A stretch of DNA of 64,000 nt from a virus. Where the stretch lies: the IMG/VR virus record IMGVR_UViG_3300025584_000449, positions 64,001 to 128,000 of that record. One strand, written 5' to 3'. Position 1 is the first letter of the stretch; each line of letters opens with the position of its first letter. Made by a program: the position numbers and the translations under genes. Shown one piece after another: positions 1-64,000 of the stretch. Under the pieces are notes generated by a model. The model searched no databases. It saw only the letters and a program-made list of their open reading frames with translations, and was not told where the DNA came from.

Positions 1-41
1 GCGAGTTAAAGAAAGTTAACATTAATACAGTTAAGTCATTA

Positions 42-51
42 TTCTTATACC
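42..51 (-). promoter_or_regulatory. GGTATAAGAA promoter-like motif
   Basis: exact 10-mer, intergenic. Confidence 0.6.
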
Positions 52-64
52 AGAAAATAACACA

Positions 65-655
65 TTATTTAGCTGGCTTAAAATACTGCTTAGCGATAGT
101 ATTAATAGTAGACTGAGGTAACTGTGAAATTACCATGTGGATCAGAGAGTTGATAGTGTTGTAGTGTGAAAGCTCTGTTTTTCTTTGCACAATCTTAAGA
201 ATTGTGCCATAACAATTTCCAGTACACAGGGACAGAAGAGTCCAAGCAGACCTGATCTTCTTTTTCTCTGCATCTGATATGTCAGAATCTTTAAAGCTAT
301 CGAGTACATAATCTCCGCAGAAAATGAAAAGACCTCTTTGATCTTCACAAAGATCTGGGATCAGATTGGCCGGACGTACTTTAGGTGTACTACAATCACC
401 ATAAGGATCCAACAGCCAATGTTTTCTGAGTCTGTGTATATACGGAGTTTGATCAGACCAGTGCTCAACATGAATTGCTAACATGTCAAAATTACTTCTA
501 ACCAACATTCCATTTCTTGGGTTTGTTCTGTGGCGAGATTTAAATCCAGTCTTTACTCTTTTAACAGTAAATTCTTTATTATATCTCGATGTTGTTTTCT
601 TATTAAATCTGTTTTTTGCTTGCTGTTTTTTAACAGATATGTTAATACTGCTCAT
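65..655 (-). CDS. hypothetical phage protein
   Basis: 196-aa ORF co-oriented and tightly packed with neighbours; no recognised motif. Confidence 0.55.
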   Translation of the reverse strand: MSSINISVKKQQAKNRFNKKTTSRYNKEFTVKRVKTGFKSRHRTNPRNGMLVRSNFDMLAIHVEHWSDQTPYIHRLRKHWLLDPYGDCSTPKVRPANLIPDLCEDQRGLFIFCGDYVLDSFKDSDISDAEKKKIRSAWTLLSLCTGNCYGTILKIVQRKTELSHYNTINSLIHMVISQLPQSTINTIAKQYFKPAK

Positions 656-656
656 G

Positions 657-992
657 CTACTTCCTTGATTTAATTGTCTCTGTATCCACGATTTTTACGT
701 TAGGGAATAAATCAGCGTGATCAATTTCATTGGGAATAAACTTCTCAATGAAAGGCGCTATTTCTTCCCACCGCATATCACCTGTAAGCCAATCTTCAAT
801 ATCCATAGGATTACTAAAGAATAAATTACAGGTATCTTGGTATGCTATTTCAAAATTTACTTCATCTACATCTTTGTAATACTCTGCATGTGATCTAGCT
901 ACCACATTAAGAGGGACGACCCACTTATGTCCTTGATCTACACTTTCCAAAGTTATGTTAGTATTGTTGACCCATGCCACTGTGTCCATCAA
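657..992 (-). CDS. hypothetical phage protein
   Basis: 111-aa ORF in tight operon; no recognised motif. Confidence 0.6.
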   Translation of the reverse strand: MMDTVAWVNNTNITLESVDQGHKWVVPLNVVARSHAEYYKDVDEVNFEIAYQDTCNLFFSNPMDIEDWLTGDMRWEEIAPFIEKFIPNEIDHADLFPNVKIVDTETIKSRK

Positions 993-1009
993 AGTATCCT
1001 CTCGAATTA

Positions 1010-1201
1010 TTACTTAAAACGTCTTCTCAAACTTCCAACTGAACCAACAGTGATGCCAAATACAGCCGCTATAATATAAAATATAATAGCCAATGCTACA
1101 CCAATCCATAATGGACTAGTGACCCACCACCAACTCCAGGCTATCACGCCACAGAGTTTTAAAATTAGAAAAATTACAAATAATAATGTTCCTAGTTCCA
1201 C
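1010..1201 (-). CDS. small phage membrane protein
   Basis: hydrophobic, LFVIFLILKLCGVIAWSWWWVTSPLW pattern common in small phage membrane proteins; GGAG upstream. Confidence 0.7.
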   Translation of the reverse strand: MELGTLLFVIFLILKLCGVIAWSWWWVTSPLWIGVALAIIFYIIAAVFGITVGSVGSLRRRFK

Positions 1202-1225
1202 AATAAATACTCCTTTAAGTTATGA

Positions 1226-1235
1226 TTCTTATACC
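1226..1235 (-). promoter_or_regulatory. GGTATAAGAA promoter-like motif
   Basis: exact 10-mer upstream of 1201. Confidence 0.65.
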
Positions 1236-1238
1236 ATA

Positions 1239-1892
1239 TTATCTTCTTAATATCTGTGGTATGCCGTCTTTAACAAACACTTCATGAGCTCTGTTTCTAA
1301 TAATCTCAGCTGTAAGTTCTTTAACTTTTAGCTTGGCTTCTTCTATAGTTTGAATACCTAATGCTTTCTTTCTACGAACTACAGAAGTGTAGGTACTATT
1401 CTCTCTAAGAATAAATCCCTTTACTCCAGGCTCCCACTGTTTGTTTGCATTGTCCTTGAGTGATATAGTTACTTCAAGATCTTGAGTTCGCCAATGTCTC
1501 TTGATTGTAGCTATAATATGATACGCATAATGTAAATCAGGACAATTTACATGTGTCTCAGACATTATGTGATGTTCTAAATTTTCTATATTCTCTGGTT
1601 GAATTTCTGTCATTTCTTTTATTGTCATTGATTGTGTCTCTTCTCTTTCAAAGTATGCCGTATAAGTAATTAAAGAGCAGTGGTCAACTCCTCCAGGAGT
1701 TCCTGGCGCTATTATACTCCAGCTTCCTCCTATATATTCTGTCTGTGGCCAAGAGTGGTCATTAATTCTACGCCGAGCATCTTTGAGCATATATCTTTTC
1801 TTAATTAAGATAGATTTCATAGGAGGACATAGATCCCAAATCTCTCGTGTACAGTTAGACCCTGTACCCCAATTATCTGTCGATGCCTTCAT
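1239..1892 (-). CDS. hypothetical phage protein
   Basis: 217-aa ORF overlapping upstream gene end. Confidence 0.55.
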   Translation of the reverse strand: MKASTDNWGTGSNCTREIWDLCPPMKSILIKKRYMLKDARRRINDHSWPQTEYIGGSWSIIAPGTPGGVDHCSLITYTAYFEREETQSMTIKEMTEIQPENIENLEHHIMSETHVNCPDLHYAYHIIATIKRHWRTQDLEVTISLKDNANKQWEPGVKGFILRENSTYTSVVRRKKALGIQTIEEAKLKVKELTAEIIRNRAHEVFVKDGIPQILRR

Positions 1893-2172
1893 GATTCTCC
1901 ATCCATATACACATCCTCTCGTGTGCCCACTCTATTGCTTCGGGTAGTTGGCCTTCTTGGCCGTACTCTTCTACATACACTGTGTAAGTCATTAGATTGG
2001 TAGCGAAGTATTCTTTCCAATCAGGAAGAACCTTAGGAGCCTCGTCTTGCACTGGTGCAAGACTACTCATATCAAAAAACTTTATCATTCCGCTCCACGT
2101 AAATGATTTAGTTTCTTCTAGTGATATACATACCAAGCGTTGAATCTCTTTGAAATAATAATATTCTATCAT
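1873..2172 (-). CDS. hypothetical phage protein
   Basis: 99-aa ORF, ATGA-type overlap with upstream gene. Confidence 0.55.
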   Translation of the reverse strand: MIEYYYFKEIQRLVCISLEETKSFTWSGMIKFFDMSSLAPVQDEAPKVLPDWKEYFATNLMTYTVYVEEYGQEGQLPEAIEWAHERMCIWMENHEGIDR

Positions 2173-2405
2173 ATATCCTCTGTGGAAATAGCCACTGTGG
2201 CATTTATAATGTGTGTATTAAAATTAAATAATGCACTTGATACCTTACTCTTGTGGTCATTAAATGCATTACACAGAAGATCATAGTCTCCTCTTAATAT
2301 CTCATATTTCTTGAACAGCTCTAATACAACTATAAACACAGGATCATTAAGTTCTGGGTTGGCTTTGATGCCGTCAATTATCTTTTTTAGTTCTTCGTCT
2401 GTCAT
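2169..2405 (-). CDS. hypothetical protein, paralog of 2761..3087
   Basis: N-terminus MTDEELKKIIDGIKANPELNDPVFIVVLELF resembles 2761..3087. Confidence 0.6.
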   Translation of the reverse strand: MTDEELKKIIDGIKANPELNDPVFIVVLELFKKYEILRGDYDLLCNAFNDHKSKVSSALFNFNTHIINATVAISTEDI

Positions 2406-2743
2406 TTTCCATCTACAATCTTTAAAATAGCCTCGCCCTCTGAGTTAGCATATACTCCACGATATACTTGCCAGAATTTAAAGGGTTCTCTATCTATCTT
2501 TGTTTGGAGTTTGATTTCATAATGATTGTGTGCAGTTATTGCAGCTGTTACAACATATAATAGTAGAAATATAGGGTACATATAGCTCAATAATAAAATA
2601 ATAAAACTACAAAAAGCAAATAAGTAGTTCTTGTATACTTTAATCAACATGAACGGAAGAAAGAGAAAAGTCTTAATACAGAAGCTTTGACTCATTGCTT
2701 CGTATAGTCCGTCTTTACTTTCCATAACAATGTATTTCTTCAT
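2402..2743 (-). CDS. hypothetical membrane protein
   Basis: central hydrophobic segments; coupled overlaps. Confidence 0.55.
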   Translation of the reverse strand: MKKYIVMESKDGLYEAMSQSFCIKTFLFLPFMLIKVYKNYLFAFCSFIILLLSYMYPIFLLLYVVTAAITAHNHYEIKLQTKIDREPFKFWQVYRGVYANSEGEAILKIVDGK

Positions 2744-2760
2744 GGGAACCCCATCTGGCT

Positions 2761-3087
2761 TTAGAATGGTAAATTATCGTCATCATCTTTGTGGTTAATA
2801 ACATAATCATCAACAGTCTTCATTATATCTTCATACTGTTTTGCGTATTTAGTATTATCATCTGAGGTATAATACTTTTTATTAGGAACTGGAATTGTTT
2901 TATATTCTGTGACATATTCATTTCTAAATTTATTTCGTGTTAATTCAGTAACTATTCTTTCTAAATTTACAATATGTCCAAACAAAGCTTGCAATAAAAT
3001 GAAGGTGCTATCTTGTAGCTCAGGATTGTCCTTTATTGCTTTGATTATCTTTTCTATTTGCTCCAAGGATAGCTCTTCATCAGACAT
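2761..3087 (-). CDS. hypothetical protein, paralog of 2169..2405
   Basis: MSDEEL..IEKIIKAIKDNPELQDSTFILLQALF. Confidence 0.6.
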   Translation of the reverse strand: MSDEELSLEQIEKIIKAIKDNPELQDSTFILLQALFGHIVNLERIVTELTRNKFRNEYVTEYKTIPVPNKKYYTSDDNTKYAKQYEDIMKTVDDYVINHKDDDDNLPF

Positions 3088-3328
3088 TAAATCTATCCTT
3101 ATCTGTTTTTCGATCCTTTAGCTCAGCTTTGACTTTTTTAGACCATGCTTTCTTTGCATCCTTAATAGATAGCTTAGCTAAACTATATCTTTCTTTTTTA
3201 AAATGAGGTTTACAAAATACCTCATAATAAGTTGTTTTCTTACCGGCCCAATCTGTAGTAGTTCTTGTACTAAAAGTTGGTAATTTATTACACACAGGGC
3301 ATAGAGGTATTACCTCAAGTTTTCTCAT
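3080..3328 (-). CDS. Lar-like (restriction alleviation-like) Cys-rich protein
   Basis: KLEVIPLCPVC...AKKAWSKKVK; matches PCP...WN architecture of neighbours. Confidence 0.5.
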   Translation of the reverse strand: MRKLEVIPLCPVCNKLPTFSTRTTTDWAGKKTTYYEVFCKPHFKKERYSLAKLSIKDAKKAWSKKVKAELKDRKTDKDRFNV

Positions 3329-3602
3329 AATCTATAAACTCCTTTACATATTTGTTCCATCTATCTATTACAGCTTGTAAGGTGTGCTTACTATGGTACT
3401 GTTGTTGCGCTATGAATCCACAAACAGCGCTATAATGCTCGTGAAAACATACAGGACACTCAAGGTGCCAATTATCTGTATTAGCGACGGCACTAAGTTC
3501 TCCATTAATAACTGCAGATGTGACAGTTGTTCTATTTCTAGCTAACTCCATATGACATTTACCAACAGGACAGGGTAAAATAATATTAAGTTTTTTCATC
3601 AT
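3315..3602 (-). CDS. Lar-like Cys-rich protein
   Basis: KKLNIILPCPV...CPVC...VIDRWNKYVK. Confidence 0.55.
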   Translation of the reverse strand: MMKKLNIILPCPVGKCHMELARNRTTVTSAVINGELSAVANTDNWHLECPVCFHEHYSAVCGFIAQQQYHSKHTLQAVIDRWNKYVKEFIDYEKT

Positions 3603-3619
3603 AATATTCCTTTACCTTC

Positions 3620-3805
3620 TTATTCCAAAGTTTCTTCATCTTTGATAAGCTCGTTCCAGTGTTCAATTATATCATCAATGTCTGATCCCCAGGGGTCTTC
3701 TCCTATACAGCAAAGTGTGTCTGAAATTCTACATATTTGCCCATAGGTAACGCTAAATACTTTATACTTACACTTTACTTTGTAGTAATTAGTTCCATTG
3801 ACCAT
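3620..3805 (-). CDS. Lar-like Cys-rich protein (short)
   Basis: Cys cluster and IIEHWNELIK C-terminus. Confidence 0.45.
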   Translation of the reverse strand: MVNGTNYYKVKCKYKVFSVTYGQICRISDTLCCIGEDPWGSDIDDIIEHWNELIKDEETLE

Positions 3806-3853
3806 TCCTCTTTCTCTATGAAGTGGTCATTTAATATTTTAGCGCGTGGACAT

Positions 3854-4168
3854 TTAAGTATTATCTGGAGTTTCTTCATATGCCTTTATCGCCTCATTCC
3901 AATATTTAATAAATACTTCTGGTTTAGCGTCAATATTTGTCTTTGGAATCATGTTTATTGTGGCTGGGTGTATTAAAAAACATGTAGGCTCACCTATACC
4001 ATTCCCTCTAGCCTGCGCAGGAGTCTGGTTGTAAGTACAAGTAGCCCACGCTTTATACTTACAGTTGAATACTTCAACAAACCCATCATCATCTAATTTA
4101 AAACTAAATAGACTTTGTGCTGAAAGACCGGTTAAAGGACAGTTTTTTGGGATGTGTAATTTATGCAT
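3854..4168 (-). CDS. Lar-like Cys-rich protein
   Basis: KLHIPKNCPL...FIKYWNEAIK. Confidence 0.5.
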   Translation of the reverse strand: MHKLHIPKNCPLTGLSAQSLFSFKLDDDGFVEVFNCKYKAWATCTYNQTPAQARGNGIGEPTCFLIHPATINMIPKTNIDAKPEVFIKYWNEAIKAYEETPDNT

Positions 4169-4413
4169 GCTTTATTCCATATCTTTATAATTTTATCATC
4201 AAATCTAGGCTTGTCTATAGCAGTGTCATTTGCTGTAATTGTCTCAAAAATACATGGCTTTTTAGCAGTAAGTACACAATAATGCTGACCTGTGTGAGAC
4301 ATACAGTTAGGGGAAATATTAATTGTTCCTTTAATTACCCCAGGTTCAAAATAAAATATACCACCCATAGCATTACCTGGGAAACGTAGAAAAATAGGAC
4401 ACGGTAATATCAC
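4132..4413 (-). CDS. Lar-like Cys-rich protein
   Basis: MILPCPI...IIKIWNKAC. Confidence 0.5.
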   Translation of the reverse strand: MILPCPIFLRFPGNAMGGIFYFEPGVIKGTINISPNCMSHTGQHYCVLTAKKPCIFETITANDTAIDKPRFDDKIIKIWNKACINYTSQKTVL

Positions 4414-4676
4414 TCTAAGCTTTTTGATTTTAAATACTCCTTTACTTCACAGTTCCATTGAGCAATAGCTTTTTCTGGCGTAATGTCTTCCATATAATCA
4501 TGGGTTGGATCTAATGTGCAGAACTGTTCTTTATTTGAATGCTCACAATCACACATAACCATAAAAGGTACTGTTTTTCCAAGTGTAACATTATAAACCT
4601 CTCGTTCTATCATCTGATAACTATTACGTCCCCATGGAACTACTGGACAAGGTAAGAGTACTCGTAGTTTTTTCAT
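4410..4676 (-). CDS. Lar-like Cys-rich protein
   Basis: KKLRVLLPCPV...CDC...AIAQWNCEVK. Confidence 0.55.
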   Translation of the reverse strand: MKKLRVLLPCPVVPWGRNSYQMIEREVYNVTLGKTVPFMVMCDCEHSNKEQFCTLDPTHDYMEDITPEKAIAQWNCEVKEYLKSKSLE

Positions 4677-4951
4677 GCTTCTTCGTCGTATGTCTGCTCA
4701 AAGATGTCAGGCTTGCATGGGTAGTACTCACCCTGTACACCCTTAATGACCCAATCATTTAGTGATGCAGTTATTACTCCTTCTAATGTCTGTATCTTTA
4801 AGATCGGATTGTCGTCTTCATCAAATGATGCAGCTGTACTGCACCTTACCCAATTATATACTTGATCTTTAGTCTCGTTGGTGAATTGTACTGCCTCAAC
4901 TACTATTGCTTTCTTTCTATACTTTTTTATCATTTGATGCCATCCTCTCAA
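4673..4951 (-). CDS. conserved small phage protein
   Basis: KYRKKAIVVEAVQF...DWVIKGVQGEYYPCKPDIFEQTY pattern seen in many phage proteins of unclear function. Confidence 0.75.
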   Translation of the reverse strand: MRGWHQMIKKYRKKAIVVEAVQFTNETKDQVYNWVRCSTAASFDEDDNPILKIQTLEGVITASLNDWVIKGVQGEYYPCKPDIFEQTYDEEA

Positions 4952-5231
4952 ATATATCTACTAAATAATCGTCTTTGTCTATCTCTATGCCAAACATCTT
5001 CTTGGCTATAAGTACTGCAGTATCTATAGCTACGCCTCCACACTCATCAAAGTCTGAGAACATAGATAAATCACTGATCAAGTAATCATGCTGTTCCATT
5101 TTAAATACTGTTTTCATGAATAGATCAGCTTCGGCCTCTACCTTTGATAGCCTATCATCACCTGCGTACTCAATAGGTATCTCACCATTAGCCGCTTTAC
5201 GAATGATTGCTTCTGCTTGTTCTTTATTCAT
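4917..5231 (-). CDS. hypothetical phage protein
   Basis: 104-aa ORF in operon. Confidence 0.55.
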   Translation of the reverse strand: MNKEQAEAIIRKAANGEIPIEYAGDDRLSKVEAEADLFMKTVFKMEQHDYLISDLSMFSDFDECGGVAIDTAVLIAKKMFGIEIDKDDYLVDIFERMASNDKKV

Positions 5232-5540
5232 CGTTTTCTTTCTGAATTCTTTTGAGATAATTTTCTCTAGCCTTTTTAAGATAAGCTTCTTTCTCTTCAG
5301 TGCTCATTGCTTCCCATGTTACTTTAAATTTTCTATTATCCCATAGCCCTTTAAGAGCTACTCTCAACTTACTCATAATAATCACTCCTCCATATATCAG
5401 TAGGTGATGGATATTCCTTATTATCTGGGTCACACCAATCACAGAAATATTGAGTCATTGAGTCTTCATAGGTATCTTCATCACAATTGTCTAGTTCTCT
5501 GCCCCAGACCCATCCAGCTCCACCACATTTCTCACATTTC

Positions 5541-5978
5541 TCACTCATCTTGAACTAATAGTTCGTTGAGCTTTTCCCAACTCACGCAGCTAGAACAATC
5601 ACAATTAAAAGTATGATCATTGGATGCAAGAGTCAGCTTTGATGCTGTATCTATTATTGCATCATATTTGTCTAGTATGCTCTCAACCTCGTTACGCATC
5701 TCAGCTATAAGGGCTGCGTTCTCGTTCCAGTTACCGTCATCTATTTCAATGCCGGGGTGCAGTTGGTATAATGTACAGGCAATGATCTCCTCTGCTCGTT
5801 CACCGTTCATGCCTTGTTGGTTGTCATGACGTTGACCTCTATCAATGGTACCAACATATCGTGCATTCATAAATGAATCATCATCTGTGCACACAAAGAA
5901 CCATGGAGCTTTAGTCGCATTCTTTAGTAATGCTCTTAACTTCTTATACTTATTCATCAGGTTTGTCCTTTGGTACAT
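5541..5978 (-). CDS. Ead/Ea22-like phage protein
   Basis: ATKAPW ... NAALIAEMRN resembles the ATxGPW...NAxFIA pattern of this family. Confidence 0.5.
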   Translation of the reverse strand: MYQRTNLMNKYKKLRALLKNATKAPWFFVCTDDDSFMNARYVGTIDRGQRHDNQQGMNGERAEEIIACTLYQLHPGIEIDDGNWNENAALIAEMRNEVESILDKYDAIIDTASKLTLASNDHTFNCDCSSCVSWEKLNELLVQDE

Positions 5979-6459
5979 TATAAAATTCTAGAGATGATAG
6001 AGCACATCCAAACTCTACCTGTCCTGATGAGGGGAACACACGTAATAGTCCACTTCTAGCTAAGCAGTCAATGCTCCATCCTGATGGAGGGATGGCAGCA
6101 GGAACTGTACCATATTTATTAAGCCAGTCTTTGCCATAGCCTCCAATTCCATCAACATGTAACACATCAGATCCTCCTGAGTATTCTCCGAGAATAGCAT
6201 TGTCACTGGCTAGTAATATCACAGACATACAGCGGTAACCACTATCATGTAGACTAGATTTACTTCCTAGTCCTGGTAGTATGAGAAAGCTATCACATCT
6301 AGGATTGTCATTCCAACCCGGAGGATCTATAGCTTTAGCGGCTAATATTATCTCTTTTTTAGTCATTTTGTTTAAATCGTATTTTTTCTTCTTATTCACC
6401 ATGTTCCTCACATCTAATACAAATATATCCTGAGAATTTAGCTCCACCGCAGTCTTCAC
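5950..6459 (-). CDS. hypothetical phage protein
   Basis: 169-aa ORF in operon. Confidence 0.55.
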   Translation of the reverse strand: MKTAVELNSQDIFVLDVRNMVNKKKKYDLNKMTKKEIILAAKAIDPPGWNDNPRCDSFLILPGLGSKSSLHDSGYRCMSVILLASDNAILGEYSGGSDVLHVDGIGGYGKDWLNKYGTVPAAIPPSGWSIDCLARSGLLRVFPSSGQVEFGCALSSLEFYNVPKDKPDE

Positions 6460-6675
6460 ACGATGTTATGGGGTTTCCATGAACATATAATGTATGAAGT
6501 GCGCTCTTATCCCACTCAGGAGTTCCTTCTTCTAGAAATTCTAGAGGTGGCTTGGGAATTAATCTCTTGAGAGCATCGGTGACTAATCGTCTAGCATTAC
6601 CAATGGTTGATGCTTTCTCTATAGATCTTAAGGTCATTATAGCCAGCTCTAACTTCTCTTCAGGTGATAAGTCGC

Positions 6676-7224
6676 TCATTCTTTCTCCTTTTCTTGCTCT
6701 TTCATCATCTTAGCCAATCTGCGCATAGTATCTTTAAGGGAAGAGACTTCCTTTTCTAAAGAAGAGATCTTAGTTTGATTCTCTTTTAGAGCGGAGCTTA
6801 CACTCATAACTATAGCGTATATTAGCGTGGATGTTAATGTAGTGCTTTGTTTGTTCTTCTCTGAGTCTAGCTGTCTGATTAAGCTGATCAGATCGCTATC
6901 TGAGCGATCTAGTGATTTATCAACGAGTTGTTGAATAAAATCTGCGCCTGTGTCTAAATCCTGGATTAGTGTGTACAAAATCCCCTTTCTCCCAGGAGAT
7001 GGCTCGGAAGTACCTTTTTTCCATTCATAGTACATGGAGCTATTTTTTGACATTGGCTCCTTGTTTCGCCATCTATTTTGGTGTAGATTAATATGATCTA
7101 CTACCTCTAGTCTACCGTAAGAGTGCGTTACAGAGAGATAGTCTAAAACGTCTGGAATGGACATATCTCTGTATTTTTTGATGATACCTTTGAAGATACC
7201 ATGTGATGGAATAATGTCTATCAT
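6676..7224 (-). CDS. putative HTH/coiled-coil regulator
   Basis: YYEWKKGTSEP resembles the Cro/CI YxWExGxxxP motif; C-terminal heptads; first gene left of the long non-coding region. Confidence 0.35.
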   Translation of the reverse strand: MIDIIPSHGIFKGIIKKYRDMSIPDVLDYLSVTHSYGRLEVVDHINLHQNRWRNKEPMSKNSSMYYEWKKGTSEPSPGRKGILYTLIQDLDTGADFIQQLVDKSLDRSDSDLISLIRQLDSEKNKQSTTLTSTLIYAIVMSVSSALKENQTKISSLEKEVSSLKDTMRRLAKMMKEQEKEKE

Positions 7225-7245
7225 AATAATTGTCCTTTAGTTTAA

Positions 7246-7258
7246 AATCAAAAGTTTG
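7246..7258 (+). promoter_or_regulatory. IHF-consensus site
   Basis: AATCAAAAGTTTG = WATCAANNNNTTR, preceded by TTTAA. Confidence 0.5.
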
Positions 7259-7841
7259 GGTTTGAATAGATTTGTGGGCCGAATCGTAGTTTTGCGCTGC
7301 AAATCTATGTAAATCGGTGCAACAAATCGTATACGCTGTAACAGCCCTGTAATACACGTGTAGAGCAATTGTAAATTGGTGTATTTACTCTGTAGTTTGG
7401 TGTATCCCCTTTGAAATATCTGAGTTATTTTAAAGGGGTGGTGTAAACAGCCTATTTCGATGTAAAATATAACTCTATATAATATATACATATATATATA
7501 TAATTACTTTGTCAATAATAAATAATAATAATACTGTAGGAGTCGGAGTGTTGTAACTATTGAAGTTAAGTGGTATTTTACTCAAATATGCCCTTTTCAT
7601 AGCTTTTCAGTGTGTGTGTACACACGTATGGAGAGAAATACGAAGATGTTAAATCTTCGTCTAGGGTCTCTCTCTATCGCGCACTTTGCAAATCGGTGTA
7701 AAGTTGTATGTGTATACCAAATATACATATACAGCTTAGGCTATTTTTATCGGCCCAATTAGATTTGTATGTGTGTGACATATATACATATACAGCATGT
7801 GCATTTTTTGGCGCGGTGTAGTATCGCTCGGAGTTGTTTAA

Positions 7842-7854
7842 AATCAAGGAGTTA
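7842..7854 (+). promoter_or_regulatory. IHF-consensus site
   Basis: AATCAAGGAGTTA = WATCAANNNNTTR, preceded by TTTAA. Confidence 0.55.
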
Positions 7855-7894
7855 CAGCCCTTGAGGTGGTGTAGGTCTATATATGCGAGCTCTA

Positions 7895-7907
7895 TAAGTC
7901 GTTGATT
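7895..7907 (-). promoter_or_regulatory. IHF-consensus site
   Basis: minus strand AATCAACGACTTA, preceded by TTTAA; inverted relative to the 7842 site. Confidence 0.55.
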
Positions 7908-8031
7908 TTAAAGGAGTAAAAAAATTCGTTGATATATATAGAGTTAGAGAATTCGGCTATTTTTTGTGTCTTTTTCGAGGTCGAAAATGCACCTTTTATT
8001 TGAGCACGGCCCATGGCCGGTATCCGGCACA

Positions 8032-8376
8032 CTATTCTGTGAGATTACAGAGATCGGTTAATTCTCTCTGTAGCACTGAGTTAGGGAGTATTAATGATGA
8101 TGCCATTAGTCTTAATAGTCTCTCTGTGAAAATTTTTAGAGAATCAGTTAAATGGTCAAATCCCGCTCTTATGAAGTGTTCATGAAGGTACATTGTAACA
8201 TTGTAGTTTAATGCATAAAATGAGCATGGATTTCGCATGTCGAACATAGCCGAGATTGTCTCACCTGTGTGTGATGACTCGAACTTAATGGAACATATTC
8301 CATGTTCTAGATCTTTACATATTGTTCCTGTTAATGTCATTAATAATGTCCTGACATCTGTGTGCTGGTAGTACAT
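8032..8376 (-). CDS. hypothetical phage protein
   Basis: 114-aa ORF. Confidence 0.45.
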   Translation of the reverse strand: MYYQHTDVRTLLMTLTGTICKDLEHGICSIKFESSHTGETISAMFDMRNPCSFYALNYNVTMYLHEHFIRAGFDHLTDSLKIFTERLLRLMASSLILPNSVLQRELTDLCNLTE

Positions 8377-8689
8377 GACTACTGATAATAAAATTAATAA
8401 TAATATTAAGCGTATTTCTATTGGATACGCTTAATGAGAAGTTTCTCCAAGCTTGAGCTTCCTTATGGTTGAGCTTAACGAGATTTAGCTCATCGAGTTG
8501 ATTTTCGTTAGGTCCTCCAAATAAGTAGGTTGTGTTCAGCTTGAATTCTCCTCTTCTATAGATATTCGTGAAAAACTCTTTCCAAGGCCACATAATAACA
8601 TATGGAAAAAGATGATCTTGTTCCGTATTACTTACCTGCAAATACGAACGCTCGTTCGTATAATCCTTTAAAAATCTAAATGTTAACAT
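8315..8689 (-). CDS. hypothetical phage protein
   Basis: 124-aa ORF with GGAG upstream. Confidence 0.5.
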   Translation of the reverse strand: MLTFRFLKDYTNERSYLQVSNTEQDHLFPYVIMWPWKEFFTNIYRRGEFKLNTTYLFGGPNENQLDELNLVKLNHKEAQAWRNFSLSVSNRNTLNIIINFIISSHVLPAHRCQDIINDINRNNM

Positions 8690-8790
8690 ATAATAATAAT
8701 ACTCCTATTATAAAAAAGGGTGTTACCACCCTTTACCCCACCTGCTTATAGGAGATGGTTTGTGAATCATGATGAATGCTATGAGTTTTT

Positions 8791-9266
8791 TCATTTGTCC
8801 ACCTTCCAATTGAATAAATACTGTCGATACCCTGGAGTGCACTTCCATTTCATCTTATAAGGATAACGCCCATCATCCTCATAAGTACCATTATAGATAA
8901 GTTCATTGTCAGTGACTTCAAGGGCTTCATTGACAGCACGCTCAAAGAAAACCGGGTTTATTCCACAAGCTTTCAAGAACTCATTATTCACTTTGTTGTA
9001 GATAGAGGGTTTCTCATTATAATCCCAAGGGACTACCGCAAAGGTAACACAATCAGTGCTAGGGTCATAAACTGCTTGGAACGGAGGACAAATGAAGAAG
9101 GAGAGCACGAGAATACTATCCCGAGCTTTTCATGTTTTTCAACACTTACGTTTTTTTGAGTAGCCCAGGCATTGACCTTTTCCAGCCAATCACTGCTGGC
9201 TTGAGCACTAGGGCTAGCCAACATTATGGCTAATGTCAACACTATGATGAATTTGACGAACTTCAT
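8791..9266 (-). pseudogene. possible frameshifted secreted protein (ORFs 9033..9266 and 8791..9108)
   Basis: signal-peptide-like MKFVKFIIVLTLAIMLASPSAQA N-terminus; one extra base near 9112-9130 would join it to the overlapping 105-aa ORF. Confidence 0.35.
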
Positions 9267-9471
9267 GAGTTTGCTCCTTGATTGGATGTACGCTGTGTCC
9301 GAACTCTTTGTCCGTGACTGGTTTGCTTAGACCTGTACGCATGACTATGGGATCACTGTCCTTGTAATATAATAAGGTGATTCCCATAATCTTAAGGCCT
9401 AGCTCATTGGAACAGTTGACCCAATGAGCTCGAAAGATATACTTGAAGATGTTGCCTAAAAGTTTCTTCAT
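9214..9471 (-). CDS. hypothetical phage protein
   Basis: 85-aa ORF, coupled overlap. Confidence 0.5.
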   Translation of the reverse strand: MKKLLGNIFKYIFRAHWVNCSNELGLKIMGITLLYYKDSDPIVMRTGLSKPVTDKEFGHSVHPIKEQTHEVRQIHHSVDISHNVG

Positions 9472-9695
9472 GAGTCATCCTCCATATCTTCTATGCGTTT
9501 GGCAAAGAGCTTAGCCTTGCCATACAATGTCTCAGCGCTTTCCCGTGGGTCAAGTCTGCCCGGATCCATACCAATAAAGATACGCTCAGTGCGCTCTTTG
9601 ATGTTGTTGAGACGCTTGGTTTTGCAAGTTTTGCAAAGGGAGTCTCCAAGCTGGCGAACTGGGCTCTCACATTTAACACAAAGGTCAATAGCCAT
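9468..9695 (-). CDS. Zn-finger hypothetical protein
   Basis: CxxC...CxxC; start revised to MAIDLC at 9695 (GGAGG upstream). Confidence 0.55.
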   Translation of the reverse strand: MAIDLCVKCESPVRQLGDSLCKTCKTKRLNNIKERTERIFIGMDPGRLDPRESAETLYGKAKLFAKRIEDMEDDS

Positions 9696-9732
9696 TTCTA
9701 CCTCCAAAGTTAACGTTGTTGATGTTCCATAG

Positions 9733-9742
9733 TTCTTATACC
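9733..9742 (-). promoter_or_regulatory. GGTATAAGAA promoter-like motif
   Basis: exact 10-mer abutting TTGACA on opposite strand. Confidence 0.55.
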
Positions 9743-9771
9743 TTGACATTGAGTTAAAATATAACTATTAT
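9743..9771 (+). promoter_or_regulatory. sigma70-type promoter
   Basis: TTGACA-17 nt-TATTAT just upstream of 9777. Confidence 0.6.
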
Positions 9772-9776
9772 AGATT

Positions 9777-11744
9777 ATGAATAATCACGAAATATATTTA
9801 GCCACAGTAACAAATGTTGATACAACATATGATACTGTTGTGCATGTACGATTGGATCATCAAGAGCATACTGAGCACCCTGTCAAGATACAGGTGCCAT
9901 CACCTATGCCCACTACTGATGATGGGGCAGTGTTCATGGGCATACCTCGTGTAGGACAACGAGTTATAGTTATGGACCTACATGGATTAGGTGATCAGTA
10001 TATTGCATTGAGTTATCTTAACTATGGATCAGACTATGGACAAGATGGTGGGGACCCTACTACGTTAGTTAAGCGTAGTGAGGGTGATATTTATTTTAGT
10101 ACTGGTGGATATTTAAAACCATCGTTCTTAATGAGAGCGAATGGTAATATTGTGCTACATGCTGATACTTGGAGTGAGATATCATTAGATAGTGCAACCA
10201 AACGAGTTGAACTCGTAGGTCGCAATCTCATGCTGAAAACTCCAGGTGTTACTGATTATAGAGAGTATTTGGAGATGCATCCTGATACTCATGAAAATTA
10301 TACAACAAATCATCAATATGTGAGTAGAACTAAAGAACTTAGCTCTACAATCGCTGATGATATGCAAAGATTAGAAGAAGATTCACACCGCGTTGCAGCG
10401 GCAGTACCTGGATTAGATCTATCTAACGAGATATATAATGATAAGGTAATCCAGCGTACTGGTTATTTAGTGGCTAATGGTGAGCGTACTGGCCACGTCT
10501 ATGAGCTAAGAACTCAACAAAGTCGTGCTGGAGATAAGAAAGACACCTTTGTTGAGCGGAAAATAGGGTTACAATCAGCTCATACTGGAGAGACCGCGAG
10601 TATTTTAGGTGATGGTGGTATAAAATACCCCTCAGGCGCTCTGTACGAGCTCAGAGTGAAAGATAAGCTTGGAACTAGTGGAACTAGTCCCCTCACGTAC
10701 TCCGAACGCTTAGGTAGACTAGATGATGATATTATTGATGGAACTACAGTTGAAAGCGTAAAAGGTGAGCTCTATAGCAAGAGACTGTTGTATGATGGAG
10801 ATTTCGACGTTGACAAAGGTCGTGGGTGGTCAAAATCCAGTGAAGAGGCTGCAAAACAAGTATGGGCCGAGAGTTATGGGCTATTAGAGGACAAATCGCT
10901 GTATCGTACACATATGGACTGTGTTACAGACGAAGAACACGTAAATTTGTCAGAAAAAGTGCTATGTTTTCCTGACAACACTGAAATATACAACAGATCC
11001 TTCCTTTGTGCCAAAGGTGAGGATAATGTTGTCATAAATAACAGTATTTACTGTTTCAATGAGATGAACGGTACTGTTACATCAAATACACTGCTTTATG
11101 AGCGTGGAGCCAGTGAGTGGGAGTTATATGAGGGCACAAACATAGAAACAGGCCATTCTTGGGAGTTTAGCCACAATTGGAACGACGAAGATGAGCAAGA
11201 TACTGTATATGAGAGCCATTTGCCTTATACAGAGGGTGTTTTATACAAGAGAGCTCTTGAATCGTCCTCTCAATCCTTGATTTTAGCTGAAACTGTGCAA
11301 AATGAGCAATATCAGCTGCATTTGACCGCTCCATTAGAGGATGAGACCATAGATCAGAGCTTACTGCTTACTAAAGAGTCAGTTAAGCTCTCAGATGGTA
11401 AGAATAGCCACTATTTACAATTCACAGAGGATGGCATTAAGCTATCTGATGGAACAAATGACAACTACATTGAGCTAAATAGCAATGGAATCACCATTTA
11501 TAACAATTCAACAGATGTAACAAATATTATGACATTTGGGTCTGAAGGTGTAAAGATTAATGATCATTTCTTAGCAACACACGAATTCGTGGATTTCTTC
11601 AACACATACAAGAGTAGCTTAGGATTAGGTAATACTGGTGGTCCAGTGCCCCTCCACCCTTCAAGCATGACCACATTTGTAACAGAATATAGTGATTCAG
11701 GCACTTCAAGTACTTATAAAACAGATAATTCACCTACAGGTTAA
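9777..11744 (+). CDS. baseplate spike/puncturing protein (gpV/gp5-like)
   Basis: N-terminal OB-fold motif GIPRVGQRVIV; beta-repeat-like C-terminal part; GNTGGPVP tip-like motif. Confidence 0.6.
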   Translation: MNNHEIYLATVTNVDTTYDTVVHVRLDHQEHTEHPVKIQVPSPMPTTDDGAVFMGIPRVGQRVIVMDLHGLGDQYIALSYLNYGSDYGQDGGDPTTLVKRSEGDIYFSTGGYLKPSFLMRANGNIVLHADTWSEISLDSATKRVELVGRNLMLKTPGVTDYREYLEMHPDTHENYTTNHQYVSRTKELSSTIADDMQRLEEDSHRVAAAVPGLDLSNEIYNDKVIQRTGYLVANGERTGHVYELRTQQSRAGDKKDTFVERKIGLQSAHTGETASILGDGGIKYPSGALYELRVKDKLGTSGTSPLTYSERLGRLDDDIIDGTTVESVKGELYSKRLLYDGDFDVDKGRGWSKSSEEAAKQVWAESYGLLEDKSLYRTHMDCVTDEEHVNLSEKVLCFPDNTEIYNRSFLCAKGEDNVVINNSIYCFNEMNGTVTSNTLLYERGASEWELYEGTNIETGHSWEFSHNWNDEDEQDTVYESHLPYTEGVLYKRALESSSQSLILAETVQNEQYQLHLTAPLEDETIDQSLLLTKESVKLSDGKNSHYLQFTEDGIKLSDGTNDNYIELNSNGITIYNNSTDVTNIMTFGSEGVKINDHFLATHEFVDFFNTYKSSLGLGNTGGPVPLHPSSMTTFVTEYSDSGTSSTYKTDNSPTG

Positions 11745-11754
11745 AGGATAAAGT

Positions 11755-12234
11755 ATGGCAGGGCTAGACTCAGGAGTATTAGCAACAGATATAATGGAAA
11801 GAGTTGTAGAAGAGATAATAGTGGGGACAGTGCTTGCTACAGGCACTGATTTGCGTGATATGTTTGATAATCCTAAGGGCAGCGCAGCGGAAAAAGAAGA
11901 ATCTAAAGAGACAGTAAGAGCTATAGTAAGAAATTTGAAAGCGGAATATGCTGTACTAGTTGGTATTATATCTGATGAAGTTGTTAAACATATTAAGGAA
12001 AACTTGCAGATTAACCTAGACTCTATGACAGGGGCTAGCGTTACTGCGTTTAACATGGATGATGTTTTACCCGGAGGAGCTACAGTAGGTGTTACTACTG
12101 GAGGTAAAGCAATTCAAAGCGGCTTTACTATTTTTAGCATAGGACAGGAAACCTCTGCTATGCATACAGTTGCGCCCGGTACAGTGAATGGTAACGTACC
12201 AGCTGCAGATGATACAGGAGTGTTTGACGAATAA
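11755..12234 (+). CDS. putative virion protein
   Basis: co-transcribed with spike gene; no motif. Confidence 0.5.
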   Translation: MAGLDSGVLATDIMERVVEEIIVGTVLATGTDLRDMFDNPKGSAAEKEESKETVRAIVRNLKAEYAVLVGIISDEVVKHIKENLQINLDSMTGASVTAFNMDDVLPGGATVGVTTGGKAIQSGFTIFSIGQETSAMHTVAPGTVNGNVPAADDTGVFDE

Positions 12235-12875
12235 TGACCAGAGATCAAGTTAGAGCAAAGATACACGAGCTCCTTACTACAAATACAGAATTTGTACGTA
12301 ATTACTTTACAGGCAGTACTATACATTCTTCTTTAAGAACAGCATTGCTTGACAAGTACTTTAATGATGATAGCACTCAACCGTCATCTAACTATACGTA
12401 CATAGTGATCTATACTGAAACATTTCCTAACGGTGTGTTATCAGAGGAAATACCACATTCCGAGTTTGGTGACCACATAGATGTATTAGAGGGCGTGCTA
12501 AATGAGACGTGGGATCTTACTACACATGGAAGACCAAACACTAGCTATACTGACGAGGATTTGGGAATAGATGAGGGAATTCGAGTAGTAACGGGATACA
12601 CGGAAGAAAAAGGTGAATTCTTTGGTGATCTAGATAAGAAAGTGTTGATAGCTATAGCAGCTGCAACTGTAGCTGAAGAACAAATACAAGGAGGAGCAAT
12701 ACCAATAGGTGGTATAATCAGGTGGTATTTCTATGCTCCAGCATATAATAGTAATTGGGTACAATGTGATGGAAGTAGGATATATGATTCAGAGAGCCCT
12801 ATGCATTTAAATTATGTGCCTAACTTACCCACAAACTATGACGAACACTACTATTATATAATTCGTATAAAATAA
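12234..12875 (+). CDS. virion protein with tail-collar-like C-terminal segment
   Basis: PIGGIIRWY...WVQCDGS...VPNL resembles the phage tail collar domain. Confidence 0.55.
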   Translation: MTRDQVRAKIHELLTTNTEFVRNYFTGSTIHSSLRTALLDKYFNDDSTQPSSNYTYIVIYTETFPNGVLSEEIPHSEFGDHIDVLEGVLNETWDLTTHGRPNTSYTDEDLGIDEGIRVVTGYTEEKGEFFGDLDKKVLIAIAAATVAEEQIQGGAIPIGGIIRWYFYAPAYNSNWVQCDGSRIYDSESPMHLNYVPNLPTNYDEHYYYIIRIK

Positions 12876-12885
12876 GGTATAAGAA
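12876..12885 (+). promoter_or_regulatory. GGTATAAGAA promoter-like motif
   Basis: exact 10-mer upstream of 12943. Confidence 0.65.
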
Positions 12886-12942
12886 TTATAATCTAATGAG
12901 TTAGATTGTTTTTATGTTAACAACCATATGGAGATTAATTAA

Positions 12943-13209
12943 ATGAGTGATGAAAAGATTGTAGATTTCCCAGGTGACGGGCATCCTGGTGGAACTATTA
13001 GTGAAGAAGATGTAGCGCGTGCACAAGAGAGCCAACAACAGGCTCAACAAGCTGCAATGATGGCACAGCAAATGAAACATGAAGAGGATCAAAAGAAAAC
13101 TATGCGTCTTAGCGTAGCTCTTCAATTAGCGCCTGTATATCCTGACATGGACATCTCTGATGTTTATGAGAAGGCTGATGCATACCTGAAGTATGCAGGG
13201 TTGCTGTAA
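12943..13209 (+). CDS. hypothetical protein in its own expression cassette
   Basis: between GGTATAAGAA (12876) and terminator (13241). Confidence 0.6.
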   Translation: MSDEKIVDFPGDGHPGGTISEEDVARAQESQQQAQQAAMMAQQMKHEEDQKKTMRLSVALQLAPVYPDMDISDVYEKADAYLKYAGLL

Positions 13210-13240
13210 GAAATCACGGGGGTCGTGATGTTTCGGAGGA

Positions 13241-13270
13241 GAGAGGTCTTTAATTAGGCCTCTCTTTTTT
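13241..13270 (+). terminator. intrinsic terminator
   Basis: GAGAGGTC/GGCCTCTC hairpin + T6, then AGCTTAAAAA. Confidence 0.75.
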
Positions 13271-13286
13271 AGCTTAAAAAGATAAC

Positions 13287-13315
13287 TTGACAGATTATGA
13301 CATTAAGAGTATATT
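13287..13315 (+). promoter_or_regulatory. sigma70-type promoter
   Basis: TTGACA-17-TATATT. Confidence 0.7.
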
Positions 13316-13352
13316 TAATATAGCTTAGAAGTTATGAATTAAGGAGATTCAA

Positions 13353-15347
13353 ATGAACAATCTATTCTTAGATAGGAAAGAGCTTGAAAAGAAAGCGTTT
13401 CGCTATTTAACAGAAGACCACACTAATTGGGTAAAAGAGATAATTACGGAGTTGTTAACAAACTTCCCTGAGTTTACAGACGTGGATTTAGGTGTTGAGT
13501 GGATACGTAAAGACTTCAATAAAGGAACAGCAGTAGGATTCGTCAATATACAAGGAATGGCTCAGGTCCCTGTTATAGTAGATAGCTATAATATGTATGA
13601 TCTTGATGTCATTATAGTGAATAACTCAACGTATCCGTTAACACACGATACAGTGTTAAAGTTATTTAAGAATCCGGCAGCATTTAAGACTTCCGGTAAA
13701 GGCACATCTTTAATTAAAGACCTTGATCTATTTGTACGTCCTGTTGTAGAGCCAGCCACAGCTGGTGAATCTAGCGTTAAGACTGCTAAATATGACTCTG
13801 TAATAGAGAAAATGGGTGGGTCGGTGCTAGGTAATGACTTACGAGACATTCTTTCGTCTATAGAGCCATATCTCAACGAATATATGGACAATGGACATGG
13901 CGATATCATTGAGAAGCTTAGCAGTATTGAGCCTATTGAGGAAACTGACTTTGCTAAAGACTTAATGCGTACTATGCCTATTGACAGACAGTACAAATAT
14001 GAAGATAGTAATGGTAACACTATATTAAAACAGGCTAATAGTAGGGTGAACTACACATATATGATAGAAGTTGACAGTCAAGAGGCTGATCTTAATGAGG
14101 ATATGACTGCAGAATCATTAAAAATAGCGGCCTCTTATTCTAGTCCAGACCTATATACATACTATATTGATAAAAGAGGCAAAGCTCAAAAAGCCTATAC
14201 TACTGTATTCAATAATGTAAATAAAAAGCGTGACATAAAGGTAATAGATAGAGAAACTTTCAAGACTATGAGAGTATCTTCTGGTATTAGAAATCCTAAG
14301 CGTAAAGCTGAATATTTAAAACGTAGAAATAAGTCAACTGAGAAAATTGCTAGTGTTAATGAATCTCCTAAAGTAATGAAACTAGTAAATGATCCTGGGT
14401 CTCTGTTCTTATATAAGAACGGAAGCTATTTATGCAGCGATGACACAAATTCTCTAGATATGGAGAAAGTTGCTAGCCTTGGATCACAGCAATGGACACC
14501 AGAAGGCACAATTCCTTCTATGGGCGATACAGGCTGTTGGGTATTTAGCGATAATAGTGCTTCTAAGCCGTTTGAGGTAGTAGGATTACATAAGGTTGCT
14601 GGTGTAGGCAACTTTGAGGTTGTAGGCTGGGATGGAATGAATAGACATACGTATTATCCTCTGCAAGGCATTAAGGATAATGACCTTATTGAGCATGATA
14701 AGTATAATGATTCGTCCTATGTACCAGGAAATACGAAATTCGTTAAATTGGCTACTAGAATTGAGAATAATGATCTGTCATTGATAAGAGAGCATATCAG
14801 TAATAAGGTAAGCAAGGATAGTGCCGGATTATACTCATTCCATGGAGCGGAATTTAGCAAATATAGCTCTAAAACTAGAGACTTGACCTTTGATGAGGCT
14901 ATGTGGACTGCGATACATTGTAATGTACCCAATGATCAATTAGAATCATTGGAAAGCTTAGAGAAAAGCGCTTCATTGGCGTTAGATGCTAAAGCTCCTA
15001 TGTCACTTCTTGATCTCGAGTATAAGATCCATTCGAAATATAAGGATCTGTACTCTGACATGAAAAATGACATCATGAAGGTGGCTGCTATGGGTGCGGT
15101 TCCTAGTATTGGGTCACCTAAGACCATAGATGCCGTATTAGGGCTTAGTCTACTCAATAAGAACAACATTACGAGTTACTTAGAGCTGATTCCTGCCTAT
15201 GAAGAGGTATTACAGTACTTAGCTAAGCTACTACTGGCTGTGCGTATGGGACTTAAGACGTTAGATGAGTATCAGGTAAAAGAGGCAATGTTGAACCTGA
15301 CTAAGGTGGTTGTAGGGCTAAAGAGCTTAGGTGCTGTAATGAAATAG
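13353..15347 (+). CDS. large putative head/internal protein with K-x-A motifs
   Basis: 664 aa; KTAK, KIAA, KIAS, KVAS, KVAG, KLAT, KSAS, KVAA; own sigma70-type promoter. Confidence 0.55.
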   Translation: MNNLFLDRKELEKKAFRYLTEDHTNWVKEIITELLTNFPEFTDVDLGVEWIRKDFNKGTAVGFVNIQGMAQVPVIVDSYNMYDLDVIIVNNSTYPLTHDTVLKLFKNPAAFKTSGKGTSLIKDLDLFVRPVVEPATAGESSVKTAKYDSVIEKMGGSVLGNDLRDILSSIEPYLNEYMDNGHGDIIEKLSSIEPIEETDFAKDLMRTMPIDRQYKYEDSNGNTILKQANSRVNYTYMIEVDSQEADLNEDMTAESLKIAASYSSPDLYTYYIDKRGKAQKAYTTVFNNVNKKRDIKVIDRETFKTMRVSSGIRNPKRKAEYLKRRNKSTEKIASVNESPKVMKLVNDPGSLFLYKNGSYLCSDDTNSLDMEKVASLGSQQWTPEGTIPSMGDTGCWVFSDNSASKPFEVVGLHKVAGVGNFEVVGWDGMNRHTYYPLQGIKDNDLIEHDKYNDSSYVPGNTKFVKLATRIENNDLSLIREHISNKVSKDSAGLYSFHGAEFSKYSSKTRDLTFDEAMWTAIHCNVPNDQLESLESLEKSASLALDAKAPMSLLDLEYKIHSKYKDLYSDMKNDIMKVAAMGAVPSIGSPKTIDAVLGLSLLNKNNITSYLELIPAYEEVLQYLAKLLLAVRMGLKTLDEYQVKEAMLNLTKVVVGLKSLGAVMK

Positions 15348-15452
15348 CTTACCTGGTAGCACGCCATTAAGGCAAAATAGTGAAATGGGTGTATATGCAA
15401 ATATATGCCCTTTTTTCTTGTGTACCGTACAAGGAATATAGAGGCCACAAGT

Positions 15453-15462
15453 GGTATAAGAA
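15453..15462 (+). promoter_or_regulatory. GGTATAAGAA promoter-like motif
   Basis: exact 10-mer upstream of small ORFs ending at terminator 15804. Confidence 0.6.
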
Positions 15463-15803
15463 CATTGGTAGTGTATAGTGTAAACAAATGGTTACACAGG
15501 AGCAACAAATACCAACATTGAGAGGTTATTGTGGAGCTACTAGGAGAATTCATCATGTTTGTCATAGTAGGCATGATCTCATATCGATACGGTTACGGCT
15601 CAGGCTATAGAGCCGGCCACGATAGAGGCGTAAGGGGCTTTAGAACATGAACATACAAACCGCGATTAGCATTGTGACATATTGTCACCCTAGCATATGT
15701 CTCAATAATGTACCAATTGAGACAATAATACACGCTGCTGAGCACATCCTGAACACACAACAAGGCCCAAGGCCATACATAGCGCTCACTGGCGAGCGTT
15801 ATT

Positions 15804-15825
15804 GAGAGGGCATTGCCCTCTCTTT
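15804..15825 (+). terminator. intrinsic terminator
   Basis: GAGAGGGCA/GCCCTCTC hairpin + TTT, then AGCCTAAAAAAA. Confidence 0.65.
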
Positions 15826-15994
15826 AGCCTAAAAAAATATTAAATGACCATCAAGGTTTTAGGTTCCATACACCTACCCCGCCTAAGAAGCTTACCTGAT
15901 GCTGCGCGTGCGGATAGTTATTTTTTATTTTATAAATTTTTATGTTAATCTAAATGGGCTTAACACAGAGTAGTAACTGCTTAAATAATACATG

Positions 15995-16023
15995 TTGACA
16001 AACATTATTTATTCGAGTATATT
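15995..16023 (+). promoter_or_regulatory. sigma70-type promoter
   Basis: TTGACA-17-TATATT. Confidence 0.7.
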
Positions 16024-16040
16024 ATAATTGGAGGTTACTA

Positions 16041-16496
16041 ATGAAAAAACATGCAGGGTCAAACATCTACTTTTCTAAAGGGAGAAAGATGGATTTAAGC
16101 AAGGCGCTTAGTCCAAGCACATCTTACCATTATTCGGCTCAAGGAAAATATACAGATCCTATTTTACATATGGATCGTAAAGAATCTAAATTTTTAAATA
16201 AAATAGACAATCAAACTACATATATAGATCCCAGTCAAACAGAAGCTTATATAAAAGCATATGATAAATCTGTTAGAAAAGGTGTAACAAACCAGTTTTC
16301 CAAATGGGAAAAGAAAAAAATAAAGAAAAAGTTCTTAGGGATAATTCCGTATACTAAGAAAAAACGAGTAGTAGTCACAGATAAAAAAGGTATTGAGAAA
16401 AGATTAAACGATCCTGAGTTTAAAAAGCAACATTTACGCGTTTTAGGATTTATGAATAAAAATAGAAAAACTGGATTTTCAGTAGGAGTTGGGTAA
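16041..16496 (+). CDS. Lys-rich protein with MKKHAG leader (putative virion cargo)
   Basis: GGAGG RBS; highly basic; N-terminal K-x-A. Confidence 0.55.
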   Translation: MKKHAGSNIYFSKGRKMDLSKALSPSTSYHYSAQGKYTDPILHMDRKESKFLNKIDNQTTYIDPSQTEAYIKAYDKSVRKGVTNQFSKWEKKKIKKKFLGIIPYTKKKRVVVTDKKGIEKRLNDPEFKKQHLRVLGFMNKNRKTGFSVGVG

Positions 16497-16516
16497 CACA
16501 GCATTTTAAGCTAAAG

Positions 16517-16544
16517 AAAAGGGAGTTTGTGGTCCTCCCTTTTT
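16517..16544. terminator. bidirectional intrinsic terminator
   Basis: AAAA-GGGAG...CTCCC-TTTTT between convergent genes. Confidence 0.75.
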
Positions 16545-16559
16545 ATGGTACGACGATGA

Positions 16560-16730
16560 TTAATCAGACGGCGGCATCCAACTATCAACGTTGAATTTCG
16601 GAACTGGGACACGAATAGTAGCATCAAAATTCTTGACCTGATGCTCAACCGCGTGGTCCATCTGTTGATTCTGCCATGCCCGGAACAGACCAGCAGTACA
16701 GGAAGTCAGAATGAGTGCCAATGCTAACAT
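16560..16730 (-). CDS. 56-aa putative lipoprotein (not in ORF track)
   Basis: MLALALILTSCTAG... lipobox-like LTSC; GGAG RBS; GGTATAAGAA promoter at 16756. Confidence 0.45.
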   Translation of the reverse strand: MLALALILTSCTAGLFRAWQNQQMDHAVEHQVKNFDATIRVPVPKFNVDSWMPPSD

Positions 16731-16755
16731 TTCAATCTCCTTAGTTAGTGTATTA

Positions 16756-16765
16756 TTCTTATACC
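16756..16765 (-). promoter_or_regulatory. GGTATAAGAA promoter-like motif
   Basis: exact 10-mer upstream of 16730. Confidence 0.65.
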
Positions 16766-16787
16766 AATAAAAGCTAAAAGAAGGGAG

Positions 16788-17096
16788 TTACCCCTTCTCC
16801 TCATCTTCGTACATAAGGATAAAGTCGTTGAGGGCGTTTTCTGCTTCTAGCTTAGCCATGAATTCCGACTCTGCAGTCCCTCTTGCTACGTAGACATGCT
16901 CGTATGCCGGTAGCGGTGTGTAATACACTGACCAATGCCACACGGTCTCCATGGAAAAAGAATGAAAAGTAATCCCCAAAAACTTAAAGATTTTTCTTTC
17001 TTGTATGGAGGAAACGTAACAGTTGGCAGACGATTTTTCATGAGTGCGGTTTAACTGTGATACAGTAGCCAGCACAGGGGTCCATTCAGAAGACAT
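16788..17096 (-). CDS. hypothetical cassette protein
   Basis: AAGGAG RBS; stop codon lies inside terminator hairpin. Confidence 0.6.
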   Translation of the reverse strand: MSSEWTPVLATVSQLNRTHEKSSANCYVSSIQERKIFKFLGITFHSFSMETVWHWSVYYTPLPAYEHVYVARGTAESEFMAKLEAENALNDFILMYEDEEKG

Positions 17097-17120
17097 GTCG
17101 TGCTCCTTATTTCAAGTTAA

Positions 17121-17152
17121 CTCTACCTACACTATTCTTATACCTAAAAAAG
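17121..17152. repeat. 32-bp direct repeat, copy 1 (promoter cassette)
   Basis: CTCTACCTACACTATTCTTATACCTAAAAAAG identical to 17968..17999. Confidence 0.9.
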
Positions 17153-17184
17153 AGGGACTAGCCCTCTTTGAACAAACGGAGCAC

Positions 17185-17562
17185 CTATTTCTCTATACGG
17201 CGGTGTAAGCACCCACACGATTTAGTGCTGTACTTTATTCTGGTCAAGTTGCTTCCTAAGATTGTTTTTTCCTCACCACAATCACATTTGCAACGCCATC
17301 GTGGTTCTCCCTTTATCACGCTCACGAGCTCCAGTACAACTAGCATTCCGAATCTATGACCTATTAGATCATTCACCTCTGCGCGAAAACATCCACAAGA
17401 CTTTGTCATACCTGACCTTAGGTCATTGCCAAGTATTATTTTTTTAGTTCCACATTCACATTCGCAGAGCCAACGTGCTTTTTGCCACTTATCATTTTCA
17501 GCCCTCCCAATGACTGTAAGCCTGCCGAATGTTCTGCCCATTAGGTCTATTAGTGCTCCCAT
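17185..17562 (-). CDS. protein of two tandem GxxFGRLTV...CxCxCG...LxxGxTKSCGC Zn-binding domains (type found on HNH/AP2 homing endonucleases), no nuclease domain
   Basis: GRTFGRLTVIG..WLCECECG..TKSCGC repeated as GHRFGMLVVLE..WRCKCDCG..TKSCGC. Confidence 0.75.
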   Translation of the reverse strand: MGALIDLMGRTFGRLTVIGRAENDKWQKARWLCECECGTKKIILGNDLRSGMTKSCGCFRAEVNDLIGHRFGMLVVLELVSVIKGEPRWRCKCDCGEEKTILGSNLTRIKYSTKSCGCLHRRIEK

Positions 17563-17583
17563 ATTAAACCTACCTTTCTATTA

Positions 17584-17593
17584 TTCTTATACC
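17584..17593 (-). promoter_or_regulatory. GGTATAAGAA promoter-like motif
   Basis: exact 10-mer upstream of 17562 (also at 17135 and 17982 inside the 32-bp repeats). Confidence 0.65.
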
Positions 17594-17632
17594 TAAACAA
17601 TATATTGTTTTTAAGCTAAAAGAAAGAAGGTG

Positions 17633-17935
17633 TTAACCTTCTTCCTCCATAAGGAGCAGGAACGAGTCACCTCTGACAGTGCCCTTGGTCAAGAGTTCCT
17701 TCCTCATCTCGGACGAAATAGTTCCAAGATTTGCAGTTGTAAAGTGCGTCTCACCATCACGAACCTTTACAACCTGCAAAGGCGAAATGTCTTTACCAAA
17801 CATTCCCATAAAAGGTTCGCCTTCAGCCCTCACACAAGTCAAGAAAGTACCATGACGATCATGAATACATGTTACTAGGCGAACACCTAATCCATCTTGG
17901 TGTTTTCCAGGATGCTCATCGATTATATTAAACAT
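17633..17935 (-). CDS. hypothetical cassette protein
   Basis: AAGGAG RBS shared with 16788..17096; stop inside terminator. Confidence 0.6.
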   Translation of the reverse strand: MFNIIDEHPGKHQDGLGVRLVTCIHDRHGTFLTCVRAEGEPFMGMFGKDISPLQVVKVRDGETHFTTANLGTISSEMRKELLTKGTVRGDSFLLLMEEEG

Positions 17936-17967
17936 GTCGTGCTCCTTGTCAAAGTTTCAACTTATCG

Positions 17968-17999
17968 CTCTACCTACACTATTCTTATACCTAAAAAAG
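17968..17999. repeat. 32-bp direct repeat, copy 2
   Basis: identical to 17121..17152. Confidence 0.9.
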
Positions 18000-18000
18000 C

Positions 18001-18029
18001 TTGACAAATAATATTTTTTAAATTATATT
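18001..18029 (+). promoter_or_regulatory. sigma70-type promoter
   Basis: TTGACA-17-TATATT, back-to-back with GGTATAAGAA at 17982. Confidence 0.7.
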
Positions 18030-18124
18030 ATATTATGACTAAAAAAGAAGGTGTTAACCGCCTCTCAAATACTGCTTGACAAAGCGTTCTTCTGTTATGA
18101 AACTACTGGGGAAAAAGGTAAATA

Positions 18125-25416: not shown

Positions 25417-28362
25417 ATGATATATTCTATAACTCTCCAAAAAAAGCAAAAATTCGGCAGACCTAAAAAAGTCACGCTTAGAGAATATTCTAAGCGTAGA
25501 CTTGAGGCTAATGTTATGCAAAAGTTAAAGGAGGGTTATACAAAAACTGCATCTGAGAAAAAAGATATAGTTGAAACTGCTGGAGCATCCGCAGCTACTG
25601 CGGGTGTTTTACAAACTACTAATGTAATAAAAAAGAAACGTGCTATAAAGAAAGCTCCTAAGACTATTGAAGAGGCACGAAGAGTTTTAGAAAAAGCGAT
25701 GGCTGGTGCTAGTAAAGGTGATGTAATATTTACTAGCAACCCTAAAGGGTTAACTCCTGATTATAGACCATTACATCCTATAATGATTCTTGATAAGAGA
25801 AAGAAAAAATTAGGGGATGTGTATCCCTCTACTGTTAATGGTGTTAATAGTAATGTAATGTCTGGAGTTAAGTCCCCACATCACATTGAGTCAACAAAGT
25901 CCAAATTAGATTTTTATTTAACTGGGGCTGGTTATGGTAAGGCCGAGTATAAGCCAGAGCATTTTTTACAGTTTAAGAGTATAAAAAAAGGAAATCCAGA
26001 AGCAGCAAAAAGGTTTGTTGAACAAGCTAGATCAGGAGAATACTCTTACGGCATTGGTAGTCCAAAAAATCCTAAAAAGATAACATGCGTAGATGCAATT
26101 TGTAAAGCTATTCATGGTAAAAAATCAATTAAACACTCGACTCCACGAGCTCTTTCTAAATCATTAAAAACTGTTTGGAAAAATCCTGCTGCTTATAAAG
26201 CACTTCCCGTAGTTGCTCCAGCTGTAGCCGTTGGTGGAACAGTAGCTGCTTATAAAGCTTTTAAAGCTAGAAATAAAAAAGTGTCTACTCAAAATAAAGC
26301 AGTTATTGCGGCAGGTGCTATAGGCACTGTGCCAGCAGTACATGCTGGAACCTCCCTGGTAAAAGGTTTTTCAAGAACGGGATTAAAACAGTTAATGAAA
26401 ATAGCTGCTAAGAAAAAGGAAGATAATAATAAAGCTAAAGCTTCTGTTTTAGCAGGAACTGCGGTTGCGGCTCCTACTGCTGTTGCAGCAGATCATTTAA
26501 CTAGAAAACGTAATCGTGTAAAGATTGATCCTAAAGCTAAAGATGCTATTATATTTACTGAAGGTGGAAAATATAACACTGGCGGGTCTGGACATGCTGC
26601 AGCGTCAGAAGCCATTAGACAGGCCTATGAAAAGAAACATCCCGGTGCAAAAGCTCACGTAATGAACTATGGAGATTATGCTAAAGCTAAAAGATTGGCA
26701 AACCCTGCTAAAACTAATTATGAAGCTATGGCTGGAATTTCTACACAAAATCCTTTTAAGAAATTTTTAGGACGGTTAGGGTTTGGTAGTACTTATCTAC
26801 CTTTCTATGCCTCAGTAAGTAAAAGAAAATTATCAAAAGATATTAAAGCAATTAATCCTGGAAGAGTAATAGTTACTCATCCTGGAGCTGCTCCACATTT
26901 ACAAAGTTTAGGCATTAGTCCTGAAGTAGTAGTAACAGATTACGGTGTGGGTAATAAAGGCTCTAAAGATTTTTGGGAAACAGCAAAGGGTCTTGGAAAG
27001 AAAGATCCAAAAAATGTTGGTGGAGTGTTTGCTCCTTCTAAATCTGGAACTGATATCTTCAAAGATGTAAAGGATGCTGGAAGACCTGTTACACAAATTA
27101 GCTCTATTCCAATTGAAAATCGTCACATAAAGCCTGTAAAGGTTGATAAAAAATTAGTAAGAAAAATAAAACCAACAGCTTCACCAGATTTTGATGCTTA
27201 TACGCCAGATAGAAAAAAGAGTGGAAAAATTGTAGTTCCAAAGGGTAAAAAATTAGTTGTATTAGCTGGTGGTGGTACAGGACAAGACGTAGAAGCTATG
27301 GCAGAAATTCTGTTAAAAGAAAAACGAAAAGGTATTCATTACGTAGGTGTTGCTGGCGGAAATAAAAAAGTATATAGAAGATTACAACAACTACAGCAAC
27401 AGCATGGTGCAGATAAGATATCTATAACTGGTTTTGCAAAGAATCTTGATAAACTAAACGAAGCTGCGCATGTAACAGTCTCTCGCCCTCACGGGTTAGG
27501 CCCTACTGAATTAGGCGCTTCCGGTAAAGTCAATATTAATGTTGTGCGTGGGAGAAAGTATGACAAGAGAAAAAAGAGTTTAAAATTTGTAGATAGCTAT
27601 AGCCCTCATATGAGTGAGAATGCTTTACATTATAGGGATACAGCTGGATCTCCTATTGCCACCCTTAGAAGAGGCAAAGGTAGAAAAGGATTAGATTATA
27701 ATAGTTTGAATGATCAACTAAATTATGCTTTGAGTGATCATAAAAATTTAAGTGCAAAAGCGAAATCTTGGCAAGAAACCTTCCAAGAAGGTGGCGGTGC
27801 AGCTGAAGTTGCAGCGGCCAAGTCTAGTACTTTCTCAAGAAAACTTAAACTTAGTAAATCTAAAGTCGGAATAGCTGTTGGCGTTAGTACGGCATCACTT
27901 TTAGGTGCTAAACACTTTCTTACTAAAGATAAAAAGAAGCAAGTAAAGGTAGCTGAAATGAAAAAGAAAAAGAAGGAAACTGGAACACTTGTGTCTTCTA
28001 CAGTTAAAATGACTGCAGCAGGTGCGACAGCTGGTGCTGGAAAATATATAACAGATTTGATTAGACTTGGTCAGCCAGGCGATACTGCTGGTCAAGGGTT
28101 TAGCGAACGAGCTATTTTAAAAGGGGTAAGCGAACAAGCTATAAAAGATTCTCTTCGTATGCGCTCAAAGGGTGGTATTAGAGATAGTTTTTCTGTTGCG
28201 CTACACGGAGAAGAAATAGCTAAAAAAGTAAGAGAAACAGCTAATGCTAGAATCTTCAGCAAAGGAGTATTAAAATCTATGAAAGCACCAGCCGTAGCTG
28301 CTGGGTTAGCTGGATTAGGATTTGGAGTCCATCGTGAGTTTAAAAGGAAGCAAAAGAAATGA
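25417..28362 (+). CDS. polyprotein: permuted papain-like amidase + GT28/UgtP-like glycosyltransferase + TM-anchored modules
   Basis: GDVIFT..H..C (His 25774, Cys 26086); GSGHAAASEAI, VIVTHP, VVTDY, LAGGGTG, GF..L...VSRP.G...E; modules separated by KTAS, KIAA, KVAE. Confidence 0.7.
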   Translation: MIYSITLQKKQKFGRPKKVTLREYSKRRLEANVMQKLKEGYTKTASEKKDIVETAGASAATAGVLQTTNVIKKKRAIKKAPKTIEEARRVLEKAMAGASKGDVIFTSNPKGLTPDYRPLHPIMILDKRKKKLGDVYPSTVNGVNSNVMSGVKSPHHIESTKSKLDFYLTGAGYGKAEYKPEHFLQFKSIKKGNPEAAKRFVEQARSGEYSYGIGSPKNPKKITCVDAICKAIHGKKSIKHSTPRALSKSLKTVWKNPAAYKALPVVAPAVAVGGTVAAYKAFKARNKKVSTQNKAVIAAGAIGTVPAVHAGTSLVKGFSRTGLKQLMKIAAKKKEDNNKAKASVLAGTAVAAPTAVAADHLTRKRNRVKIDPKAKDAIIFTEGGKYNTGGSGHAAASEAIRQAYEKKHPGAKAHVMNYGDYAKAKRLANPAKTNYEAMAGISTQNPFKKFLGRLGFGSTYLPFYASVSKRKLSKDIKAINPGRVIVTHPGAAPHLQSLGISPEVVVTDYGVGNKGSKDFWETAKGLGKKDPKNVGGVFAPSKSGTDIFKDVKDAGRPVTQISSIPIENRHIKPVKVDKKLVRKIKPTASPDFDAYTPDRKKSGKIVVPKGKKLVVLAGGGTGQDVEAMAEILLKEKRKGIHYVGVAGGNKKVYRRLQQLQQQHGADKISITGFAKNLDKLNEAAHVTVSRPHGLGPTELGASGKVNINVVRGRKYDKRKKSLKFVDSYSPHMSENALHYRDTAGSPIATLRRGKGRKGLDYNSLNDQLNYALSDHKNLSAKAKSWQETFQEGGGAAEVAAAKSSTFSRKLKLSKSKVGIAVGVSTASLLGAKHFLTKDKKKQVKVAEMKKKKKETGTLVSSTVKMTAAGATAGAGKYITDLIRLGQPGDTAGQGFSERAILKGVSEQAIKDSLRMRSKGGIRDSFSVALHGEEIAKKVRETANARIFSKGVLKSMKAPAVAAGLAGLGFGVHREFKRKQKK

Positions 28363-28669
28363 GCAAGACTAAGATCGTCGTGAATAAAACTAAAAATCGT
28401 GAAAAACTATTAAGACAAAGAAAAGAAGAAAAACGACAAGCTAAATACAAGTCATATGAAGATTATGACCAAGATACTTATTTACAAGATGACGAAGACT
28501 AAACCGAGGAAATAACCAATGAGATCATTTAAAATTGACGAATATAATTCTATTCCATTTAAGGATGAGGTAGAAACGTTACGTGAGAATGGTGAACATA
28601 AAGAGGCTTTTGAACTAATGGATACATTAGCTCAGCAAGCTATTACAACAGAAGATAAAGAAAAAACTG

Positions 28670-29329
28670 ATGAGTAAGAATTATCTTATTCAAGCTTTAC
28701 TATCTGCTGGGGCTATAGGCTATGGAGTTCACGGTATTAAGCAGACTGATAAAGTTAATAAGGTACTTGAAGATCAAGTAAAAAAAGAAATAAAAATTAA
28801 TCAAAGATTACCAAAAGTTCCCAAAGACATAAAATTATTAAAAACTAAAAAAGATTTACATTCATATATTGACCTTTCAGAAAAAACTGATAAAAAACGA
28901 AAACTTATGAAACAAATTATAGGGCCGATAACAAAAAAGCCAAATGCTTTTGCGTTTGTACCAGACAATGAATCCGCCGGGTTAGCTGTTTATATCCCAG
29001 ATAATATGAAGGCTTCTAAAGTAGTCGCCCACGAATTGGGACATATAGAAGATTTTAAGAAACATAATGTAAAAGGGACTATAGGATATAACAAATTAAT
29101 AAATACTAAAAAAAGTCTTTTTAAAGGTATAATTAGCCCTAAAAAAACTTCCGTATACAGCTCTGAAGTTAGGGCTTGGGATAACGCAAAAATAAAAAAA
29201 GATGACCCATTAAGAGTGGCGGCTTTAAAAACATATGAAGAAAATTTAAAGATTTATAGAAGAACTATTCCTATTTTATTAGGAGTTGGTAATTTATATA
29301 GACTTGGATTTAAAAAAAGTAAATGGTAA
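28670..29329 (+). CDS. HExxH zinc metallopeptidase-like, membrane-anchored
   Basis: VVAHELGH and downstream EVRAW; hydrophobic termini; C-terminal LGFKK. Confidence 0.65.
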   Translation: MSKNYLIQALLSAGAIGYGVHGIKQTDKVNKVLEDQVKKEIKINQRLPKVPKDIKLLKTKKDLHSYIDLSEKTDKKRKLMKQIIGPITKKPNAFAFVPDNESAGLAVYIPDNMKASKVVAHELGHIEDFKKHNVKGTIGYNKLINTKKSLFKGIISPKKTSVYSSEVRAWDNAKIKKDDPLRVAALKTYEENLKIYRRTIPILLGVGNLYRLGFKKSKW

Positions 29330-29353
29330 ATAGTAGGAGGTAGAAGAGTAATA

Positions 29354-29581
29354 ATGGAATATTTGTTGATGGAGCACAATGGTGACCAAGACCATTTAGA
29401 AATAGTAGAAACTATAGAAGAATTTGTATTAGACAAATTTGGACATACAAAAGTTGAAGAAGCTATTTCTACAACAGATAAAGTAATTATATATAATAGA
29501 GAATTAGACCCTCTAGTTACTTTAAATAAAATACCTAAAGACGCAGACTTAAATTTATTGTTTAGCTTAACTGGAGAGTAA
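29354..29581 (+). CDS. hypothetical protein
   Basis: GGAGG upstream. Confidence 0.5.
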   Translation: MEYLLMEHNGDQDHLEIVETIEEFVLDKFGHTKVEEAISTTDKVIIYNRELDPLVTLNKIPKDADLNLLFSLTGE

Positions 29582-29583
29582 TT

Positions 29584-30018
29584 ATGCCGGAAGAAAAGAT
29601 TATGCGGAACTCTAATACAGTTCCTCGTGGGACAGGTGCCACTAAAACTGTAGGGATAATGTTGTCTATTGTATTATCGTTTTTAACGATATGGAATTTT
29701 ATGGGAGATAGAATTGATGATATTATTACAGCACAGAATAATTATCATATAGCTCATGAAAAAGCACACACACAATTATATAATGAGATGGATGACCTAT
29801 TACATGAACTAGGTGATATTAAAATTAATATGGAAGATAGAAAAGTGCAAAAATATAAATTAGAAAATGTTGAACATGTTAATGCACAAGAAGCTTCTGA
29901 GAGTAGAGAAGAAAGACATTTATTAGAGTCACAAGATAGAGATCATAGCACAGCAATTACTAGACTAGAAGAACAAGTAAAAACTATTCAGAATAGAATA
30001 GAAATACTTCACCCCTAA
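29584..30018 (+). CDS. membrane-anchored coiled-coil protein
   Basis: single N-terminal TM then heptads; possibly lysis-related, unproven. Confidence 0.5.
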   Translation: MPEEKIMRNSNTVPRGTGATKTVGIMLSIVLSFLTIWNFMGDRIDDIITAQNNYHIAHEKAHTQLYNEMDDLLHELGDIKINMEDRKVQKYKLENVEHVNAQEASESREERHLLESQDRDHSTAITRLEEQVKTIQNRIEILHP

Positions 30019-30156
30019 AGTATTCGGGAGACTAACCATAATGGAATTTATCATACTAGGATTGATAGGTGTGTCATATGTTTGTTTGTTTGAGCCAACC
30101 TTACTAACAAATCACCTTGCACACTTTTTAAAATTAAAAGCAAAGGACGAGGAATA

Positions 30157-30456
30157 ATGCAAATTGTTTTAAATGACTTAGATCCGACAAAAGATGAAAA
30201 GTTATTAGCATTTTTTGAAGGGCAAGAATCTGCTTTGGTTAAGATGGCATCCATCTTAACGTATAATACAGATGCAGATTTTGAGGGGCTGTTTGAAAAG
30301 ATAGCTGAAACCTACGAGCCTAGTTCTTTTAAAGAGCTACAAGAAAAAGTCGAAGAACTATTTCCAGAGAATGTTAAATTAGCTAATAAGTTAACTACTT
30401 GGGGAGATAAGTTATGTTTAGACAGAGATAGACTAAAGAAAGTGTTTAATCTCTAA
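30157..30456 (+). CDS. hypothetical protein
   Basis: GAGG RBS. Confidence 0.55.
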   Translation: MQIVLNDLDPTKDEKLLAFFEGQESALVKMASILTYNTDADFEGLFEKIAETYEPSSFKELQEKVEELFPENVKLANKLTTWGDKLCLDRDRLKKVFNL

Positions 30457-30646
30457 TGAATATCAGACCTTTACAACAATCACAAAAAATAACTTGCTCT
30501 GCATGTAAATCTGGAATTGCAGTAAGAACAAGACTAGTAGGACCAGACGGTAAAGGTAGATTTGTATACAAATGTACAAATCCAAAATGCAAAGTTTCTA
30601 GGAGATAATGATGTTAAAAAAGTTAGGGAAAACTTAAAGATTAATT

Positions 30647-31135
30647 ATGATTTTTTGTAAGAATGCAAAATTAAGAGGAAGAGCATTAAGAGAGATTAGA
30701 AAACTAAAAGCTTTAGCAAAAGGTGATTTGACTACTCATCTTACTAATAGAGAAAGTTTAAATTCTATAATTTCTTCTAAAAAATTATTATCTTCAGCAG
30801 ATATTCATAGATTACCAGCAGAACATTCTTTAAGAAAAACCGAATGGGCTAGAATTTTTGGTCTTCATGGAAATTTAAGTGGCACTTATGGGGCTGAAAC
30901 TGGTAGAAATTATTCAGTTATATTTAAAAGAAAAAATACTATTAATGGTCCAACAAAATTTAAAACTGTAACCATGAAGTCTCCTCAAAAATTAAAAAAA
31001 ATTATAATAGGAACTCCAAAGTCTGAATTAAATGTTTTAAGAAAGAAATATAGGGATGTTGTTTTTGTAGATAATTCAGACTTACGTAAATTAGGATTTA
31101 AAAAAGAAGGGTTTGAATATGGCTATCGCTATTAG
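30647..31135 (+). CDS. basic protein, possible ART (DarT-like) fold
   Basis: THLTNRESLNSIISSKKLLS resembles the HxTxxxNLxSIL...LLS start of DarT-like ARTs; KNA leader, KLGFKK tail. Confidence 0.4.
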   Translation: MIFCKNAKLRGRALREIRKLKALAKGDLTTHLTNRESLNSIISSKKLLSSADIHRLPAEHSLRKTEWARIFGLHGNLSGTYGAETGRNYSVIFKRKNTINGPTKFKTVTMKSPQKLKKIIIGTPKSELNVLRKKYRDVVFVDNSDLRKLGFKKEGFEYGYRY

Positions 31136-32012
31136 TAAAAAACTTCCACATTATAATTATATTGTTGCATTATTTGCAACTAAAAAATATCCTAAATCCG
31201 AGATTAAGCAGATGTTGGAAGATCGAGGTCTCCCTACTTCTAATTATTATCTTGATAAGATAGTGGCGGAGCTATTATCTCAACATCCAGATTATTTCCA
31301 AGATAATAAAAAGACTATTAACGATTTAGAGCCGGAATGGATTGCTACATTGAAGATAGAAAAAATGTTAGGATACTTAGAAAATATAATAGTGCCTGGA
31401 AACTCAATAGATGGAATAGAAGGAGCATTTAAAATTTTAGATGATCCTTTAATGTTTAGGTTAGTAAGTTCTCTATGTATCGTCGGAATCACTCAAGAAG
31501 ACATTGAATTAATGGTAAACGGAAAATTTAACCTTGAGTACTCCTATGAAGACATAGATGAGTTCACACAATATTTCTTTAATGTGCACAACTGGACTCG
31601 TGTCCAAAAACAAAATTATATAAAAGATCGTTCGCCTAAAGAATATGTACCTACGTTTAAGGTTGCACTAAAAGGTGATAAAGACTACTTGATTTGGAAA
31701 TTAGGAGCTCAGCCCGATAGAACTCATGAGTCTATGATCAATGAAATGGTAACTGACTCGTTTTATAACTTCAAAGATAAAACTAGGTCAGACCCTGATT
31801 TAGCTCAGAAGTGGGGAACTCTTGCTTTAAAGTTATCTGATAAGGCTGATAAGATTAGAAAAGAATCTATATCTAATGAAGATTTCTTTAATATGGTTGA
31901 ATTCGATGATGGATCAGAGCAAGAAGAGTTAGTTACATTAGACCAATTAAATGATATAGAAGAAGCAGAGTCAGATAAAATAGTTCCTTTAAAAAATAAG
32001 AAACAAGGATAG
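31113..32012 (+). CDS. hypothetical protein, candidate terminase small subunit
   Basis: position two genes upstream of terL; acidic C-terminus; positional inference only. Confidence 0.4.
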   Translation: MNMAIAISKKLPHYNYIVALFATKKYPKSEIKQMLEDRGLPTSNYYLDKIVAELLSQHPDYFQDNKKTINDLEPEWIATLKIEKMLGYLENIIVPGNSIDGIEGAFKILDDPLMFRLVSSLCIVGITQEDIELMVNGKFNLEYSYEDIDEFTQYFFNVHNWTRVQKQNYIKDRSPKEYVPTFKVALKGDKDYLIWKLGAQPDRTHESMINEMVTDSFYNFKDKTRSDPDLAQKWGTLALKLSDKADKIRKESISNEDFFNMVEFDDGSEQEELVTLDQLNDIEEAESDKIVPLKNKKQG

Positions 32013-32013
32013 T

Positions 32014-32727
32014 ATGAGTCTTTTAGATAAAGTACAGACTACGCTAGATCCAAGTATTTGGCTTAAGAATTATAAGTTGAAACCTAAGGTTAGAAAACAA
32101 CTTATTAGAGAACTTAAAAGAGTAATTCCAAAGTCTACAAAGATAATGGACATTTTTCTACTTGGGTCTATCACTGGCTATAAGTATACTGTAAGATCAG
32201 ACATGGATGTCAACGTTATGGTTGATGTTAGCCCTGCTGATGCAAAAGTTTTACATGTAATGGCGCGTAACTTTGTTAATGGAAAATTAGTTACTGGGAC
32301 CAGACATCCAATTAATTATTATATTCTTCCTTATAGGAAGAAGTCTGATTTCAAAGATGCTAAGTTTGGAGTCTATGATATATTAGGTGATAAATGGCTA
32401 ATTCACCCTAGACTAGACCCAGAGAATATAAGAGATCCTAAAGTAGAATTCAAGAGTGAGCTAGAGCTAGCTAACTTATATGAAAAGATGTTAAAAGAAG
32501 ATGTTGAGAACGAGGATGTCGAGGATATTCTCGATATAGAACGAAAAGTACACGTAGGTCGAGAAATGGCATATGATGTAGGTTTTGGCATTCCTAGACG
32601 ATCTTTGCAGAACATAATATATAAGAAGTTGGAACATGGACCATACGGTAAAGTATTACAACATGCTCAAAAGATAAGATGGATTAGACGCAAGAAGCGC
32701 AAAGCACGGATGGAAATGGATAAGTAA
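32014..32727 (+). CDS. Pol-beta superfamily nucleotidyltransferase
   Basis: hGS...SDMD motif: LLGSITGYKYTVRSDMDVNV; C-terminal QNIIYKKL. Confidence 0.75.
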   Translation: MSLLDKVQTTLDPSIWLKNYKLKPKVRKQLIRELKRVIPKSTKIMDIFLLGSITGYKYTVRSDMDVNVMVDVSPADAKVLHVMARNFVNGKLVTGTRHPINYYILPYRKKSDFKDAKFGVYDILGDKWLIHPRLDPENIRDPKVEFKSELELANLYEKMLKEDVENEDVEDILDIERKVHVGREMAYDVGFGIPRRSLQNIIYKKLEHGPYGKVLQHAQKIRWIRRKKRKARMEMDK

Positions 32728-34284
32728 ATGGCTAATACAAAATCTCAGCGCAAAGTAAAGATGACGAAGTCTCAGTTTGCTGAGAAATTTTTATATTTAA
32801 ATGGTAGACAATTATCTTTGTCTGATTACCCTCATTTGAGGGCAATCTATGATTCAGATGCAAAAGACACTGTATTACAATTTAGCAGACAAACAGCAAA
32901 GAGTACTACTCTTGCTAATCTAAAGATTGCTAACTGTGCGATGCGTCCATATTTTAAATCTCTTTACATTGCTCCTACAGTTGATCAGTGTAAAGTATTT
33001 TCACATGATAGAGTTGCACCTGTTATAGAATCGTCTCCATTAATTAAACAACACTACATAAATTCTTCATTAGTACAGAACGTACATATGAAGCAATTTC
33101 TAAATGGATCTAAATTATATTTAAGATATGCCCTGGTGAATGCTGATAGGATTCGTGGATATTCTGCAGATATGAATCTATTCGATGAGGCACAGGATCT
33201 TGCAGCTGATATTATACCAGTTGTTAGAGAGACTATGTCTAGATCTATGTATAAAAAGACTATGTACGCAGGCACTCCCAAGCGCACGCGCGGGACTCTG
33301 GCAGATATATGGGAGCGTTCTACTAAGAACGAGTTCATGCCCCGCTGTACTGGCTGTGGAAAATGGAACTTATTAGATGAGAAGAATATAGGTAATCTTG
33401 GGGTTATCTGTAAATACTGTGGTAAACTAATGGACATCAAATCAGGTCGTTGGGTACAGACTGGTGAAGAGGATGCTACGGTTGAGGGCTGGAGAGTTTG
33501 TTTACTTCATTTCTCTAAAGCTCCTTGGGTAGATTGGCAAAAAGATGTAATAGAGAAAATGAAGATTACATCTAAGGCTATTTTCTATAATGAAACATTA
33601 GCTCTATCCTTCGATGATGGTGTAGCTCCAGTTACTAGATCACAAGTTAAAAAATGCTGCACTGGTCCAAGAATATCTCATGGAGACCCCGATCTTACAA
33701 AAGATAGTATTAATGCCTTTCCTAGAATATTGGGAATTGACTATGGTCCAGTAAACTCAGACTCATCAAATACTGTGATATCAATAGTACAAAAACGTGG
33801 ACCAAAGTTTCATGTATTATATGCTAAAAAATTTTTAGGCAAAGAAGCCGACTATGCGTTTATACATGATGAGGTACCAAGAATAATGAATAAATGGGGA
33901 GCCGAGTTTATAGCCTCTGACTATGGAATGGGAGAGGCACCTAACTCAGAGTTTAGAAGACGTTTAGGATATGAGAAAGTAATCGCTTTCCAGCACATGC
34001 CTAATCAGAAAAAGGTAATGGAGTTCAACTCCAAAATGCCTGCGTATACCCTTGGTAGAAACCAAGTTATGAATATGTTCTTCCAAAGAATTAAGAGTGG
34101 GGCTTATATTTTCCCCGAAGGGCAAGAGTTTGATACATTTGTTGATGATATGTTAAATGTACAAAATGAATACAATGAAGAAATGAACACAATGAAGTAT
34201 GTTAATATTGGTCCAGACGACTTTGTTCATGCAACCATATTTGCGTCCCTTTCTGCAGAATTATACAGTAACGCGCAACTTTAA
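32728..34284 (+). CDS. terL: terminase large subunit (lambda gpA-like ATPase with CxxC pair)
   Basis: Walker A-like SRQTAKST, Walker B DEAQD, CTGC/CKYC, nuclease LGIDYG, terminal DD. Confidence 0.85.
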   Translation: MANTKSQRKVKMTKSQFAEKFLYLNGRQLSLSDYPHLRAIYDSDAKDTVLQFSRQTAKSTTLANLKIANCAMRPYFKSLYIAPTVDQCKVFSHDRVAPVIESSPLIKQHYINSSLVQNVHMKQFLNGSKLYLRYALVNADRIRGYSADMNLFDEAQDLAADIIPVVRETMSRSMYKKTMYAGTPKRTRGTLADIWERSTKNEFMPRCTGCGKWNLLDEKNIGNLGVICKYCGKLMDIKSGRWVQTGEEDATVEGWRVCLLHFSKAPWVDWQKDVIEKMKITSKAIFYNETLALSFDDGVAPVTRSQVKKCCTGPRISHGDPDLTKDSINAFPRILGIDYGPVNSDSSNTVISIVQKRGPKFHVLYAKKFLGKEADYAFIHDEVPRIMNKWGAEFIASDYGMGEAPNSEFRRRLGYEKVIAFQHMPNQKKVMEFNSKMPAYTLGRNQVMNMFFQRIKSGAYIFPEGQEFDTFVDDMLNVQNEYNEEMNTMKYVNIGPDDFVHATIFASLSAELYSNAQL

Positions 34285-34305
34285 ACTAATAATGTAAAAA
34301 ACTAC

Positions 34306-34334
34306 TTGACAAGTAGTTAGAGAGAGGCTATATT
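34306..34334 (+). promoter_or_regulatory. sigma70-type promoter
   Basis: TTGACA-17-TATATT. Confidence 0.7.
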
Positions 34335-34338
34335 TATT

Positions 34339-35412
34339 ATGATGATCACTTCCTTCGATTTAGATTCCTTTGGAAAACAAGCTGCAGAAAATTACGTATC
34401 TAGCGATGTATCGTTAAACGATACTATTACAAAAATCGCAGAAGACAACGGATTGAGTGTGCAGCAAATAACACGTGTGGTGGAGGCTGCAAACGTGGAA
34501 ACCTACCTGTCTCTATTAAAAACTGCAAAAGACAAGTACGTCGAATTTGACGTAGCTACTGCAAATGATGTGCACACTTCAGTAACAAAGGTTGCTGAAG
34601 TTTCTAATTGTCATGACTATGATGAACCTCCGTGCATCAATGAAGACGTCGCTCTTTTCTACATAGAAAAGACTGCAGAAATTCCAATAGACAGAGCTAA
34701 GATAGAAAAACAAGCTAGCGAACTAAGTGGAAAATTCGACTTCTTAGTTAACGCTTTACATGACAACGAGTTAGAAGCAGATACATTACTTAGAGATCTA
34801 AAAGTAATGACCAAGCAAGCTTTGTTACAAAATGTCGCTTTTAATGATTTAGGTTTAATCTACAAAGAAGCTATGCCTATTCTAGGCGAAGCTGTTCTTT
34901 CAGAAATTAAAAATACAATTACAGAAAATTCTCCTCATCTAGATCTTGAAAAAGAAGCTTCTATGAAGTTTGTAAATGAGGAAAGTGACTTCTTCCTAGC
35001 CGCACAGAACTTTGAAAAAGTGGCTGAAAAAAGATTAATGATCGCAGATGCTATCTCTCACTTTGAGGATAAGTACGAAGAGTTAAAAGAATTTGATGTT
35101 ATACTTCCTAAGTTAAATAAAACTGCTGGAAGTTTAAGAGGTCTTCTAGCAAAAATAAAAGGCATTCCTGCGTCATTAGGTGAAAAGATGCGTAAAGCTA
35201 AAAAGCTTAAAGCATCTAAAGAATACGTAAAAGAGCATGAGAAAAAACTAACCTGGAAACCCGAAATTCCTGTTAAAAAAACTTTGAAGAGAGTTGGAAT
35301 TGCTGGCATGGTCGGTGGCGGTTATGCTGTTGGTAAAGGAAAAGGTAAAGAAGACCAAGGCGATATCTTACGTACACAATTATTTAATCAACAAAGATTA
35401 AGGAAATATTAA
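34339..35412 (+). CDS. head/inner-body protein with about ten K-x-A motifs
   Basis: KQA, KIA, KTA, KVA, KEA repeats; C-terminal TM-like Gly-rich helix; head operon. Confidence 0.6.
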   Translation: MMITSFDLDSFGKQAAENYVSSDVSLNDTITKIAEDNGLSVQQITRVVEAANVETYLSLLKTAKDKYVEFDVATANDVHTSVTKVAEVSNCHDYDEPPCINEDVALFYIEKTAEIPIDRAKIEKQASELSGKFDFLVNALHDNELEADTLLRDLKVMTKQALLQNVAFNDLGLIYKEAMPILGEAVLSEIKNTITENSPHLDLEKEASMKFVNEESDFFLAAQNFEKVAEKRLMIADAISHFEDKYEELKEFDVILPKLNKTAGSLRGLLAKIKGIPASLGEKMRKAKKLKASKEYVKEHEKKLTWKPEIPVKKTLKRVGIAGMVGGGYAVGKGKGKEDQGDILRTQLFNQQRLRKY

Positions 35413-35987
35413 TGGATCTTTTAAAAGAAAAATTATTAGAAAAATGTGCTGGATCTAAATGGGAATCTATAAAAAAGATTACCACACCTTTTATAACCGG
35501 CTTAGCTATGGCTAGTGCGATGGCTGTTATCGGTGGTGGAATTGCAGTAACCCAGCAATGGATTAATAAACAGCAAAAGGATCCAGCGTTTAAAAAAATG
35601 CTTGAGATACACCCTGAATTACAAGAAGAAGATAAAGCCGATGTTATGAAGTATTTTGATTCTTTATATCATTTTGCCCCATCAATGGCAAAAGATCCAT
35701 TAGCTGCTGGAGCCTACATTAGACAAACTCTAAGAATGGCGACACATGGTGGGCCCACTATTGACACTATTAAGACCGTTACTGATATTGAAAGTGGAAC
35801 AGGCGCCTCTAAACCAAATGCACTGCAGTCTTTATATATGGATCAGCTAAACACAGCTATGAAGGTACCAATGGACTCTGGATCATCTGCTCCTGCGTCT
35901 CCCGCAGTGTCTATAGTAGATAAAACAGAACTACAGACGGCATTTAATAACGCATTTGAGAATCACATGTTTTCTGGGAATCCTTAA
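35412..35987 (+). CDS. membrane-anchored head-assembly protein
   Basis: EKCAG leader then TM helix; head operon. Confidence 0.55.
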   Translation: MDLLKEKLLEKCAGSKWESIKKITTPFITGLAMASAMAVIGGGIAVTQQWINKQQKDPAFKKMLEIHPELQEEDKADVMKYFDSLYHFAPSMAKDPLAAGAYIRQTLRMATHGGPTIDTIKTVTDIESGTGASKPNALQSLYMDQLNTAMKVPMDSGSSAPASPAVSIVDKTELQTAFNNAFENHMFSGNP

Positions 35988-37720
35988 TGTATAAAATCAT
36001 AGAATATTGTTATGGCGATCATGACACTGAACCTTTTACTTTAGTAAGTTCTAGTAACATGCATAAGACAGCTTCTTATGCCTCCGAGATATTAGAATAT
36101 ATTAAATTAATAGAAAAGAAGATTGATAAAACTTATGCGTTAGTTAACGCATTAAGTGCTGGCGAATTCTATGGTTCCAATAGAAATGGTGACTACTTTC
36201 CTGAAAACGCTTTACAGGCGTATCATAAAACGTTTGAAGCAATGGGACATGTATACAAACACCATGTAAATAAAGATCCTCGTAAATCTTTTGGGAAAGT
36301 AGTGTTTTCTCACTATAATCCTAAGATGCACAGGGTAGAGTTAATCATCGAGCTAGACAATAGCCGTGCTTCTGATATTATAGAAAAAGCAAATAAGTCT
36401 ATCTCTGATGTTAAAGTATCTATGGGATGTAAGGTCCCATACGATGTTTGTTCTATTTGCGGAAATAAAGCAAAGAGAACAAGAGACTATTGTGAGCACT
36501 TAACAACTAAAATGGGCAAGATACTGGACGATGGACGAAGAGTCTATGCAGTAAACACTATGCCTAAATTTTTTGATTTAAGTGTTGTTACAATACCTGC
36601 TGATAGAACAGCAGGGTTCTTAGCTAAGGTTGCATCATCTGTCTCAATTGAGACAGAAGTAATACCTTCTGCAGTATTAGCAGAGCAGTTATTAAAAGAA
36701 GGTGACCTGGAGTCACAAGCTGAGATTAAAAAAGAAATAGTTGCAAAGATTGATGGGTTAAGTGAAGATCCAAAAAAATTAGTTTTAAAATCACAAAAAG
36801 CAATGCCAAAAGAATTGTTAGAAAAGTTGTCAGAGTATCCGATAAATGAGGTATACTCTACTTTAATGGGACTATGTATTTTCCCTAAAAAGGAAGACTT
36901 TATGAAGATAGCTTTATATTCTAATGGGCAAGATAAATTAGCAGAAGACCTTGGAAATACTATAGATTTTAACTTTGGTATTGAAGATCCTATTATGGCT
37001 TCTGATGTTTCATTAGATTTTTTTAATGAAAAAATAGCAGAACTATTAGAATCCGAAGTTCCTAACTTATCTTTAGCAAAACCTTATGTGATAGCACGTG
37101 CTTTAGAGACTCCTTCTATTAATAAAGAAGCTTCTTTAAAATTAGAAGATGTTTTAGAACAGCATAAAGTTGCAGAAATTAGTTATAACCCACAAGCAGC
37201 AGCAACACCAAGTAAGATCAAAAATATATTATTTGATCATACCCCTGATCCAACACTAACTCCTCACAAGAACCCTCTAGTTCCAATGGCTGTTTTAGGT
37301 GGGCTATATGCAGGATATGCGAAGATGTTTCATAAAGCATTTTCTCATGGAGGGGTAACAGAGTTAGTTGCAAAATACCCGTGGATAGTTCCACTTCTTG
37401 TAGGAGCCGGAACCGTGGGATCTTTAAAAGTACAAGATTCACTGTTTAAATCCGCTGGTGCTTTGATTCCTGCTATAATTTTTGCTGGTATACCCAGTAC
37501 TTATTTATATGCAGGAATACAAGAAGCAAAAGTAAGAAGAGGCGAACCTATATCAAAAACCCAGAATTTTGTACGAAAGCACCCACTTTTGAGTACATTG
37601 TTAACAACAGGAGCGATAAAAGGTACGCAACTTATTATGAAAAAAGCCAGCTTAATTTCCAGAATGGATCAGGATACGGTAACAAAACTGTATGATGAAT
37701 TAATTAAGGAGAAGAAATAA
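35987..37720 (+). CDS. prohead maturation protease (Caudoviricetes serine protease-like) with C-terminal TM region
   Basis: His (KHHVNKD), Ser (VSMG), CSICG..CEH insert, DLSVVTIPAD..A; precedes scaffolds and MCP. Confidence 0.7.
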   Translation: MYKIIEYCYGDHDTEPFTLVSSSNMHKTASYASEILEYIKLIEKKIDKTYALVNALSAGEFYGSNRNGDYFPENALQAYHKTFEAMGHVYKHHVNKDPRKSFGKVVFSHYNPKMHRVELIIELDNSRASDIIEKANKSISDVKVSMGCKVPYDVCSICGNKAKRTRDYCEHLTTKMGKILDDGRRVYAVNTMPKFFDLSVVTIPADRTAGFLAKVASSVSIETEVIPSAVLAEQLLKEGDLESQAEIKKEIVAKIDGLSEDPKKLVLKSQKAMPKELLEKLSEYPINEVYSTLMGLCIFPKKEDFMKIALYSNGQDKLAEDLGNTIDFNFGIEDPIMASDVSLDFFNEKIAELLESEVPNLSLAKPYVIARALETPSINKEASLKLEDVLEQHKVAEISYNPQAAATPSKIKNILFDHTPDPTLTPHKNPLVPMAVLGGLYAGYAKMFHKAFSHGGVTELVAKYPWIVPLLVGAGTVGSLKVQDSLFKSAGALIPAIIFAGIPSTYLYAGIQEAKVRRGEPISKTQNFVRKHPLLSTLLTTGAIKGTQLIMKKASLISRMDQDTVTKLYDELIKEKK

Positions 37721-38359
37721 ATGTCAACACATGGAAAAACCTTAGACGATATTCTAGCCGAGCTAGAGACCGAAAGTCAAGAGAAAACTGCTGAAGAGAA
37801 GTTAGCAGAGGGTCTTTCCGAGGATACGGTTGAAGAAGAAGTAATTGAGGAGTCAACTGAAGAAGACACTAAAGAGACACCAGAAGATGATGAAGAGAAG
37901 ACGGCAGAAGAGATTGATAAAGTAGCAGAAGAGATGGACGTTCAAGGACGCTCCTTCGCTCGTGCCTTTGTTGATGAGTTACAGAAAATAGCAGTTGGTA
38001 CTGGCCCGTATACTGGTAACAGTGCGGATACCCCAGCTTCAGCCAAGTCTGTAAATCACTTGTCAGTCGGAGAACTTCCTGAAGCAGGTAAAGTCGACGC
38101 AGTAATTGCAAAGTTAAAAGAACTGACTGCCGCAACAGAAGCTAGTGTACCTTCTATTGAAATTGATACTAATTCTCAACCCGCACCTCGTAAAGCTCCT
38201 GATGAAACAGCAGGAACTATTGCCGCAGATTCTGCCCTAGCAGTAACTCACCAAGCCGCTCTTCCGAGCTCAGCTGGTGGTGTAGATATGGGTAAGCAAG
38301 CTGCTGATGAAATAGTAAACACTATTTACGATACATTCTTCACTGAAGGAGAGGAATAA
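37721..38359 (+). CDS. acidic scaffolding-like protein
   Basis: Glu-rich; 6 K-x-A; C-terminal EIVNTIYDTFF. Confidence 0.6.
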   Translation: MSTHGKTLDDILAELETESQEKTAEEKLAEGLSEDTVEEEVIEESTEEDTKETPEDDEEKTAEEIDKVAEEMDVQGRSFARAFVDELQKIAVGTGPYTGNSADTPASAKSVNHLSVGELPEAGKVDAVIAKLKELTAATEASVPSIEIDTNSQPAPRKAPDETAGTIAADSALAVTHQAALPSSAGGVDMGKQAADEIVNTIYDTFFTEGEE

Positions 38360-38364
38360 AATTT

Positions 38365-38883
38365 ATGAGTAATATAATTGACGAAAGAGTAGAAATTATT
38401 TCTCAATATGCCGCTACTGCTGATGATCTATTAGCACAAGAATATGGTGAAGATTATGAGAAAGAAGATGTTGTTAAATTAGCCACATATATGTTAAATC
38501 ATGACATCGAAGCTGAAGAAGCTGAGGAAGTTGAAGAAACTACCAAAGAAGCAAGCTATGATATGGAGATTGAAAGACGCGAAGCTATCAGTGAGTATGT
38601 AAAGACTGCTTCTGCTCTCTTAACAGAAGAGCATGGCGAAGATTTTACTAATGATGATGTTGTTAAACTAGCTCAATACATGATCGAGTATGATGTCGAA
38701 GTTGAAGAAGAGGAAGCCGCTAAAGTAGCTTCTTACGAAGAAGCTGGACAGATCATGGCTAATGCTTTCTTAGCAGAGTTAAGCAAAGAAGCCGAAGAAG
38801 TTGAAGAGACCGAATCAGATAAAACAGCTGCCTATGAAATCGTAGAAAATTTATACGATAGCTTCTTTAATGAGGAAGAATAA
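38365..38883 (+). CDS. acidic scaffolding-like protein with two internal repeats
   Basis: 7 of 8 Lys are in K-x-A; C-terminal EIVENLYDSFF. Confidence 0.6.
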   Translation: MSNIIDERVEIISQYAATADDLLAQEYGEDYEKEDVVKLATYMLNHDIEAEEAEEVEETTKEASYDMEIERREAISEYVKTASALLTEEHGEDFTNDDVVKLAQYMIEYDVEVEEEEAAKVASYEEAGQIMANAFLAELSKEAEEVEETESDKTAAYEIVENLYDSFFNEEE

Positions 38884-38904
38884 CTTTTTTAATTCGGAGT
38901 AAAT

Positions 38905-39216
38905 ATGACCACGGATGATAAATTAAAATTAGCTGCCGATACTATTCGTGCCATACGTGATGAATTAGAGGAGTTGCAGATGGTTAAGTCTGCACAGGAA
39001 ACAGCTATAGAGCTGTATGAAAATGGCAGATTTCCTGCAGAACGAGCTATTCAGTTTATGCAGGAATACTCCGAGGGAAGTTCAGAGGAGTTAGAAATCG
39101 TTAAGAAGGCTATGGAGTTACAAAGCCAAGAGAGTTTTAGTTTTGGAACTCTTAGTGACAGAATTCAAGACGATGGGTCTCTGGACAATTTTACTCGGTG
39201 GTTGATTGAAGATTAA
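38905..39216 (+). CDS. scaffold-associated protein
   Basis: acidic; KLAA, KSAQ. Confidence 0.5.
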   Translation: MTTDDKLKLAADTIRAIRDELEELQMVKSAQETAIELYENGRFPAERAIQFMQEYSEGSSEELEIVKKAMELQSQESFSFGTLSDRIQDDGSLDNFTRWLIED

Positions 39217-39242
39217 ATATAACTTTTTAAGGAGAAAAGCAA

Positions 39243-39671
39243 ATGCTTAAGCTTTTAAGTAACTTAAATATTCTCCAGCGTGTTGAACTTACTATGCCTA
39301 ACTGGTCAGATACCACTCTTAAACAGGGTGCTTGGATTGGTCTTGGCGGTATTACCCCTGCTAGTAAGGGACTACTTGCCGCATATCCTATCTGGACAGA
39401 GTCTAATAGGAATAACACGTATGGATTTACACCCGATGCCGTTGCTACTGGAAAACTAACTTTACTAGTTGGTACTCACAGAGCAATGACTGACTGGGTA
39501 ACGACTTCAGGTATCTCAGTTGGCAGTCCGCTAGCAGTAGAGACAGATGGAACATTAGGTATCGGTACTATGGGAACACATAATATCGTTGCTTACTGTG
39601 AAGCTCTGACGACTAGCTACGTCTACATGGGTACAACTTATTCTAACGTAATAACCTACATCACTGCTTAA
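39243..39671 (+). CDS. putative capsid decoration/cement protein
   Basis: small beta-rich protein immediately upstream of MCP; AAGGAG RBS. Confidence 0.5.
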   Translation: MLKLLSNLNILQRVELTMPNWSDTTLKQGAWIGLGGITPASKGLLAAYPIWTESNRNNTYGFTPDAVATGKLTLLVGTHRAMTDWVTTSGISVGSPLAVETDGTLGIGTMGTHNIVAYCEALTTSYVYMGTTYSNVITYITA

Positions 39672-39682
39672 GGAGATAACTA

Positions 39683-40591
39683 ATGAGTAATATTTCAGCT
39701 AGCACTATTAATGAGCTGTTTATTCAGAAGCTAAATTCTCCTGATGGTATTGAGAAAGCAGCGTCTGAAGGTTCAGCGTTTATTCGCCAAAAGCTAAGAG
39801 AAGTTAGCTTTGCGCGTAAGATTATCCAGCCCGAGTATGTAACAAAGGCTGACTTGCAGAGATCAGTTAATCACGACGGTTTAGTGCGCATTGTTGATAT
39901 TGAGCCCGACTCAAAAGCAATGACAGTAAACTTCCGTGGTCAGCCTGATACGAACTACATCATGGGTGAGCGTTATGAGATTCCGTTCTATACAATCTCT
40001 AGTGATGATTTCCAGAAGACTGAGGAAGAGCTTCTAGCTTATGAAATGCCTCTAACTGAAATCATCGAGCGTAACTCTGTGAAAGATATTCAGAAAATTG
40101 AAGATACCTCGTTCTTGGCACAGGTTGAAGTAGCTATTACTGCTAGTTCACTGTCTGTCAGTGGTACTCTTACAAGTGGAGTAATTTCTAAGGATTCATT
40201 CCGTCAATTGTTTAACTTACTAGATGGTAACAACTTAAGAGCTGAGACCCTTCTAATGAGTACTGAGACCTTTAACCGTTTATTCCTATATGATGCAACA
40301 TCAGTTGGTGACGCGGTTGGTTCTGAGATTACAGTTAACGGATATACTTATGCTAGCTTGTTCGGTCGTAAGTTAATTGTTTCTAACAAAACAGACTTAC
40401 TACACAGTGGTACACAAGAGTATGTATATGTATTCGCCGCTCAGGAGTTCTTAGGTAACTTCTGTATCTTAAATGATACGAAGTTCTGGATTGAGAAGAA
40501 AAAGAATATTATCACATTCGCTGCTTATGAGGCAGTTGGAATGGGTATTGGTAATATTAATGGTTGCGGTAAGATGACCTTGTATCCGTAA
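39683..40591 (+). CDS. major capsid protein (HK97-fold expected)
   Basis: 302 aa at end of head operon, strong RBS, strong terminator downstream, EKAA near N-terminus. Confidence 0.75.
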   Translation: MSNISASTINELFIQKLNSPDGIEKAASEGSAFIRQKLREVSFARKIIQPEYVTKADLQRSVNHDGLVRIVDIEPDSKAMTVNFRGQPDTNYIMGERYEIPFYTISSDDFQKTEEELLAYEMPLTEIIERNSVKDIQKIEDTSFLAQVEVAITASSLSVSGTLTSGVISKDSFRQLFNLLDGNNLRAETLLMSTETFNRLFLYDATSVGDAVGSEITVNGYTYASLFGRKLIVSNKTDLLHSGTQEYVYVFAAQEFLGNFCILNDTKFWIEKKKNIITFAAYEAVGMGIGNINGCGKMTLYP

Positions 40592-40627
40592 ATATTAAGA
40601 CCGTTATAGTTACCGGACTTAATTTAG

Positions 40628-40659
40628 AGAGGGAGAGTGTAAAAGCTCTCCCTCTTTTT
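40628..40659 (+). terminator. intrinsic terminator after MCP
   Basis: AGAGGGAGAG/CTCTCCCTCT hairpin + T tract. Confidence 0.85.
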
Positions 40660-40668
40660 GTTTATATC

Positions 40669-40697
40669 TTGACAAACAGGCGTTTAAGTGTTATATT
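40669..40697 (+). promoter_or_regulatory. sigma70-type promoter
   Basis: TTGACA-17-TATATT. Confidence 0.7.
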
Positions 40698-40712
40698 TTA
40701 TATGGGGTTCTT

Positions 40713-40958
40713 ATGTTCGTTTATTTAGTTGAGTTAAAAAATGATATTCCAATAGTAGATAAAGATGCTGTAATAAATATTTTATTTATTGATAAATCTA
40801 ATAATTCTGCTATTGTGGGATCTGGTAAAAAATTAACTATATTTAAAGAAGAACTCAATGCAGAGGATGCAAGGAAACAATACAATAAAGAAACAAAGCC
40901 TAAGAAGGTACAGACTAAATCGATAATCTTAAAGTCTTCAGGAAAGTTTAATGGCTAA
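40713..40958 (+). CDS. hypothetical protein
   Basis: 81-aa ORF after promoter. Confidence 0.5.
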   Translation: MFVYLVELKNDIPIVDKDAVINILFIDKSNNSAIVGSGKKLTIFKEELNAEDARKQYNKETKPKKVQTKSIILKSSGKFNG

Positions 40959-41502
40959 AGGCGGTGAAAAAGCTCGGATTCGTTGGGGAAATACGAAGTA
41001 CTTACTATCTTCGTATCTTGGATGGCAATTCTTTGAATTTATTCCACCAGCTACTGAATTCCAGCCACCTCTAAGATATATATTAGAAGATGCTGAAATA
41101 GGAAGTACTGGAGTTACATCCAGCACTTTGACTTATAAAGCACCAACTAGTAATTTAGATTTTATATTAAATTCAAGCACTGTACTTCCTTATAAGTTTT
41201 CTTTATTAAATACTTACAATTACAGAGCTAATTTAGCATTCTTAGAAATTAAAGCTGTAACAAATATACCAAGCTATTTAGACGGCATTGACGTAAAATC
41301 TTATTCAGTTGTTTATGACATAGCATTTGAAAATAACTATGAATTAAGAGCTGTATCTGTTGTTGGAGCTGTTGGTAAAAGAATAGTTATTCCAGATACT
41401 TGTGACGGAGGAACTTACTTAGTACCAGAGTCCAACTGTGATGGAGGAACTTATTTAATCGAAGGCACTTGTGTCTGCGATGGAGGAACATATCTAATAT
41501 GA
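40951..41502 (+). CDS. virion protein with three C-terminal CDGGTYL repeats
   Basis: CDGGTYL x3 at 41401-41497. Confidence 0.55.
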   Translation: MAKGGEKARIRWGNTKYLLSSYLGWQFFEFIPPATEFQPPLRYILEDAEIGSTGVTSSTLTYKAPTSNLDFILNSSTVLPYKFSLLNTYNYRANLAFLEIKAVTNIPSYLDGIDVKSYSVVYDIAFENNYELRAVSVVGAVGKRIVIPDTCDGGTYLVPESNCDGGTYLIEGTCVCDGGTYLI

Positions 41503-41747
41503 GTATGAAAGTTAGAAGAGGATTAAATCAAGATCGTACCTCATTCTTAGCAGAAGAGGGCGAACCCTTATGGGATACAGATACTAAATGGTTTTATGTA
41601 GGTGACGGAGTAACCTATGGCGGAGTAAGAATAAGTCAATTACCGGATATAGTAACAATAGATTGTGGAACTGCAGCTTTAGATAAAGCTGGCTTTGATT
41701 GTGGAGTATACACAGATCAAGTCAGTATAAATTGTGGAGGAGCTTAA
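41499..41747 (+). CDS. short fibre-like protein (Mtd N-terminal-like domain)
   Basis: VRRG...LAEEGEPLWDTDTK.FYVGDG; start revised to MSMKVRRG. Confidence 0.65.
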   Translation: MSMKVRRGLNQDRTSFLAEEGEPLWDTDTKWFYVGDGVTYGGVRISQLPDIVTIDCGTAALDKAGFDCGVYTDQVSINCGGA

Positions 41748-43984
41748 TGGCTTTTCAAATTCGTAGAGGAACAAACGCACAAAGGTTAACACTAACATTA
41801 GCTGAGGGTGAGCCTTTTTGGACAACAGACACCGATAGTTATTTTGTTGGTGATGGATCAACTGCAGGCGGTAATGCTGTTACTGGAGCATTCGAGGCCC
41901 ATAATATAGCTAGCCACTCGGATACGACTGCTACTGGTGCAGAATTAGAAACACTTACTGACGGTAGTAATGCGGACTCGTTACACACGCACGCGGCTTC
42001 TAGCCCCGTAGAAGATACTATTTATAGTTCTGGGTGGAACGGTGATACAACTCACTCCCCTAGTCAGAATGCTGTATATGATAAAATAAATACAATGGAT
42101 ATTCTTATCTCAGGAAATACTTATAAGGAATTAGGTGGTCTTGGAGATGTTGTAATAGACACACCGGCAAATTATGAAGTTTTATCCTACAAAGCAGTCG
42201 GTGACCAATGGATAAATAGAACTGCTGCAGAAGCAGGATTCGCGACATTAGGTGGAGCTTTAACTGTAAGAAGAGTAGTATATACAAATGAAAGTGGGAA
42301 TTTACAAACTTCAGCGACTGTTACAGATACTGAAGTAGATTATTTAAACGGCGCAACATCAAATATACAAGATCAAATAGATGCGAACGTTAGCGGTATC
42401 GCAGTAAATACCGCAGCTAGTCACGCAGAGTCACATACGGTTGTGAGTCATTCCGACACAACGGCAACAGGGACCGAGTTAAACACTTTAACCGGATCTG
42501 GCGATACTTCTTTACATTATCATACTGCCGATAGAGCACGAGCAAATCATACTGGCACACAAGATCTTACAACAATCGTAACTAATAATGTTGATACTCC
42601 AGTTTATACAACTCTTAATGATTATATAAATACTCAATCTTCTTCTATTATTTCTGGTTGTTTATTAACTGATGCGGGTTCAGGAAATATTGATATTGCT
42701 GCTGGAACAGCATATTTAAAAACTACAGATAGTGACATAGGCCAACTAGTATCAATAGATTTTACTGGAAGATCAGGATTAAATATAGCAGACGATGGAA
42801 TACCACATTATATTTATTTAGATTATAATGCTGGGACGCCAATTGCTTCTGGTACAACTAATATATTTGATTTAGATTTACATACTACAATTCCAATAGG
42901 AACAGCACATAGAATTAATGGTAATGTTCATGTAACTAATATTCCTGCTAATTATAATGATATTGCCATGAAGTCAGCTTTTAGATTATTTGAACTTTAT
43001 GGCCGTAAACGCGCTAGTGGAATGATAACTGCTGAATCAGGAAATAGATACTTAACGATCTCTGCTGGAGTATTATATTTTGCACATCATAGAATAACTA
43101 CTGCTGCTATGGATACTACTGGTGCTGATACATTTGAACACTGGTATAATGATGGAGTATGGCAACATTCGTCACAATCAGTAATAGATAATTTACAGTA
43201 TAATGATTATGGTACAGGCTTAGCTACCTTGTCTAATAATCAATATGGAATCCATTGGGCATATCTACACGATGATGGTGAGTGTCATATAGTTTATGGA
43301 CAGGCCTCTAATACATTAGTAGAAGCAACCGAAGCGCAATTACCTGTTAATTTACCAACTAGTGTTACCGGTGGTGGAGTATTAATAGCTAAAATTATTG
43401 TAGAAAAAAGTGTGACTAATCTTTATAGTATAGGGTTTCCTTGGAGTATTGATATTCAATCAACTCCAGTTACAGTTCATAATAATTTAGGCGGTTTAAA
43501 CTCTGGAGATTACCAACACTTAACAGCTGCAGAATATGCAAATGTTCATGCCGAGTCTCACACAGTGGCTAGTCACTCTGACACTACTGCTACTGGAACT
43601 GAACTAGAAACTCTTACAGATGGAAGTAATGCAGATTCACTGCACACCCATCGAGGGTCTAAATCATTTACTATTAAGACACCTGCTGCAGCCGATGACA
43701 TGGAAGCGTTCTTCCATGATAGAGCCTATACAATTTCTAAAGTAATTGTAAGAGTACAAGGCGGTACTAACGTTGTTTGGAATCTTAAACACAATACTTC
43801 GTATACAGCCGGTAATGATGTATTTGGATCAAATAATACAACTACGTCTGGTACAAGTTACGGAACTCTTGCATCCTTTAGTGATGCTACAGTTCCTGCG
43901 GATTCGGCACTTTGGGTAGACTTAGTATCAACTTCTGGAGATCCTACCTGGATACATATTACAATATTTTATGAGGACGATTAA
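41747..43984 (+). CDS. tail/head fibre protein with Mtd N-terminal-like domain and His-rich repeats
   Basis: FQIRRGT...LAEGEPFWTTDT..FVGDG; SHSDTTATG.EL.TL repeat x3; start revised to 41747. Confidence 0.7.
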   Translation: MAFQIRRGTNAQRLTLTLAEGEPFWTTDTDSYFVGDGSTAGGNAVTGAFEAHNIASHSDTTATGAELETLTDGSNADSLHTHAASSPVEDTIYSSGWNGDTTHSPSQNAVYDKINTMDILISGNTYKELGGLGDVVIDTPANYEVLSYKAVGDQWINRTAAEAGFATLGGALTVRRVVYTNESGNLQTSATVTDTEVDYLNGATSNIQDQIDANVSGIAVNTAASHAESHTVVSHSDTTATGTELNTLTGSGDTSLHYHTADRARANHTGTQDLTTIVTNNVDTPVYTTLNDYINTQSSSIISGCLLTDAGSGNIDIAAGTAYLKTTDSDIGQLVSIDFTGRSGLNIADDGIPHYIYLDYNAGTPIASGTTNIFDLDLHTTIPIGTAHRINGNVHVTNIPANYNDIAMKSAFRLFELYGRKRASGMITAESGNRYLTISAGVLYFAHHRITTAAMDTTGADTFEHWYNDGVWQHSSQSVIDNLQYNDYGTGLATLSNNQYGIHWAYLHDDGECHIVYGQASNTLVEATEAQLPVNLPTSVTGGGVLIAKIIVEKSVTNLYSIGFPWSIDIQSTPVTVHNNLGGLNSGDYQHLTAAEYANVHAESHTVASHSDTTATGTELETLTDGSNADSLHTHRGSKSFTIKTPAAADDMEAFFHDRAYTISKVIVRVQGGTNVVWNLKHNTSYTAGNDVFGSNNTTTSGTSYGTLASFSDATVPADSALWVDLVSTSGDPTWIHITIFYEDD

Positions 43985-44736
43985 TGGCTTATACACCTAG
44001 TAATGGAGCAAACGCCAATGTGTCAGCTGACTGGGATGTAGACTCACTAACTGATTCTAGACATAATGCCGGGGCCGGGTATGGAGATGGAGTTTCGGTA
44101 TCTGGCTGGTATGATGAAGTAGGCGCTGGAGATGGATATTTTATGGGCCAAACTGGTCCAACGTATCGACCAACGTTTAATTTATCAGACTCTGATTATA
44201 ATGATCATAGTACTTTGACATGCGTAACTGACGGATTTAATGGCCCCTCTGATTTAAAATTATGGTCTACTGATGGATTTACTATACTCCATGTTGGGGA
44301 ACACGATGTCACTGGCGATGGCGGATATGCAGGAAAAAGAGATGGATCAAGCGAACAATCATATAACTGGAGAACTAACCAGGCTGTAATTTATGGTAAT
44401 AGCACTTTGGCATTTACTACTTGGACAGTTACTATAGAGACTCCACAGATATCAGTATTTAGAGTTAGGTTCAGTACTGCTACTGATGGATTACAAGTCT
44501 TTGAGGATGGAGTTGAAGCTGGAAGTGCTAGTACAAGTAGTATAACTGATATAGATATGTCAGCTGCGGTTCAACAAGTTTGTGCTGCGGAAAAAACTCA
44601 AACTGGAAAAACGGCTAGAATTGTTTTTTGGGATGGCGCTTTAACCGATGTAGAGATGGCAGCAGAGGTTGCTGCAGCAGATGCTGAGTATTTAAACCCA
44701 GTTACTGCAACTGGTCAGTTTATCTCAATTACTTGA
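43984..44736 (+). CDS. putative lectin/ConA-like receptor-binding protein
   Basis: beta-rich, ends I.FWDGALT..E as in LamG-type folds; follows fibre gene. Confidence 0.45.
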   Translation: MAYTPSNGANANVSADWDVDSLTDSRHNAGAGYGDGVSVSGWYDEVGAGDGYFMGQTGPTYRPTFNLSDSDYNDHSTLTCVTDGFNGPSDLKLWSTDGFTILHVGEHDVTGDGGYAGKRDGSSEQSYNWRTNQAVIYGNSTLAFTTWTVTIETPQISVFRVRFSTATDGLQVFEDGVEAGSASTSSITDIDMSAAVQQVCAAEKTQTGKTARIVFWDGALTDVEMAAEVAAADAEYLNPVTATGQFISIT

Positions 44737-44755
44737 TGAATAATAGGAGAAATGA

Positions 44756-45106
44756 ATGGCTACAACAACAGTCAATTTAAAAAGGAATGACACTAGACCG
44801 TATCTAGATGCTACACTTACTGACGAAGACGGAACTGTAGTAGATCTGGCCGGTGCTGGTGTAACATTCACTATGGTAGATGCTGCCTCAAGAACTTCTA
44901 TGAAAATAGAAAATGGCGAATGCACTATTTTAACTAGTGGTGGTGCAGATGGTAGAGTTAGGTATTCCTGGGCAGGAGCAGACACTAATACGGCTGGTGC
45001 ATATCTTGGTGAGTTTGAAGTTACCTTCGATGATACCTCAAAGCTGACTGTACCTACAACTGACATTCTAGTTATTAATATTTTGGAGGATTATAATGCC
45101 GACTAA
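44756..45106 (+). CDS. BppU N-terminal-like baseplate/fibre attachment protein
   Basis: LKRNDTRP.L..TL.D.DG..VDL.G..V.F; G.Y.GEFEV.F. Confidence 0.6.
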   Translation: MATTTVNLKRNDTRPYLDATLTDEDGTVVDLAGAGVTFTMVDAASRTSMKIENGECTILTSGGADGRVRYSWAGADTNTAGAYLGEFEVTFDDTSKLTVPTTDILVINILEDYNAD

Positions 45107-45593
45107 TATACAACTTACTACAGAGTTTATTCCATATGAGGATGGACTTTATGTTGCACGTCTTAGAAAATGGTTAAATGATACCGCTATATTAAATAAG
45201 CTAGAAGAGCTTGAAGAGTGTGAGGATATTGAGCTTTATCATTATATTCAAGATACTATGGACGAAATTAATTATGAGTTTCTGCCAGCAACAAGTTATA
45301 CAGCAATATCAGAAATCCCCTGGAATATAACACGCCAAGGAGCTATACTAAAGCTATTAATGGCCAAAGGAATATTGTCTGCTAGAAATACCTTAACATA
45401 TCAAGATTCTGGCGGAGTCACTGTTCAGGATTATGATAAGTATGGAAGGTATATTAATTTCTTTAATCTACTAATTAATAAGTATTCTAGAGCAGTACAT
45501 AATTTTAAGTTAGCTTCAAATATAGATGATTGTTATGGGGGAGTTCATTCAGAATATGGTATTATTCATGGAGAGGACATATACGACGAGTAA
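45096..45593 (+). CDS. putative head-tail adaptor/neck protein
   Basis: position and helical composition. Confidence 0.45.
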   Translation: MPTNIQLTTEFIPYEDGLYVARLRKWLNDTAILNKLEELEECEDIELYHYIQDTMDEINYEFLPATSYTAISEIPWNITRQGAILKLLMAKGILSARNTLTYQDSGGVTVQDYDKYGRYINFFNLLINKYSRAVHNFKLASNIDDCYGGVHSEYGIIHGEDIYDE

Positions 45594-46381
45594 TGTTAAC
45601 TATAGACACACTATCAATTAGTTCTTTTGACGTAGATAAATTAACTATTTCATGGACCTGGACTGCTTCAAATGAAGATGAGTCTGATTTTGAAATAGAC
45701 GTATATAGAGCAGATGGGCCAGGCACTGCTGGGTCTACTGATGGTTATACATTAGTAGGAAGCGGAGTATCCGCAGCACTGTCGTCATATGATGACACCA
45801 CCATTTCTGGTGTGTATCATTTTGGTAGAACTTGGTTCTATAAGTTAATATTAACAGACACTACAGATGATACTACTTCTGTATTAACGTCTACTCCGCT
45901 ATACGTGTTTTATGAGACTACTGATTTAGTTCATGCTGAAATCTTAAGAAGAAAAGCTTTAGCTCTTAAATATGCTCAAAGAGATATGTATTTATTAAAG
46001 CGTAGATCTTATGGTACAAGATGCACTGAATGTTGGGATGCAACGTTAATGAGAAGTAATGATCCCAGCTGTACCACGTGTCATGGAACTTCTTGGGTAT
46101 CCGGATACTACGAAGCCTTGTTGTTTAAGGGAATGCTCACTCCCTCTCCAAAGTATAATCAGATAACAATGTTTGGTGAATGGATGCCAAGTGATGTTCT
46201 ATTAACTATGTTAAATTATCCGATCTTAACTGTCAATGACGTTGTAGTAGATAATAAAAATATAAGATGGGCAGTTAAAACAGTTAAGAACGTTGAGAAA
46301 AAAGGATATATCATTGAACAAGCTGTTCAACTATCTCGTATAGTTGAGGGTGATATTATATATGATGTAGAGGTACCTTAG
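45593..46381 (+). CDS. putative neck protein with CxxC Zn motifs
   Basis: CTECWD..CTTCHGT; start revised to 45593. Confidence 0.5.
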   Translation: MLTIDTLSISSFDVDKLTISWTWTASNEDESDFEIDVYRADGPGTAGSTDGYTLVGSGVSAALSSYDDTTISGVYHFGRTWFYKLILTDTTDDTTSVLTSTPLYVFYETTDLVHAEILRRKALALKYAQRDMYLLKRRSYGTRCTECWDATLMRSNDPSCTTCHGTSWVSGYYEALLFKGMLTPSPKYNQITMFGEWMPSDVLLTMLNYPILTVNDVVVDNKNIRWAVKTVKNVEKKGYIIEQAVQLSRIVEGDIIYDVEVP

Positions 46382-48048
46382 TGGCCATTCTAGACGTAAC
46401 GCTTGATAATTATGTAAATGAGGGTAGAGTCATTTGGAATAATAATGACTCTGAACTTGACACAAGGCTGTTGTCCGCTCAAACACAGCTAGACTCTCTT
46501 AGTGTCACTTATACTGCACACAACCATAACGATCTATATTATACTAAGTCAGAGATCGATGAGGATTTCTCAAGCGTAAGCGGTAGCTATGATCAGAGTT
46601 ACTATGTGTATAATATATATGCTAGTGGAGTATTATATACTGACATAATAGATTCCTCATCTGATTTAGTTACATTTAACTCATTAGCAGATTTTACAGA
46701 AGGGCTGTCTACCACAGCAATTTACTTCTCCGAGACTCCTGGTATAATCTACGACTACACAGACACAGCTAGAATATCGTTAACAGGGTCTACAGTATAT
46801 CTGACAGGATCAGCTAACTACGTAACCCCTTTACACACTTCAGCTATATATGACATAGCGGGAAATTTACACCTGTCATTAGATGAAGGAATAACAGCAA
46901 ATCAAGATTTAACTTTAGGCACTAATATAATTAAAGAGTCAGATGGAACTATTTCTTTAAATATATCTGGCCATATAGTAGAGTCTCTTGATCCATTAAA
47001 GTTCGAAACAGTTGTAGGCGGTGAAGCAGACAGAACTTATCTGACATTAATAAGCGGTGCAAGCTTAAGTGATGATAGGTTTTATATGAATGCAGCAGCC
47101 AGACTTTATCAGCCAATAGTGTATGATAGATACAACGAGCCTATTGTATCTCTAAGTACTGGCTCAACCTCTTTTTATACTAACTTTTTATATTTAGTAA
47201 GTGAAGATGACACTGATGCTACTCTTCAATTTTCAGTAAATGATACTAATAAGTTAACTTTAAAATATGAATACGATGAAGACGAAAACGAATTATATTT
47301 TGAAGATACTTTAAATATGTCATTTGGGGTTAGCGGAGTAACTTCATTCTCTAATTGTTCGGCAACAACCATACTTGATTCTGAGGGAGCCTCAATAGAA
47401 AGAGGGGTATTAGTTGCTGATGGTAATGGAACATTCCTTACAGAAGATTTAAAAGAGCATCCTGAGTATCTGCCTGATGTGTGGGTACCAATAGGGATAG
47501 TAGGACAAAGTGCAGCAACGTGGTCTGAGGGAAGCGACCCAGACGAGTGGTTAGATTGGTCTGGTAAATCTACCTCATATCCTCCTGCTATGTCTCCTAT
47601 ATCATTTTTATACGCTGGTTGGTATATTAAAAAAGTTGTATATAAATATGGTGATCTAGGGTATCCTACTGATATTCCAATGATGGATAGATATGACGAG
47701 GCTGAAGCACATCAAATATCCTTTAAAAATAAATTGTTCTTGATAACTAATAGTTCAGCAGAACCATCTTTAACAGAAACGGCAATCGAAGATTCGGAAA
47801 CAGACTATATTTATAGATTTGGTCTTCTTGCTGGCGGAACTTACGGTAGTACATGGTATACGCACCAAGTTCAAAACGTTACATTAAACACCCCGTACTT
47901 AATACCGGGCAACACTTATGCGCCATGTTTAAAAACGAAATATGCTGGAATTTTTAGAAGAAGGGCAGCTGGCGGTATAATATATACCAATGGTCAGGTA
48001 GTTAATAATCTGGAAACTTGGGTATTGCTAAGTCCTACTAATACATAG
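46381..48048 (+). CDS. putative virion protein
   Basis: 555-aa S/T/D-rich ORF, GTG start, in tail operon. Confidence 0.55.
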   Translation: MAILDVTLDNYVNEGRVIWNNNDSELDTRLLSAQTQLDSLSVTYTAHNHNDLYYTKSEIDEDFSSVSGSYDQSYYVYNIYASGVLYTDIIDSSSDLVTFNSLADFTEGLSTTAIYFSETPGIIYDYTDTARISLTGSTVYLTGSANYVTPLHTSAIYDIAGNLHLSLDEGITANQDLTLGTNIIKESDGTISLNISGHIVESLDPLKFETVVGGEADRTYLTLISGASLSDDRFYMNAAARLYQPIVYDRYNEPIVSLSTGSTSFYTNFLYLVSEDDTDATLQFSVNDTNKLTLKYEYDEDENELYFEDTLNMSFGVSGVTSFSNCSATTILDSEGASIERGVLVADGNGTFLTEDLKEHPEYLPDVWVPIGIVGQSAATWSEGSDPDEWLDWSGKSTSYPPAMSPISFLYAGWYIKKVVYKYGDLGYPTDIPMMDRYDEAEAHQISFKNKLFLITNSSAEPSLTETAIEDSETDYIYRFGLLAGGTYGSTWYTHQVQNVTLNTPYLIPGNTYAPCLKTKYAGIFRRRAAGGIIYTNGQVVNNLETWVLLSPTNT

Positions 48049-48056
48049 AAATAAAC

Positions 48057-48085
48057 TTGACAAACTATTCAAAAAAGAGTATATT
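48057..48085 (+). promoter_or_regulatory. sigma70-type promoter
   Basis: TTGACA-17-TATATT. Confidence 0.7.
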
Positions 48086-48224
48086 ATTACGATGAGACTA
48101 GTACCAAAAGAAAATGTAACTAATACAGATCAAGACCTTTTAGCTAAATTAAAAGAAGAGGCTAATAGAAAATCTGCTTTAAAGACTTCGTTAACTCCTG
48201 AAATAAGGGATTTGTCAGAGACCC

Positions 48225-49253
48225 ATGACAAGAACAAATATTAACACAGACCATTGGTTTGATGGAGAAATAGTATCTGAATCATCTTGGGTTAATACTA
48301 ATAATGTGTCTCTTGATATAAAGCAGATCTTTACTAGTTTTTGCCAGCAGTACTTTGGGGATCATAGCAAGTTTTTATGGAATGAAGATTTAAGGTCTAC
48401 AGCAATAGTTATAGCAGATAAAAATGCCATAGATCTTGGTATTATAGAACGAATTCCAGGTATTCTAGTTTCTCGTGGAGGAATGCAGTGGGCTTTCTCT
48501 CCTGGCCAAGATCCAGGATTAGGATCTAAATCTGATGGATTTGGAACTGAGGATGGTAAGCAAACTATAAAGGGACCGTTATATAATAATGCAGGATCTG
48601 GTAAACGTTACACAGACATCGTTAGAGGCACTGTAGTATTTAACTGTATATCTAAGAACGGGTTACAGGCTGAAGAGATAGCTTCTGAATTATTTATGGC
48701 GCTAACTGCTTATAAGACAGAGATTTATAAACACGGGATTAGCAGACTAGAGGGCTTAGCTCTTGGTGAAGAACAGATACTGAGGTCTAACTCTGATGTA
48801 GAACTAACTGTAGTTCCTGTTAGACTAACATTTTCTAGTCAAAGAAGTATAGCTCCATCTGAAACATCTTATAATTTAACGGTTGATTTAGGCGATGTTA
48901 GGTTATATGAAACTATACATTACCTCGTGACTCCAGGCACTTTACGGGATTATGTTAGCTTTAAAGTAGCTCCTGAATCAGGAGTAGCTATTTCCGTTAG
49001 TTACTATAGATTAGATGTTCCTGCAACCTCTGTTACTGATACTTTTACAGGGGATGGAACAACGACAGAGTTTTTATTAAGTACGAAGCCTTATGGGTAT
49101 TTTAAGTTATTTAGTGAATATATAGCTACTTTAACTTTCGATACTTATGTAAACACTGTTGGTGATAATGCCGAAGATTACTGGGGCTGGGTTACAGTTT
49201 CCGGTGCCTTTACTGAGGGTGAAGATTCTTACGTAATTTCTGGAGGAAGTTAG
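48225..49253 (+). CDS. putative tail completion/terminator protein
   Basis: upstream of sheath; positional inference. Confidence 0.45.
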   Translation: MTRTNINTDHWFDGEIVSESSWVNTNNVSLDIKQIFTSFCQQYFGDHSKFLWNEDLRSTAIVIADKNAIDLGIIERIPGILVSRGGMQWAFSPGQDPGLGSKSDGFGTEDGKQTIKGPLYNNAGSGKRYTDIVRGTVVFNCISKNGLQAEEIASELFMALTAYKTEIYKHGISRLEGLALGEEQILRSNSDVELTVVPVRLTFSSQRSIAPSETSYNLTVDLGDVRLYETIHYLVTPGTLRDYVSFKVAPESGVAISVSYYRLDVPATSVTDTFTGDGTTTEFLLSTKPYGYFKLFSEYIATLTFDTYVNTVGDNAEDYWGWVTVSGAFTEGEDSYVISGGS

Positions 49254-50044
49254 TGTTAAAAGACTTAGGGTTTGAAAAGCAAGCTGATTTTGAAAAGGAT
49301 GCCTTTTGGGGACTCTTAGCTAGAGCGGGCTCTAAGATTTTACCTTACGCTTTACGTAGTGCAAAAGCTATGAGGCGCTTTGGTGGAAGACCTGTGCGGA
49401 AGAAGATGAGAACTTCTAGTTATACTATGGCTAAAGGTCTTGCTAAGAATCCTTCAAGTAAAACACGACACGGGTTTTTAAGACGTGGTGTTGGTGAGCT
49501 TGGCTTTAATATGGAAACTGCTTTAAGGAGTCCAAGGGCTTATGCTAGAAATCTTTGGACACAGACAGGTACAGCGTCAAGACCTTTACAGAGATCTAAA
49601 GTTACTGGATTGCAAATGCCTTCTTTTTCTAAAGGATTGAGTGGATTAAAGTTCTGGAAAACAAAAAAAATAGATACTACTATGATTAAAGGTGATAAAC
49701 GATTTTATAAAAGTCGTCTTTTTGGAGTTAAAAAAGAGGTAACTGGATTTACAAATGAAGGCAAGGCGTTAGTAAAAAGAGGTCCAGTCACAAGAACTGG
49801 AGCAGTTCTCTCAAGTGGTCCAGCTTTTGGAGCTGTGGAGTTAATACCTGGCAAAAAAGCTGATGGTACAGCAAAATCTTTGGGCAGCCGCGCTGGCCAT
49901 GGAATTAAAGAAACTGCTGCTTGGACTTTAGCTCCAGGGCTAGCCCAAACAGCAATGATTGGAAGATTAGGGTTTGAGGCTGTAAAAGGAACATCAAAAG
50001 CCTTAAAAAAGAAAAAACAAATTAATAATAATTTATATTATTAG
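49253..50044 (+). CDS. basic protein with LGFEKQA/FEKDA leader (putative virion cargo)
   Basis: MLKDLGFEKQADFEKDAFWG; Lys/Arg-rich; Gly/Ala helices near both ends. Confidence 0.6.
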   Translation: MLKDLGFEKQADFEKDAFWGLLARAGSKILPYALRSAKAMRRFGGRPVRKKMRTSSYTMAKGLAKNPSSKTRHGFLRRGVGELGFNMETALRSPRAYARNLWTQTGTASRPLQRSKVTGLQMPSFSKGLSGLKFWKTKKIDTTMIKGDKRFYKSRLFGVKKEVTGFTNEGKALVKRGPVTRTGAVLSSGPAFGAVELIPGKKADGTAKSLGSRAGHGIKETAAWTLAPGLAQTAMIGRLGFEAVKGTSKALKKKKQINNNLYY

Positions 50045-50101
50045 TCGGGTGCTTCTGTTGTAAAACAGGAATTAAATTGATTAAACTTTGGAGGATCCTA
50101 T

Positions 50102-51739
50102 ATGGCGTACGTCAAACCAGGAGTTGAAATATCTCAAATTGAGACTTCTGTTACACCTGTTCTTACTGCTCCAGATTTAGAGACTTGTCTCTTAGGGGCT
50201 GCTTATTATTGGCAGGATCCAACGTTAGATAGTTCTGAATGGAGTGTTGAATATAGTGCTGGTGATGGTACTATGGAGATTCAATTATCAGGTTATAACT
50301 CAGATTATTACAATATCAGCGATAACGATGACGCATTAGTTATTGTTGATGCTTACGTAACATCTGGAGTTCATGCGGGGACTTTATACCACTTTGACCA
50401 AAGTAATGATTATGTAACAGTTTCTTTTGCTACTGACACTGTTACTATCACTTCTGGTCTAGCGCTGCCTTCTGAATTAACAGGTGATGCTACTGATTGG
50501 GTAATACCGTCAGCTAAAATTAAAGTTGGGTATAGATCTCAAAAAACTGATTTAACAAAAATTCAGAATGTCGAAAGAGTTTCAGACATTAGAACAAAGC
50601 TTGGGGAAATTGTTAGTTGGAACCCCTTAGCTTATGGAACATACTTAGCACAAATTAATGCTGGTACTTCTATCAATGCCTTTGCCGTCAGTGGATTTGC
50701 TAGTGACGACTATAGCGCAGGACTTGATGAATTAGAGCCGCATGAAATCTATGCTATTGCGATTATGGAAAGTGCAAATAATTTAGCAACTACATTAAAA
50801 ACTCATGTAGAGGCTCAGTCATTGGCTACAAACAAGCACGAACGTATAGGAATTGTTAACAAAGAAATTGGTAACTCTGACTATATGACAACTAGTGCTG
50901 AAAAAGCCACTATTGCTAATGAAATTAAAGCACAGAATTTCGCCATCGGTAGTAAGAGAATTTTCTCTGTACACCCTGATGTTGCATATGTTCTTGAAAC
51001 TAGACACATTTTAACTGTTGATCCTACTTGGATTGAGAATAGTTTTAGCGACTTTGTCAATCTTTCTTTTAGTACTTATGGAGCTAAAGCAAAATTAGCT
51101 ACTGATATGACTTTAACTGATGGTACAAAATACTGGACAGGAGATTATATTACTGCTGCTATGGTAACTACAATGTTACATAACGGTATTCACTCACTCT
51201 CCTGTTATGTTCCTGTACCTGGATATTACTATTGTGCTGTGGTTGCTGGGCAAGTTGCTGGACAAGCACCTTCTGCTCCGCTAACAAACGTGGCTAGTGC
51301 AGGTATCTCTAAAACTTATGGTTCTCAAGATTACTTCTCTGAAGCACATCTGAATACCATGGGTGAAGGTGGTACTTATATTATGACACAACCTACGCCG
51401 AACTCGGCTATAAGCTCCAGACACCAGATGTCAACAGACATTAGCAGTGTGGCCAAGAGGGAGCTAAGTGTTACAAAGGCATTAGACTTTGTATCTAAAT
51501 TCTTACGTGCTGGATTAAGATCTTATATTGGTAAATATGCAATTACCCCTAATTTCTTAAGAATGTTAACTACAATCTTAAATGGTCAGGGCAGATATTT
51601 AGTAAGAGAAGGTCATGTAAACGATTTTAAGGTTCTTAATGTATTACAAGATCCTATAGGTCCGGATTCAATTTTGGTCGAAATTGAAGTGCAGGTAAAA
51701 TATCCTGCCAATTACATTAAAATCCAGTTGTTATTCTAG
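50102..51739 (+). CDS. contractile tail sheath protein
   Basis: YVKPGV N-terminus; RELSV..ALDFV...YIG; KYPANYIKIQL C-terminus. Confidence 0.85.
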   Translation: MAYVKPGVEISQIETSVTPVLTAPDLETCLLGAAYYWQDPTLDSSEWSVEYSAGDGTMEIQLSGYNSDYYNISDNDDALVIVDAYVTSGVHAGTLYHFDQSNDYVTVSFATDTVTITSGLALPSELTGDATDWVIPSAKIKVGYRSQKTDLTKIQNVERVSDIRTKLGEIVSWNPLAYGTYLAQINAGTSINAFAVSGFASDDYSAGLDELEPHEIYAIAIMESANNLATTLKTHVEAQSLATNKHERIGIVNKEIGNSDYMTTSAEKATIANEIKAQNFAIGSKRIFSVHPDVAYVLETRHILTVDPTWIENSFSDFVNLSFSTYGAKAKLATDMTLTDGTKYWTGDYITAAMVTTMLHNGIHSLSCYVPVPGYYYCAVVAGQVAGQAPSAPLTNVASAGISKTYGSQDYFSEAHLNTMGEGGTYIMTQPTPNSAISSRHQMSTDISSVAKRELSVTKALDFVSKFLRAGLRSYIGKYAITPNFLRMLTTILNGQGRYLVREGHVNDFKVLNVLQDPIGPDSILVEIEVQVKYPANYIKIQLLF

Positions 51740-51751
51740 GGAGGGTAATTT

Positions 51752-52360
51752 ATGTCAAGAACAAAAGCTGATTGGGATTTTAGCGTTGGACATGTACAAG
51801 ATATTGGTGCTATCGATAATTTTGTATCTTCTGAGTCTTGCGTTGTATTAGCTGGTCCTAGCGAGTTACCTGAAAATATTGAAAATTTAATCCCTATTGG
51901 ATTAGTGGAAAATGCTACAGTAACTCAGAATAAACAGCTACAGCAGTTATTTGAAATTGGATCTCGCGCACCATACTTTATTCCAGGGCGTACTTTCGTA
52001 CAAGCCGGGCTTACTAGAGTTCTATTTGATGGTAAGTCGTTATTAAGGGCTCTTTACGAGAATCTTGGTACTACAGAGTATGATGCAATTACAAATCCAG
52101 ATGATATGCCCGGTGCAGACTTTGATGCGTCTGACCCTGAATTAGGCGAAGAGTTCTTCATTAACCTAGCATCATCGTTCTTCAATAAGCCGTTAGGTTT
52201 AGGATTTGTTATACATGATAAAGAGAATGAATCATGGGGTGGTTTCTACTTGGAAGAGTGTTATATCCAAAATCACCAGTTTAGTGTTGCCGCGAACCAG
52301 ACTATTCTTTTAGAGAATGCTGGCTTACGTGCATCAAGAGTTGTACCTATTAAACTTTAG
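51752..52360 (+). CDS. tail tube protein
   Basis: directly after sheath; IGLV...QQLFEIGS...FIPG motif. Confidence 0.75.
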   Translation: MSRTKADWDFSVGHVQDIGAIDNFVSSESCVVLAGPSELPENIENLIPIGLVENATVTQNKQLQQLFEIGSRAPYFIPGRTFVQAGLTRVLFDGKSLLRALYENLGTTEYDAITNPDDMPGADFDASDPELGEEFFINLASSFFNKPLGLGFVIHDKENESWGGFYLEECYIQNHQFSVAANQTILLENAGLRASRVVPIKL

Positions 52361-52385
52361 TAGTTAGAGATTTAAATTTTAGGCT

Positions 52386-52419
52386 AAAAAAAGAGAGGCA
52401 CAAATGTGTCTCTCTTTTT
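52386..52419. terminator. bidirectional terminator between late and replication modules
   Basis: A-tract-GAGAGGCAC/GTGTCTCTC-T-tract. Confidence 0.85.
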
Positions 52420-52421
52420 CT

Positions 52422-52708
52422 TTATTTAAAAGTGTCGTCTTTTCCCCACCTGTCTTTACGCAACAGTAAAGTTATTATTGCGTAATTAGCGAGGTCTGCT
52501 AATGAGTCGTCTATGCTTTCATCGCTTACTTCAGCTTCTTGATTATCCCACATTAGTTGTTTTAGTCTATTTATTTATCAGACATTCTAACAAAACAGCC
52601 CTTCTCTCCAAGTATCTCAATATTGGCTGAGCCGTAGTCGTGGTTTTTCTTCTTCGCTAAGCTGTATAGCTTTTTCTGCATATCCTCAAAATGACTTAGT
52701 GAATCCAA
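52422..52708 (-). pseudogene. DUF1599-like (nucleotide modification-associated) gene with 1-nt frameshift
   Basis: KNHDYG...GCFVRMSDK / INRLK...ESIDDSLADLANYAI; one A missing in GATAAATAAAT near 52572-52578. Confidence 0.7.
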
Positions 52709-53199
52709 CAGTCTCCGATCACAGGTTCTACTTCCATAGGCACTGACGGAGCATAATGATTAAACGCTTTTATCATTTCTAATGATAACATGCCCGCGAC
52801 TTCATCAACTTCATCCTTATGTACTTCTAATAAAATTTCGTCGTGAACTGCGTTGATTATCATAGCATCATATTTGTTATCTCTAATTGATTCACTCGTT
52901 TTCCATAAAGCTCGTTTAGTAACACTAGAACCAGTACCCTGGAATGGTAAGTTTTTAGCAATGTTCATAGCATGGCTATGATGTTTTGGATTATCAAAAT
53001 CCATTGAACTTAAATCTCTTCGTCTACCATCAAGCGGGCTAAATGCGTATCTTAAATCTTCTGCACTGTCGGTAAAATCTTTAATTAGTTTAGCGATTTT
53101 AGGGAAGGTTAAGAAGTAAGATCTTAATAAGCCAGATGCTTCAGGTATTGAAATTTTTAGAACAGCTGATAATCTCTTAGCACCCATTCCGTAAATAAC
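52696..53199 (-). CDS. polA: family A DNA polymerase, exon 2
   Basis: VIYGMG completes motif B; N.P.QG; motif C NAVHDE. Confidence 0.9.
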   Translation of the reverse strand, partial: VIYGMGAKRLSAVLKISIPEASGLLRSYFLTFPKIAKLIKDFTDSAEDLRYAFSPLDGRRRDLSSMDFDNPKHHSHAMNIAKNLPFQGTGSSVTKRALWKTSESIRDNKYDAMIINAVHDEILLEVHKDEVDEVAGMLSLEMIKAFNHYAPSVPMEVEPVIGDCWIH

Positions 53200-53741
53200 C
53201 AGGAACCCTCTGGTTTACCAGAGGCCCGGACTATCCCTTTATGTAACGACCTGTTACTTGGTCTCGTGTGCAATGGTGTTTTTGATGACATTTCTTACAT
53301 AGAACTTCTAAATTTTCTATATTATTATTTTGTCGATTATGATCTTTATGATGAGTCAGGATATTTTTTTCTGACTCACATCGATTACAAGTTTTACCAT
53401 AATATTCAAAAGCCCGTAAACTAAAATTTCTTATTCCGTTTTTATACATGTGGTTATCTTTTCCTGATTGATTACCACCAGAACCACTATATGGTTTTTT
53501 AATTAAACCTTTTTTAATTCTCCACGCGTGAGAGTTAAATGCGTTTCTACATTTATCTGAACAGAATTTTTGTCTACGTTTTGGAAGTACATTGTCACAC
53601 TTTTTACATACTCGTCGTCTAGTCTCTACACTTTCCTGCTTCTTCAGGCTTAGCTCGGGATTGCCACCACCATTATGTGCTGAGGTTTCCCCGAATTTGG
53701 CGAGTTTGTTTTCGGCATTATTTATTTTATTCATTATTCAT
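53200..53741 (-). mobile_element. group I intron in DNA polymerase motif B
   Basis: 5' exon ends in U, intron ends in G; P1 UUUCGGU/GCCGAAA with U-G wobble; P10 UAAAUAAU/GUUAUUUA; P, Q, R, S elements at 53685-98, 53649-62, 53616-31, 53228-39; P9 hairpin; splicing restores KAINFG-VIYGMG. Confidence 0.92.
53231..53734 (-). CDS. intron-encoded HNH homing endonuclease
   Basis: CNRC...THHKDHNRQNNNIENLEVLCKKCH; N-terminal CxxC..FCS..C. Confidence 0.85.
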   Translation of the reverse strand: MNKINNAENKLAKFGETSAHNGGGNPELSLKKQESVETRRRVCKKCDNVLPKRRQKFCSDKCRNAFNSHAWRIKKGLIKKPYSGSGGNQSGKDNHMYKNGIRNFSLRAFEYYGKTCNRCESEKNILTHHKDHNRQNNNIENLEVLCKKCHQKHHCTRDQVTGRYIKG

Positions 53742-54995
53742 ACCGAAATTGATGGCTTTAGCGGCATCACGCTCTTCTTTAGTAATACTATCATAGTTTC
53801 TATTGAACAGGATAGCGGCACAGTAGGCATGCAAATCTTTTCCAGTTCTCAAACATTCAATAAACTTATCTTCTTCACTCATATGAGCTAGTAGTCTAAG
53901 TTCCTGATTTGCGAAGTCCGCTGCGACTATTCTATAGTCTAGATCTTGTGCTGTAAAAGCAGCACGATATACAGCACCTGCTGGTATATTCTGCATATTA
54001 GGTTTGGTACTGGCATATCTACCAGAGTCTGTGTTACCTAATTGCCAGAAACTAGAATGAACTCTACCTGTTACAGAGTTTACATTATTATCTAGAAATT
54101 CCTGTCCGTATGTAGTAACTAATTTCTTTCGTTTTCTGTACTCTAGTAATAGTTTAATTACTGCATGATTTTGTTTTTCAAGTTCTTGTTTATTAGTAGA
54201 GGTTAATGTTACATTACATATCTTAGGCAATAATTCCAACATTTGTTTAGGAGAATCATAATTTACCGTAGGTGACCCAAAAAGATCTACTGAGCAGTGT
54301 GGAGCGAACGCTTCATCCAGCTCAACCTTTAAATCAATAGCGGCCTTTAATGCTATATCTTTTAAGGCAAGCCATCTTTTTCTATCTAAGTGTATACCAT
54401 TCAATTCTAACTCAGCCGTAGCCCGCACAGTAGAATTTTCTAAATGGGCTAGTTTACTCATATCTCTTTGTCTGATAAACTTGTCCAATTTAGTATGCAG
54501 CGGTAATAAGTATTTAACGTCATCACCAGCATACTTAATTTGTTCCTCTGAAAATTGATCACCAAACTTCATACCTACGAAGCTTTTCTGTAAATCCTTA
54601 GAGACAGTCTCTCCAAGATATTTATCTACTACTGCGTCAAAACTATGTTTTGGTATGTTTTTACCCTGTGTCAACAAGTAATCTGCTAATAATGTGTCTT
54701 TCATATTTAAAAGATCAATGTCAAAATTAGCCCTGGTCATAACATAGTCAAACTTAGAGTTGTGTGCTACTTTAGCAGTATCAGGCTTTGCTAGTAATTC
54801 TAGAACAGGAAATATACTAGTACCAAGTCTCGCAACATCTAGTACATACTGAGTATGCTCGGTGCCTATTTGTATTAGAAGTACTTCATTCGTATGAGGA
54901 TCTAGTCCATTAGTTTCTACATCATACCCGATTATACCTCTAGTTTTTATAAACCTCTCTACTATTGGCACATCTTCTGGTTTTGAAATAAACAT
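53742..54995 (-). CDS. polA: family A DNA polymerase, exon 1 (3'-5' exonuclease + polymerase)
   Basis: ExoI YDVET, ExoII HNSKFD, ExoIII YAGDD, motif A DFANQELR, motif B KAINFG. Confidence 0.92.
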
Positions 54996-55811
54996 TTAAT
55001 CTTCTTGCATATGTATTTGTAATTTAGTTTTGCGATGATTCATCTGCAACTTTTCAATTACTTGTTTTTTAATTTGTCTTATACGTTCTCTAGTTAATCC
55101 AAAATCATCACCGACTTCTTCTAATGTATAATTACGTATCTCTCCGATACCAAAGTACATTTTAATTATCTGCTGTTCACGTTCGGTAAAATCTTTTAAA
55201 ATATCTAGAATATCATCCGTTAAATATTCACGCTCAACATCTGTGCTAGGAGGGTCATCTGAGCTAGGAATTATTTCATGGATGTTTGTTCCTTCTTCTG
55301 TTTTCTTATCAATGTCTACATAGTGAAACAATAATGAATTTATATCATCGAAGATTTCATGTTGTTGTAGTTCATGATGTAGTTCATCAAAAGATGGGTC
55401 TCTGCCTAAAGTTTGTTCTAAACTACTTTTGATTTTATTTATCTTACCAACTAGGCCGATCTTGTTAGCCGGTAATCTAATAAGTCTTGCATTTTCATGA
55501 ATAGCATTAATAATAGATTGTCTAATCCACCACACCGCATAAGTAATAAACTTAAACGATTTAGATGTATCAAACCTATCTAACGCTTTCATAAGTCCTA
55601 AATTACCCTCACCAATTAAGTCTTCTAATTGAATACCTTGGCCTTGATACTGTTTAGCGACACTTACAACAAAACGCAAATTAGCAGTGATTAGTTTATT
55701 CTTTGCATGTTCGTTTCCAGCTTGTGCTTTTCTTGCAAGTTCTAATTCTTCTTCTTTAGTCAGAACTTTATTGTTTTTGATTTCGTTTAAATATTGCGTT
55801 AAGGCTGACAT
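54996..55811 (-). CDS. RpoD-like sigma70 factor lacking region 1.1
   Basis: NLRFVVSVAKQY, DLIGEGNLGL, TYAVWWIRQSI, LTRERIRQI. Confidence 0.92.
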   Translation of the reverse strand: MSALTQYLNEIKNNKVLTKEEELELARKAQAGNEHAKNKLITANLRFVVSVAKQYQGQGIQLEDLIGEGNLGLMKALDRFDTSKSFKFITYAVWWIRQSIINAIHENARLIRLPANKIGLVGKINKIKSSLEQTLGRDPSFDELHHELQQHEIFDDINSLLFHYVDIDKKTEEGTNIHEIIPSSDDPPSTDVEREYLTDDILDILKDFTEREQQIIKMYFGIGEIRNYTLEEVGDDFGLTRERIRQIKKQVIEKLQMNHRKTKLQIHMQED

Positions 55812-55888
55812 TAAGTTCTTTCTATTTTAATATATAAAAAAGAGGAGCCATTTCTGACTCCTCTTCATGGGCCTATAGGTTGTTTATT

Positions 55889-56164
55889 TTACTTTCTCTT
55901 CTTAGTAACTTCAGGCTTTCCGCCATTAGTAGCAGCTTTATGAGCACTATATAGCATAGTACCACCGCCACCTAGTAAGAACGCATCAGTAAGCAGCGCT
56001 TGCATTTGTACGCCTTGTTCTGATCCCCAGATACCGGCAACTAATGCGCCAAGTGCAAATGGGATTAAAGGCCACAATCTCTTAGGAACAGCGCTTTTTA
56101 CATAGTTAGTAACAATAGGAATACCAACCACGGCAATCGCATAAATTGAGTCAAAGTCTAACAT
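55889..56164 (-). CDS. holin-like membrane protein
   Basis: hydrophobic helices, basic C-terminus; start probably upstream (MENNKLC). Confidence 0.5.
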   Translation of the reverse strand: MLDFDSIYAIAVVGIPIVTNYVKSAVPKRLWPLIPFALGALVAGIWGSEQGVQMQALLTDAFLLGGGGTMLYSAHKAATNGGKPEVTKKRK

Positions 56165-56263
56165 AATTTGTTATTTTCCAATATGTTATAAGTTCGTTAC
56201 CTACAGGTAACGTAGGAAGTTATTTCCTTAATCAATATAGTATATTATACTTGATTAGTCAAG

Positions 56264-56860
56264 TTAAAAATTAAAAGAAAATACGGGTGGACTAGTGTCA
56301 AATCTATGCCAATTAAGGATATACTGAGATCCTATCACAGCCACAATTTTATTTCCTTGTTGGATGATATCATTATCTAGCTCAAACTGTAGCTGACAAC
56401 TTCCATCTTCCGCATCCTCTGGACCTAATGTATCTAACATTTTTTCCAAAGTATTCTTTTCAGATGTAGTAAAGGCAGCTATTGTTCTACCTTCTGATCT
56501 TAAATCGATCCAATGGGTTCGACTATAAACATGACAATATTCAAATAAGAGCCGCCTGAACTTTGGGTTGTCCACGGCACTTACAATACAATCATATCCG
56601 TATAAATCTCTTTCATCTGTAATTCTTTTTTCTAAAGCTTTAAACCCATATCTAGCATGTAATACTGCTGCTTTAGGGTCCATTATATCTTCGTCTTCAA
56701 AATTTTGATAAGAAATATTTTTTGCTTCTACGTGGTCATCGTCTGCTATAGTTATTTCTACGTTACTGTCAGGTAATTGTTCCCAACAAATTAAGTCGTA
56801 TAAATTAGCAGCAAGCCAACTTCCTATTCCACCAGCACCTACAATTAATATTTTTTTCAA
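56264..56860 (-). CDS. E1-like/ThiF-family adenylating enzyme
   Basis: IVGAGGIGS, DDDHVEAKN..Q, SAVDN..R, candidate catalytic Cys in GSCQ. Confidence 0.9.
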   Translation of the reverse strand: MKKILIVGAGGIGSWLAANLYDLICWEQLPDSNVEITIADDDHVEAKNISYQNFEDEDIMDPKAAVLHARYGFKALEKRITDERDLYGYDCIVSAVDNPKFRRLLFEYCHVYSRTHWIDLRSEGRTIAAFTTSEKNTLEKMLDTLGPEDAEDGSCQLQFELDNDIIQQGNKIVAVIGSQYILNWHRFDTSPPVFSFNF

Positions 56861-57312
56861 GTTACTAGTTCTCTTTCATCTATGTCATGACATATAGCTG
56901 GTACCCACATAAGATGTTCCCGATCACCATTATAATAGTAAACACCAAAGGTCTTATATTTAGGAGAATATATAATGTATATTCCCTTATAACCGGCCTC
57001 TCGAACGTCTGTTATTGAGGGATATGGTTTGTTATTAGGATGTGTATGGTACACCCCTATAAAATCATACTTAGCATCATCGTTATAATGAGTGGTCTCT
57101 TTTATAACATTTAACCATTCTTCTGGGTGAGGCTGGTAATCTTCTTTACCATTGAGTCCTGCTATTACATTGGTAAGTGGTATAAACTTTTCTATGTGCC
57201 ATTCGTTTTTGATTTTAGTGCCGATAAAAGCCCCGCACACCTCGTGCACGGGGCTTGAATCGCCATATATTTTTAACTCCTGAACTATCTCAGGAGTAAT
57301 GAAAACTTCCAT
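56857..57312 (-). CDS. JAB/MPN+ metallo-isopeptidase
   Basis: EVCGAF and YHTHP....PS.TD JAMM motif. Confidence 0.9.
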   Translation of the reverse strand: MEVFITPEIVQELKIYGDSSPVHEVCGAFIGTKIKNEWHIEKFIPLTNVIAGLNGKEDYQPHPEEWLNVIKETTHYNDDAKYDFIGVYHTHPNNKPYPSITDVREAGYKGIYIIYSPKYKTFGVYYYNGDREHLMWVPAICHDIDERELVT

Positions 57313-57536
57313 TAGCCACCAATTAGTGTGTTAGCTAAAGTGATGTCTTCAGCATTTAAAAGATCTTCAATGCCCACAGTGTCAGGATTAACCTGACGGC
57401 CATCTACATAAGCCCACTTACTGTTGTTTGTGCATTGCTCTTGCAACTCTGCAAGGGCCTCTGCACCAGTGCCTTGAAACTCTGTGTGACCTTCAGCGGA
57501 TACGATCTTTAATGTGATTTCTTTTTCTTTTGCCAT
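57312..57536 (-). CDS. ubiquitin-like (beta-grasp) protein ending in GG
   Basis: 74 aa; WAYVDG, DITL..LIGG-stop; between large ORF and JAB. Confidence 0.8.
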   Translation of the reverse strand: MAKEKEITLKIVSAEGHTEFQGTGAEALAELQEQCTNNSKWAYVDGRQVNPDTVGIEDLLNAEDITLANTLIGG

Positions 57537-57551
57537 AGTTTTTCTCTTTAT

Positions 57552-59930
57552 TTAAAGTGTAGTTATTTCTTTTGCTACTAAGTCATCGTTGTGTAGTGCA
57601 TATAATCTATTTACTAGCCTATCCATACCAACTTGAGCAGCATTTCCTTTATCAACAATACAAATATACTTTCCAGAATTGTAGTCAAAGACCTTGCAAT
57701 CATTGTGATTATTAGAGTCAGGCTCTAATGATCCTTTTTCAACAAAGTAAGTTCTTATTTTGCCTTTTATTTTATACCCTTTGACTCTTCCTCTAGTGGT
57801 GTCTTTTGTTTCCTCTGTTAATTTAAATAACTTAATGGTGTCAGTTAGTAGTTCCTGACTCTTCTTTAAAGCTTCAACATAAGCTTTTCGTCCAGCAGTT
57901 ATAATATCTTTAACATCGTCTACGGTTACACCCTCTACTATTTTTTCATTAAGTAGTAGATCTACCACATCTAAAATACTTCTTTTATTTGATATTGTCA
58001 AGAATCTATTTGTATTACGAATTCTGTATGAGTTCCCATCTAGAACCATAGAGGTTGTACGACCTTTTCTAGTAATCGGGAATTTTATAGAGAATTGATT
58101 GTAATTATTATGTCCTGGAGATGACCCCATTACATCACTTACTCCACTAATATTAATACCACGGTGCAGTAATTTATGTAATTTTAACGAACATTTTCTA
58201 ACCGAGTCTAGGAAATAATCGAAGTCCTCCTGGGTCTCAAAGCACAAAGCTCGCTCGAGACATTCATCAACTTCATTCTTATTAATACGATTTTCATTAA
58301 TGTAGTATCTTGTAGAGGTCACACCTCTTGTAGAGGTGGATGATTTTATCTCAAGATTAAAATTAACGTTACCTATTGTACCAGCGGTGCTCTTACTACC
58401 CAGACTTAAATAACTTAAAAATGTTGCGTAAACAAGATCCCAGTCAATGGAATTAGGATCTGTGTTTCTTAACATCTTATCAAATACATCATTAAGCCAT
58501 CTGTCGTGCCCTGTATAGGTATTCTTATCAATAGAAAGTGTTTGTCCTGCGTAACTAATAGAGTCCTCAGTTATATCAATACCGTTTAATTTAGTTTTCT
58601 TTATTGTTTCTAAATTATTAATAACTTTGGTTATCTTCTTAGTCATTATGTTTTTACTTTGAACTACTTTTTGAGTGCGTTCTTCTTTTTTCATGTGCAG
58701 TCTCAAGATAGTATTCAAAGTACCATTATCTAAAACAACAACTCTATCTTCACTAGCCTTTGTCTTTAGATAATTTTCGATTATTACTTTATTAAGCATA
58801 ACCGGGGCAGGGTCTGTTAATACAGCTTCACCCAGCGTTAGTAATGGGTCATCATTACCTCTATTTGCCACAGTACCATCAGGACCAAGCTTGTAATATA
58901 CTAAGTGTCCAGCATCAGCGTAGTCATACCAAGAACTAGTTGCTTCTACTTTAAACCAACTAAAGTAATCTCCTGCACAAAATTCTGCTGCGTTATGAAT
59001 TCGTGGAGTGTTGTAATAAGGAAATGTACTTGAGCTACCGACTACACAATATCTAGTGTTATGATGTTCATATACTGAATGTATGTATCTAAACTTGTTA
59101 TTTTCTTTTAATAACTCTAGTTGCTCAGGAGTAGGCTCTTTAGTAGTAATCTTATCAAAGTTTGTTGTATAAGATTCTTTTAAAAATAAATCTATCTCAT
59201 TTATCTTTAATCCAGAAGCGTTAGAATTATATCCACGCCTGCTGCTTAAGAGCCAATTACCAAAACTATTTATTGGCAGAGTTGAGTCTTTGCCAAAATA
59301 AAAGTTTTTTGTATAAGATAGAGCAACCTGTGCATTACTAAAATGACAGGTACCCAATAACTGAAATTTATTATTGTTCTCTCCGTACCCTCTGTTTCTA
59401 TCTAGAAATGAGTTATAACTGGAGAATCGTTCTTGAATTTTACTTATCTTTTCAAGATCAGCTAGATCTGTATCCTTTAATGAATCAATAATAAAGGTGT
59501 CTTTATCAGTAATAATAGGACAGTTACTTCCATAGTTATTAGTCTTTGTCAATGAATAAAAGAATTTTATCTTTCCTTTAGGTATCATCTTATTTATACT
59601 TTTAACTTGCTCTTCTGGCAAAGTTTCAAAAAGTTCACCTATGTCTTGATTAATTTCTTTTGCCCAATCGTAATTAGCTATAGCAGTTGTTACGTCACCC
59701 TGTGAAGTAAAGTTATAGTCATTATCCAGTAAAAACTGATGGTAAGCTAACATTTTTCCTGTATTAAATAAAAACCCTATATGACTTCTTAAACTACTAT
59801 CCCCAGACTGTAATACTGGGCTTGACTTAAACTTAAACGAGGTCTTTTTAAGTAAGTCATAGTCTGCTTCTTCAAATCCTAGATCATATAATGCGTTTAT
59901 TACTTTTAATCTACCGGACGGTATTCTCAT
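57552..59930 (-). CDS. 792-aa hypothetical protein heading the Ubl operon (candidate E2-containing or substrate)
   Basis: co-oriented, 15 nt from Ubl; C-terminal SGKYICIVD. Confidence 0.65.
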   Translation of the reverse strand: MRIPSGRLKVINALYDLGFEEADYDLLKKTSFKFKSSPVLQSGDSSLRSHIGFLFNTGKMLAYHQFLLDNDYNFTSQGDVTTAIANYDWAKEINQDIGELFETLPEEQVKSINKMIPKGKIKFFYSLTKTNNYGSNCPIITDKDTFIIDSLKDTDLADLEKISKIQERFSSYNSFLDRNRGYGENNNKFQLLGTCHFSNAQVALSYTKNFYFGKDSTLPINSFGNWLLSSRRGYNSNASGLKINEIDLFLKESYTTNFDKITTKEPTPEQLELLKENNKFRYIHSVYEHHNTRYCVVGSSSTFPYYNTPRIHNAAEFCAGDYFSWFKVEATSSWYDYADAGHLVYYKLGPDGTVANRGNDDPLLTLGEAVLTDPAPVMLNKVIIENYLKTKASEDRVVVLDNGTLNTILRLHMKKEERTQKVVQSKNIMTKKITKVINNLETIKKTKLNGIDITEDSISYAGQTLSIDKNTYTGHDRWLNDVFDKMLRNTDPNSIDWDLVYATFLSYLSLGSKSTAGTIGNVNFNLEIKSSTSTRGVTSTRYYINENRINKNEVDECLERALCFETQEDFDYFLDSVRKCSLKLHKLLHRGINISGVSDVMGSSPGHNNYNQFSIKFPITRKGRTTSMVLDGNSYRIRNTNRFLTISNKRSILDVVDLLLNEKIVEGVTVDDVKDIITAGRKAYVEALKKSQELLTDTIKLFKLTEETKDTTRGRVKGYKIKGKIRTYFVEKGSLEPDSNNHNDCKVFDYNSGKYICIVDKGNAAQVGMDRLVNRLYALHNDDLVAKEITTL

Positions 59931-59949
59931 ATATTTCTTTTTTTCTTTT

Positions 59950-60315
59950 TTAGTTTTTAAGGATACTTAGTACTAAGAATCCATTATCGTCATTATCTGC
60001 GTTTACCTCTTTACCTATTAATTCCTGTAATGAGTTAACTTCGTAGAATTTAATTAATTTCGCTAACCCAGTATAACTGGATAGTTCTCCATCGTCATTT
60101 ATATTGATCCAAAGTCCTGCTTTTTTAGATTCTCCACGATCCTCTAGAAGAAGGTCACTAATCTTGAACTCTCTTCCTTCTGCATCGCGGACTGTAAAAA
60201 TGGCTTTACTGCTAGGACCACTCGGTAAATTAACTTCTTCTTGGTCAATATTTATGACTGTTACTGTCTTATTGGAGCGTCCTACTCCAATGTTTAAAAA
60301 ATCTTTATCGTTCAT
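59950..60315 (-). CDS. hypothetical protein
   Basis: 121-aa ORF, coupled overlap. Confidence 0.55.
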   Translation of the reverse strand: MNDKDFLNIGVGRSNKTVTVINIDQEEVNLPSGPSSKAIFTVRDAEGREFKISDLLLEDRGESKKAGLWININDDGELSSYTGLAKLIKFYEVNSLQELIGKEVNADNDDNGFLVLSILKN

Positions 60316-60683
60316 TTATTATTATCGGTTTGATTATTAAAGAAAGGGCCTGCTAATTGCACAGCGTTTTGTCTAGTTGAATTAATGCACGCCATCATAG
60401 TGTCTGCGATAGCTTTAATTAGCTCTGCACCCTGATACTTCTTATGCAAAGTAATAGCTATATTTCTGGTAGTTTCTTCAAGCTCTGCCTGTAGTGCTTG
60501 GTTGCAAACACAGTTCTGAGGAGATCTGCGAGCTTCAAACAGGTCCTGCTTGGTTAACTTTGAAGTAAACTCTGAGTGGCCACATTTGAAACAGGAAGGG
60601 TTCTGATCCCTAACACATGTTTCAATATAATGAATGTGGTCACACTTTTTGCACTTGATGTAACGAATTTTTAGTTCATGCAT
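60312..60683 (-). CDS. Zn-ribbon hypothetical protein
   Basis: CKKC..CFKC; start revised to MHELK. Confidence 0.55.
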   Translation of the reverse strand: MHELKIRYIKCKKCDHIHYIETCVRDQNPSCFKCGHSEFTSKLTKQDLFEARRSPQNCVCNQALQAELEETTRNIAITLHKKYQGAELIKAIADTMMACINSTRQNAVQLAGPFFNNQTDNNK

Positions 60684-60782
60684 TGTACGAATTAAGTCCT
60701 TTATAAATGTAAAAATAAGGGAGAGAAGCAATTTGCTTCTCCCCCGTTCAATATAAAACTAAGCGATGTCGCCTAGTTATTC

Positions 60783-60792
60783 TTCTTATACC
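60783..60792 (-). promoter_or_regulatory. GGTATAAGAA promoter-like motif
   Basis: exact 10-mer after RNR, upstream of the operon containing Ubl/JAB/E1. Confidence 0.65.
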
Positions 60793-60800
60793 AAAATAAC

Positions 60801-62762
60801 CTAAGTTGTTATTGTACAGTTATCTCCATCGCAATATTTCAATCCTTTGCCATCAATATTAATTGAACTGAAGTCTAATTCTTTTAAGTTACTCTTCATT
60901 TCAATATATTGTTCCTTGGTAATAGCTTCGTATGGAGCCTGCTCATATGAATGAGTACCTAACGGTAAGAAAGACGCACTCTTTAAACGAGTTTCATATA
61001 ACTCAAGTGCGCGAGGGAGATCTTTCTTTTCATTCTCTTGAAATGTGATAGTATTACTAACTGCATTGTCCGCCCAGTACTGCTGGTATTGCGCAGTATT
61101 TTCTAACTGTTCCCACAGAGTTACATCATATTTAGATTTCTCATAAAATTGTTCCTCTACTGGGAACTCTACAACTAAGGTTTTCCCACCTGAGTCATAT
61201 ACGTCATCTTCAATTTTATATCCAGCTTCCCTTAGTATGGGGATTAGCTCTGAAGTATTAGAGAATCTAATACGTCTAATATAATACTTATTTTCTGGAT
61301 AATGTATACCAGGAGTGGCTCCACATAAAAGAGATACCGTACCAGATGGTTTTACTGTAGTAATTTTCTTACTAGTCGGAATAGCCATCCAGTCAGAGAA
61401 GATTTTATCAAGCTCTCTTAGATGCTTGTAAGATTCGTCGCTCCATTTTAACATCTCTCTGCGACCATGTTTACGGAACGCCTGTATAATACCTGATTGT
61501 GATACACCTATGCGTCTGTTCTTAAGCATCTTGGCATTAGTCTCTGGCCAATGTGTTTTAGCTAGAGTCATAGTCTTTGCATATAAATAAGCTAGCTTAA
61601 GTGTGCGTTTATACTCAGCCAAAGTTTCATGATTAGCTGGGAAGGTTTCTACTAGATTACATAGTTCACCTGATTCGAGGAAGATTTCCCCACAAGGATT
61701 AACACCCATAACAAAAGAATCATCACACCACTCGCCCATACGACCATTCCATCTTGCGTTCTCTAACCACAGATACCCAGGCTCACCTTGTTTTATTGTA
61801 TTTTTAGTAGCCTCTGAATAGTCCATGCCTATCGTACAAGCTATAGCATTATTACTTCCATACCTATGTGACTTTAATTTTTCTTCATCATGCTTTAGTT
61901 CCATATACTCTTTATCTAATGGGTCACCTAAAGCTAGAGCAGCAGAACGTCTTACATTACCAGCTATTACACATTTCGAAATATAGTTTTCTATGTCTAC
62001 TATATCACTAGAAGTAATTTCTTCACCTTCACGGCCTTCAAAATGTTTTTGAATAGTAGTATGTAAAACTATTAATGGTTCTGGGCCACTAGCAGTACCA
62101 CCAAATCCTTTAATAGGCTCTCCATAAGCTCTTATTTGATCATACTCAAATGTAGGTAATGGGCCACCATTAAAGTAGGCATTTAGAATTAATCCTACAG
62201 ATTCAACCCACCCTTCTCTAGTATCAGGAATACTATATACTAATCCGTTAGTTATTTCTGGAGTTTGTATCTCTAATTTCCCTGTTCCTAAAGTATCGAA
62301 TCCTACTCCCACTCCAAGCATTAACGCGTCCATTATAAATTCATAAATTTCAGGCCCACGTTTAGCTATGTCGTTTGTACTAATCATGGCGCAGTTAAAC
62401 AAAGCTGCTGCTGTTTTATTTTCTGCATAATTAGTTCCGTTAGCCCATAGCCCTCTACCGGCAGGTAGAAACCTAAAGTCCCACATTGCCCGGTACATAG
62501 CTTGTGCGGTTCTTTGGGCTTGGACATTATTCCAGCTTAAACTATTTTTTATAATATGCGTTTTTTGCATATTAAATGTACCCTCTACCACACGTCTTAA
62601 AGTATCACAGAATTCTTCTGTTGTCCCATCATCTCTTTTTCTGGCGTAAGTTCGTTTGTATGTTACGTACCCAAGTGGTCCCCACTTAGGTTGACTACCT
62701 TTAAACTCGTCTATAAAAGTGTCAGATAGATAAAAAGCTCTATGCTGAGTCGGTTGAACCAT
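60801..62762 (-). CDS. nrdJ: class II (B12-dependent) ribonucleotide reductase, monomeric RTPR type
   Basis: NPCGE..L...ELCNLVE, TTVKPSGT, C-terminal CDGDNC; uninterrupted. Confidence 0.92.
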   Translation of the reverse strand: MVQPTQHRAFYLSDTFIDEFKGSQPKWGPLGYVTYKRTYARKRDDGTTEEFCDTLRRVVEGTFNMQKTHIIKNSLSWNNVQAQRTAQAMYRAMWDFRFLPAGRGLWANGTNYAENKTAAALFNCAMISTNDIAKRGPEIYEFIMDALMLGVGVGFDTLGTGKLEIQTPEITNGLVYSIPDTREGWVESVGLILNAYFNGGPLPTFEYDQIRAYGEPIKGFGGTASGPEPLIVLHTTIQKHFEGREGEEITSSDIVDIENYISKCVIAGNVRRSAALALGDPLDKEYMELKHDEEKLKSHRYGSNNAIACTIGMDYSEATKNTIKQGEPGYLWLENARWNGRMGEWCDDSFVMGVNPCGEIFLESGELCNLVETFPANHETLAEYKRTLKLAYLYAKTMTLAKTHWPETNAKMLKNRRIGVSQSGIIQAFRKHGRREMLKWSDESYKHLRELDKIFSDWMAIPTSKKITTVKPSGTVSLLCGATPGIHYPENKYYIRRIRFSNTSELIPILREAGYKIEDDVYDSGGKTLVVEFPVEEQFYEKSKYDVTLWEQLENTAQYQQYWADNAVSNTITFQENEKKDLPRALELYETRLKSASFLPLGTHSYEQAPYEAITKEQYIEMKSNLKELDFSSINIDGKGLKYCDGDNCTITT

Positions 62763-63189
62763 ATCCCTTTGTTCCCCTATCTGTTTTCGACAATTCGTCT
62801 GTTTCCTTTAAAGTAATTTCGGGAACAGGTAATATAACCATTTGAGCTATACTTTCTCCCTCTTCGATAATAAGTGGATATGGTCCTGTATTATTTAATA
62901 TAATACCTATCTCTCCACGGTATTCAGAGTCTATGACTCCTGCTTTAACTTTTAAAGTGGTAGTTGACCCCAGACCACTTCTATCGTGGAGTTGTCCATA
63001 CCATCCTTTTGGTATTTCTACAGCAATGCCTGTTTGTAAAACTTTAGTCGAATGTCCTGTTAATCTGTATTTATATAATGCACAAAGATCTATACCTGCT
63101 GAGGTGTCATATCCTTTTTGCGGTGCTTTTGCTTTATTATCCAATAACTTATATTTAATTACAAGTTTTTTATTTTTTTGTTCAGCCAT
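62740..63189 (-). CDS. dut: trimeric dUTPase
   Basis: SAGIDL, RSGL, GVIDSEYRGE, IAQMV, RGTKGYGST. Confidence 0.95.
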   Translation of the reverse strand: MAEQKNKKLVIKYKLLDNKAKAPQKGYDTSAGIDLCALYKYRLTGHSTKVLQTGIAVEIPKGWYGQLHDRSGLGSTTTLKVKAGVIDSEYRGEIGIILNNTGPYPLIIEEGESIAQMVILPVPEITLKETDELSKTDRGTKGYGSTDSA

Positions 63190-63468
63190 TTACTTTACTT
63201 TCTTTAATAGCACTACTGCTAAAATTTCTTTTACGTCTAATAACATTGGGTATCTTACACAAGGCCCTATCACTTCTTCTGAAAGTTTAGGATCTTTTGT
63301 TTGATCAAAAGGTATAAGTGTAAATATTCCTTCGTCATTTATATTTGCAAGTTCCCCTACATAGGCAACTGCGATATTTACTTTTAGTACTGGCTGAATT
63401 ATACAGCCTACATGTTCTTTAGTAATCATAATATATCTTTGAGATACTCGTTGATCTCTACTAACCAT
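63190..63468 (-). CDS. hypothetical protein
   Basis: probable start at MITKEH. Confidence 0.5.
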   Translation of the reverse strand: MVSRDQRVSQRYIMITKEHVGCIIQPVLKVNIAVAYVGELANINDEGIFTLIPFDQTKDPKLSEEVIGPCVRYPMLLDVKEILAVVLLKKVK

Positions 63469-63881
63469 TCTTTTTTAAATTCGGTAATTGGTATAGACTT
63501 TCTTGTTTCACGTTCCCAGTATCTTATAATAAGATCCATTGGAACTATAAAAGCCTTTGACTCATACAGTGTAGTAAAATGAATTAGAAAAAACGCTACC
63601 CCACCAAGTTTATTTGCATACTTTAAATACTCGTATTGGTGCTGGTGTATATTTTTTAGTGGAAATGATGTTTTACTTTTAGTTTCTTTAGCATCGTATG
63701 CTATAAACTTTCCACCTTTTAATATTCCTACAAAATCTACTGTAGACTTTTGTGGGATTGCTCCATGTTTAGTTATAGTTATACCCGTTGGTACTTTTAA
63801 TATTAAAGCTTCGTCTGCTTTTCTATAACTGATGTTTGCTTTATTAGCAGCCTTCTCTAATTCATTACCACGTAGTGCCAT
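63426..63881 (-). CDS. recU: RecU-like Holliday junction resolvase
   Basis: RG..LE, KSTVDF.G, DAKET, FPL.NI..HQ. Confidence 0.9.
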   Translation of the reverse strand: MALRGNELEKAANKANISYRKADEALILKVPTGITITKHGAIPQKSTVDFVGILKGGKFIAYDAKETKSKTSFPLKNIHQHQYEYLKYANKLGGVAFFLIHFTTLYESKAFIVPMDLIIRYWERETRKSIPITEFKKEWLVEINEYLKDIL

Positions 63882-64000
63882 ATTAACCCAATTCTTTTAT
63901 AATCATTATTTAGAATGTACTAACTTCCAGCCGTTTTGTACAGCTTTTTCTACACAATTATCTCTAATAATTGTATGATTATTTTTATCTCGGTTAACCC

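Follow-up and report, generated by a model that had tools for sequence, protein, structure and literature searches.

The window, a stretch of 64,000 nucleotides (positions 64,001 to 128,000 of IMG/VR record IMGVR_UViG_3300025584_000449), derives from a phage known only from marine metagenomes and contains, on the plus strand at 25417-28362, an open reading frame (ORF) whose stop-free translation of 981 amino acids has a high content of Lys (14.7%), Ala (11.5%) and Gly (9.5%). The product consists of a 43-residue leader (25417..25545, +), which ends in G-Y-T-K and is followed by T-A-S, and of three modules covering residues 44-327 (25546..26397, +), 328-843 (26398..27945, +) and 844-981 (27946..28362, +). 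A K-x-A tripeptide is found at each joint, at the positions given by a first-pass annotation of this DNA, which had regarded them as the delimiters of a polyprotein. Site 1 is K43-T-A-S (25543..25554, +), which in its extended form Y-T-K-T-A-S fits the motif hydrophobic-x-K-x-A-[SEA] of the head genes described below; site 2 is K328-I-A-A (26398..26409, +; extended, L-M-K-I-A-A); site 3 is K844-V-A-E (27946..27957, +; Q-V-K-V-A-E), where position -2 is occupied by Gln and not by a hydrophobic residue, as happens in 4 of the 47 head-gene motif sites.

The ORF is the second member of a two-gene unit fronted by a promoter-like element, CTTGACA-N17-TATATT (24396..24425, +). The first gene (24430..25416, +), its stop codon directly followed by the ORF's ATG, codes for a basic protein of 328 amino acids (K 16%, A 17%) with an 81-residue tandem repeat, every unit of which opens with M-K-K-K-A-G; variants in repeat copy number are present in other marine runs. 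Seven exact matches to the promoter-like element occur in the window, all on the plus strand, against 0.11 expected; the others stand in front of the head operon (34305), of tail genes (at 40668 and 48056) and of further "cargo-like" genes with basic products. The search for CTTGACA-N17-TATAWT gave no site on the window's minus-strand replication side. This type of promoter is common to the operon of the ORF and to the head and tail operons; since it resembles the host sigma-70 consensus, it does not settle the timing of expression.

Every module is bordered by Ala/Gly/Val-rich segments next to Lys runs (residues 51-69, 258-276, 296-314, 340-358, 817-835, 856-874 and 951-969), as the first reading of the sequence had reported; its description of them as membrane anchors, conversely, does not hold as worded. 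On simple scripted scales, the best 19-residue windows score 1.0-1.4 (Kyte-Doolittle) and +6 to +10 (Hessa, summed), well short of transmembrane thresholds; by these predictions the Ala/Gly helices are too weakly hydrophobic for ordinary membrane anchors. All three joints are covered by contigs from two other studies, with no differences and no indels; one of these contigs extends only 20 bases beyond the first joint. Contigs whose similarity was confined to about 35 bases of low-complexity sequence at the K-T-A and K-V-A codons, with unrelated flanks, were left out. The whole ORF as query yielded no useful result in Pfam and PHROG scans and no tblastn match among 50,697 phage records, and a scan of metagenome contigs for DNA related to the ORF found no relative.

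Module 1 is composed of an Ala/Gly helix with a Lys run, a core at about residues 80-255 and two closing Ala/Gly/Val helices; its homologues P0009 (331 aa) and P0011 (344 aa) are stand-alone proteins. Its motifs are arranged as GDVIF (residues 101-105), His120 (25774-25776) and Cys225 (26089-26091), the same order as in E. coli YaeF and with similar spacing. His120 is invariant in five sequences and Cys225 is kept in all three that reach that position; in the model the Cys opens a helix (224-233), and its location after the His corresponds to the permuted order. ESM-Atlas model matches for the module are to the YaeF/YiiX C92 and LRAT clusters (TM 0.44-0.52), and in VIA the core matched PLAAT4 (Z 5.0), 3kw0 (4.5), YiiX (3.8) and Aichivirus 2A (3.4), all within the noise range. 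The AF2 model is of limited quality (core 70-206 with pLDDT of about 70-84, remainder poor, mean pLDDT 47). Searches by sequence were negative: no Pfam match up to E 10, PF05708 and PF04970 included, nothing in the PDB for the module profile, no additional members among 5.8 billion proteins, an empty six-frame search of the genome with PF05708, and an hhalign probability of 4% against YaeF, with only the GD-hydrophobic-F motif aligned.

Module 1 shares with YaeF/YiiX, with PLAAT/LRAT and with the H-box/NC 2A proteins of picornaviruses the GD-hydrophobic-F strand, the His and the helix-opening Cys at similar spacing; like PLAAT/LRAT it has hydrophobic helices after the core, and like Aichivirus 2A it is a module within a viral polyprotein. 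It differs from the permuted NlpC/P60 enzymes in the lack of a significant sequence match, with fold Z-scores of 3.4-5.0 in the noise range, and the second His of PLAAT is a Tyr here. The module is probably a permuted NlpC/P60 thiol enzyme of the YaeF/YiiX/PLAAT type, on structural evidence that is weak. Of the earlier proposal of a permuted papain-like amidase, the motif order stands, the fold is weakly supported, and amidase becomes one option only, as the nearest folds include the phospholipid acyl-hydrolases and transferases of the PLAAT/LRAT group.

Module 2 has a Lys run, an Ala/Gly helix, a GT-B core at about residues 367-817 (26515-27867), a second Ala/Gly helix and a final Lys run. 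AF2 models the core with pLDDT above 90, and all top Foldseek matches are GT-B proteins, the best being Arabidopsis MGD1 (4wyi/4x1t; E 6.8e-10, TM by target 0.63-0.68). Sequence comparisons point in the same direction: UgtP in the PDB (9wde, E 2.3e-4), diglucosyl-DAG synthase in NCBIfam (E 2.3e-6) and, by HMMER, true MGDG_synth proteins at E 1e-4. Ten residues (G390, G392, H393, T507, D508, G647, N649, G693, E698 and N735) are invariant in comparison with genuine MGDG_synth/GT28 proteins; for G390, G392, H393, G693, E698 and N735 this holds in an alignment with seven bacterial members of the family. Module 2 itself scores 13.6 bits for PF04101 against a cut-off of 22 bits and has no PF06925 match; its relatives P0005, P0007 and P0012 clear the PF04101 cut-off and P0012 also that of PF06925 (26.6 versus 25). 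One alignment in which bacterial sequences were included proved too diverse for searching patterns.

The UgtP/MGDG-synthase motif series that the first-pass annotation had recognized is real, and module 2, as judged from these sequence and fold comparisons and from the predicted model, is a divergent GT28 enzyme of the MGDG-synthase/UgtP type with a GT-B fold; its putative acceptor is most likely a membrane glycerolipid. It resembles UgtP and MGD1 in the fold, in the GxGH loop with a candidate catalytic His, in the TD and PxG..TE motifs and in the terminal Asn-Ala. Differently from them, it is encoded by a phage as part of a polyprotein, shares only about 20% identity, remains under the Pfam cut-offs, has a highly diverged N-terminal acceptor domain and two large insertions, bears added Ala/Gly helices and Lys runs and, throughout the phage family, has His-Met in place of the Gln-Glu that precedes the final Asn-Ala motif near the sugar site.

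Module 3 contains a Lys run, an Ala/Gly helix, about 75 helical residues, another Ala/Gly helix and a Lys-rich end; AF2 confidence is low, and the only Atlas matches, all at TM below 0.5, are to helical or membrane folds of a generic kind. It is 60% identical to the corresponding part of P0008 (171 aa), where the leader, about 85% identical to that of the ORF, is fused straight to module 3 with K-V-A at the joint and where the alignment starts at query residue 844. No paralogue of the leader was found in this genome, which rules out a common targeting sequence in the T4 sense.

The borders of the modules go beyond chance, because independent HMMER homologues start and stop there: those of module 1 start at query residues 43-46 and end at about 311-321, those of module 2 span about 328-339 to 838-847, and that of module 3 spans 844-981. 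Homologues keep to the K-x-A borders, contrary to the outcome that the first-pass annotation had named as a refutation of its reading. Each module is also found alone elsewhere. On one JGI contig modules 1 and 2 are adjacent genes, P0009 ending at 3658 and P0002 (540 aa) beginning at 3659, so that the gene border falls at site 2, with a terminase downstream, as here; a second contig has the same layout. P0005, P0007 and P0035 carry a different N-terminal module in front of module 2, with a joint of the same kind between the two. These proteins and P0008 bear out the module swapping at K-x-A boundaries that the first-pass annotation had suggested looking for, the joints of the most informative relatives being read from protein sequences. 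That the joints are former start codons was rejected, since stand-alone module 2 proteins begin with M-P-K, M-N-D or M-S-Q and not with M-K-x-A, and Met34, Met327 and Met848 are preceded by weak Shine-Dalgarno-like sequences. Nor do the stand-alone module 2 proteins have a K-x-A leader; head targeting, if any, thus cannot rest on such a leader alone. Four near-complete relatives have none of the modules, neither the ORF nor the module 2 profile finding a match in them, indicating that the protein is dispensable for head building.

The distribution of K-x-A in the ORF is marked by rarity away from the joints and not by abundance: 7 copies are present where about 16.5 would be expected, and the deficit persists under local shuffling over 10 residues (P about 0.004). 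Across 11 family members there are 32 copies against 83 expected (z -5.6), so that, among 648 spaced residue pairs, none is more depleted than K-x-A; K-x-G ranks third. With P0001 removed, the count is 25 against 58.5 +/- 6.5 in 10-residue local shuffles, and none of 2000 shuffles was as low. No such depletion is seen in the bacterial GT28 relatives (13 versus 12.3 expected) or genome-wide (268 versus 258). In the family, hydrophobic-x-K-x-A occurs at leaders or joints, save for two copies within module 1 of P0024 (residues 77 and 199, with Pro after the Ala) and one in P0007 (residue 752) that is unplaced; P0002, P0003, P0004 and P0010 (490-556 aa) have none. Two other candidates were discarded. 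The tripeptide LGF is not enriched overall (30 versus 22), and K-L-G-F openings are cases of K-x-G; the fused beta-beta' RNA polymerase is no second polyprotein, as it has 15 K-x-A against 15.0 expected and those near residues 909-991 lie inside conserved beta sequence.

Conversely, K-x-A is concentrated in the head-assembly genes (34339..39216, +), with 37 copies against 13.6 expected (about 2.7-fold, P 1.3e-7), versus 200 against 221 in the rest of the genome; the equivalent genes of the relatives L013, L051 and L001 are enriched as well. The block includes two acidic scaffold-like proteins (37721-38359 and 38365-38883, +) and a 577-aa protein (35987-37720, +) whose N-terminal domain resembles a head maturation protease (PHROG 18299, residues 65-205, E 1.9e-9); this domain has no match in Pfam, NCBIfam or the PDB. 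The major capsid protein (39683..40591, +; PHROG 2522 major head protein, E 1.4e-9) contains a single K-x-A, at residue 25 (G-I-E-K-A-A-S), which is kept in 28 of the 29 related capsid genes listed; since the N-terminus is conserved throughout, before and after the site, this conservation alone is no proof of cleavage.

The presence of K-x-A at the joints, together with its crowding in the head-assembly proteins, makes it probable that the chain is cleaved within the head and passed on to the host. The connection with the head protease, which the first-pass annotation had drawn, is supported indirectly by the enrichment of the motif in head genes, by its avoidance in the family away from leaders and joints and by the common type of promoter. 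We are inclined, on balance, to consider the ORF a head cargo polyprotein of three modules; as sequence and analogy with other phages suggest, the prohead protease would cleave it, and its parts would be ejected along with the DNA to act at the host membrane. The protein would be made alongside the head proteins and then built into the prohead; its self-contained modules, a putative thiol hydrolase or acyltransferase, the GT28 glycosyltransferase and a small helical protein, would be joined by Lys-rich linkers, each with one copy of hydrophobic-x-K-x-A. The prohead protease would cut at the three sites, probably after the Lys by analogy with the hydrophobic-x-Glu rule of T4, and the pieces would exit the capsid with the DNA and act early in infection at the host inner membrane. 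A bolder version, possible but doubtful, assigns the activities as well: an acyl hydrolase or transferase of the PLAAT/YiiX kind and a glycosyltransferase that uses diacylglycerol, each with weakly hydrophobic Gly/Ala-zipper helices, would be packed in the head as a cleavable chain, be ejected along with the DNA and rewrite the lipids of the inner membrane of the host at the site of entry. This could seal or stabilize the entry channel, exclude later phages or form a membrane compartment around the incoming DNA, and, under a plug-and-play rule set by the K-x-A joints, any module would be able to become head cargo.

A different possibility, which we regard as unlikely, is that the protein is never packaged and works inside the cell as a membrane-associated multi-enzyme, as one chain or incidentally cut, remodelling the lipids of the host envelope from within, for example by exchanging phospholipid for glycolipid where sea water is poor in phosphate. 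The UDP-sugars used by GT28 lipid glycosyltransferases are cytoplasmic, as is established for UgtP and MGD1, and the marine habitat, the sigma-70-like promoter, the accessory nature of the gene and the occurrence of modules 1 and 2 as ordinary separate genes, free of K-x-A leaders, in relatives would all be in line with such a role. However, this would leave unexplained why K-x-A is avoided off leaders and joints and yet crowds the head-assembly genes; moreover, the promoter is of the type used by the head and tail operons and was not seen on the window's minus-strand replication side, and a PLAAT/YiiX-like hydrolase would free no phosphate from phospholipid.

The context of the motif resembles an amphipathic helix, with hydrophobic residues at -2 and +5/+6, so that K-x-A could be a motif for binding and not for cleavage. 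The 108-kDa chain would then be packaged whole, docked through K-x-A to the scaffold or the capsid interior; the many copies in the scaffold-like proteins, as a binding repeat could have, and the conservation of the capsid N-terminus on both sides of its site would agree with this. We consider it quite unlikely, since docking gives no reason for the avoidance of the motif within folded modules, nor for its placement exactly at the joints of modules that are separate proteins in relatives, and since the motif abounds in scaffold-like proteins and in the stretch that follows the protease domain, places where other prohead proteases cut repeatedly (PMC10052503). Finally, an acceptor of module 2 other than a glycerolipid, namely a polyprenol-linked wall precursor as for MurG, a protein or modified phage DNA, is very improbable: MurG is also a GT28 member and weakly matched by P0007, and the His-Met replacement, the diverged acceptor domain, the two insertions and the very basic protein could fit such a substrate, but diacylglycerol glycosyltransferases consistently come out best in sequence and in fold comparisons, P0012 clears the cut-off for the N-terminal MGDG_synth domain and, as regards DNA, no thymidylate-synthase-type pyrimidine hydroxymethylase was found in the 89%-complete genome.

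The cleavable head cargo proposed here has precedents. In T4 and phiKZ, the prohead protease cleaves head proteins at a short motif. The same holds for Salmonella phage SPN3US, in which the cut proteins include enzymes that are ejected (PMC10052503). As in these phages (for T4, the internal proteins and Alt; for phiKZ and SPN3US, inner-body/ejection proteins), one short linear motif would be present in scaffold, capsid and cargo, with leaders ending in it, and enzymes carried in the head would be delivered with the DNA, although here this is read from sequence alone. The motif has Lys, with Ala two residues on, unlike the Glu of T4 and phiKZ-like phages, and the cargo differs from that of T4, phiKZ and SPN3US in linking several enzymes in one chain, within which sites separate the exchangeable modules. 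Viral polyproteins offer a second comparison, as they too have a single reading frame, several independently folding products and one putative protease motif per joint; unlike them in general, the ORF belongs to a tailed dsDNA phage, its modules are separate genes in close relatives, and the putative protease would be the capsid maturation protease acting within the prohead. No report of a lipid glycosyltransferase and an NlpC/P60-like enzyme as a head payload was found in the literature searched.

If this interpretation is true, the effectors that phages deliver with the virion would reach beyond modifiers of nucleic acids and proteins to the chemistry of membrane lipids, and a divergent, compact GT28 family would join the known glycolipid synthases. 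A Lys-based maturation motif, enriched in scaffold proteins and avoided in cargo off leaders and joints, would provide a readable rule, permitting the prediction of head cargo in uncultured phages from sequence only. Cargo genes would then evolve through fusion, splitting and module exchange at protease sites, for which this phage and its relatives would represent a concrete and testable system.

The ORF at 25417-28362 (plus strand) codes for a basic protein of 981 aa, P0001, made of a 43-residue leader followed by modules 1, 2 and 3. The virus record is 179,902 bases long, the window being part of it, and the known sources of the phage are marine metagenomes from four studies. The window contains the large terminase (32728-34284), the capsid gene (39683-40591) and the tail sheath (50102-51739); by terminase, the closest named phages are Salmonella phage Arash and three Vibrio phages, at about 29% identity. 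The exact 981-aa protein is carried by nine contigs on record, and all three module joints are spanned by contigs of two further studies with zero differences and zero indels, one of them extending just 20 bases beyond the first joint. Because these independent contigs match the joints exactly, the three-module fusion is not an assembly artefact. The stop codon of an upstream basic gene (24430-25416) abuts the ATG of the ORF. This gene holds a tandem repeat at 24648-25144 (about 243 nt, or 81 aa, 2.1 copies, 95% matching), each unit starting M-K-K-K-A-G; contigs from other marine runs have one unit less (joint 24647>24891) or added sequence (25130>24648), and the repeat number varies in nature. 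Downstream, the variant contig of one run lacks 729 bases at 28623-29353, deleting a basic 219-aa gene (28670-29329), a cassette-like presence/absence difference. Elsewhere in the window, a 761-aa protein (41699-43984) with a major tropism determinant N-terminal domain (Mtd_N, E 2.8e-8) is likely a receptor-binding fibre; outside it, a 910-aa protein (genome 139729-142464) contains an AEP-TOTE primase domain (E 2e-28).

Searched exhaustively with HMMER, a set of 1.84 billion representatives yielded 33 proteins, which match the ORF in three groups, each to one part of it. Module 1 (query residues 43/46 to about 311-321) is found in P0009 (331 aa) and P0011 (344 aa), module 2 (about 328-339 to 838-847) in P0002, P0003, P0004, P0006 and P0010 (490-556 aa), and module 3 (844-981) in P0008 (171 aa), where the 43-residue leader of the ORF is fused straight to module 3 with K-V-A at the joint. 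On one JGI contig a module 1 gene (2663-3658) is followed without gap by a module 2 gene (3659-5281), with the terminase downstream as in this phage; a second contig has the identical gene layout. In P0005, P0007 and P0035 an unrelated N-terminal module is fused to module 2, while P0007 and P0012 have additional, different C-terminal parts. None of the modules is present in four near-complete relatives (capsid 51-72% identical), thus the module genes are accessory. The architecture of the ORF is solid. The first-pass annotation had proposed a precursor cut at K-x-A; judged by the HMMER borders and by stand-alone and fused relatives, module borders in homologues indeed respect these sites rather than ignoring them.

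The motif is otherwise avoided in this family. The ORF contains 7 K-x-A vs 16.5 expected (P about 0.004), and when 648 spaced residue pairs are compared over 11 family members, none is more strongly depleted than K-x-A (32 vs 83), with K-x-G in third place; leaving out the ORF, the count is 25 vs 58.5 +/- 6.5, and none of 2000 shuffles was as low. No such depletion was found in bacterial GT28 relatives or genome-wide in the phage. Sites of the extended form, hydrophobic-x-K-x-A, lie at leaders or joints in P0001 (43, 328), P0005 (265, 274), P0006 (41), P0007 (715), P0008 (43), P0012 (534, 544), P0020 (18) and P0035 (4, 154), and are absent from four stand-alone module 2 proteins. The exceptions are P0024, with sites at 77 and 199 within module 1, where Pro follows Ala, and an unplaced site at 752 of P0007; the other joint of P0007 (231) has a K-x-G variant, and the third site of P0001 (844) has Gln at -2. 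That K-x-A sites coincide with the borders of the modules is solid. A recurring short L-G-F motif is an instance of K-x-G: several small basic proteins start M-x-x-K-L-G-F (window 18125 and 19873, genome 17287 and 13835), two basic proteins (28670-29329 and 30647-31135) have L-G-F-K-K at the C-terminus, and the module 1 relatives P0009 and P0020 have L-G-F-[KT]-K close to the start.

In the head-assembly block (34339-39216), which includes a protease-like protein and two acidic scaffold-like proteins, there are 37 K-x-A vs 13.6 expected (P 1.3e-7), against 200 vs 221 in the rest of the genome. The consensus in the block is [LIMF]-x-K-x-A-[SEA]. The capsid protein has a single K-x-A, at residue 25; among the 29 related capsid genes listed, 28 keep it. 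The same enrichment is seen in capsid-adjacent genes of the related phages L013 and L051 and in one gene of the more distant L001, and the motif is nearly absent from their tail genes. K-x-A stands at the expected level in the RNA polymerase, a multisubunit enzyme fused here into one protein of 2023 aa (genome 29362-35433, outside the window) that has both Rpb2 (beta) and Rpb1 (beta') domains. Two more proteins are rich in K-x-A, at window 13353-15347 (11 vs 3.5 expected) and, outside it, genome 14903-15994 (13 vs 2.8), and may be further head-internal proteins cut many times. The motif abounds in proteins that the head has to shed, occurs once close to the N-terminus of the capsid protein, and is shunned by the cargo except at leaders and joints. 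The T4 prohead protease follows a hydrophobic-x-Glu rule and, taking this as an analogy, we infer that K-x-A sites would be cleaved after Lys. At the sequence level, the distribution resembles that of prohead-protease motifs in T4 and in phiKZ-like phages, among the latter SPN3US (PMC10052503). A less likely reading of the same distribution is that K-x-A serves for docking and not for cleavage.

The element CTTGACA-N17-TATAWT has 7 exact sites in the window, all on the plus strand, vs 0.11 expected: at 24396 ahead of the ORF operon, at 34305 ahead of the head operon, at 40668 and 48056 ahead of tail genes, and at 13286, 18000 and 18792 ahead of other basic genes. Since all precede plus-strand structural or basic genes, they point to one type of promoter serving the genome's structural half; the ORF, sharing it with the head and tail operons, is probably co-regulated with structural genes. 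The element resembles a host sigma-70 promoter. With moderate confidence, the most likely mechanism is that the ORF protein would be built into the prohead, the chain cleaved at the three K-x-A sites, and lipid-active enzymes then delivered to the host membrane; that the product is instead a non-packaged, intracellular enzyme is less favoured.

Module 2 had been proposed as a GT28 enzyme of the UgtP/MGDG-synthase type, and this is borne out by sequence matches, invariant motifs and predicted fold. It matches a solved processive diacylglycerol glucosyltransferase (E 2.3e-4) and the NCBIfam diglucosyl-diacylglycerol synthase model (E 2.3e-6, far under the equivalog cut-off), and scores only 13.6 bits on PF04101; its relatives clear the Pfam cut-offs for PF04101, P0012 also that for PF06925, and canonical MGDG_synth plus GT28 proteins are distant HMMER matches of the ORF. 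Invariant in the alignment are the GxGH loop (H393), T507-D508, G647/N649, the PxG..TE motif (E698) and N735; the whole phage family has His-Met in place of the usual Gln-Glu ahead of Asn-Ala, and two large insertions. AF2 on 25 aligned sequences gives a core with pLDDT >90 throughout, whose top Foldseek match is Arabidopsis MGD1 (E 6.8e-10, TM by target 0.63-0.68). Module 2 is placed among the GT28 lipid glycosyltransferases as a diverged representative, a solid assignment in which the sugar donor and the lipid acceptor are putative; an acceptor other than a glycerolipid is a rival possibility.

Module 1 is matched by no family model in a Pfam scan, a PDB profile search and a six-frame PF05708 search of the genome. 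Common to its five known members are G-D-[IV], His120-Pro and a helix with Cys; the sole cysteines of the protein, C225 and C230, lie in this helix. GD-hydrophobic-F, His and Cys-x-[DE] have the order and spacing seen in E. coli YaeF. An ESM-Atlas model of the protein compares with YaeF/YiiX C92 and LRAT clusters at TM 0.44-0.52. The AF2 model is poor overall (pLDDT 47, core 70-84), and the best PDB matches of its core, PLAAT4, a B. cereus cysteine peptidase, YiiX and Aichivirus 2A, have Z 3.4-5.0, noise if taken alone. Because several weak lines agree, module 1 is likely a permuted NlpC/P60 enzyme, so the permuted papain-like layout suggested at first is retained; the amidase activity attached to it is not established. 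Among its nearest folds are phospholipid acyl-hydrolases/transferases, and such an enzyme would go well with a lipid glycosyltransferase as its partner.

For module 3, where AF2 confidence is low, Atlas gave no informative match. Every module, in the ORF and its relatives, starts and ends with Ala/Gly/Val-rich helices beside Lys runs, in which small-xxx-small patterns are frequent. Because these helices are weakly hydrophobic (Kyte-Doolittle 1.0-1.4, summed Hessa +6 to +10), the description of the enzymes as membrane-anchored is not accepted as shown; the helices may be membrane-active after delivery, or may serve for packing in the head. Phages are already known to carry head cargo that their maturation protease processes; what would be new in this case is a motif based on Lys, a chain of several enzymes whose modules can be exchanged, and a predicted payload directed at lipids.

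What the first reader, a model, noticed from the sequence alone, without database searches (positions are those of the whole stretch)
56264..59930. Phage-encoded ubiquitin-like conjugation cassette: large protein - Ubl(GG) - JAB - E1/ThiF
Seen: four tightly coupled minus-strand genes in the replication module: a 74-aa beta-grasp-like protein ending LIGG-stop, a JAMM-motif JAB (YHTHP..PS.TD), an E1/ThiF enzyme (GAGGIG, DDDHVE..N, AVDN..R, lone Cys in GSCQ, no obvious CxxC pair) and a 792-aa unknown. Established: E1+JAB+Ubl(+E2) sets mediate protein conjugation in bacterial defence (CBASS Cap2/Cap3, Bil systems) or sulfur transfer (ThiS/ThiF, MoaD/MoeB, CysO/Mec). Inference: the Ubl is encoded already mature, so the JAB would be a deconjugase, pointing to reversible tagging run by the phage, e.g. 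to modify host proteins or jam host Ubl-based defence. No desulfurase, rhodanese or thiamine/Moco gene lies in the window to favour sulfur relay.
Basis: partly seen in the sequence, partly recalled or inferred. Interest (0 to 1): 0.9.

Follow-up and report, generated by a model that had tools for sequence, protein, structure and literature searches.

The report
Phage-encoded ubiquitin-like conjugation module
A deep lineage of large uncultured aquatic phages carries its own ubiquitin-like tagging kit (activating enzyme, a probable conjugating domain hidden at the end of a 792-aa protein, the tag itself and a trimming protease); until now such kits were known only as bacterial anti-phage defences.

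Summary
Window 56264-59930 (minus strand) encodes four tightly packed genes: a 792-aa protein (BIG), a 74-aa protein ending LIGG-stop, a JAMM/JAB peptidase and a 198-aa ThiF/E1.

New here:
- The 74-aa protein models as a beta-grasp (pLDDT 84). Its best structural matches are SUMO, ISG15 and ubiquitin.
- Its GG is invariant in 53 clusters. Forty-three end at GG and ten carry 1-9-residue tails.
- The E1 aligns end to end with ThiF/MoeB. Its only invariant Cys sits on their conserved Cys.
- The cassette recurs in 25 distinct versions, with BIG down to 24% identity. Terminase divergence tracks BIG divergence. No relative was found in 185,579 cellular genomes.
- A complete 215-kb relative lacks any JAB, and its Ubl ends at GG.

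It fails the membership tests for Bil, Bub, CBASS Cap2/3, PRTRC and the ThiF/MoeB equivalogs.

Best reading (0.6): a thioester E1-E2-Ubl cascade run by the phage. Target and biological role are unknown. Sulfur relay is not excluded. I found no prior description. Earlier notes of this scan on this genome were unchecked first-reader notes on the same stretch.

The parts
59950..60315 (-). UP: conserved 121-aa protein of unknown fold, no Cys, immediately upstream of BIG. Possible fifth member of the module.
   Evidence: Found directly upstream of BIG in 19 of the 24 other distinct cassettes by profile. No Pfam, PHROG, NCBIfam or PDB-sequence match.
57552..59930 (-). BIG: 792-aa protein. The N-terminal ~430 aa are variable and the C-terminal ~360 aa conserved. 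The family is found only in viral or metagenomic DNA.
   Evidence: 504 family representatives at E<=1e-3. Invariant R293, D339, Y728, C757 and D782 in 132 sequences. AF2 pLDDT 80.9, pTM 0.75. No Foldseek PDB match. No relative in 185,579 species genomes.
57555..57866 (-). E2-like (UBC/UEV/RWD-fold) C-terminal domain of BIG, aa ~689-792. The invariant Cys757 (codon 57660-57662) lies in the loop between beta4 and the following helix.
57312..57536 (-). Ubl: 74-aa beta-grasp protein ending GG-stop (GG codons 57315-57320).
   Evidence: AF2 pLDDT 84 with beta-beta-alpha-beta-beta-(alpha)-beta order. Foldseek top hits are SUMO, ISG15, Ub, NEDD8 and FAT10, probability ~1, TM ~0.5. GG invariant in 53 clusters: 43 end at GG and 10 have 1-9-aa tails.
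56857..57312 (-). JAB/JAMM metallopeptidase, 151 aa, with an intact E24...H89xH91...S99..D102 site.
   Evidence: Pfam Prok-JAB E 1.4e-13. PADLOC JAB models to E 5.5e-9. Best NCBIfam hit is desampylase at 61.6 bits, below its 130-bit cut-off. Catalytic residues invariant.
56264..56860 (-). Minimal E1/ThiF-type adenylating enzyme, 198 aa, a single adenylation domain. The invariant crossover-segment Cys155 is at codon 56396-56398. No Zn-binding CxxC pairs and no rhodanese or CYS domain.
   Evidence: Pfam ThiF E 1.8e-15. Global hhalign to bacterial ThiF/MoeB-type proteins: probability 99.8%, E 1.2e-26, 190 columns, with C155 aligned to their conserved Cys. Invariant G8, G10, G11, D40, D42, N48, K63, D97, R102, R121 and C155. 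PDB profile hits include a ThiF-type protein (9egc), UBA3, MccB, TcdA, SAE2, Cap2, UBA5, ThiF and MoeB.

Best explanation
The cassette is a phage-owned, thioester-type ubiquitin-like protein conjugation system.

Proposed steps:
1. The 198-aa E1, probably a homodimer like ThiF, MoeB and UBA5, adenylates the C-terminal Gly of the 74-aa Ubl and takes it onto Cys155 in its crossover segment.
2. The Ubl passes to Cys757 of the UBC-like domain at the C-terminus of BIG.
3. From there it goes to a lysine of a target. The large non-E2 part of BIG would choose that target, as the E2 is proposed to do in Bil systems, which have no E3.
4. The JAB trims Ubl precursors that carry residues after GG, and may also remove conjugates.

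The module sits in the replication and transcription arm of the genome and is inherited vertically in a deep lineage of 130-215-kb myoviruses. It therefore looks like part of the phage's core programme rather than a swappable accessory gene.

Shown here: the folds and families of E1, JAB and Ubl, the invariant residues, the co-occurrence and the restriction to viruses.
Inferred: the E2 identity of BIG's C-terminus, thioester transfer, conjugation to protein, and the target (host or phage protein, unknown).
For: - E1, JAB and Ubl identities.
- GG is invariant in 53 clusters, with short tails in 10, which is typical of an activated and processed C-terminus.
- E1 Cys155 is invariant and aligns with the conserved Cys of ThiF/MoeB-type enzymes.
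- BIG residues 689-792 match UBC/UEV/RWD chains in at least 27 of 50 top rows, including the prokaryotic E2s BubB and Cap2. Cys757 sits between beta4 and the next helix and is invariant in 132 sequences.
- No other E2 (UQ_con) is encoded in the genome.
- BIG, Ubl and E1 are kept in almost every cassette, including the JAB-less complete genome. In the one exception (L036) the Ubl is only plausible. Gene order is conserved down to 24% BIG identity.
- The Ubl's structural neighbours are conjugated Ubls, with no ThiS or MoaD among the listed rows.
- No desulfurase, rhodanese or PP-loop enzyme in the 180-kb genome.
Against: - Pfam, PADLOC and PDB-sequence profiles find no E2.
- hhalign against Prok-E2_A gives 0.2% probability.
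- The domain has no HPN motif.
- The E1 replaces the Arg of the usual N-L-x-R-Q ATP-binding motif with Tyr or His.
- A minimal ThiF-like E1 with a crossover Cys is also what sulfur-carrier systems use, and JAB trimming of GG-tails also occurs there (from my own knowledge: QbsE/QbsD, CysO/Mec).
- No target, expression data or biochemistry exists, and no cultured phage carries the module.
Confidence: 0.6

Rival explanations
1. E2-independent conjugation, as in archaeal SAMP/UbaA or Thermus TtuB/TtuC. The E1 alone activates and transfers the Ubl. BIG is not an enzyme but the dedicated substrate or scaffold that gets tagged. The JAB is a desampylase-like deconjugase and processor.
For: The JAB's best named relative is the haloarchaeal desampylase (61.6 bits), and the E1 weakly matches the SAMP-activating E1. 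There is no sequence-detectable E2. BIG always accompanies Ubl and E1, as a dedicated substrate would.
Against: An invariant Cys in a UBC-like domain at the canonical E2 position is hard to explain for a passive substrate. The Lys next to it (CIVDK) is not invariant in the divergent clade. Both NCBIfam matches are far below their cut-offs.
Confidence: 0.15
2. Sulfur-carrier system. The E1 adenylates the Ubl, a host persulfide donor converts it to a thiocarboxylate, and BIG uses that sulfur to make a thio-modified nucleotide, cofactor or metabolite. The JAB only matures the carrier.
For: The E1 is a minimal ThiF/MoeB-type domain whose Cys aligns with theirs. Its named matches include ThiF and MoeB models. 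The module lies among nucleotide-metabolism genes. Host IscS could supply the sulfur, so the absence of a phage desulfurase is not decisive.
Against: No desulfurase, rhodanese or PP-loop thiolase anywhere in the genome. Scores on the ThiF and MoeB equivalogs are 16-35 bits against cut-offs of 159-449. The Ubl's structural neighbours are SUMO, ISG15 and Ub rather than ThiS or MoaD. BIG shows no known sulfurtransferase fold, and its only recognisable domain is UBC-like.
Confidence: 0.12
3. Counter-defence by interference. The phage components exist mainly to neutralise host Ubl-based immunity (Bil, Bub, type II CBASS), for example the JAB stripping host Ubl from phage tail proteins or the E1/Ubl acting as decoys, rather than to tag targets productively. 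This is a reading of the biological role and overlaps with the best explanation, which leaves the role open.
For: The known bacterial E1/E2/JAB/Ubl systems are anti-phage (PMC11601596; bioRxiv 10.1101/2023.09.04.556158). The N-terminal half of BIG diverges fast, as expected in an arms race. The JAB resembles Cap3-type JABs in PADLOC.
Against: The JAB is the one dispensable part. The cassette is syntenic and appears vertically inherited across a deep lineage whose terminase diverges in step, unlike typical mobile anti-defence genes. The phage E1 has no close affinity to Bil, Bub or Cap2 E1s.
Confidence: 0.08

Closest known systems
Bil systems (BilA Ubl, BilB E2, BilC JAB, BilD E1), a bacterial anti-phage defence
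   Same: Same four activities, no E3, a C-terminal Gly on the Ubl and a JAB peptidase. Thioester chemistry is implied by conserved Cys residues on the E1 and the E2-like domain.
   Different: BilD is a tandem IAD-AAD-CYS E1 (PMC11601596). Here the E1 is one 198-aa ThiF-like domain with the Cys in the crossover segment. The E2-like domain is fused to ~690 aa of unknown folds. The Ubl has one beta-grasp. The system is encoded by a virus, not a defence island, and was not found in 185,579 cellular genomes.
Iyer-Burroughs-Aravind operon type 6d / PRTRC cassette (Ubl + JAB + E1 + E2-like + fast-evolving helical protein on mobile elements; PMC1779556)
   Same: Same part list, including an extra rapidly diverging large component. 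The E1's best NCBIfam match is PRTRC_ThiF. Equating operon type 6d with PRTRC is my own recollection and was not checked here.
   Different: That match (48 bits) is barely above what ordinary ThiF/MoeB genes score on the model (27-44 bits), while true members score 269-343 bits. My JAB, Ubl and BIG profiles hit nothing in a genuine PRTRC locus.
Archaeal SAMP/UbaA/HvJAMM1 and Thermus TtuB/TtuC systems
   Same: A minimal ThiF/MoeB-type E1, a small GG-ended beta-grasp and a JAMM peptidase. The JAB's best named relative is the desampylase.
   Different: Those systems have no E2 and double as sulfur carriers. Here an E2-like domain with an invariant Cys is always present. All family scores are far below cut-off.
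Lambda/T1-type tail-assembly Ubl (TAPI) with a JAB-NlpC protein (TAPK)
   Same: The only phage Ubl + JAB association I found described in the papers searched (PMC1779556).
   Different: That pair has no E1 or E2, lies in the tail module, and its Ubl is the N-terminal domain of a larger protein. This cassette has an E1 and an E2-like domain and lies in the replication arm.
Bub (6E/DUF6527) operons
   Same: E1, E2, Ubl and a JAB that processes a precursor at the conserved Gly. BubB is among the structural matches to BIG's C-terminus.
   Different: Bub E1 and E2 lack catalytic Cys and work through oxyesters, and every Bub operon has the BubE/DUF6527 protease (PMC11601596). Here both Cys are invariant and the genome has no DUF6527.

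Membership tests
Ubiquitin-like beta-grasp modifiers | beta-grasp fold (beta-beta-alpha-beta-beta-(alpha)-beta) | tested here: met
   AF2 pLDDT 84. The top Foldseek PDB hits are SUMO, ISG15, Ub, NEDD8 and FAT10 at probability 0.97-1.0 and TM ~0.5.
Ubiquitin-like beta-grasp modifiers | Conserved C-terminal Gly(-Gly), exposed or exposable by a peptidase | tested here: met
   GG invariant in 53 clusters: 43 end at GG and 10 have 1-9-aa tails.
Ubiquitin-like beta-grasp modifiers | Covalent attachment to target proteins | not testable with these tools
   Needs biochemistry.
E1/ThiF/MoeB adenylating enzymes | Rossmann-type adenylation domain with a GxGxxG loop, an Mg-binding Asp and an Arg after the xDN motif | tested here: met
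   Pfam ThiF at 57 bits against a 28.1-bit cut-off. Global hhalign probability 99.8%. Invariant G8, G10, G11, D40, D42, D97 and R102. The Arg of the N-L-x-R-Q motif is replaced by Tyr or His.
E1/ThiF/MoeB adenylating enzymes | Reactive Cys in or near the crossover loop | tested here: met
   C155 is the only invariant Cys and aligns with the conserved Cys of bacterial ThiF/MoeB-type proteins. That this is the crossover-loop Cys (MoeB C187, ThiF C184) comes from my own knowledge.
JAB/JAMM metallopeptidases | The E...HxH...S..D zinc site within a JAB fold | tested here: met
   Prok-JAB at 51 bits against a 25-bit cut-off. E24, H89, H91, S99 and D102 invariant.
UBC/E2 superfamily (BIG aa 689-792) | UBC fold: N-terminal helix, four-stranded antiparallel sheet, then a helix | tested here: inconclusive
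UBC/E2 superfamily (BIG aa 689-792) | Catalytic Cys in the loop after beta4 | tested here: met
   C757 lies between strand 747-749 and helix 770-780. It is invariant in 132 and in 22 sequences.
UBC/E2 superfamily (BIG aa 689-792) | Sequence-profile match to UQ_con or a Prok-E2 family, and an HPN-type motif | tested here: not met
   No UQ_con or Prok-E2 hit even at E<=10. hhalign against Prok-E2_A gives 0.2%. There is no HPN; the consensus is VYxYPxGxYICIVDK. Only Prok-E2_A was compared profile against profile.
Bil (type I/II) | [quoted passage not shown] | tested here: not met
   The E1 is 195-207 aa in all 22 members and is a single domain aligned end to end with ThiF-type proteins.
Bil (type I/II) | A bacterial defence operon that protects the cell against phage | tested here: not met
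   The cassette is encoded on viral contigs of 50-215 kb that also carry TerL and tail sheath. No BIG relative was found in 185,579 species genomes.
Bub (6E/DUF6527) | BubE/DUF6527 serine protease in the operon | tested here: not met
   PF20137 is not found in the 180-kb genome at E<=1.
Bub (6E/DUF6527) | E1 and E2 lack a catalytic Cys (Tyr/Ser oxyester chemistry) | tested here: not met
   Invariant Cys in both the E1 and the E2-like domain.
Type II CBASS Cap2/Cap3 | E2-E1 fusion protein (Cap2) acting on a CD-NTase | tested here: not met
   The E1 stands alone. PADLOC E1-E2 models match only its N-terminal ~70-110 aa at E>=2e-5. Cap3 scores 24 bits against a 200-bit cut-off. The presence of a CD-NTase was not searched for.
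PRTRC system | PRTRC_ThiF above cut-off together with PRTRC proteins A-F and ParB | tested here: not met
   48 bits against a 144.75-bit cut-off. Generic ThiF genes score 27-44 bits and true members 269-343 bits. The other phage profiles do not hit a genuine PRTRC locus.
ThiS-ThiF / MoaD-MoeB sulfur carriers | Equivalog-level match to ThiF or MoeB, and linked thiamine, Moco or sulfur-mobilising genes | tested here: not met
   ThiF models score 35 and 30 bits against cut-offs of 275 and 159. MoeB scores 16 bits against 449. No Aminotran_5 or Rhodanese, and the one PP-loop hit was a reverse transcriptase. Thiocarboxylate chemistry itself cannot be tested here.

The most novel reading that the evidence does not exclude
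A complete E1-E2-Ubl(-DUB) protein-conjugation cascade that belongs to viruses of prokaryotes. It would be a core, vertically inherited module of a deep lineage of large aquatic myoviruses, absent from cellular genomes, with its own E2 architecture (a UBC-like domain fused to a ~690-aa target-selecting body) and the smallest E1 known to feed an E2. With it the phage would write ubiquitin-like marks on host or viral proteins during infection.
Probability: 0.5. Interest if true: 0.88.

Novelty: new variant of a known kind. Interest (0 to 1): 0.78.

Why it matters
Ubiquitin-like conjugation in prokaryotes has so far been seen as a host weapon against phages (type II CBASS, Bil, probably Bub) or as sulfur chemistry. 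A virus-owned cascade reverses that picture. It would be the phage counterpart of what many eukaryotic viruses do with ubiquitin.

It also offers a very compact E1 (198 aa) and a new E2 architecture for mechanistic work, and it bears on how E1-E2 relays evolved.

The family is large: 504 BIG representatives at 50% clustering. Its sources include ocean metagenomes, so whatever it does is ecologically widespread.

It is directly testable by heterologous co-expression of four small-to-medium genes.

Tried and rejected
- Nucleotide and protein searches of 50,697 deposited phage genomes with the cassette and with BIG found nothing. The E1 gave only distant ThiF hits in jumbo phages with different contexts.
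- Single-sequence pattern scans of IMG/VR failed. The alignment-based scan worked.
- Foldseek of the whole BIG model against PDB gave no match. BFVD gave only three unnamed viral proteins, probably family members.
- The ESM Atlas gave nothing for BIG 430-792 or 665-792.
- Sequence tests for an E2 in BIG's C-terminus were all negative: Pfam at E<=10, PADLOC, a PDB-sequence profile, and hhalign against six Prok-E2_A domains.
- The sub-threshold Pfam DUF7737 hits (5 of 22 fragments, best E 3e-4) could not be interpreted. No paper mentions the family and the controls were uninformative.
- PRTRC membership was considered because of the NCBIfam top hit and the phage ME3 annotation. It was rejected after the control on 400 genomes and a real PRTRC locus.
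- The weak PP-loop hit elsewhere in the genome turned out to be a reverse transcriptase.
- Host inference from the sigma factor and RNR was uninformative.
- UP has no detectable relatives of known function.
- The L036 'Ubl with extension' is not detectably homologous to the Ubl family by hhalign, so it is only plausible. The L033-type Ubl is weakly supported (E 3.6e-4).

Full report
**1. The observation**

The window is bases 64001-128000 of a 179.9-kb IMG/VR virus record with an estimated completeness of 89%. It encodes a terminase, a head protease and a tail sheath, so it is a large myovirus.

On the minus strand, one search gives:
- UP, 59950-60315, 121 aa
- BIG, 57552-59930, 792 aa
- a 74-aa ORF, 57312-57536, ending ...TLIGG-stop
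- JAB, 56857-57312, 151 aa
- E1, 56264-56860, 198 aa, TTG start

The genes overlap or are separated by at most 19 nt. The flanks are a sigma-70-type factor, a split DNA polymerase A, a class II RNR and what reads as a dUTPase. Pfam confirms ThiF (E 1.8e-15) and Prok-JAB (E 1.4e-13). PADLOC's Cap2-type E1-E2 and JAB models match more weakly.

One detail of the finding is inexact. The E1 has four Cys, not one, but only C155 in GSCQ is invariant.

**2. Conservation**

BIG has no match in 50,697 deposited phage genomes. It does have four metagenomic homologs at 33-36% identity. Three of their contigs were fetched and all show the same order: ~130 aa - BIG - small protein - JAB - ThiF, followed by sigma factor and polA.

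An exhaustive profile search found 504 BIG representatives at E<=1e-3. An alignment-based scan of IMG/VR returned 34 loci on contigs of up to 215 kb. Scoring every locus with HMMs of the five proteins gave these results:
- There are 25 distinct cassettes.
- All of them have BIG and E1.
- Twenty have UP-BIG-Ubl-JAB-E1 in that order.

In the divergent clade, where BIG is 24-27% identical, my profiles missed some parts, but inspection finds them. A ~100-aa protein ending GG-AN or GG-TH lies upstream of BIG, with weak hhalign support for homology to the Ubl family (E 3.6e-4). A JAB with HTHP...S.(T/I)D is also present in those loci.

The long BIG-bearing records all encode homologs of this phage's terminase, except for two incomplete records. 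Terminase identity is 46-66% in the main clade and 31% in the divergent clade, so it diverges in step with BIG. A contig recovered through the terminase alone also carries BIG. This points to vertical inheritance in a deep lineage rather than a mobile accessory cassette.

Two BIG motifs found no relative in one genome from each of 185,579 bacterial and archaeal species. Within the reach of that method, the family is viral.

**3. The parts**

*Ubl.* With a 53-sequence alignment the AF2 model is confident (pLDDT 84) and has the beta-grasp order with a floppy GG tail. The listed PDB neighbours are SUMO, ISG15, ubiquitin, NEDD8 and FAT10 chains or fusions at probability about 1. GG is invariant. 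Forty-three of 53 clusters stop right after it and ten have 1-9 extra residues. An SxxGH motif in the first hairpin, and W41 and Y43, are also invariant.

*JAB.* E24, H89xH91, S99 and D102 are invariant. The best named relative is the haloarchaeal desampylase, at 61.6 bits against a 130-bit cut-off.

*E1.* A global profile alignment with ordinary bacterial ThiF/MoeB-type proteins covers 190 of 198 residues (probability 99.8%, E 1.2e-26). It puts C155 on their conserved Cys just before the GV...helix. From my own knowledge, this is the crossover-loop Cys (MoeB C187, ThiF C184). So the protein is a whole, minimal E1 without Zn-binding CxxC pairs, a rhodanese domain or an inserted CYS domain. The Arg of the N-L-x-R-Q motif is Tyr or His in this family.

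|---|---|
| Vps23 UEV | 4.9 |
| Ubc9 | 4.5 |
| Tsg101 UEV | 4.5 |
| GCN2 RWD | 4.3 |
| Citrobacter BubCD-BubB-BubA complex 9eav, chain D (I read residues 241-360 as BubB) | 4.2 |
| Cap2, residues 9-148 | 4.1 |

FANCL, Ube2W, Ubc13 and Ube2K are also listed. The secondary-structure order is a helix (670-702), four strands (706-711, 714-722, 727-731, 747-749), a loop and a helix (770-780). That is the UBC core. Cys757, invariant in 132 sequences, lies in the loop after strand 4, where E2s carry their catalytic Cys.

Sequence methods do not support the assignment. There is no UQ_con or Prok-E2 hit at E<=10 and nothing in PADLOC or the PDB sequences. hhalign against six Prok-E2_A domains gives 0.2%. 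I rate the E2 assignment at roughly 75%.

The rest of BIG has no recognisable fold. The invariant R293 and D339 sit in a small beta-barrel region. UP is unassigned.

**4. The JAB**

The family data point first to processing:
- Tails after GG occur in 10 of 53 clusters.
- Every cassette with a tailed Ubl has a JAB.
- One putative Ubl carries ~110 residues after GG.
- The one cassette type without a JAB belongs to a 215-kb genome rated 100% complete. That genome has no Prok-JAB anywhere, and its Ubl ends exactly at GG.

The core of the system is therefore BIG + Ubl + E1. Deconjugation by the JAB is possible but not required.

**5. Mechanism**

The best-supported reading is a thioester relay: E1 adenylates the Ubl Gly, then E1 Cys155, then BIG Cys757, then a target lysine. 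BIG would serve as both E2 and target selector, as is proposed for the E3-less Bil systems (PMC11601596). I give this 0.6. The rivals are:
- E2-less, SAMP-like conjugation with BIG as the substrate (0.15)
- a sulfur-carrier pathway using host persulfide donors (0.12)
- a mainly interfering, anti-defence role (0.08)

Against sulfur relay:
- The genome has no desulfurase, rhodanese or PP-loop thiolase. The single weak PP-loop hit is a reverse transcriptase.
- The ThiF and MoeB equivalogs score far below their cut-offs.
- The Ubl resembles conjugated Ubls.

Sulfur relay is not excluded, because ThiF and MoeB also rely on host sulfur donors.

**6. Comparison with known systems**

- Not Bil: BilD is a tandem IAD-AAD-CYS E1.
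- Not Bub: there is no DUF6527, and Cys is present where Bub has Tyr or Ser.
- Not type II CBASS: there is no E2-E1 fusion.
- Not PRTRC: the E1's 48 bits on PRTRC_ThiF is what any ThiF scores (27-44 bits in 400 genomes, against 269-343 for true members). A real PRTRC locus shares nothing else with the cassette.

The only phage Ubl-JAB association I found described is the lambda/T1 tail-assembly pair, which has no E1 or E2 (PMC1779556). Full-text searches found no report of a phage-encoded E1/E2/Ubl/JAB cassette. The library does not hold most subscription-journal papers.

**7. Verdict**

The feature is real and conserved. It is a new variant of prokaryotic ubiquitin-like conjugation, virus-owned and with a new E2 architecture and a minimal E1. 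The biological target is unknown.

Limits of this work:
- All structures are predictions.
- The E1, the JAB and any complexes were not folded.
- There is no cultured host-phage pair.

The earlier notes of this scan on the same genome were unchecked first-reader notes on the same stretch. One proposed the E2-like Cys loop, which the fold search here supports.

Noticed in passing
window 52696-54995 (minus strand): DNA polymerase A is split into a 422-aa part (53727-54995) and a 163-aa part (52696-53187) by a 167-aa ORF (53231-53734) rich in CxxC and HNH-like motifs. In relatives L002-L004, polA is one 585-596-aa gene.
   Followed up: partly
G000:C1 ~24.1-26.0 kb (locus L044, outside the window): The same phage genome encodes a reverse transcriptase (RVT_1, E 1.9e-25) next to a VWA-domain protein. 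It could be a retroelement such as a diversity-generating one.
   Followed up: no
Relatives G406, G407, G408 (records of L013, L021, L022): The terminase matches in three related 164-210-kb phages each contain 3 in-frame TGA codons. This suggests TGA recoding, or introns, in part of the lineage. My table-11 ORF calls for their cassettes were nevertheless intact.
   Followed up: no
L008, L013, L016/L017, L020-L022, between Ubl and JAB: In several cassettes 0.8-1 kb of extra DNA separates the Ubl and JAB genes. Its content was not examined.
   Followed up: no
L039 (3.5-kb contig binned with a Poseidoniales archaeon MAG): A distant relative of the minimal E1 (33% identity, also with an SCQ motif) is followed by a JAB-like ORF (HTHPG...S..D), with no BIG or Ubl. 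It may be a simpler cousin of the module, or a mis-binned viral fragment.
   Followed up: partly
L052 (Acinetobacter phage vB_AbaM_ME3) and L053 (Bacillus phage vB_BceM_WH1): Cultured jumbo phages carry other ThiF-like genes. In ME3 one lies near a 'PRTRC system protein A'. In WH1 one lies next to a NADAR protein. These are E1-like systems different from the one studied here, and they sit in tractable phages.
   Followed up: partly
window 55889-56164 (minus strand): A 91-aa membrane protein matching a PHROG holin family (phrog_1299, E 1.1e-6) sits between the E1 and the sigma factor, away from any obvious lysis module.
   Followed up: no
BIG C-terminal fragments of L019, L020, L025, L031: There are sub-threshold matches to Pfam DUF7737 (best E 3e-4) over the beta-sheet and Cys loop. 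What DUF7737 is, and whether it is a UBC-like domain, could not be established.
   Followed up: partly
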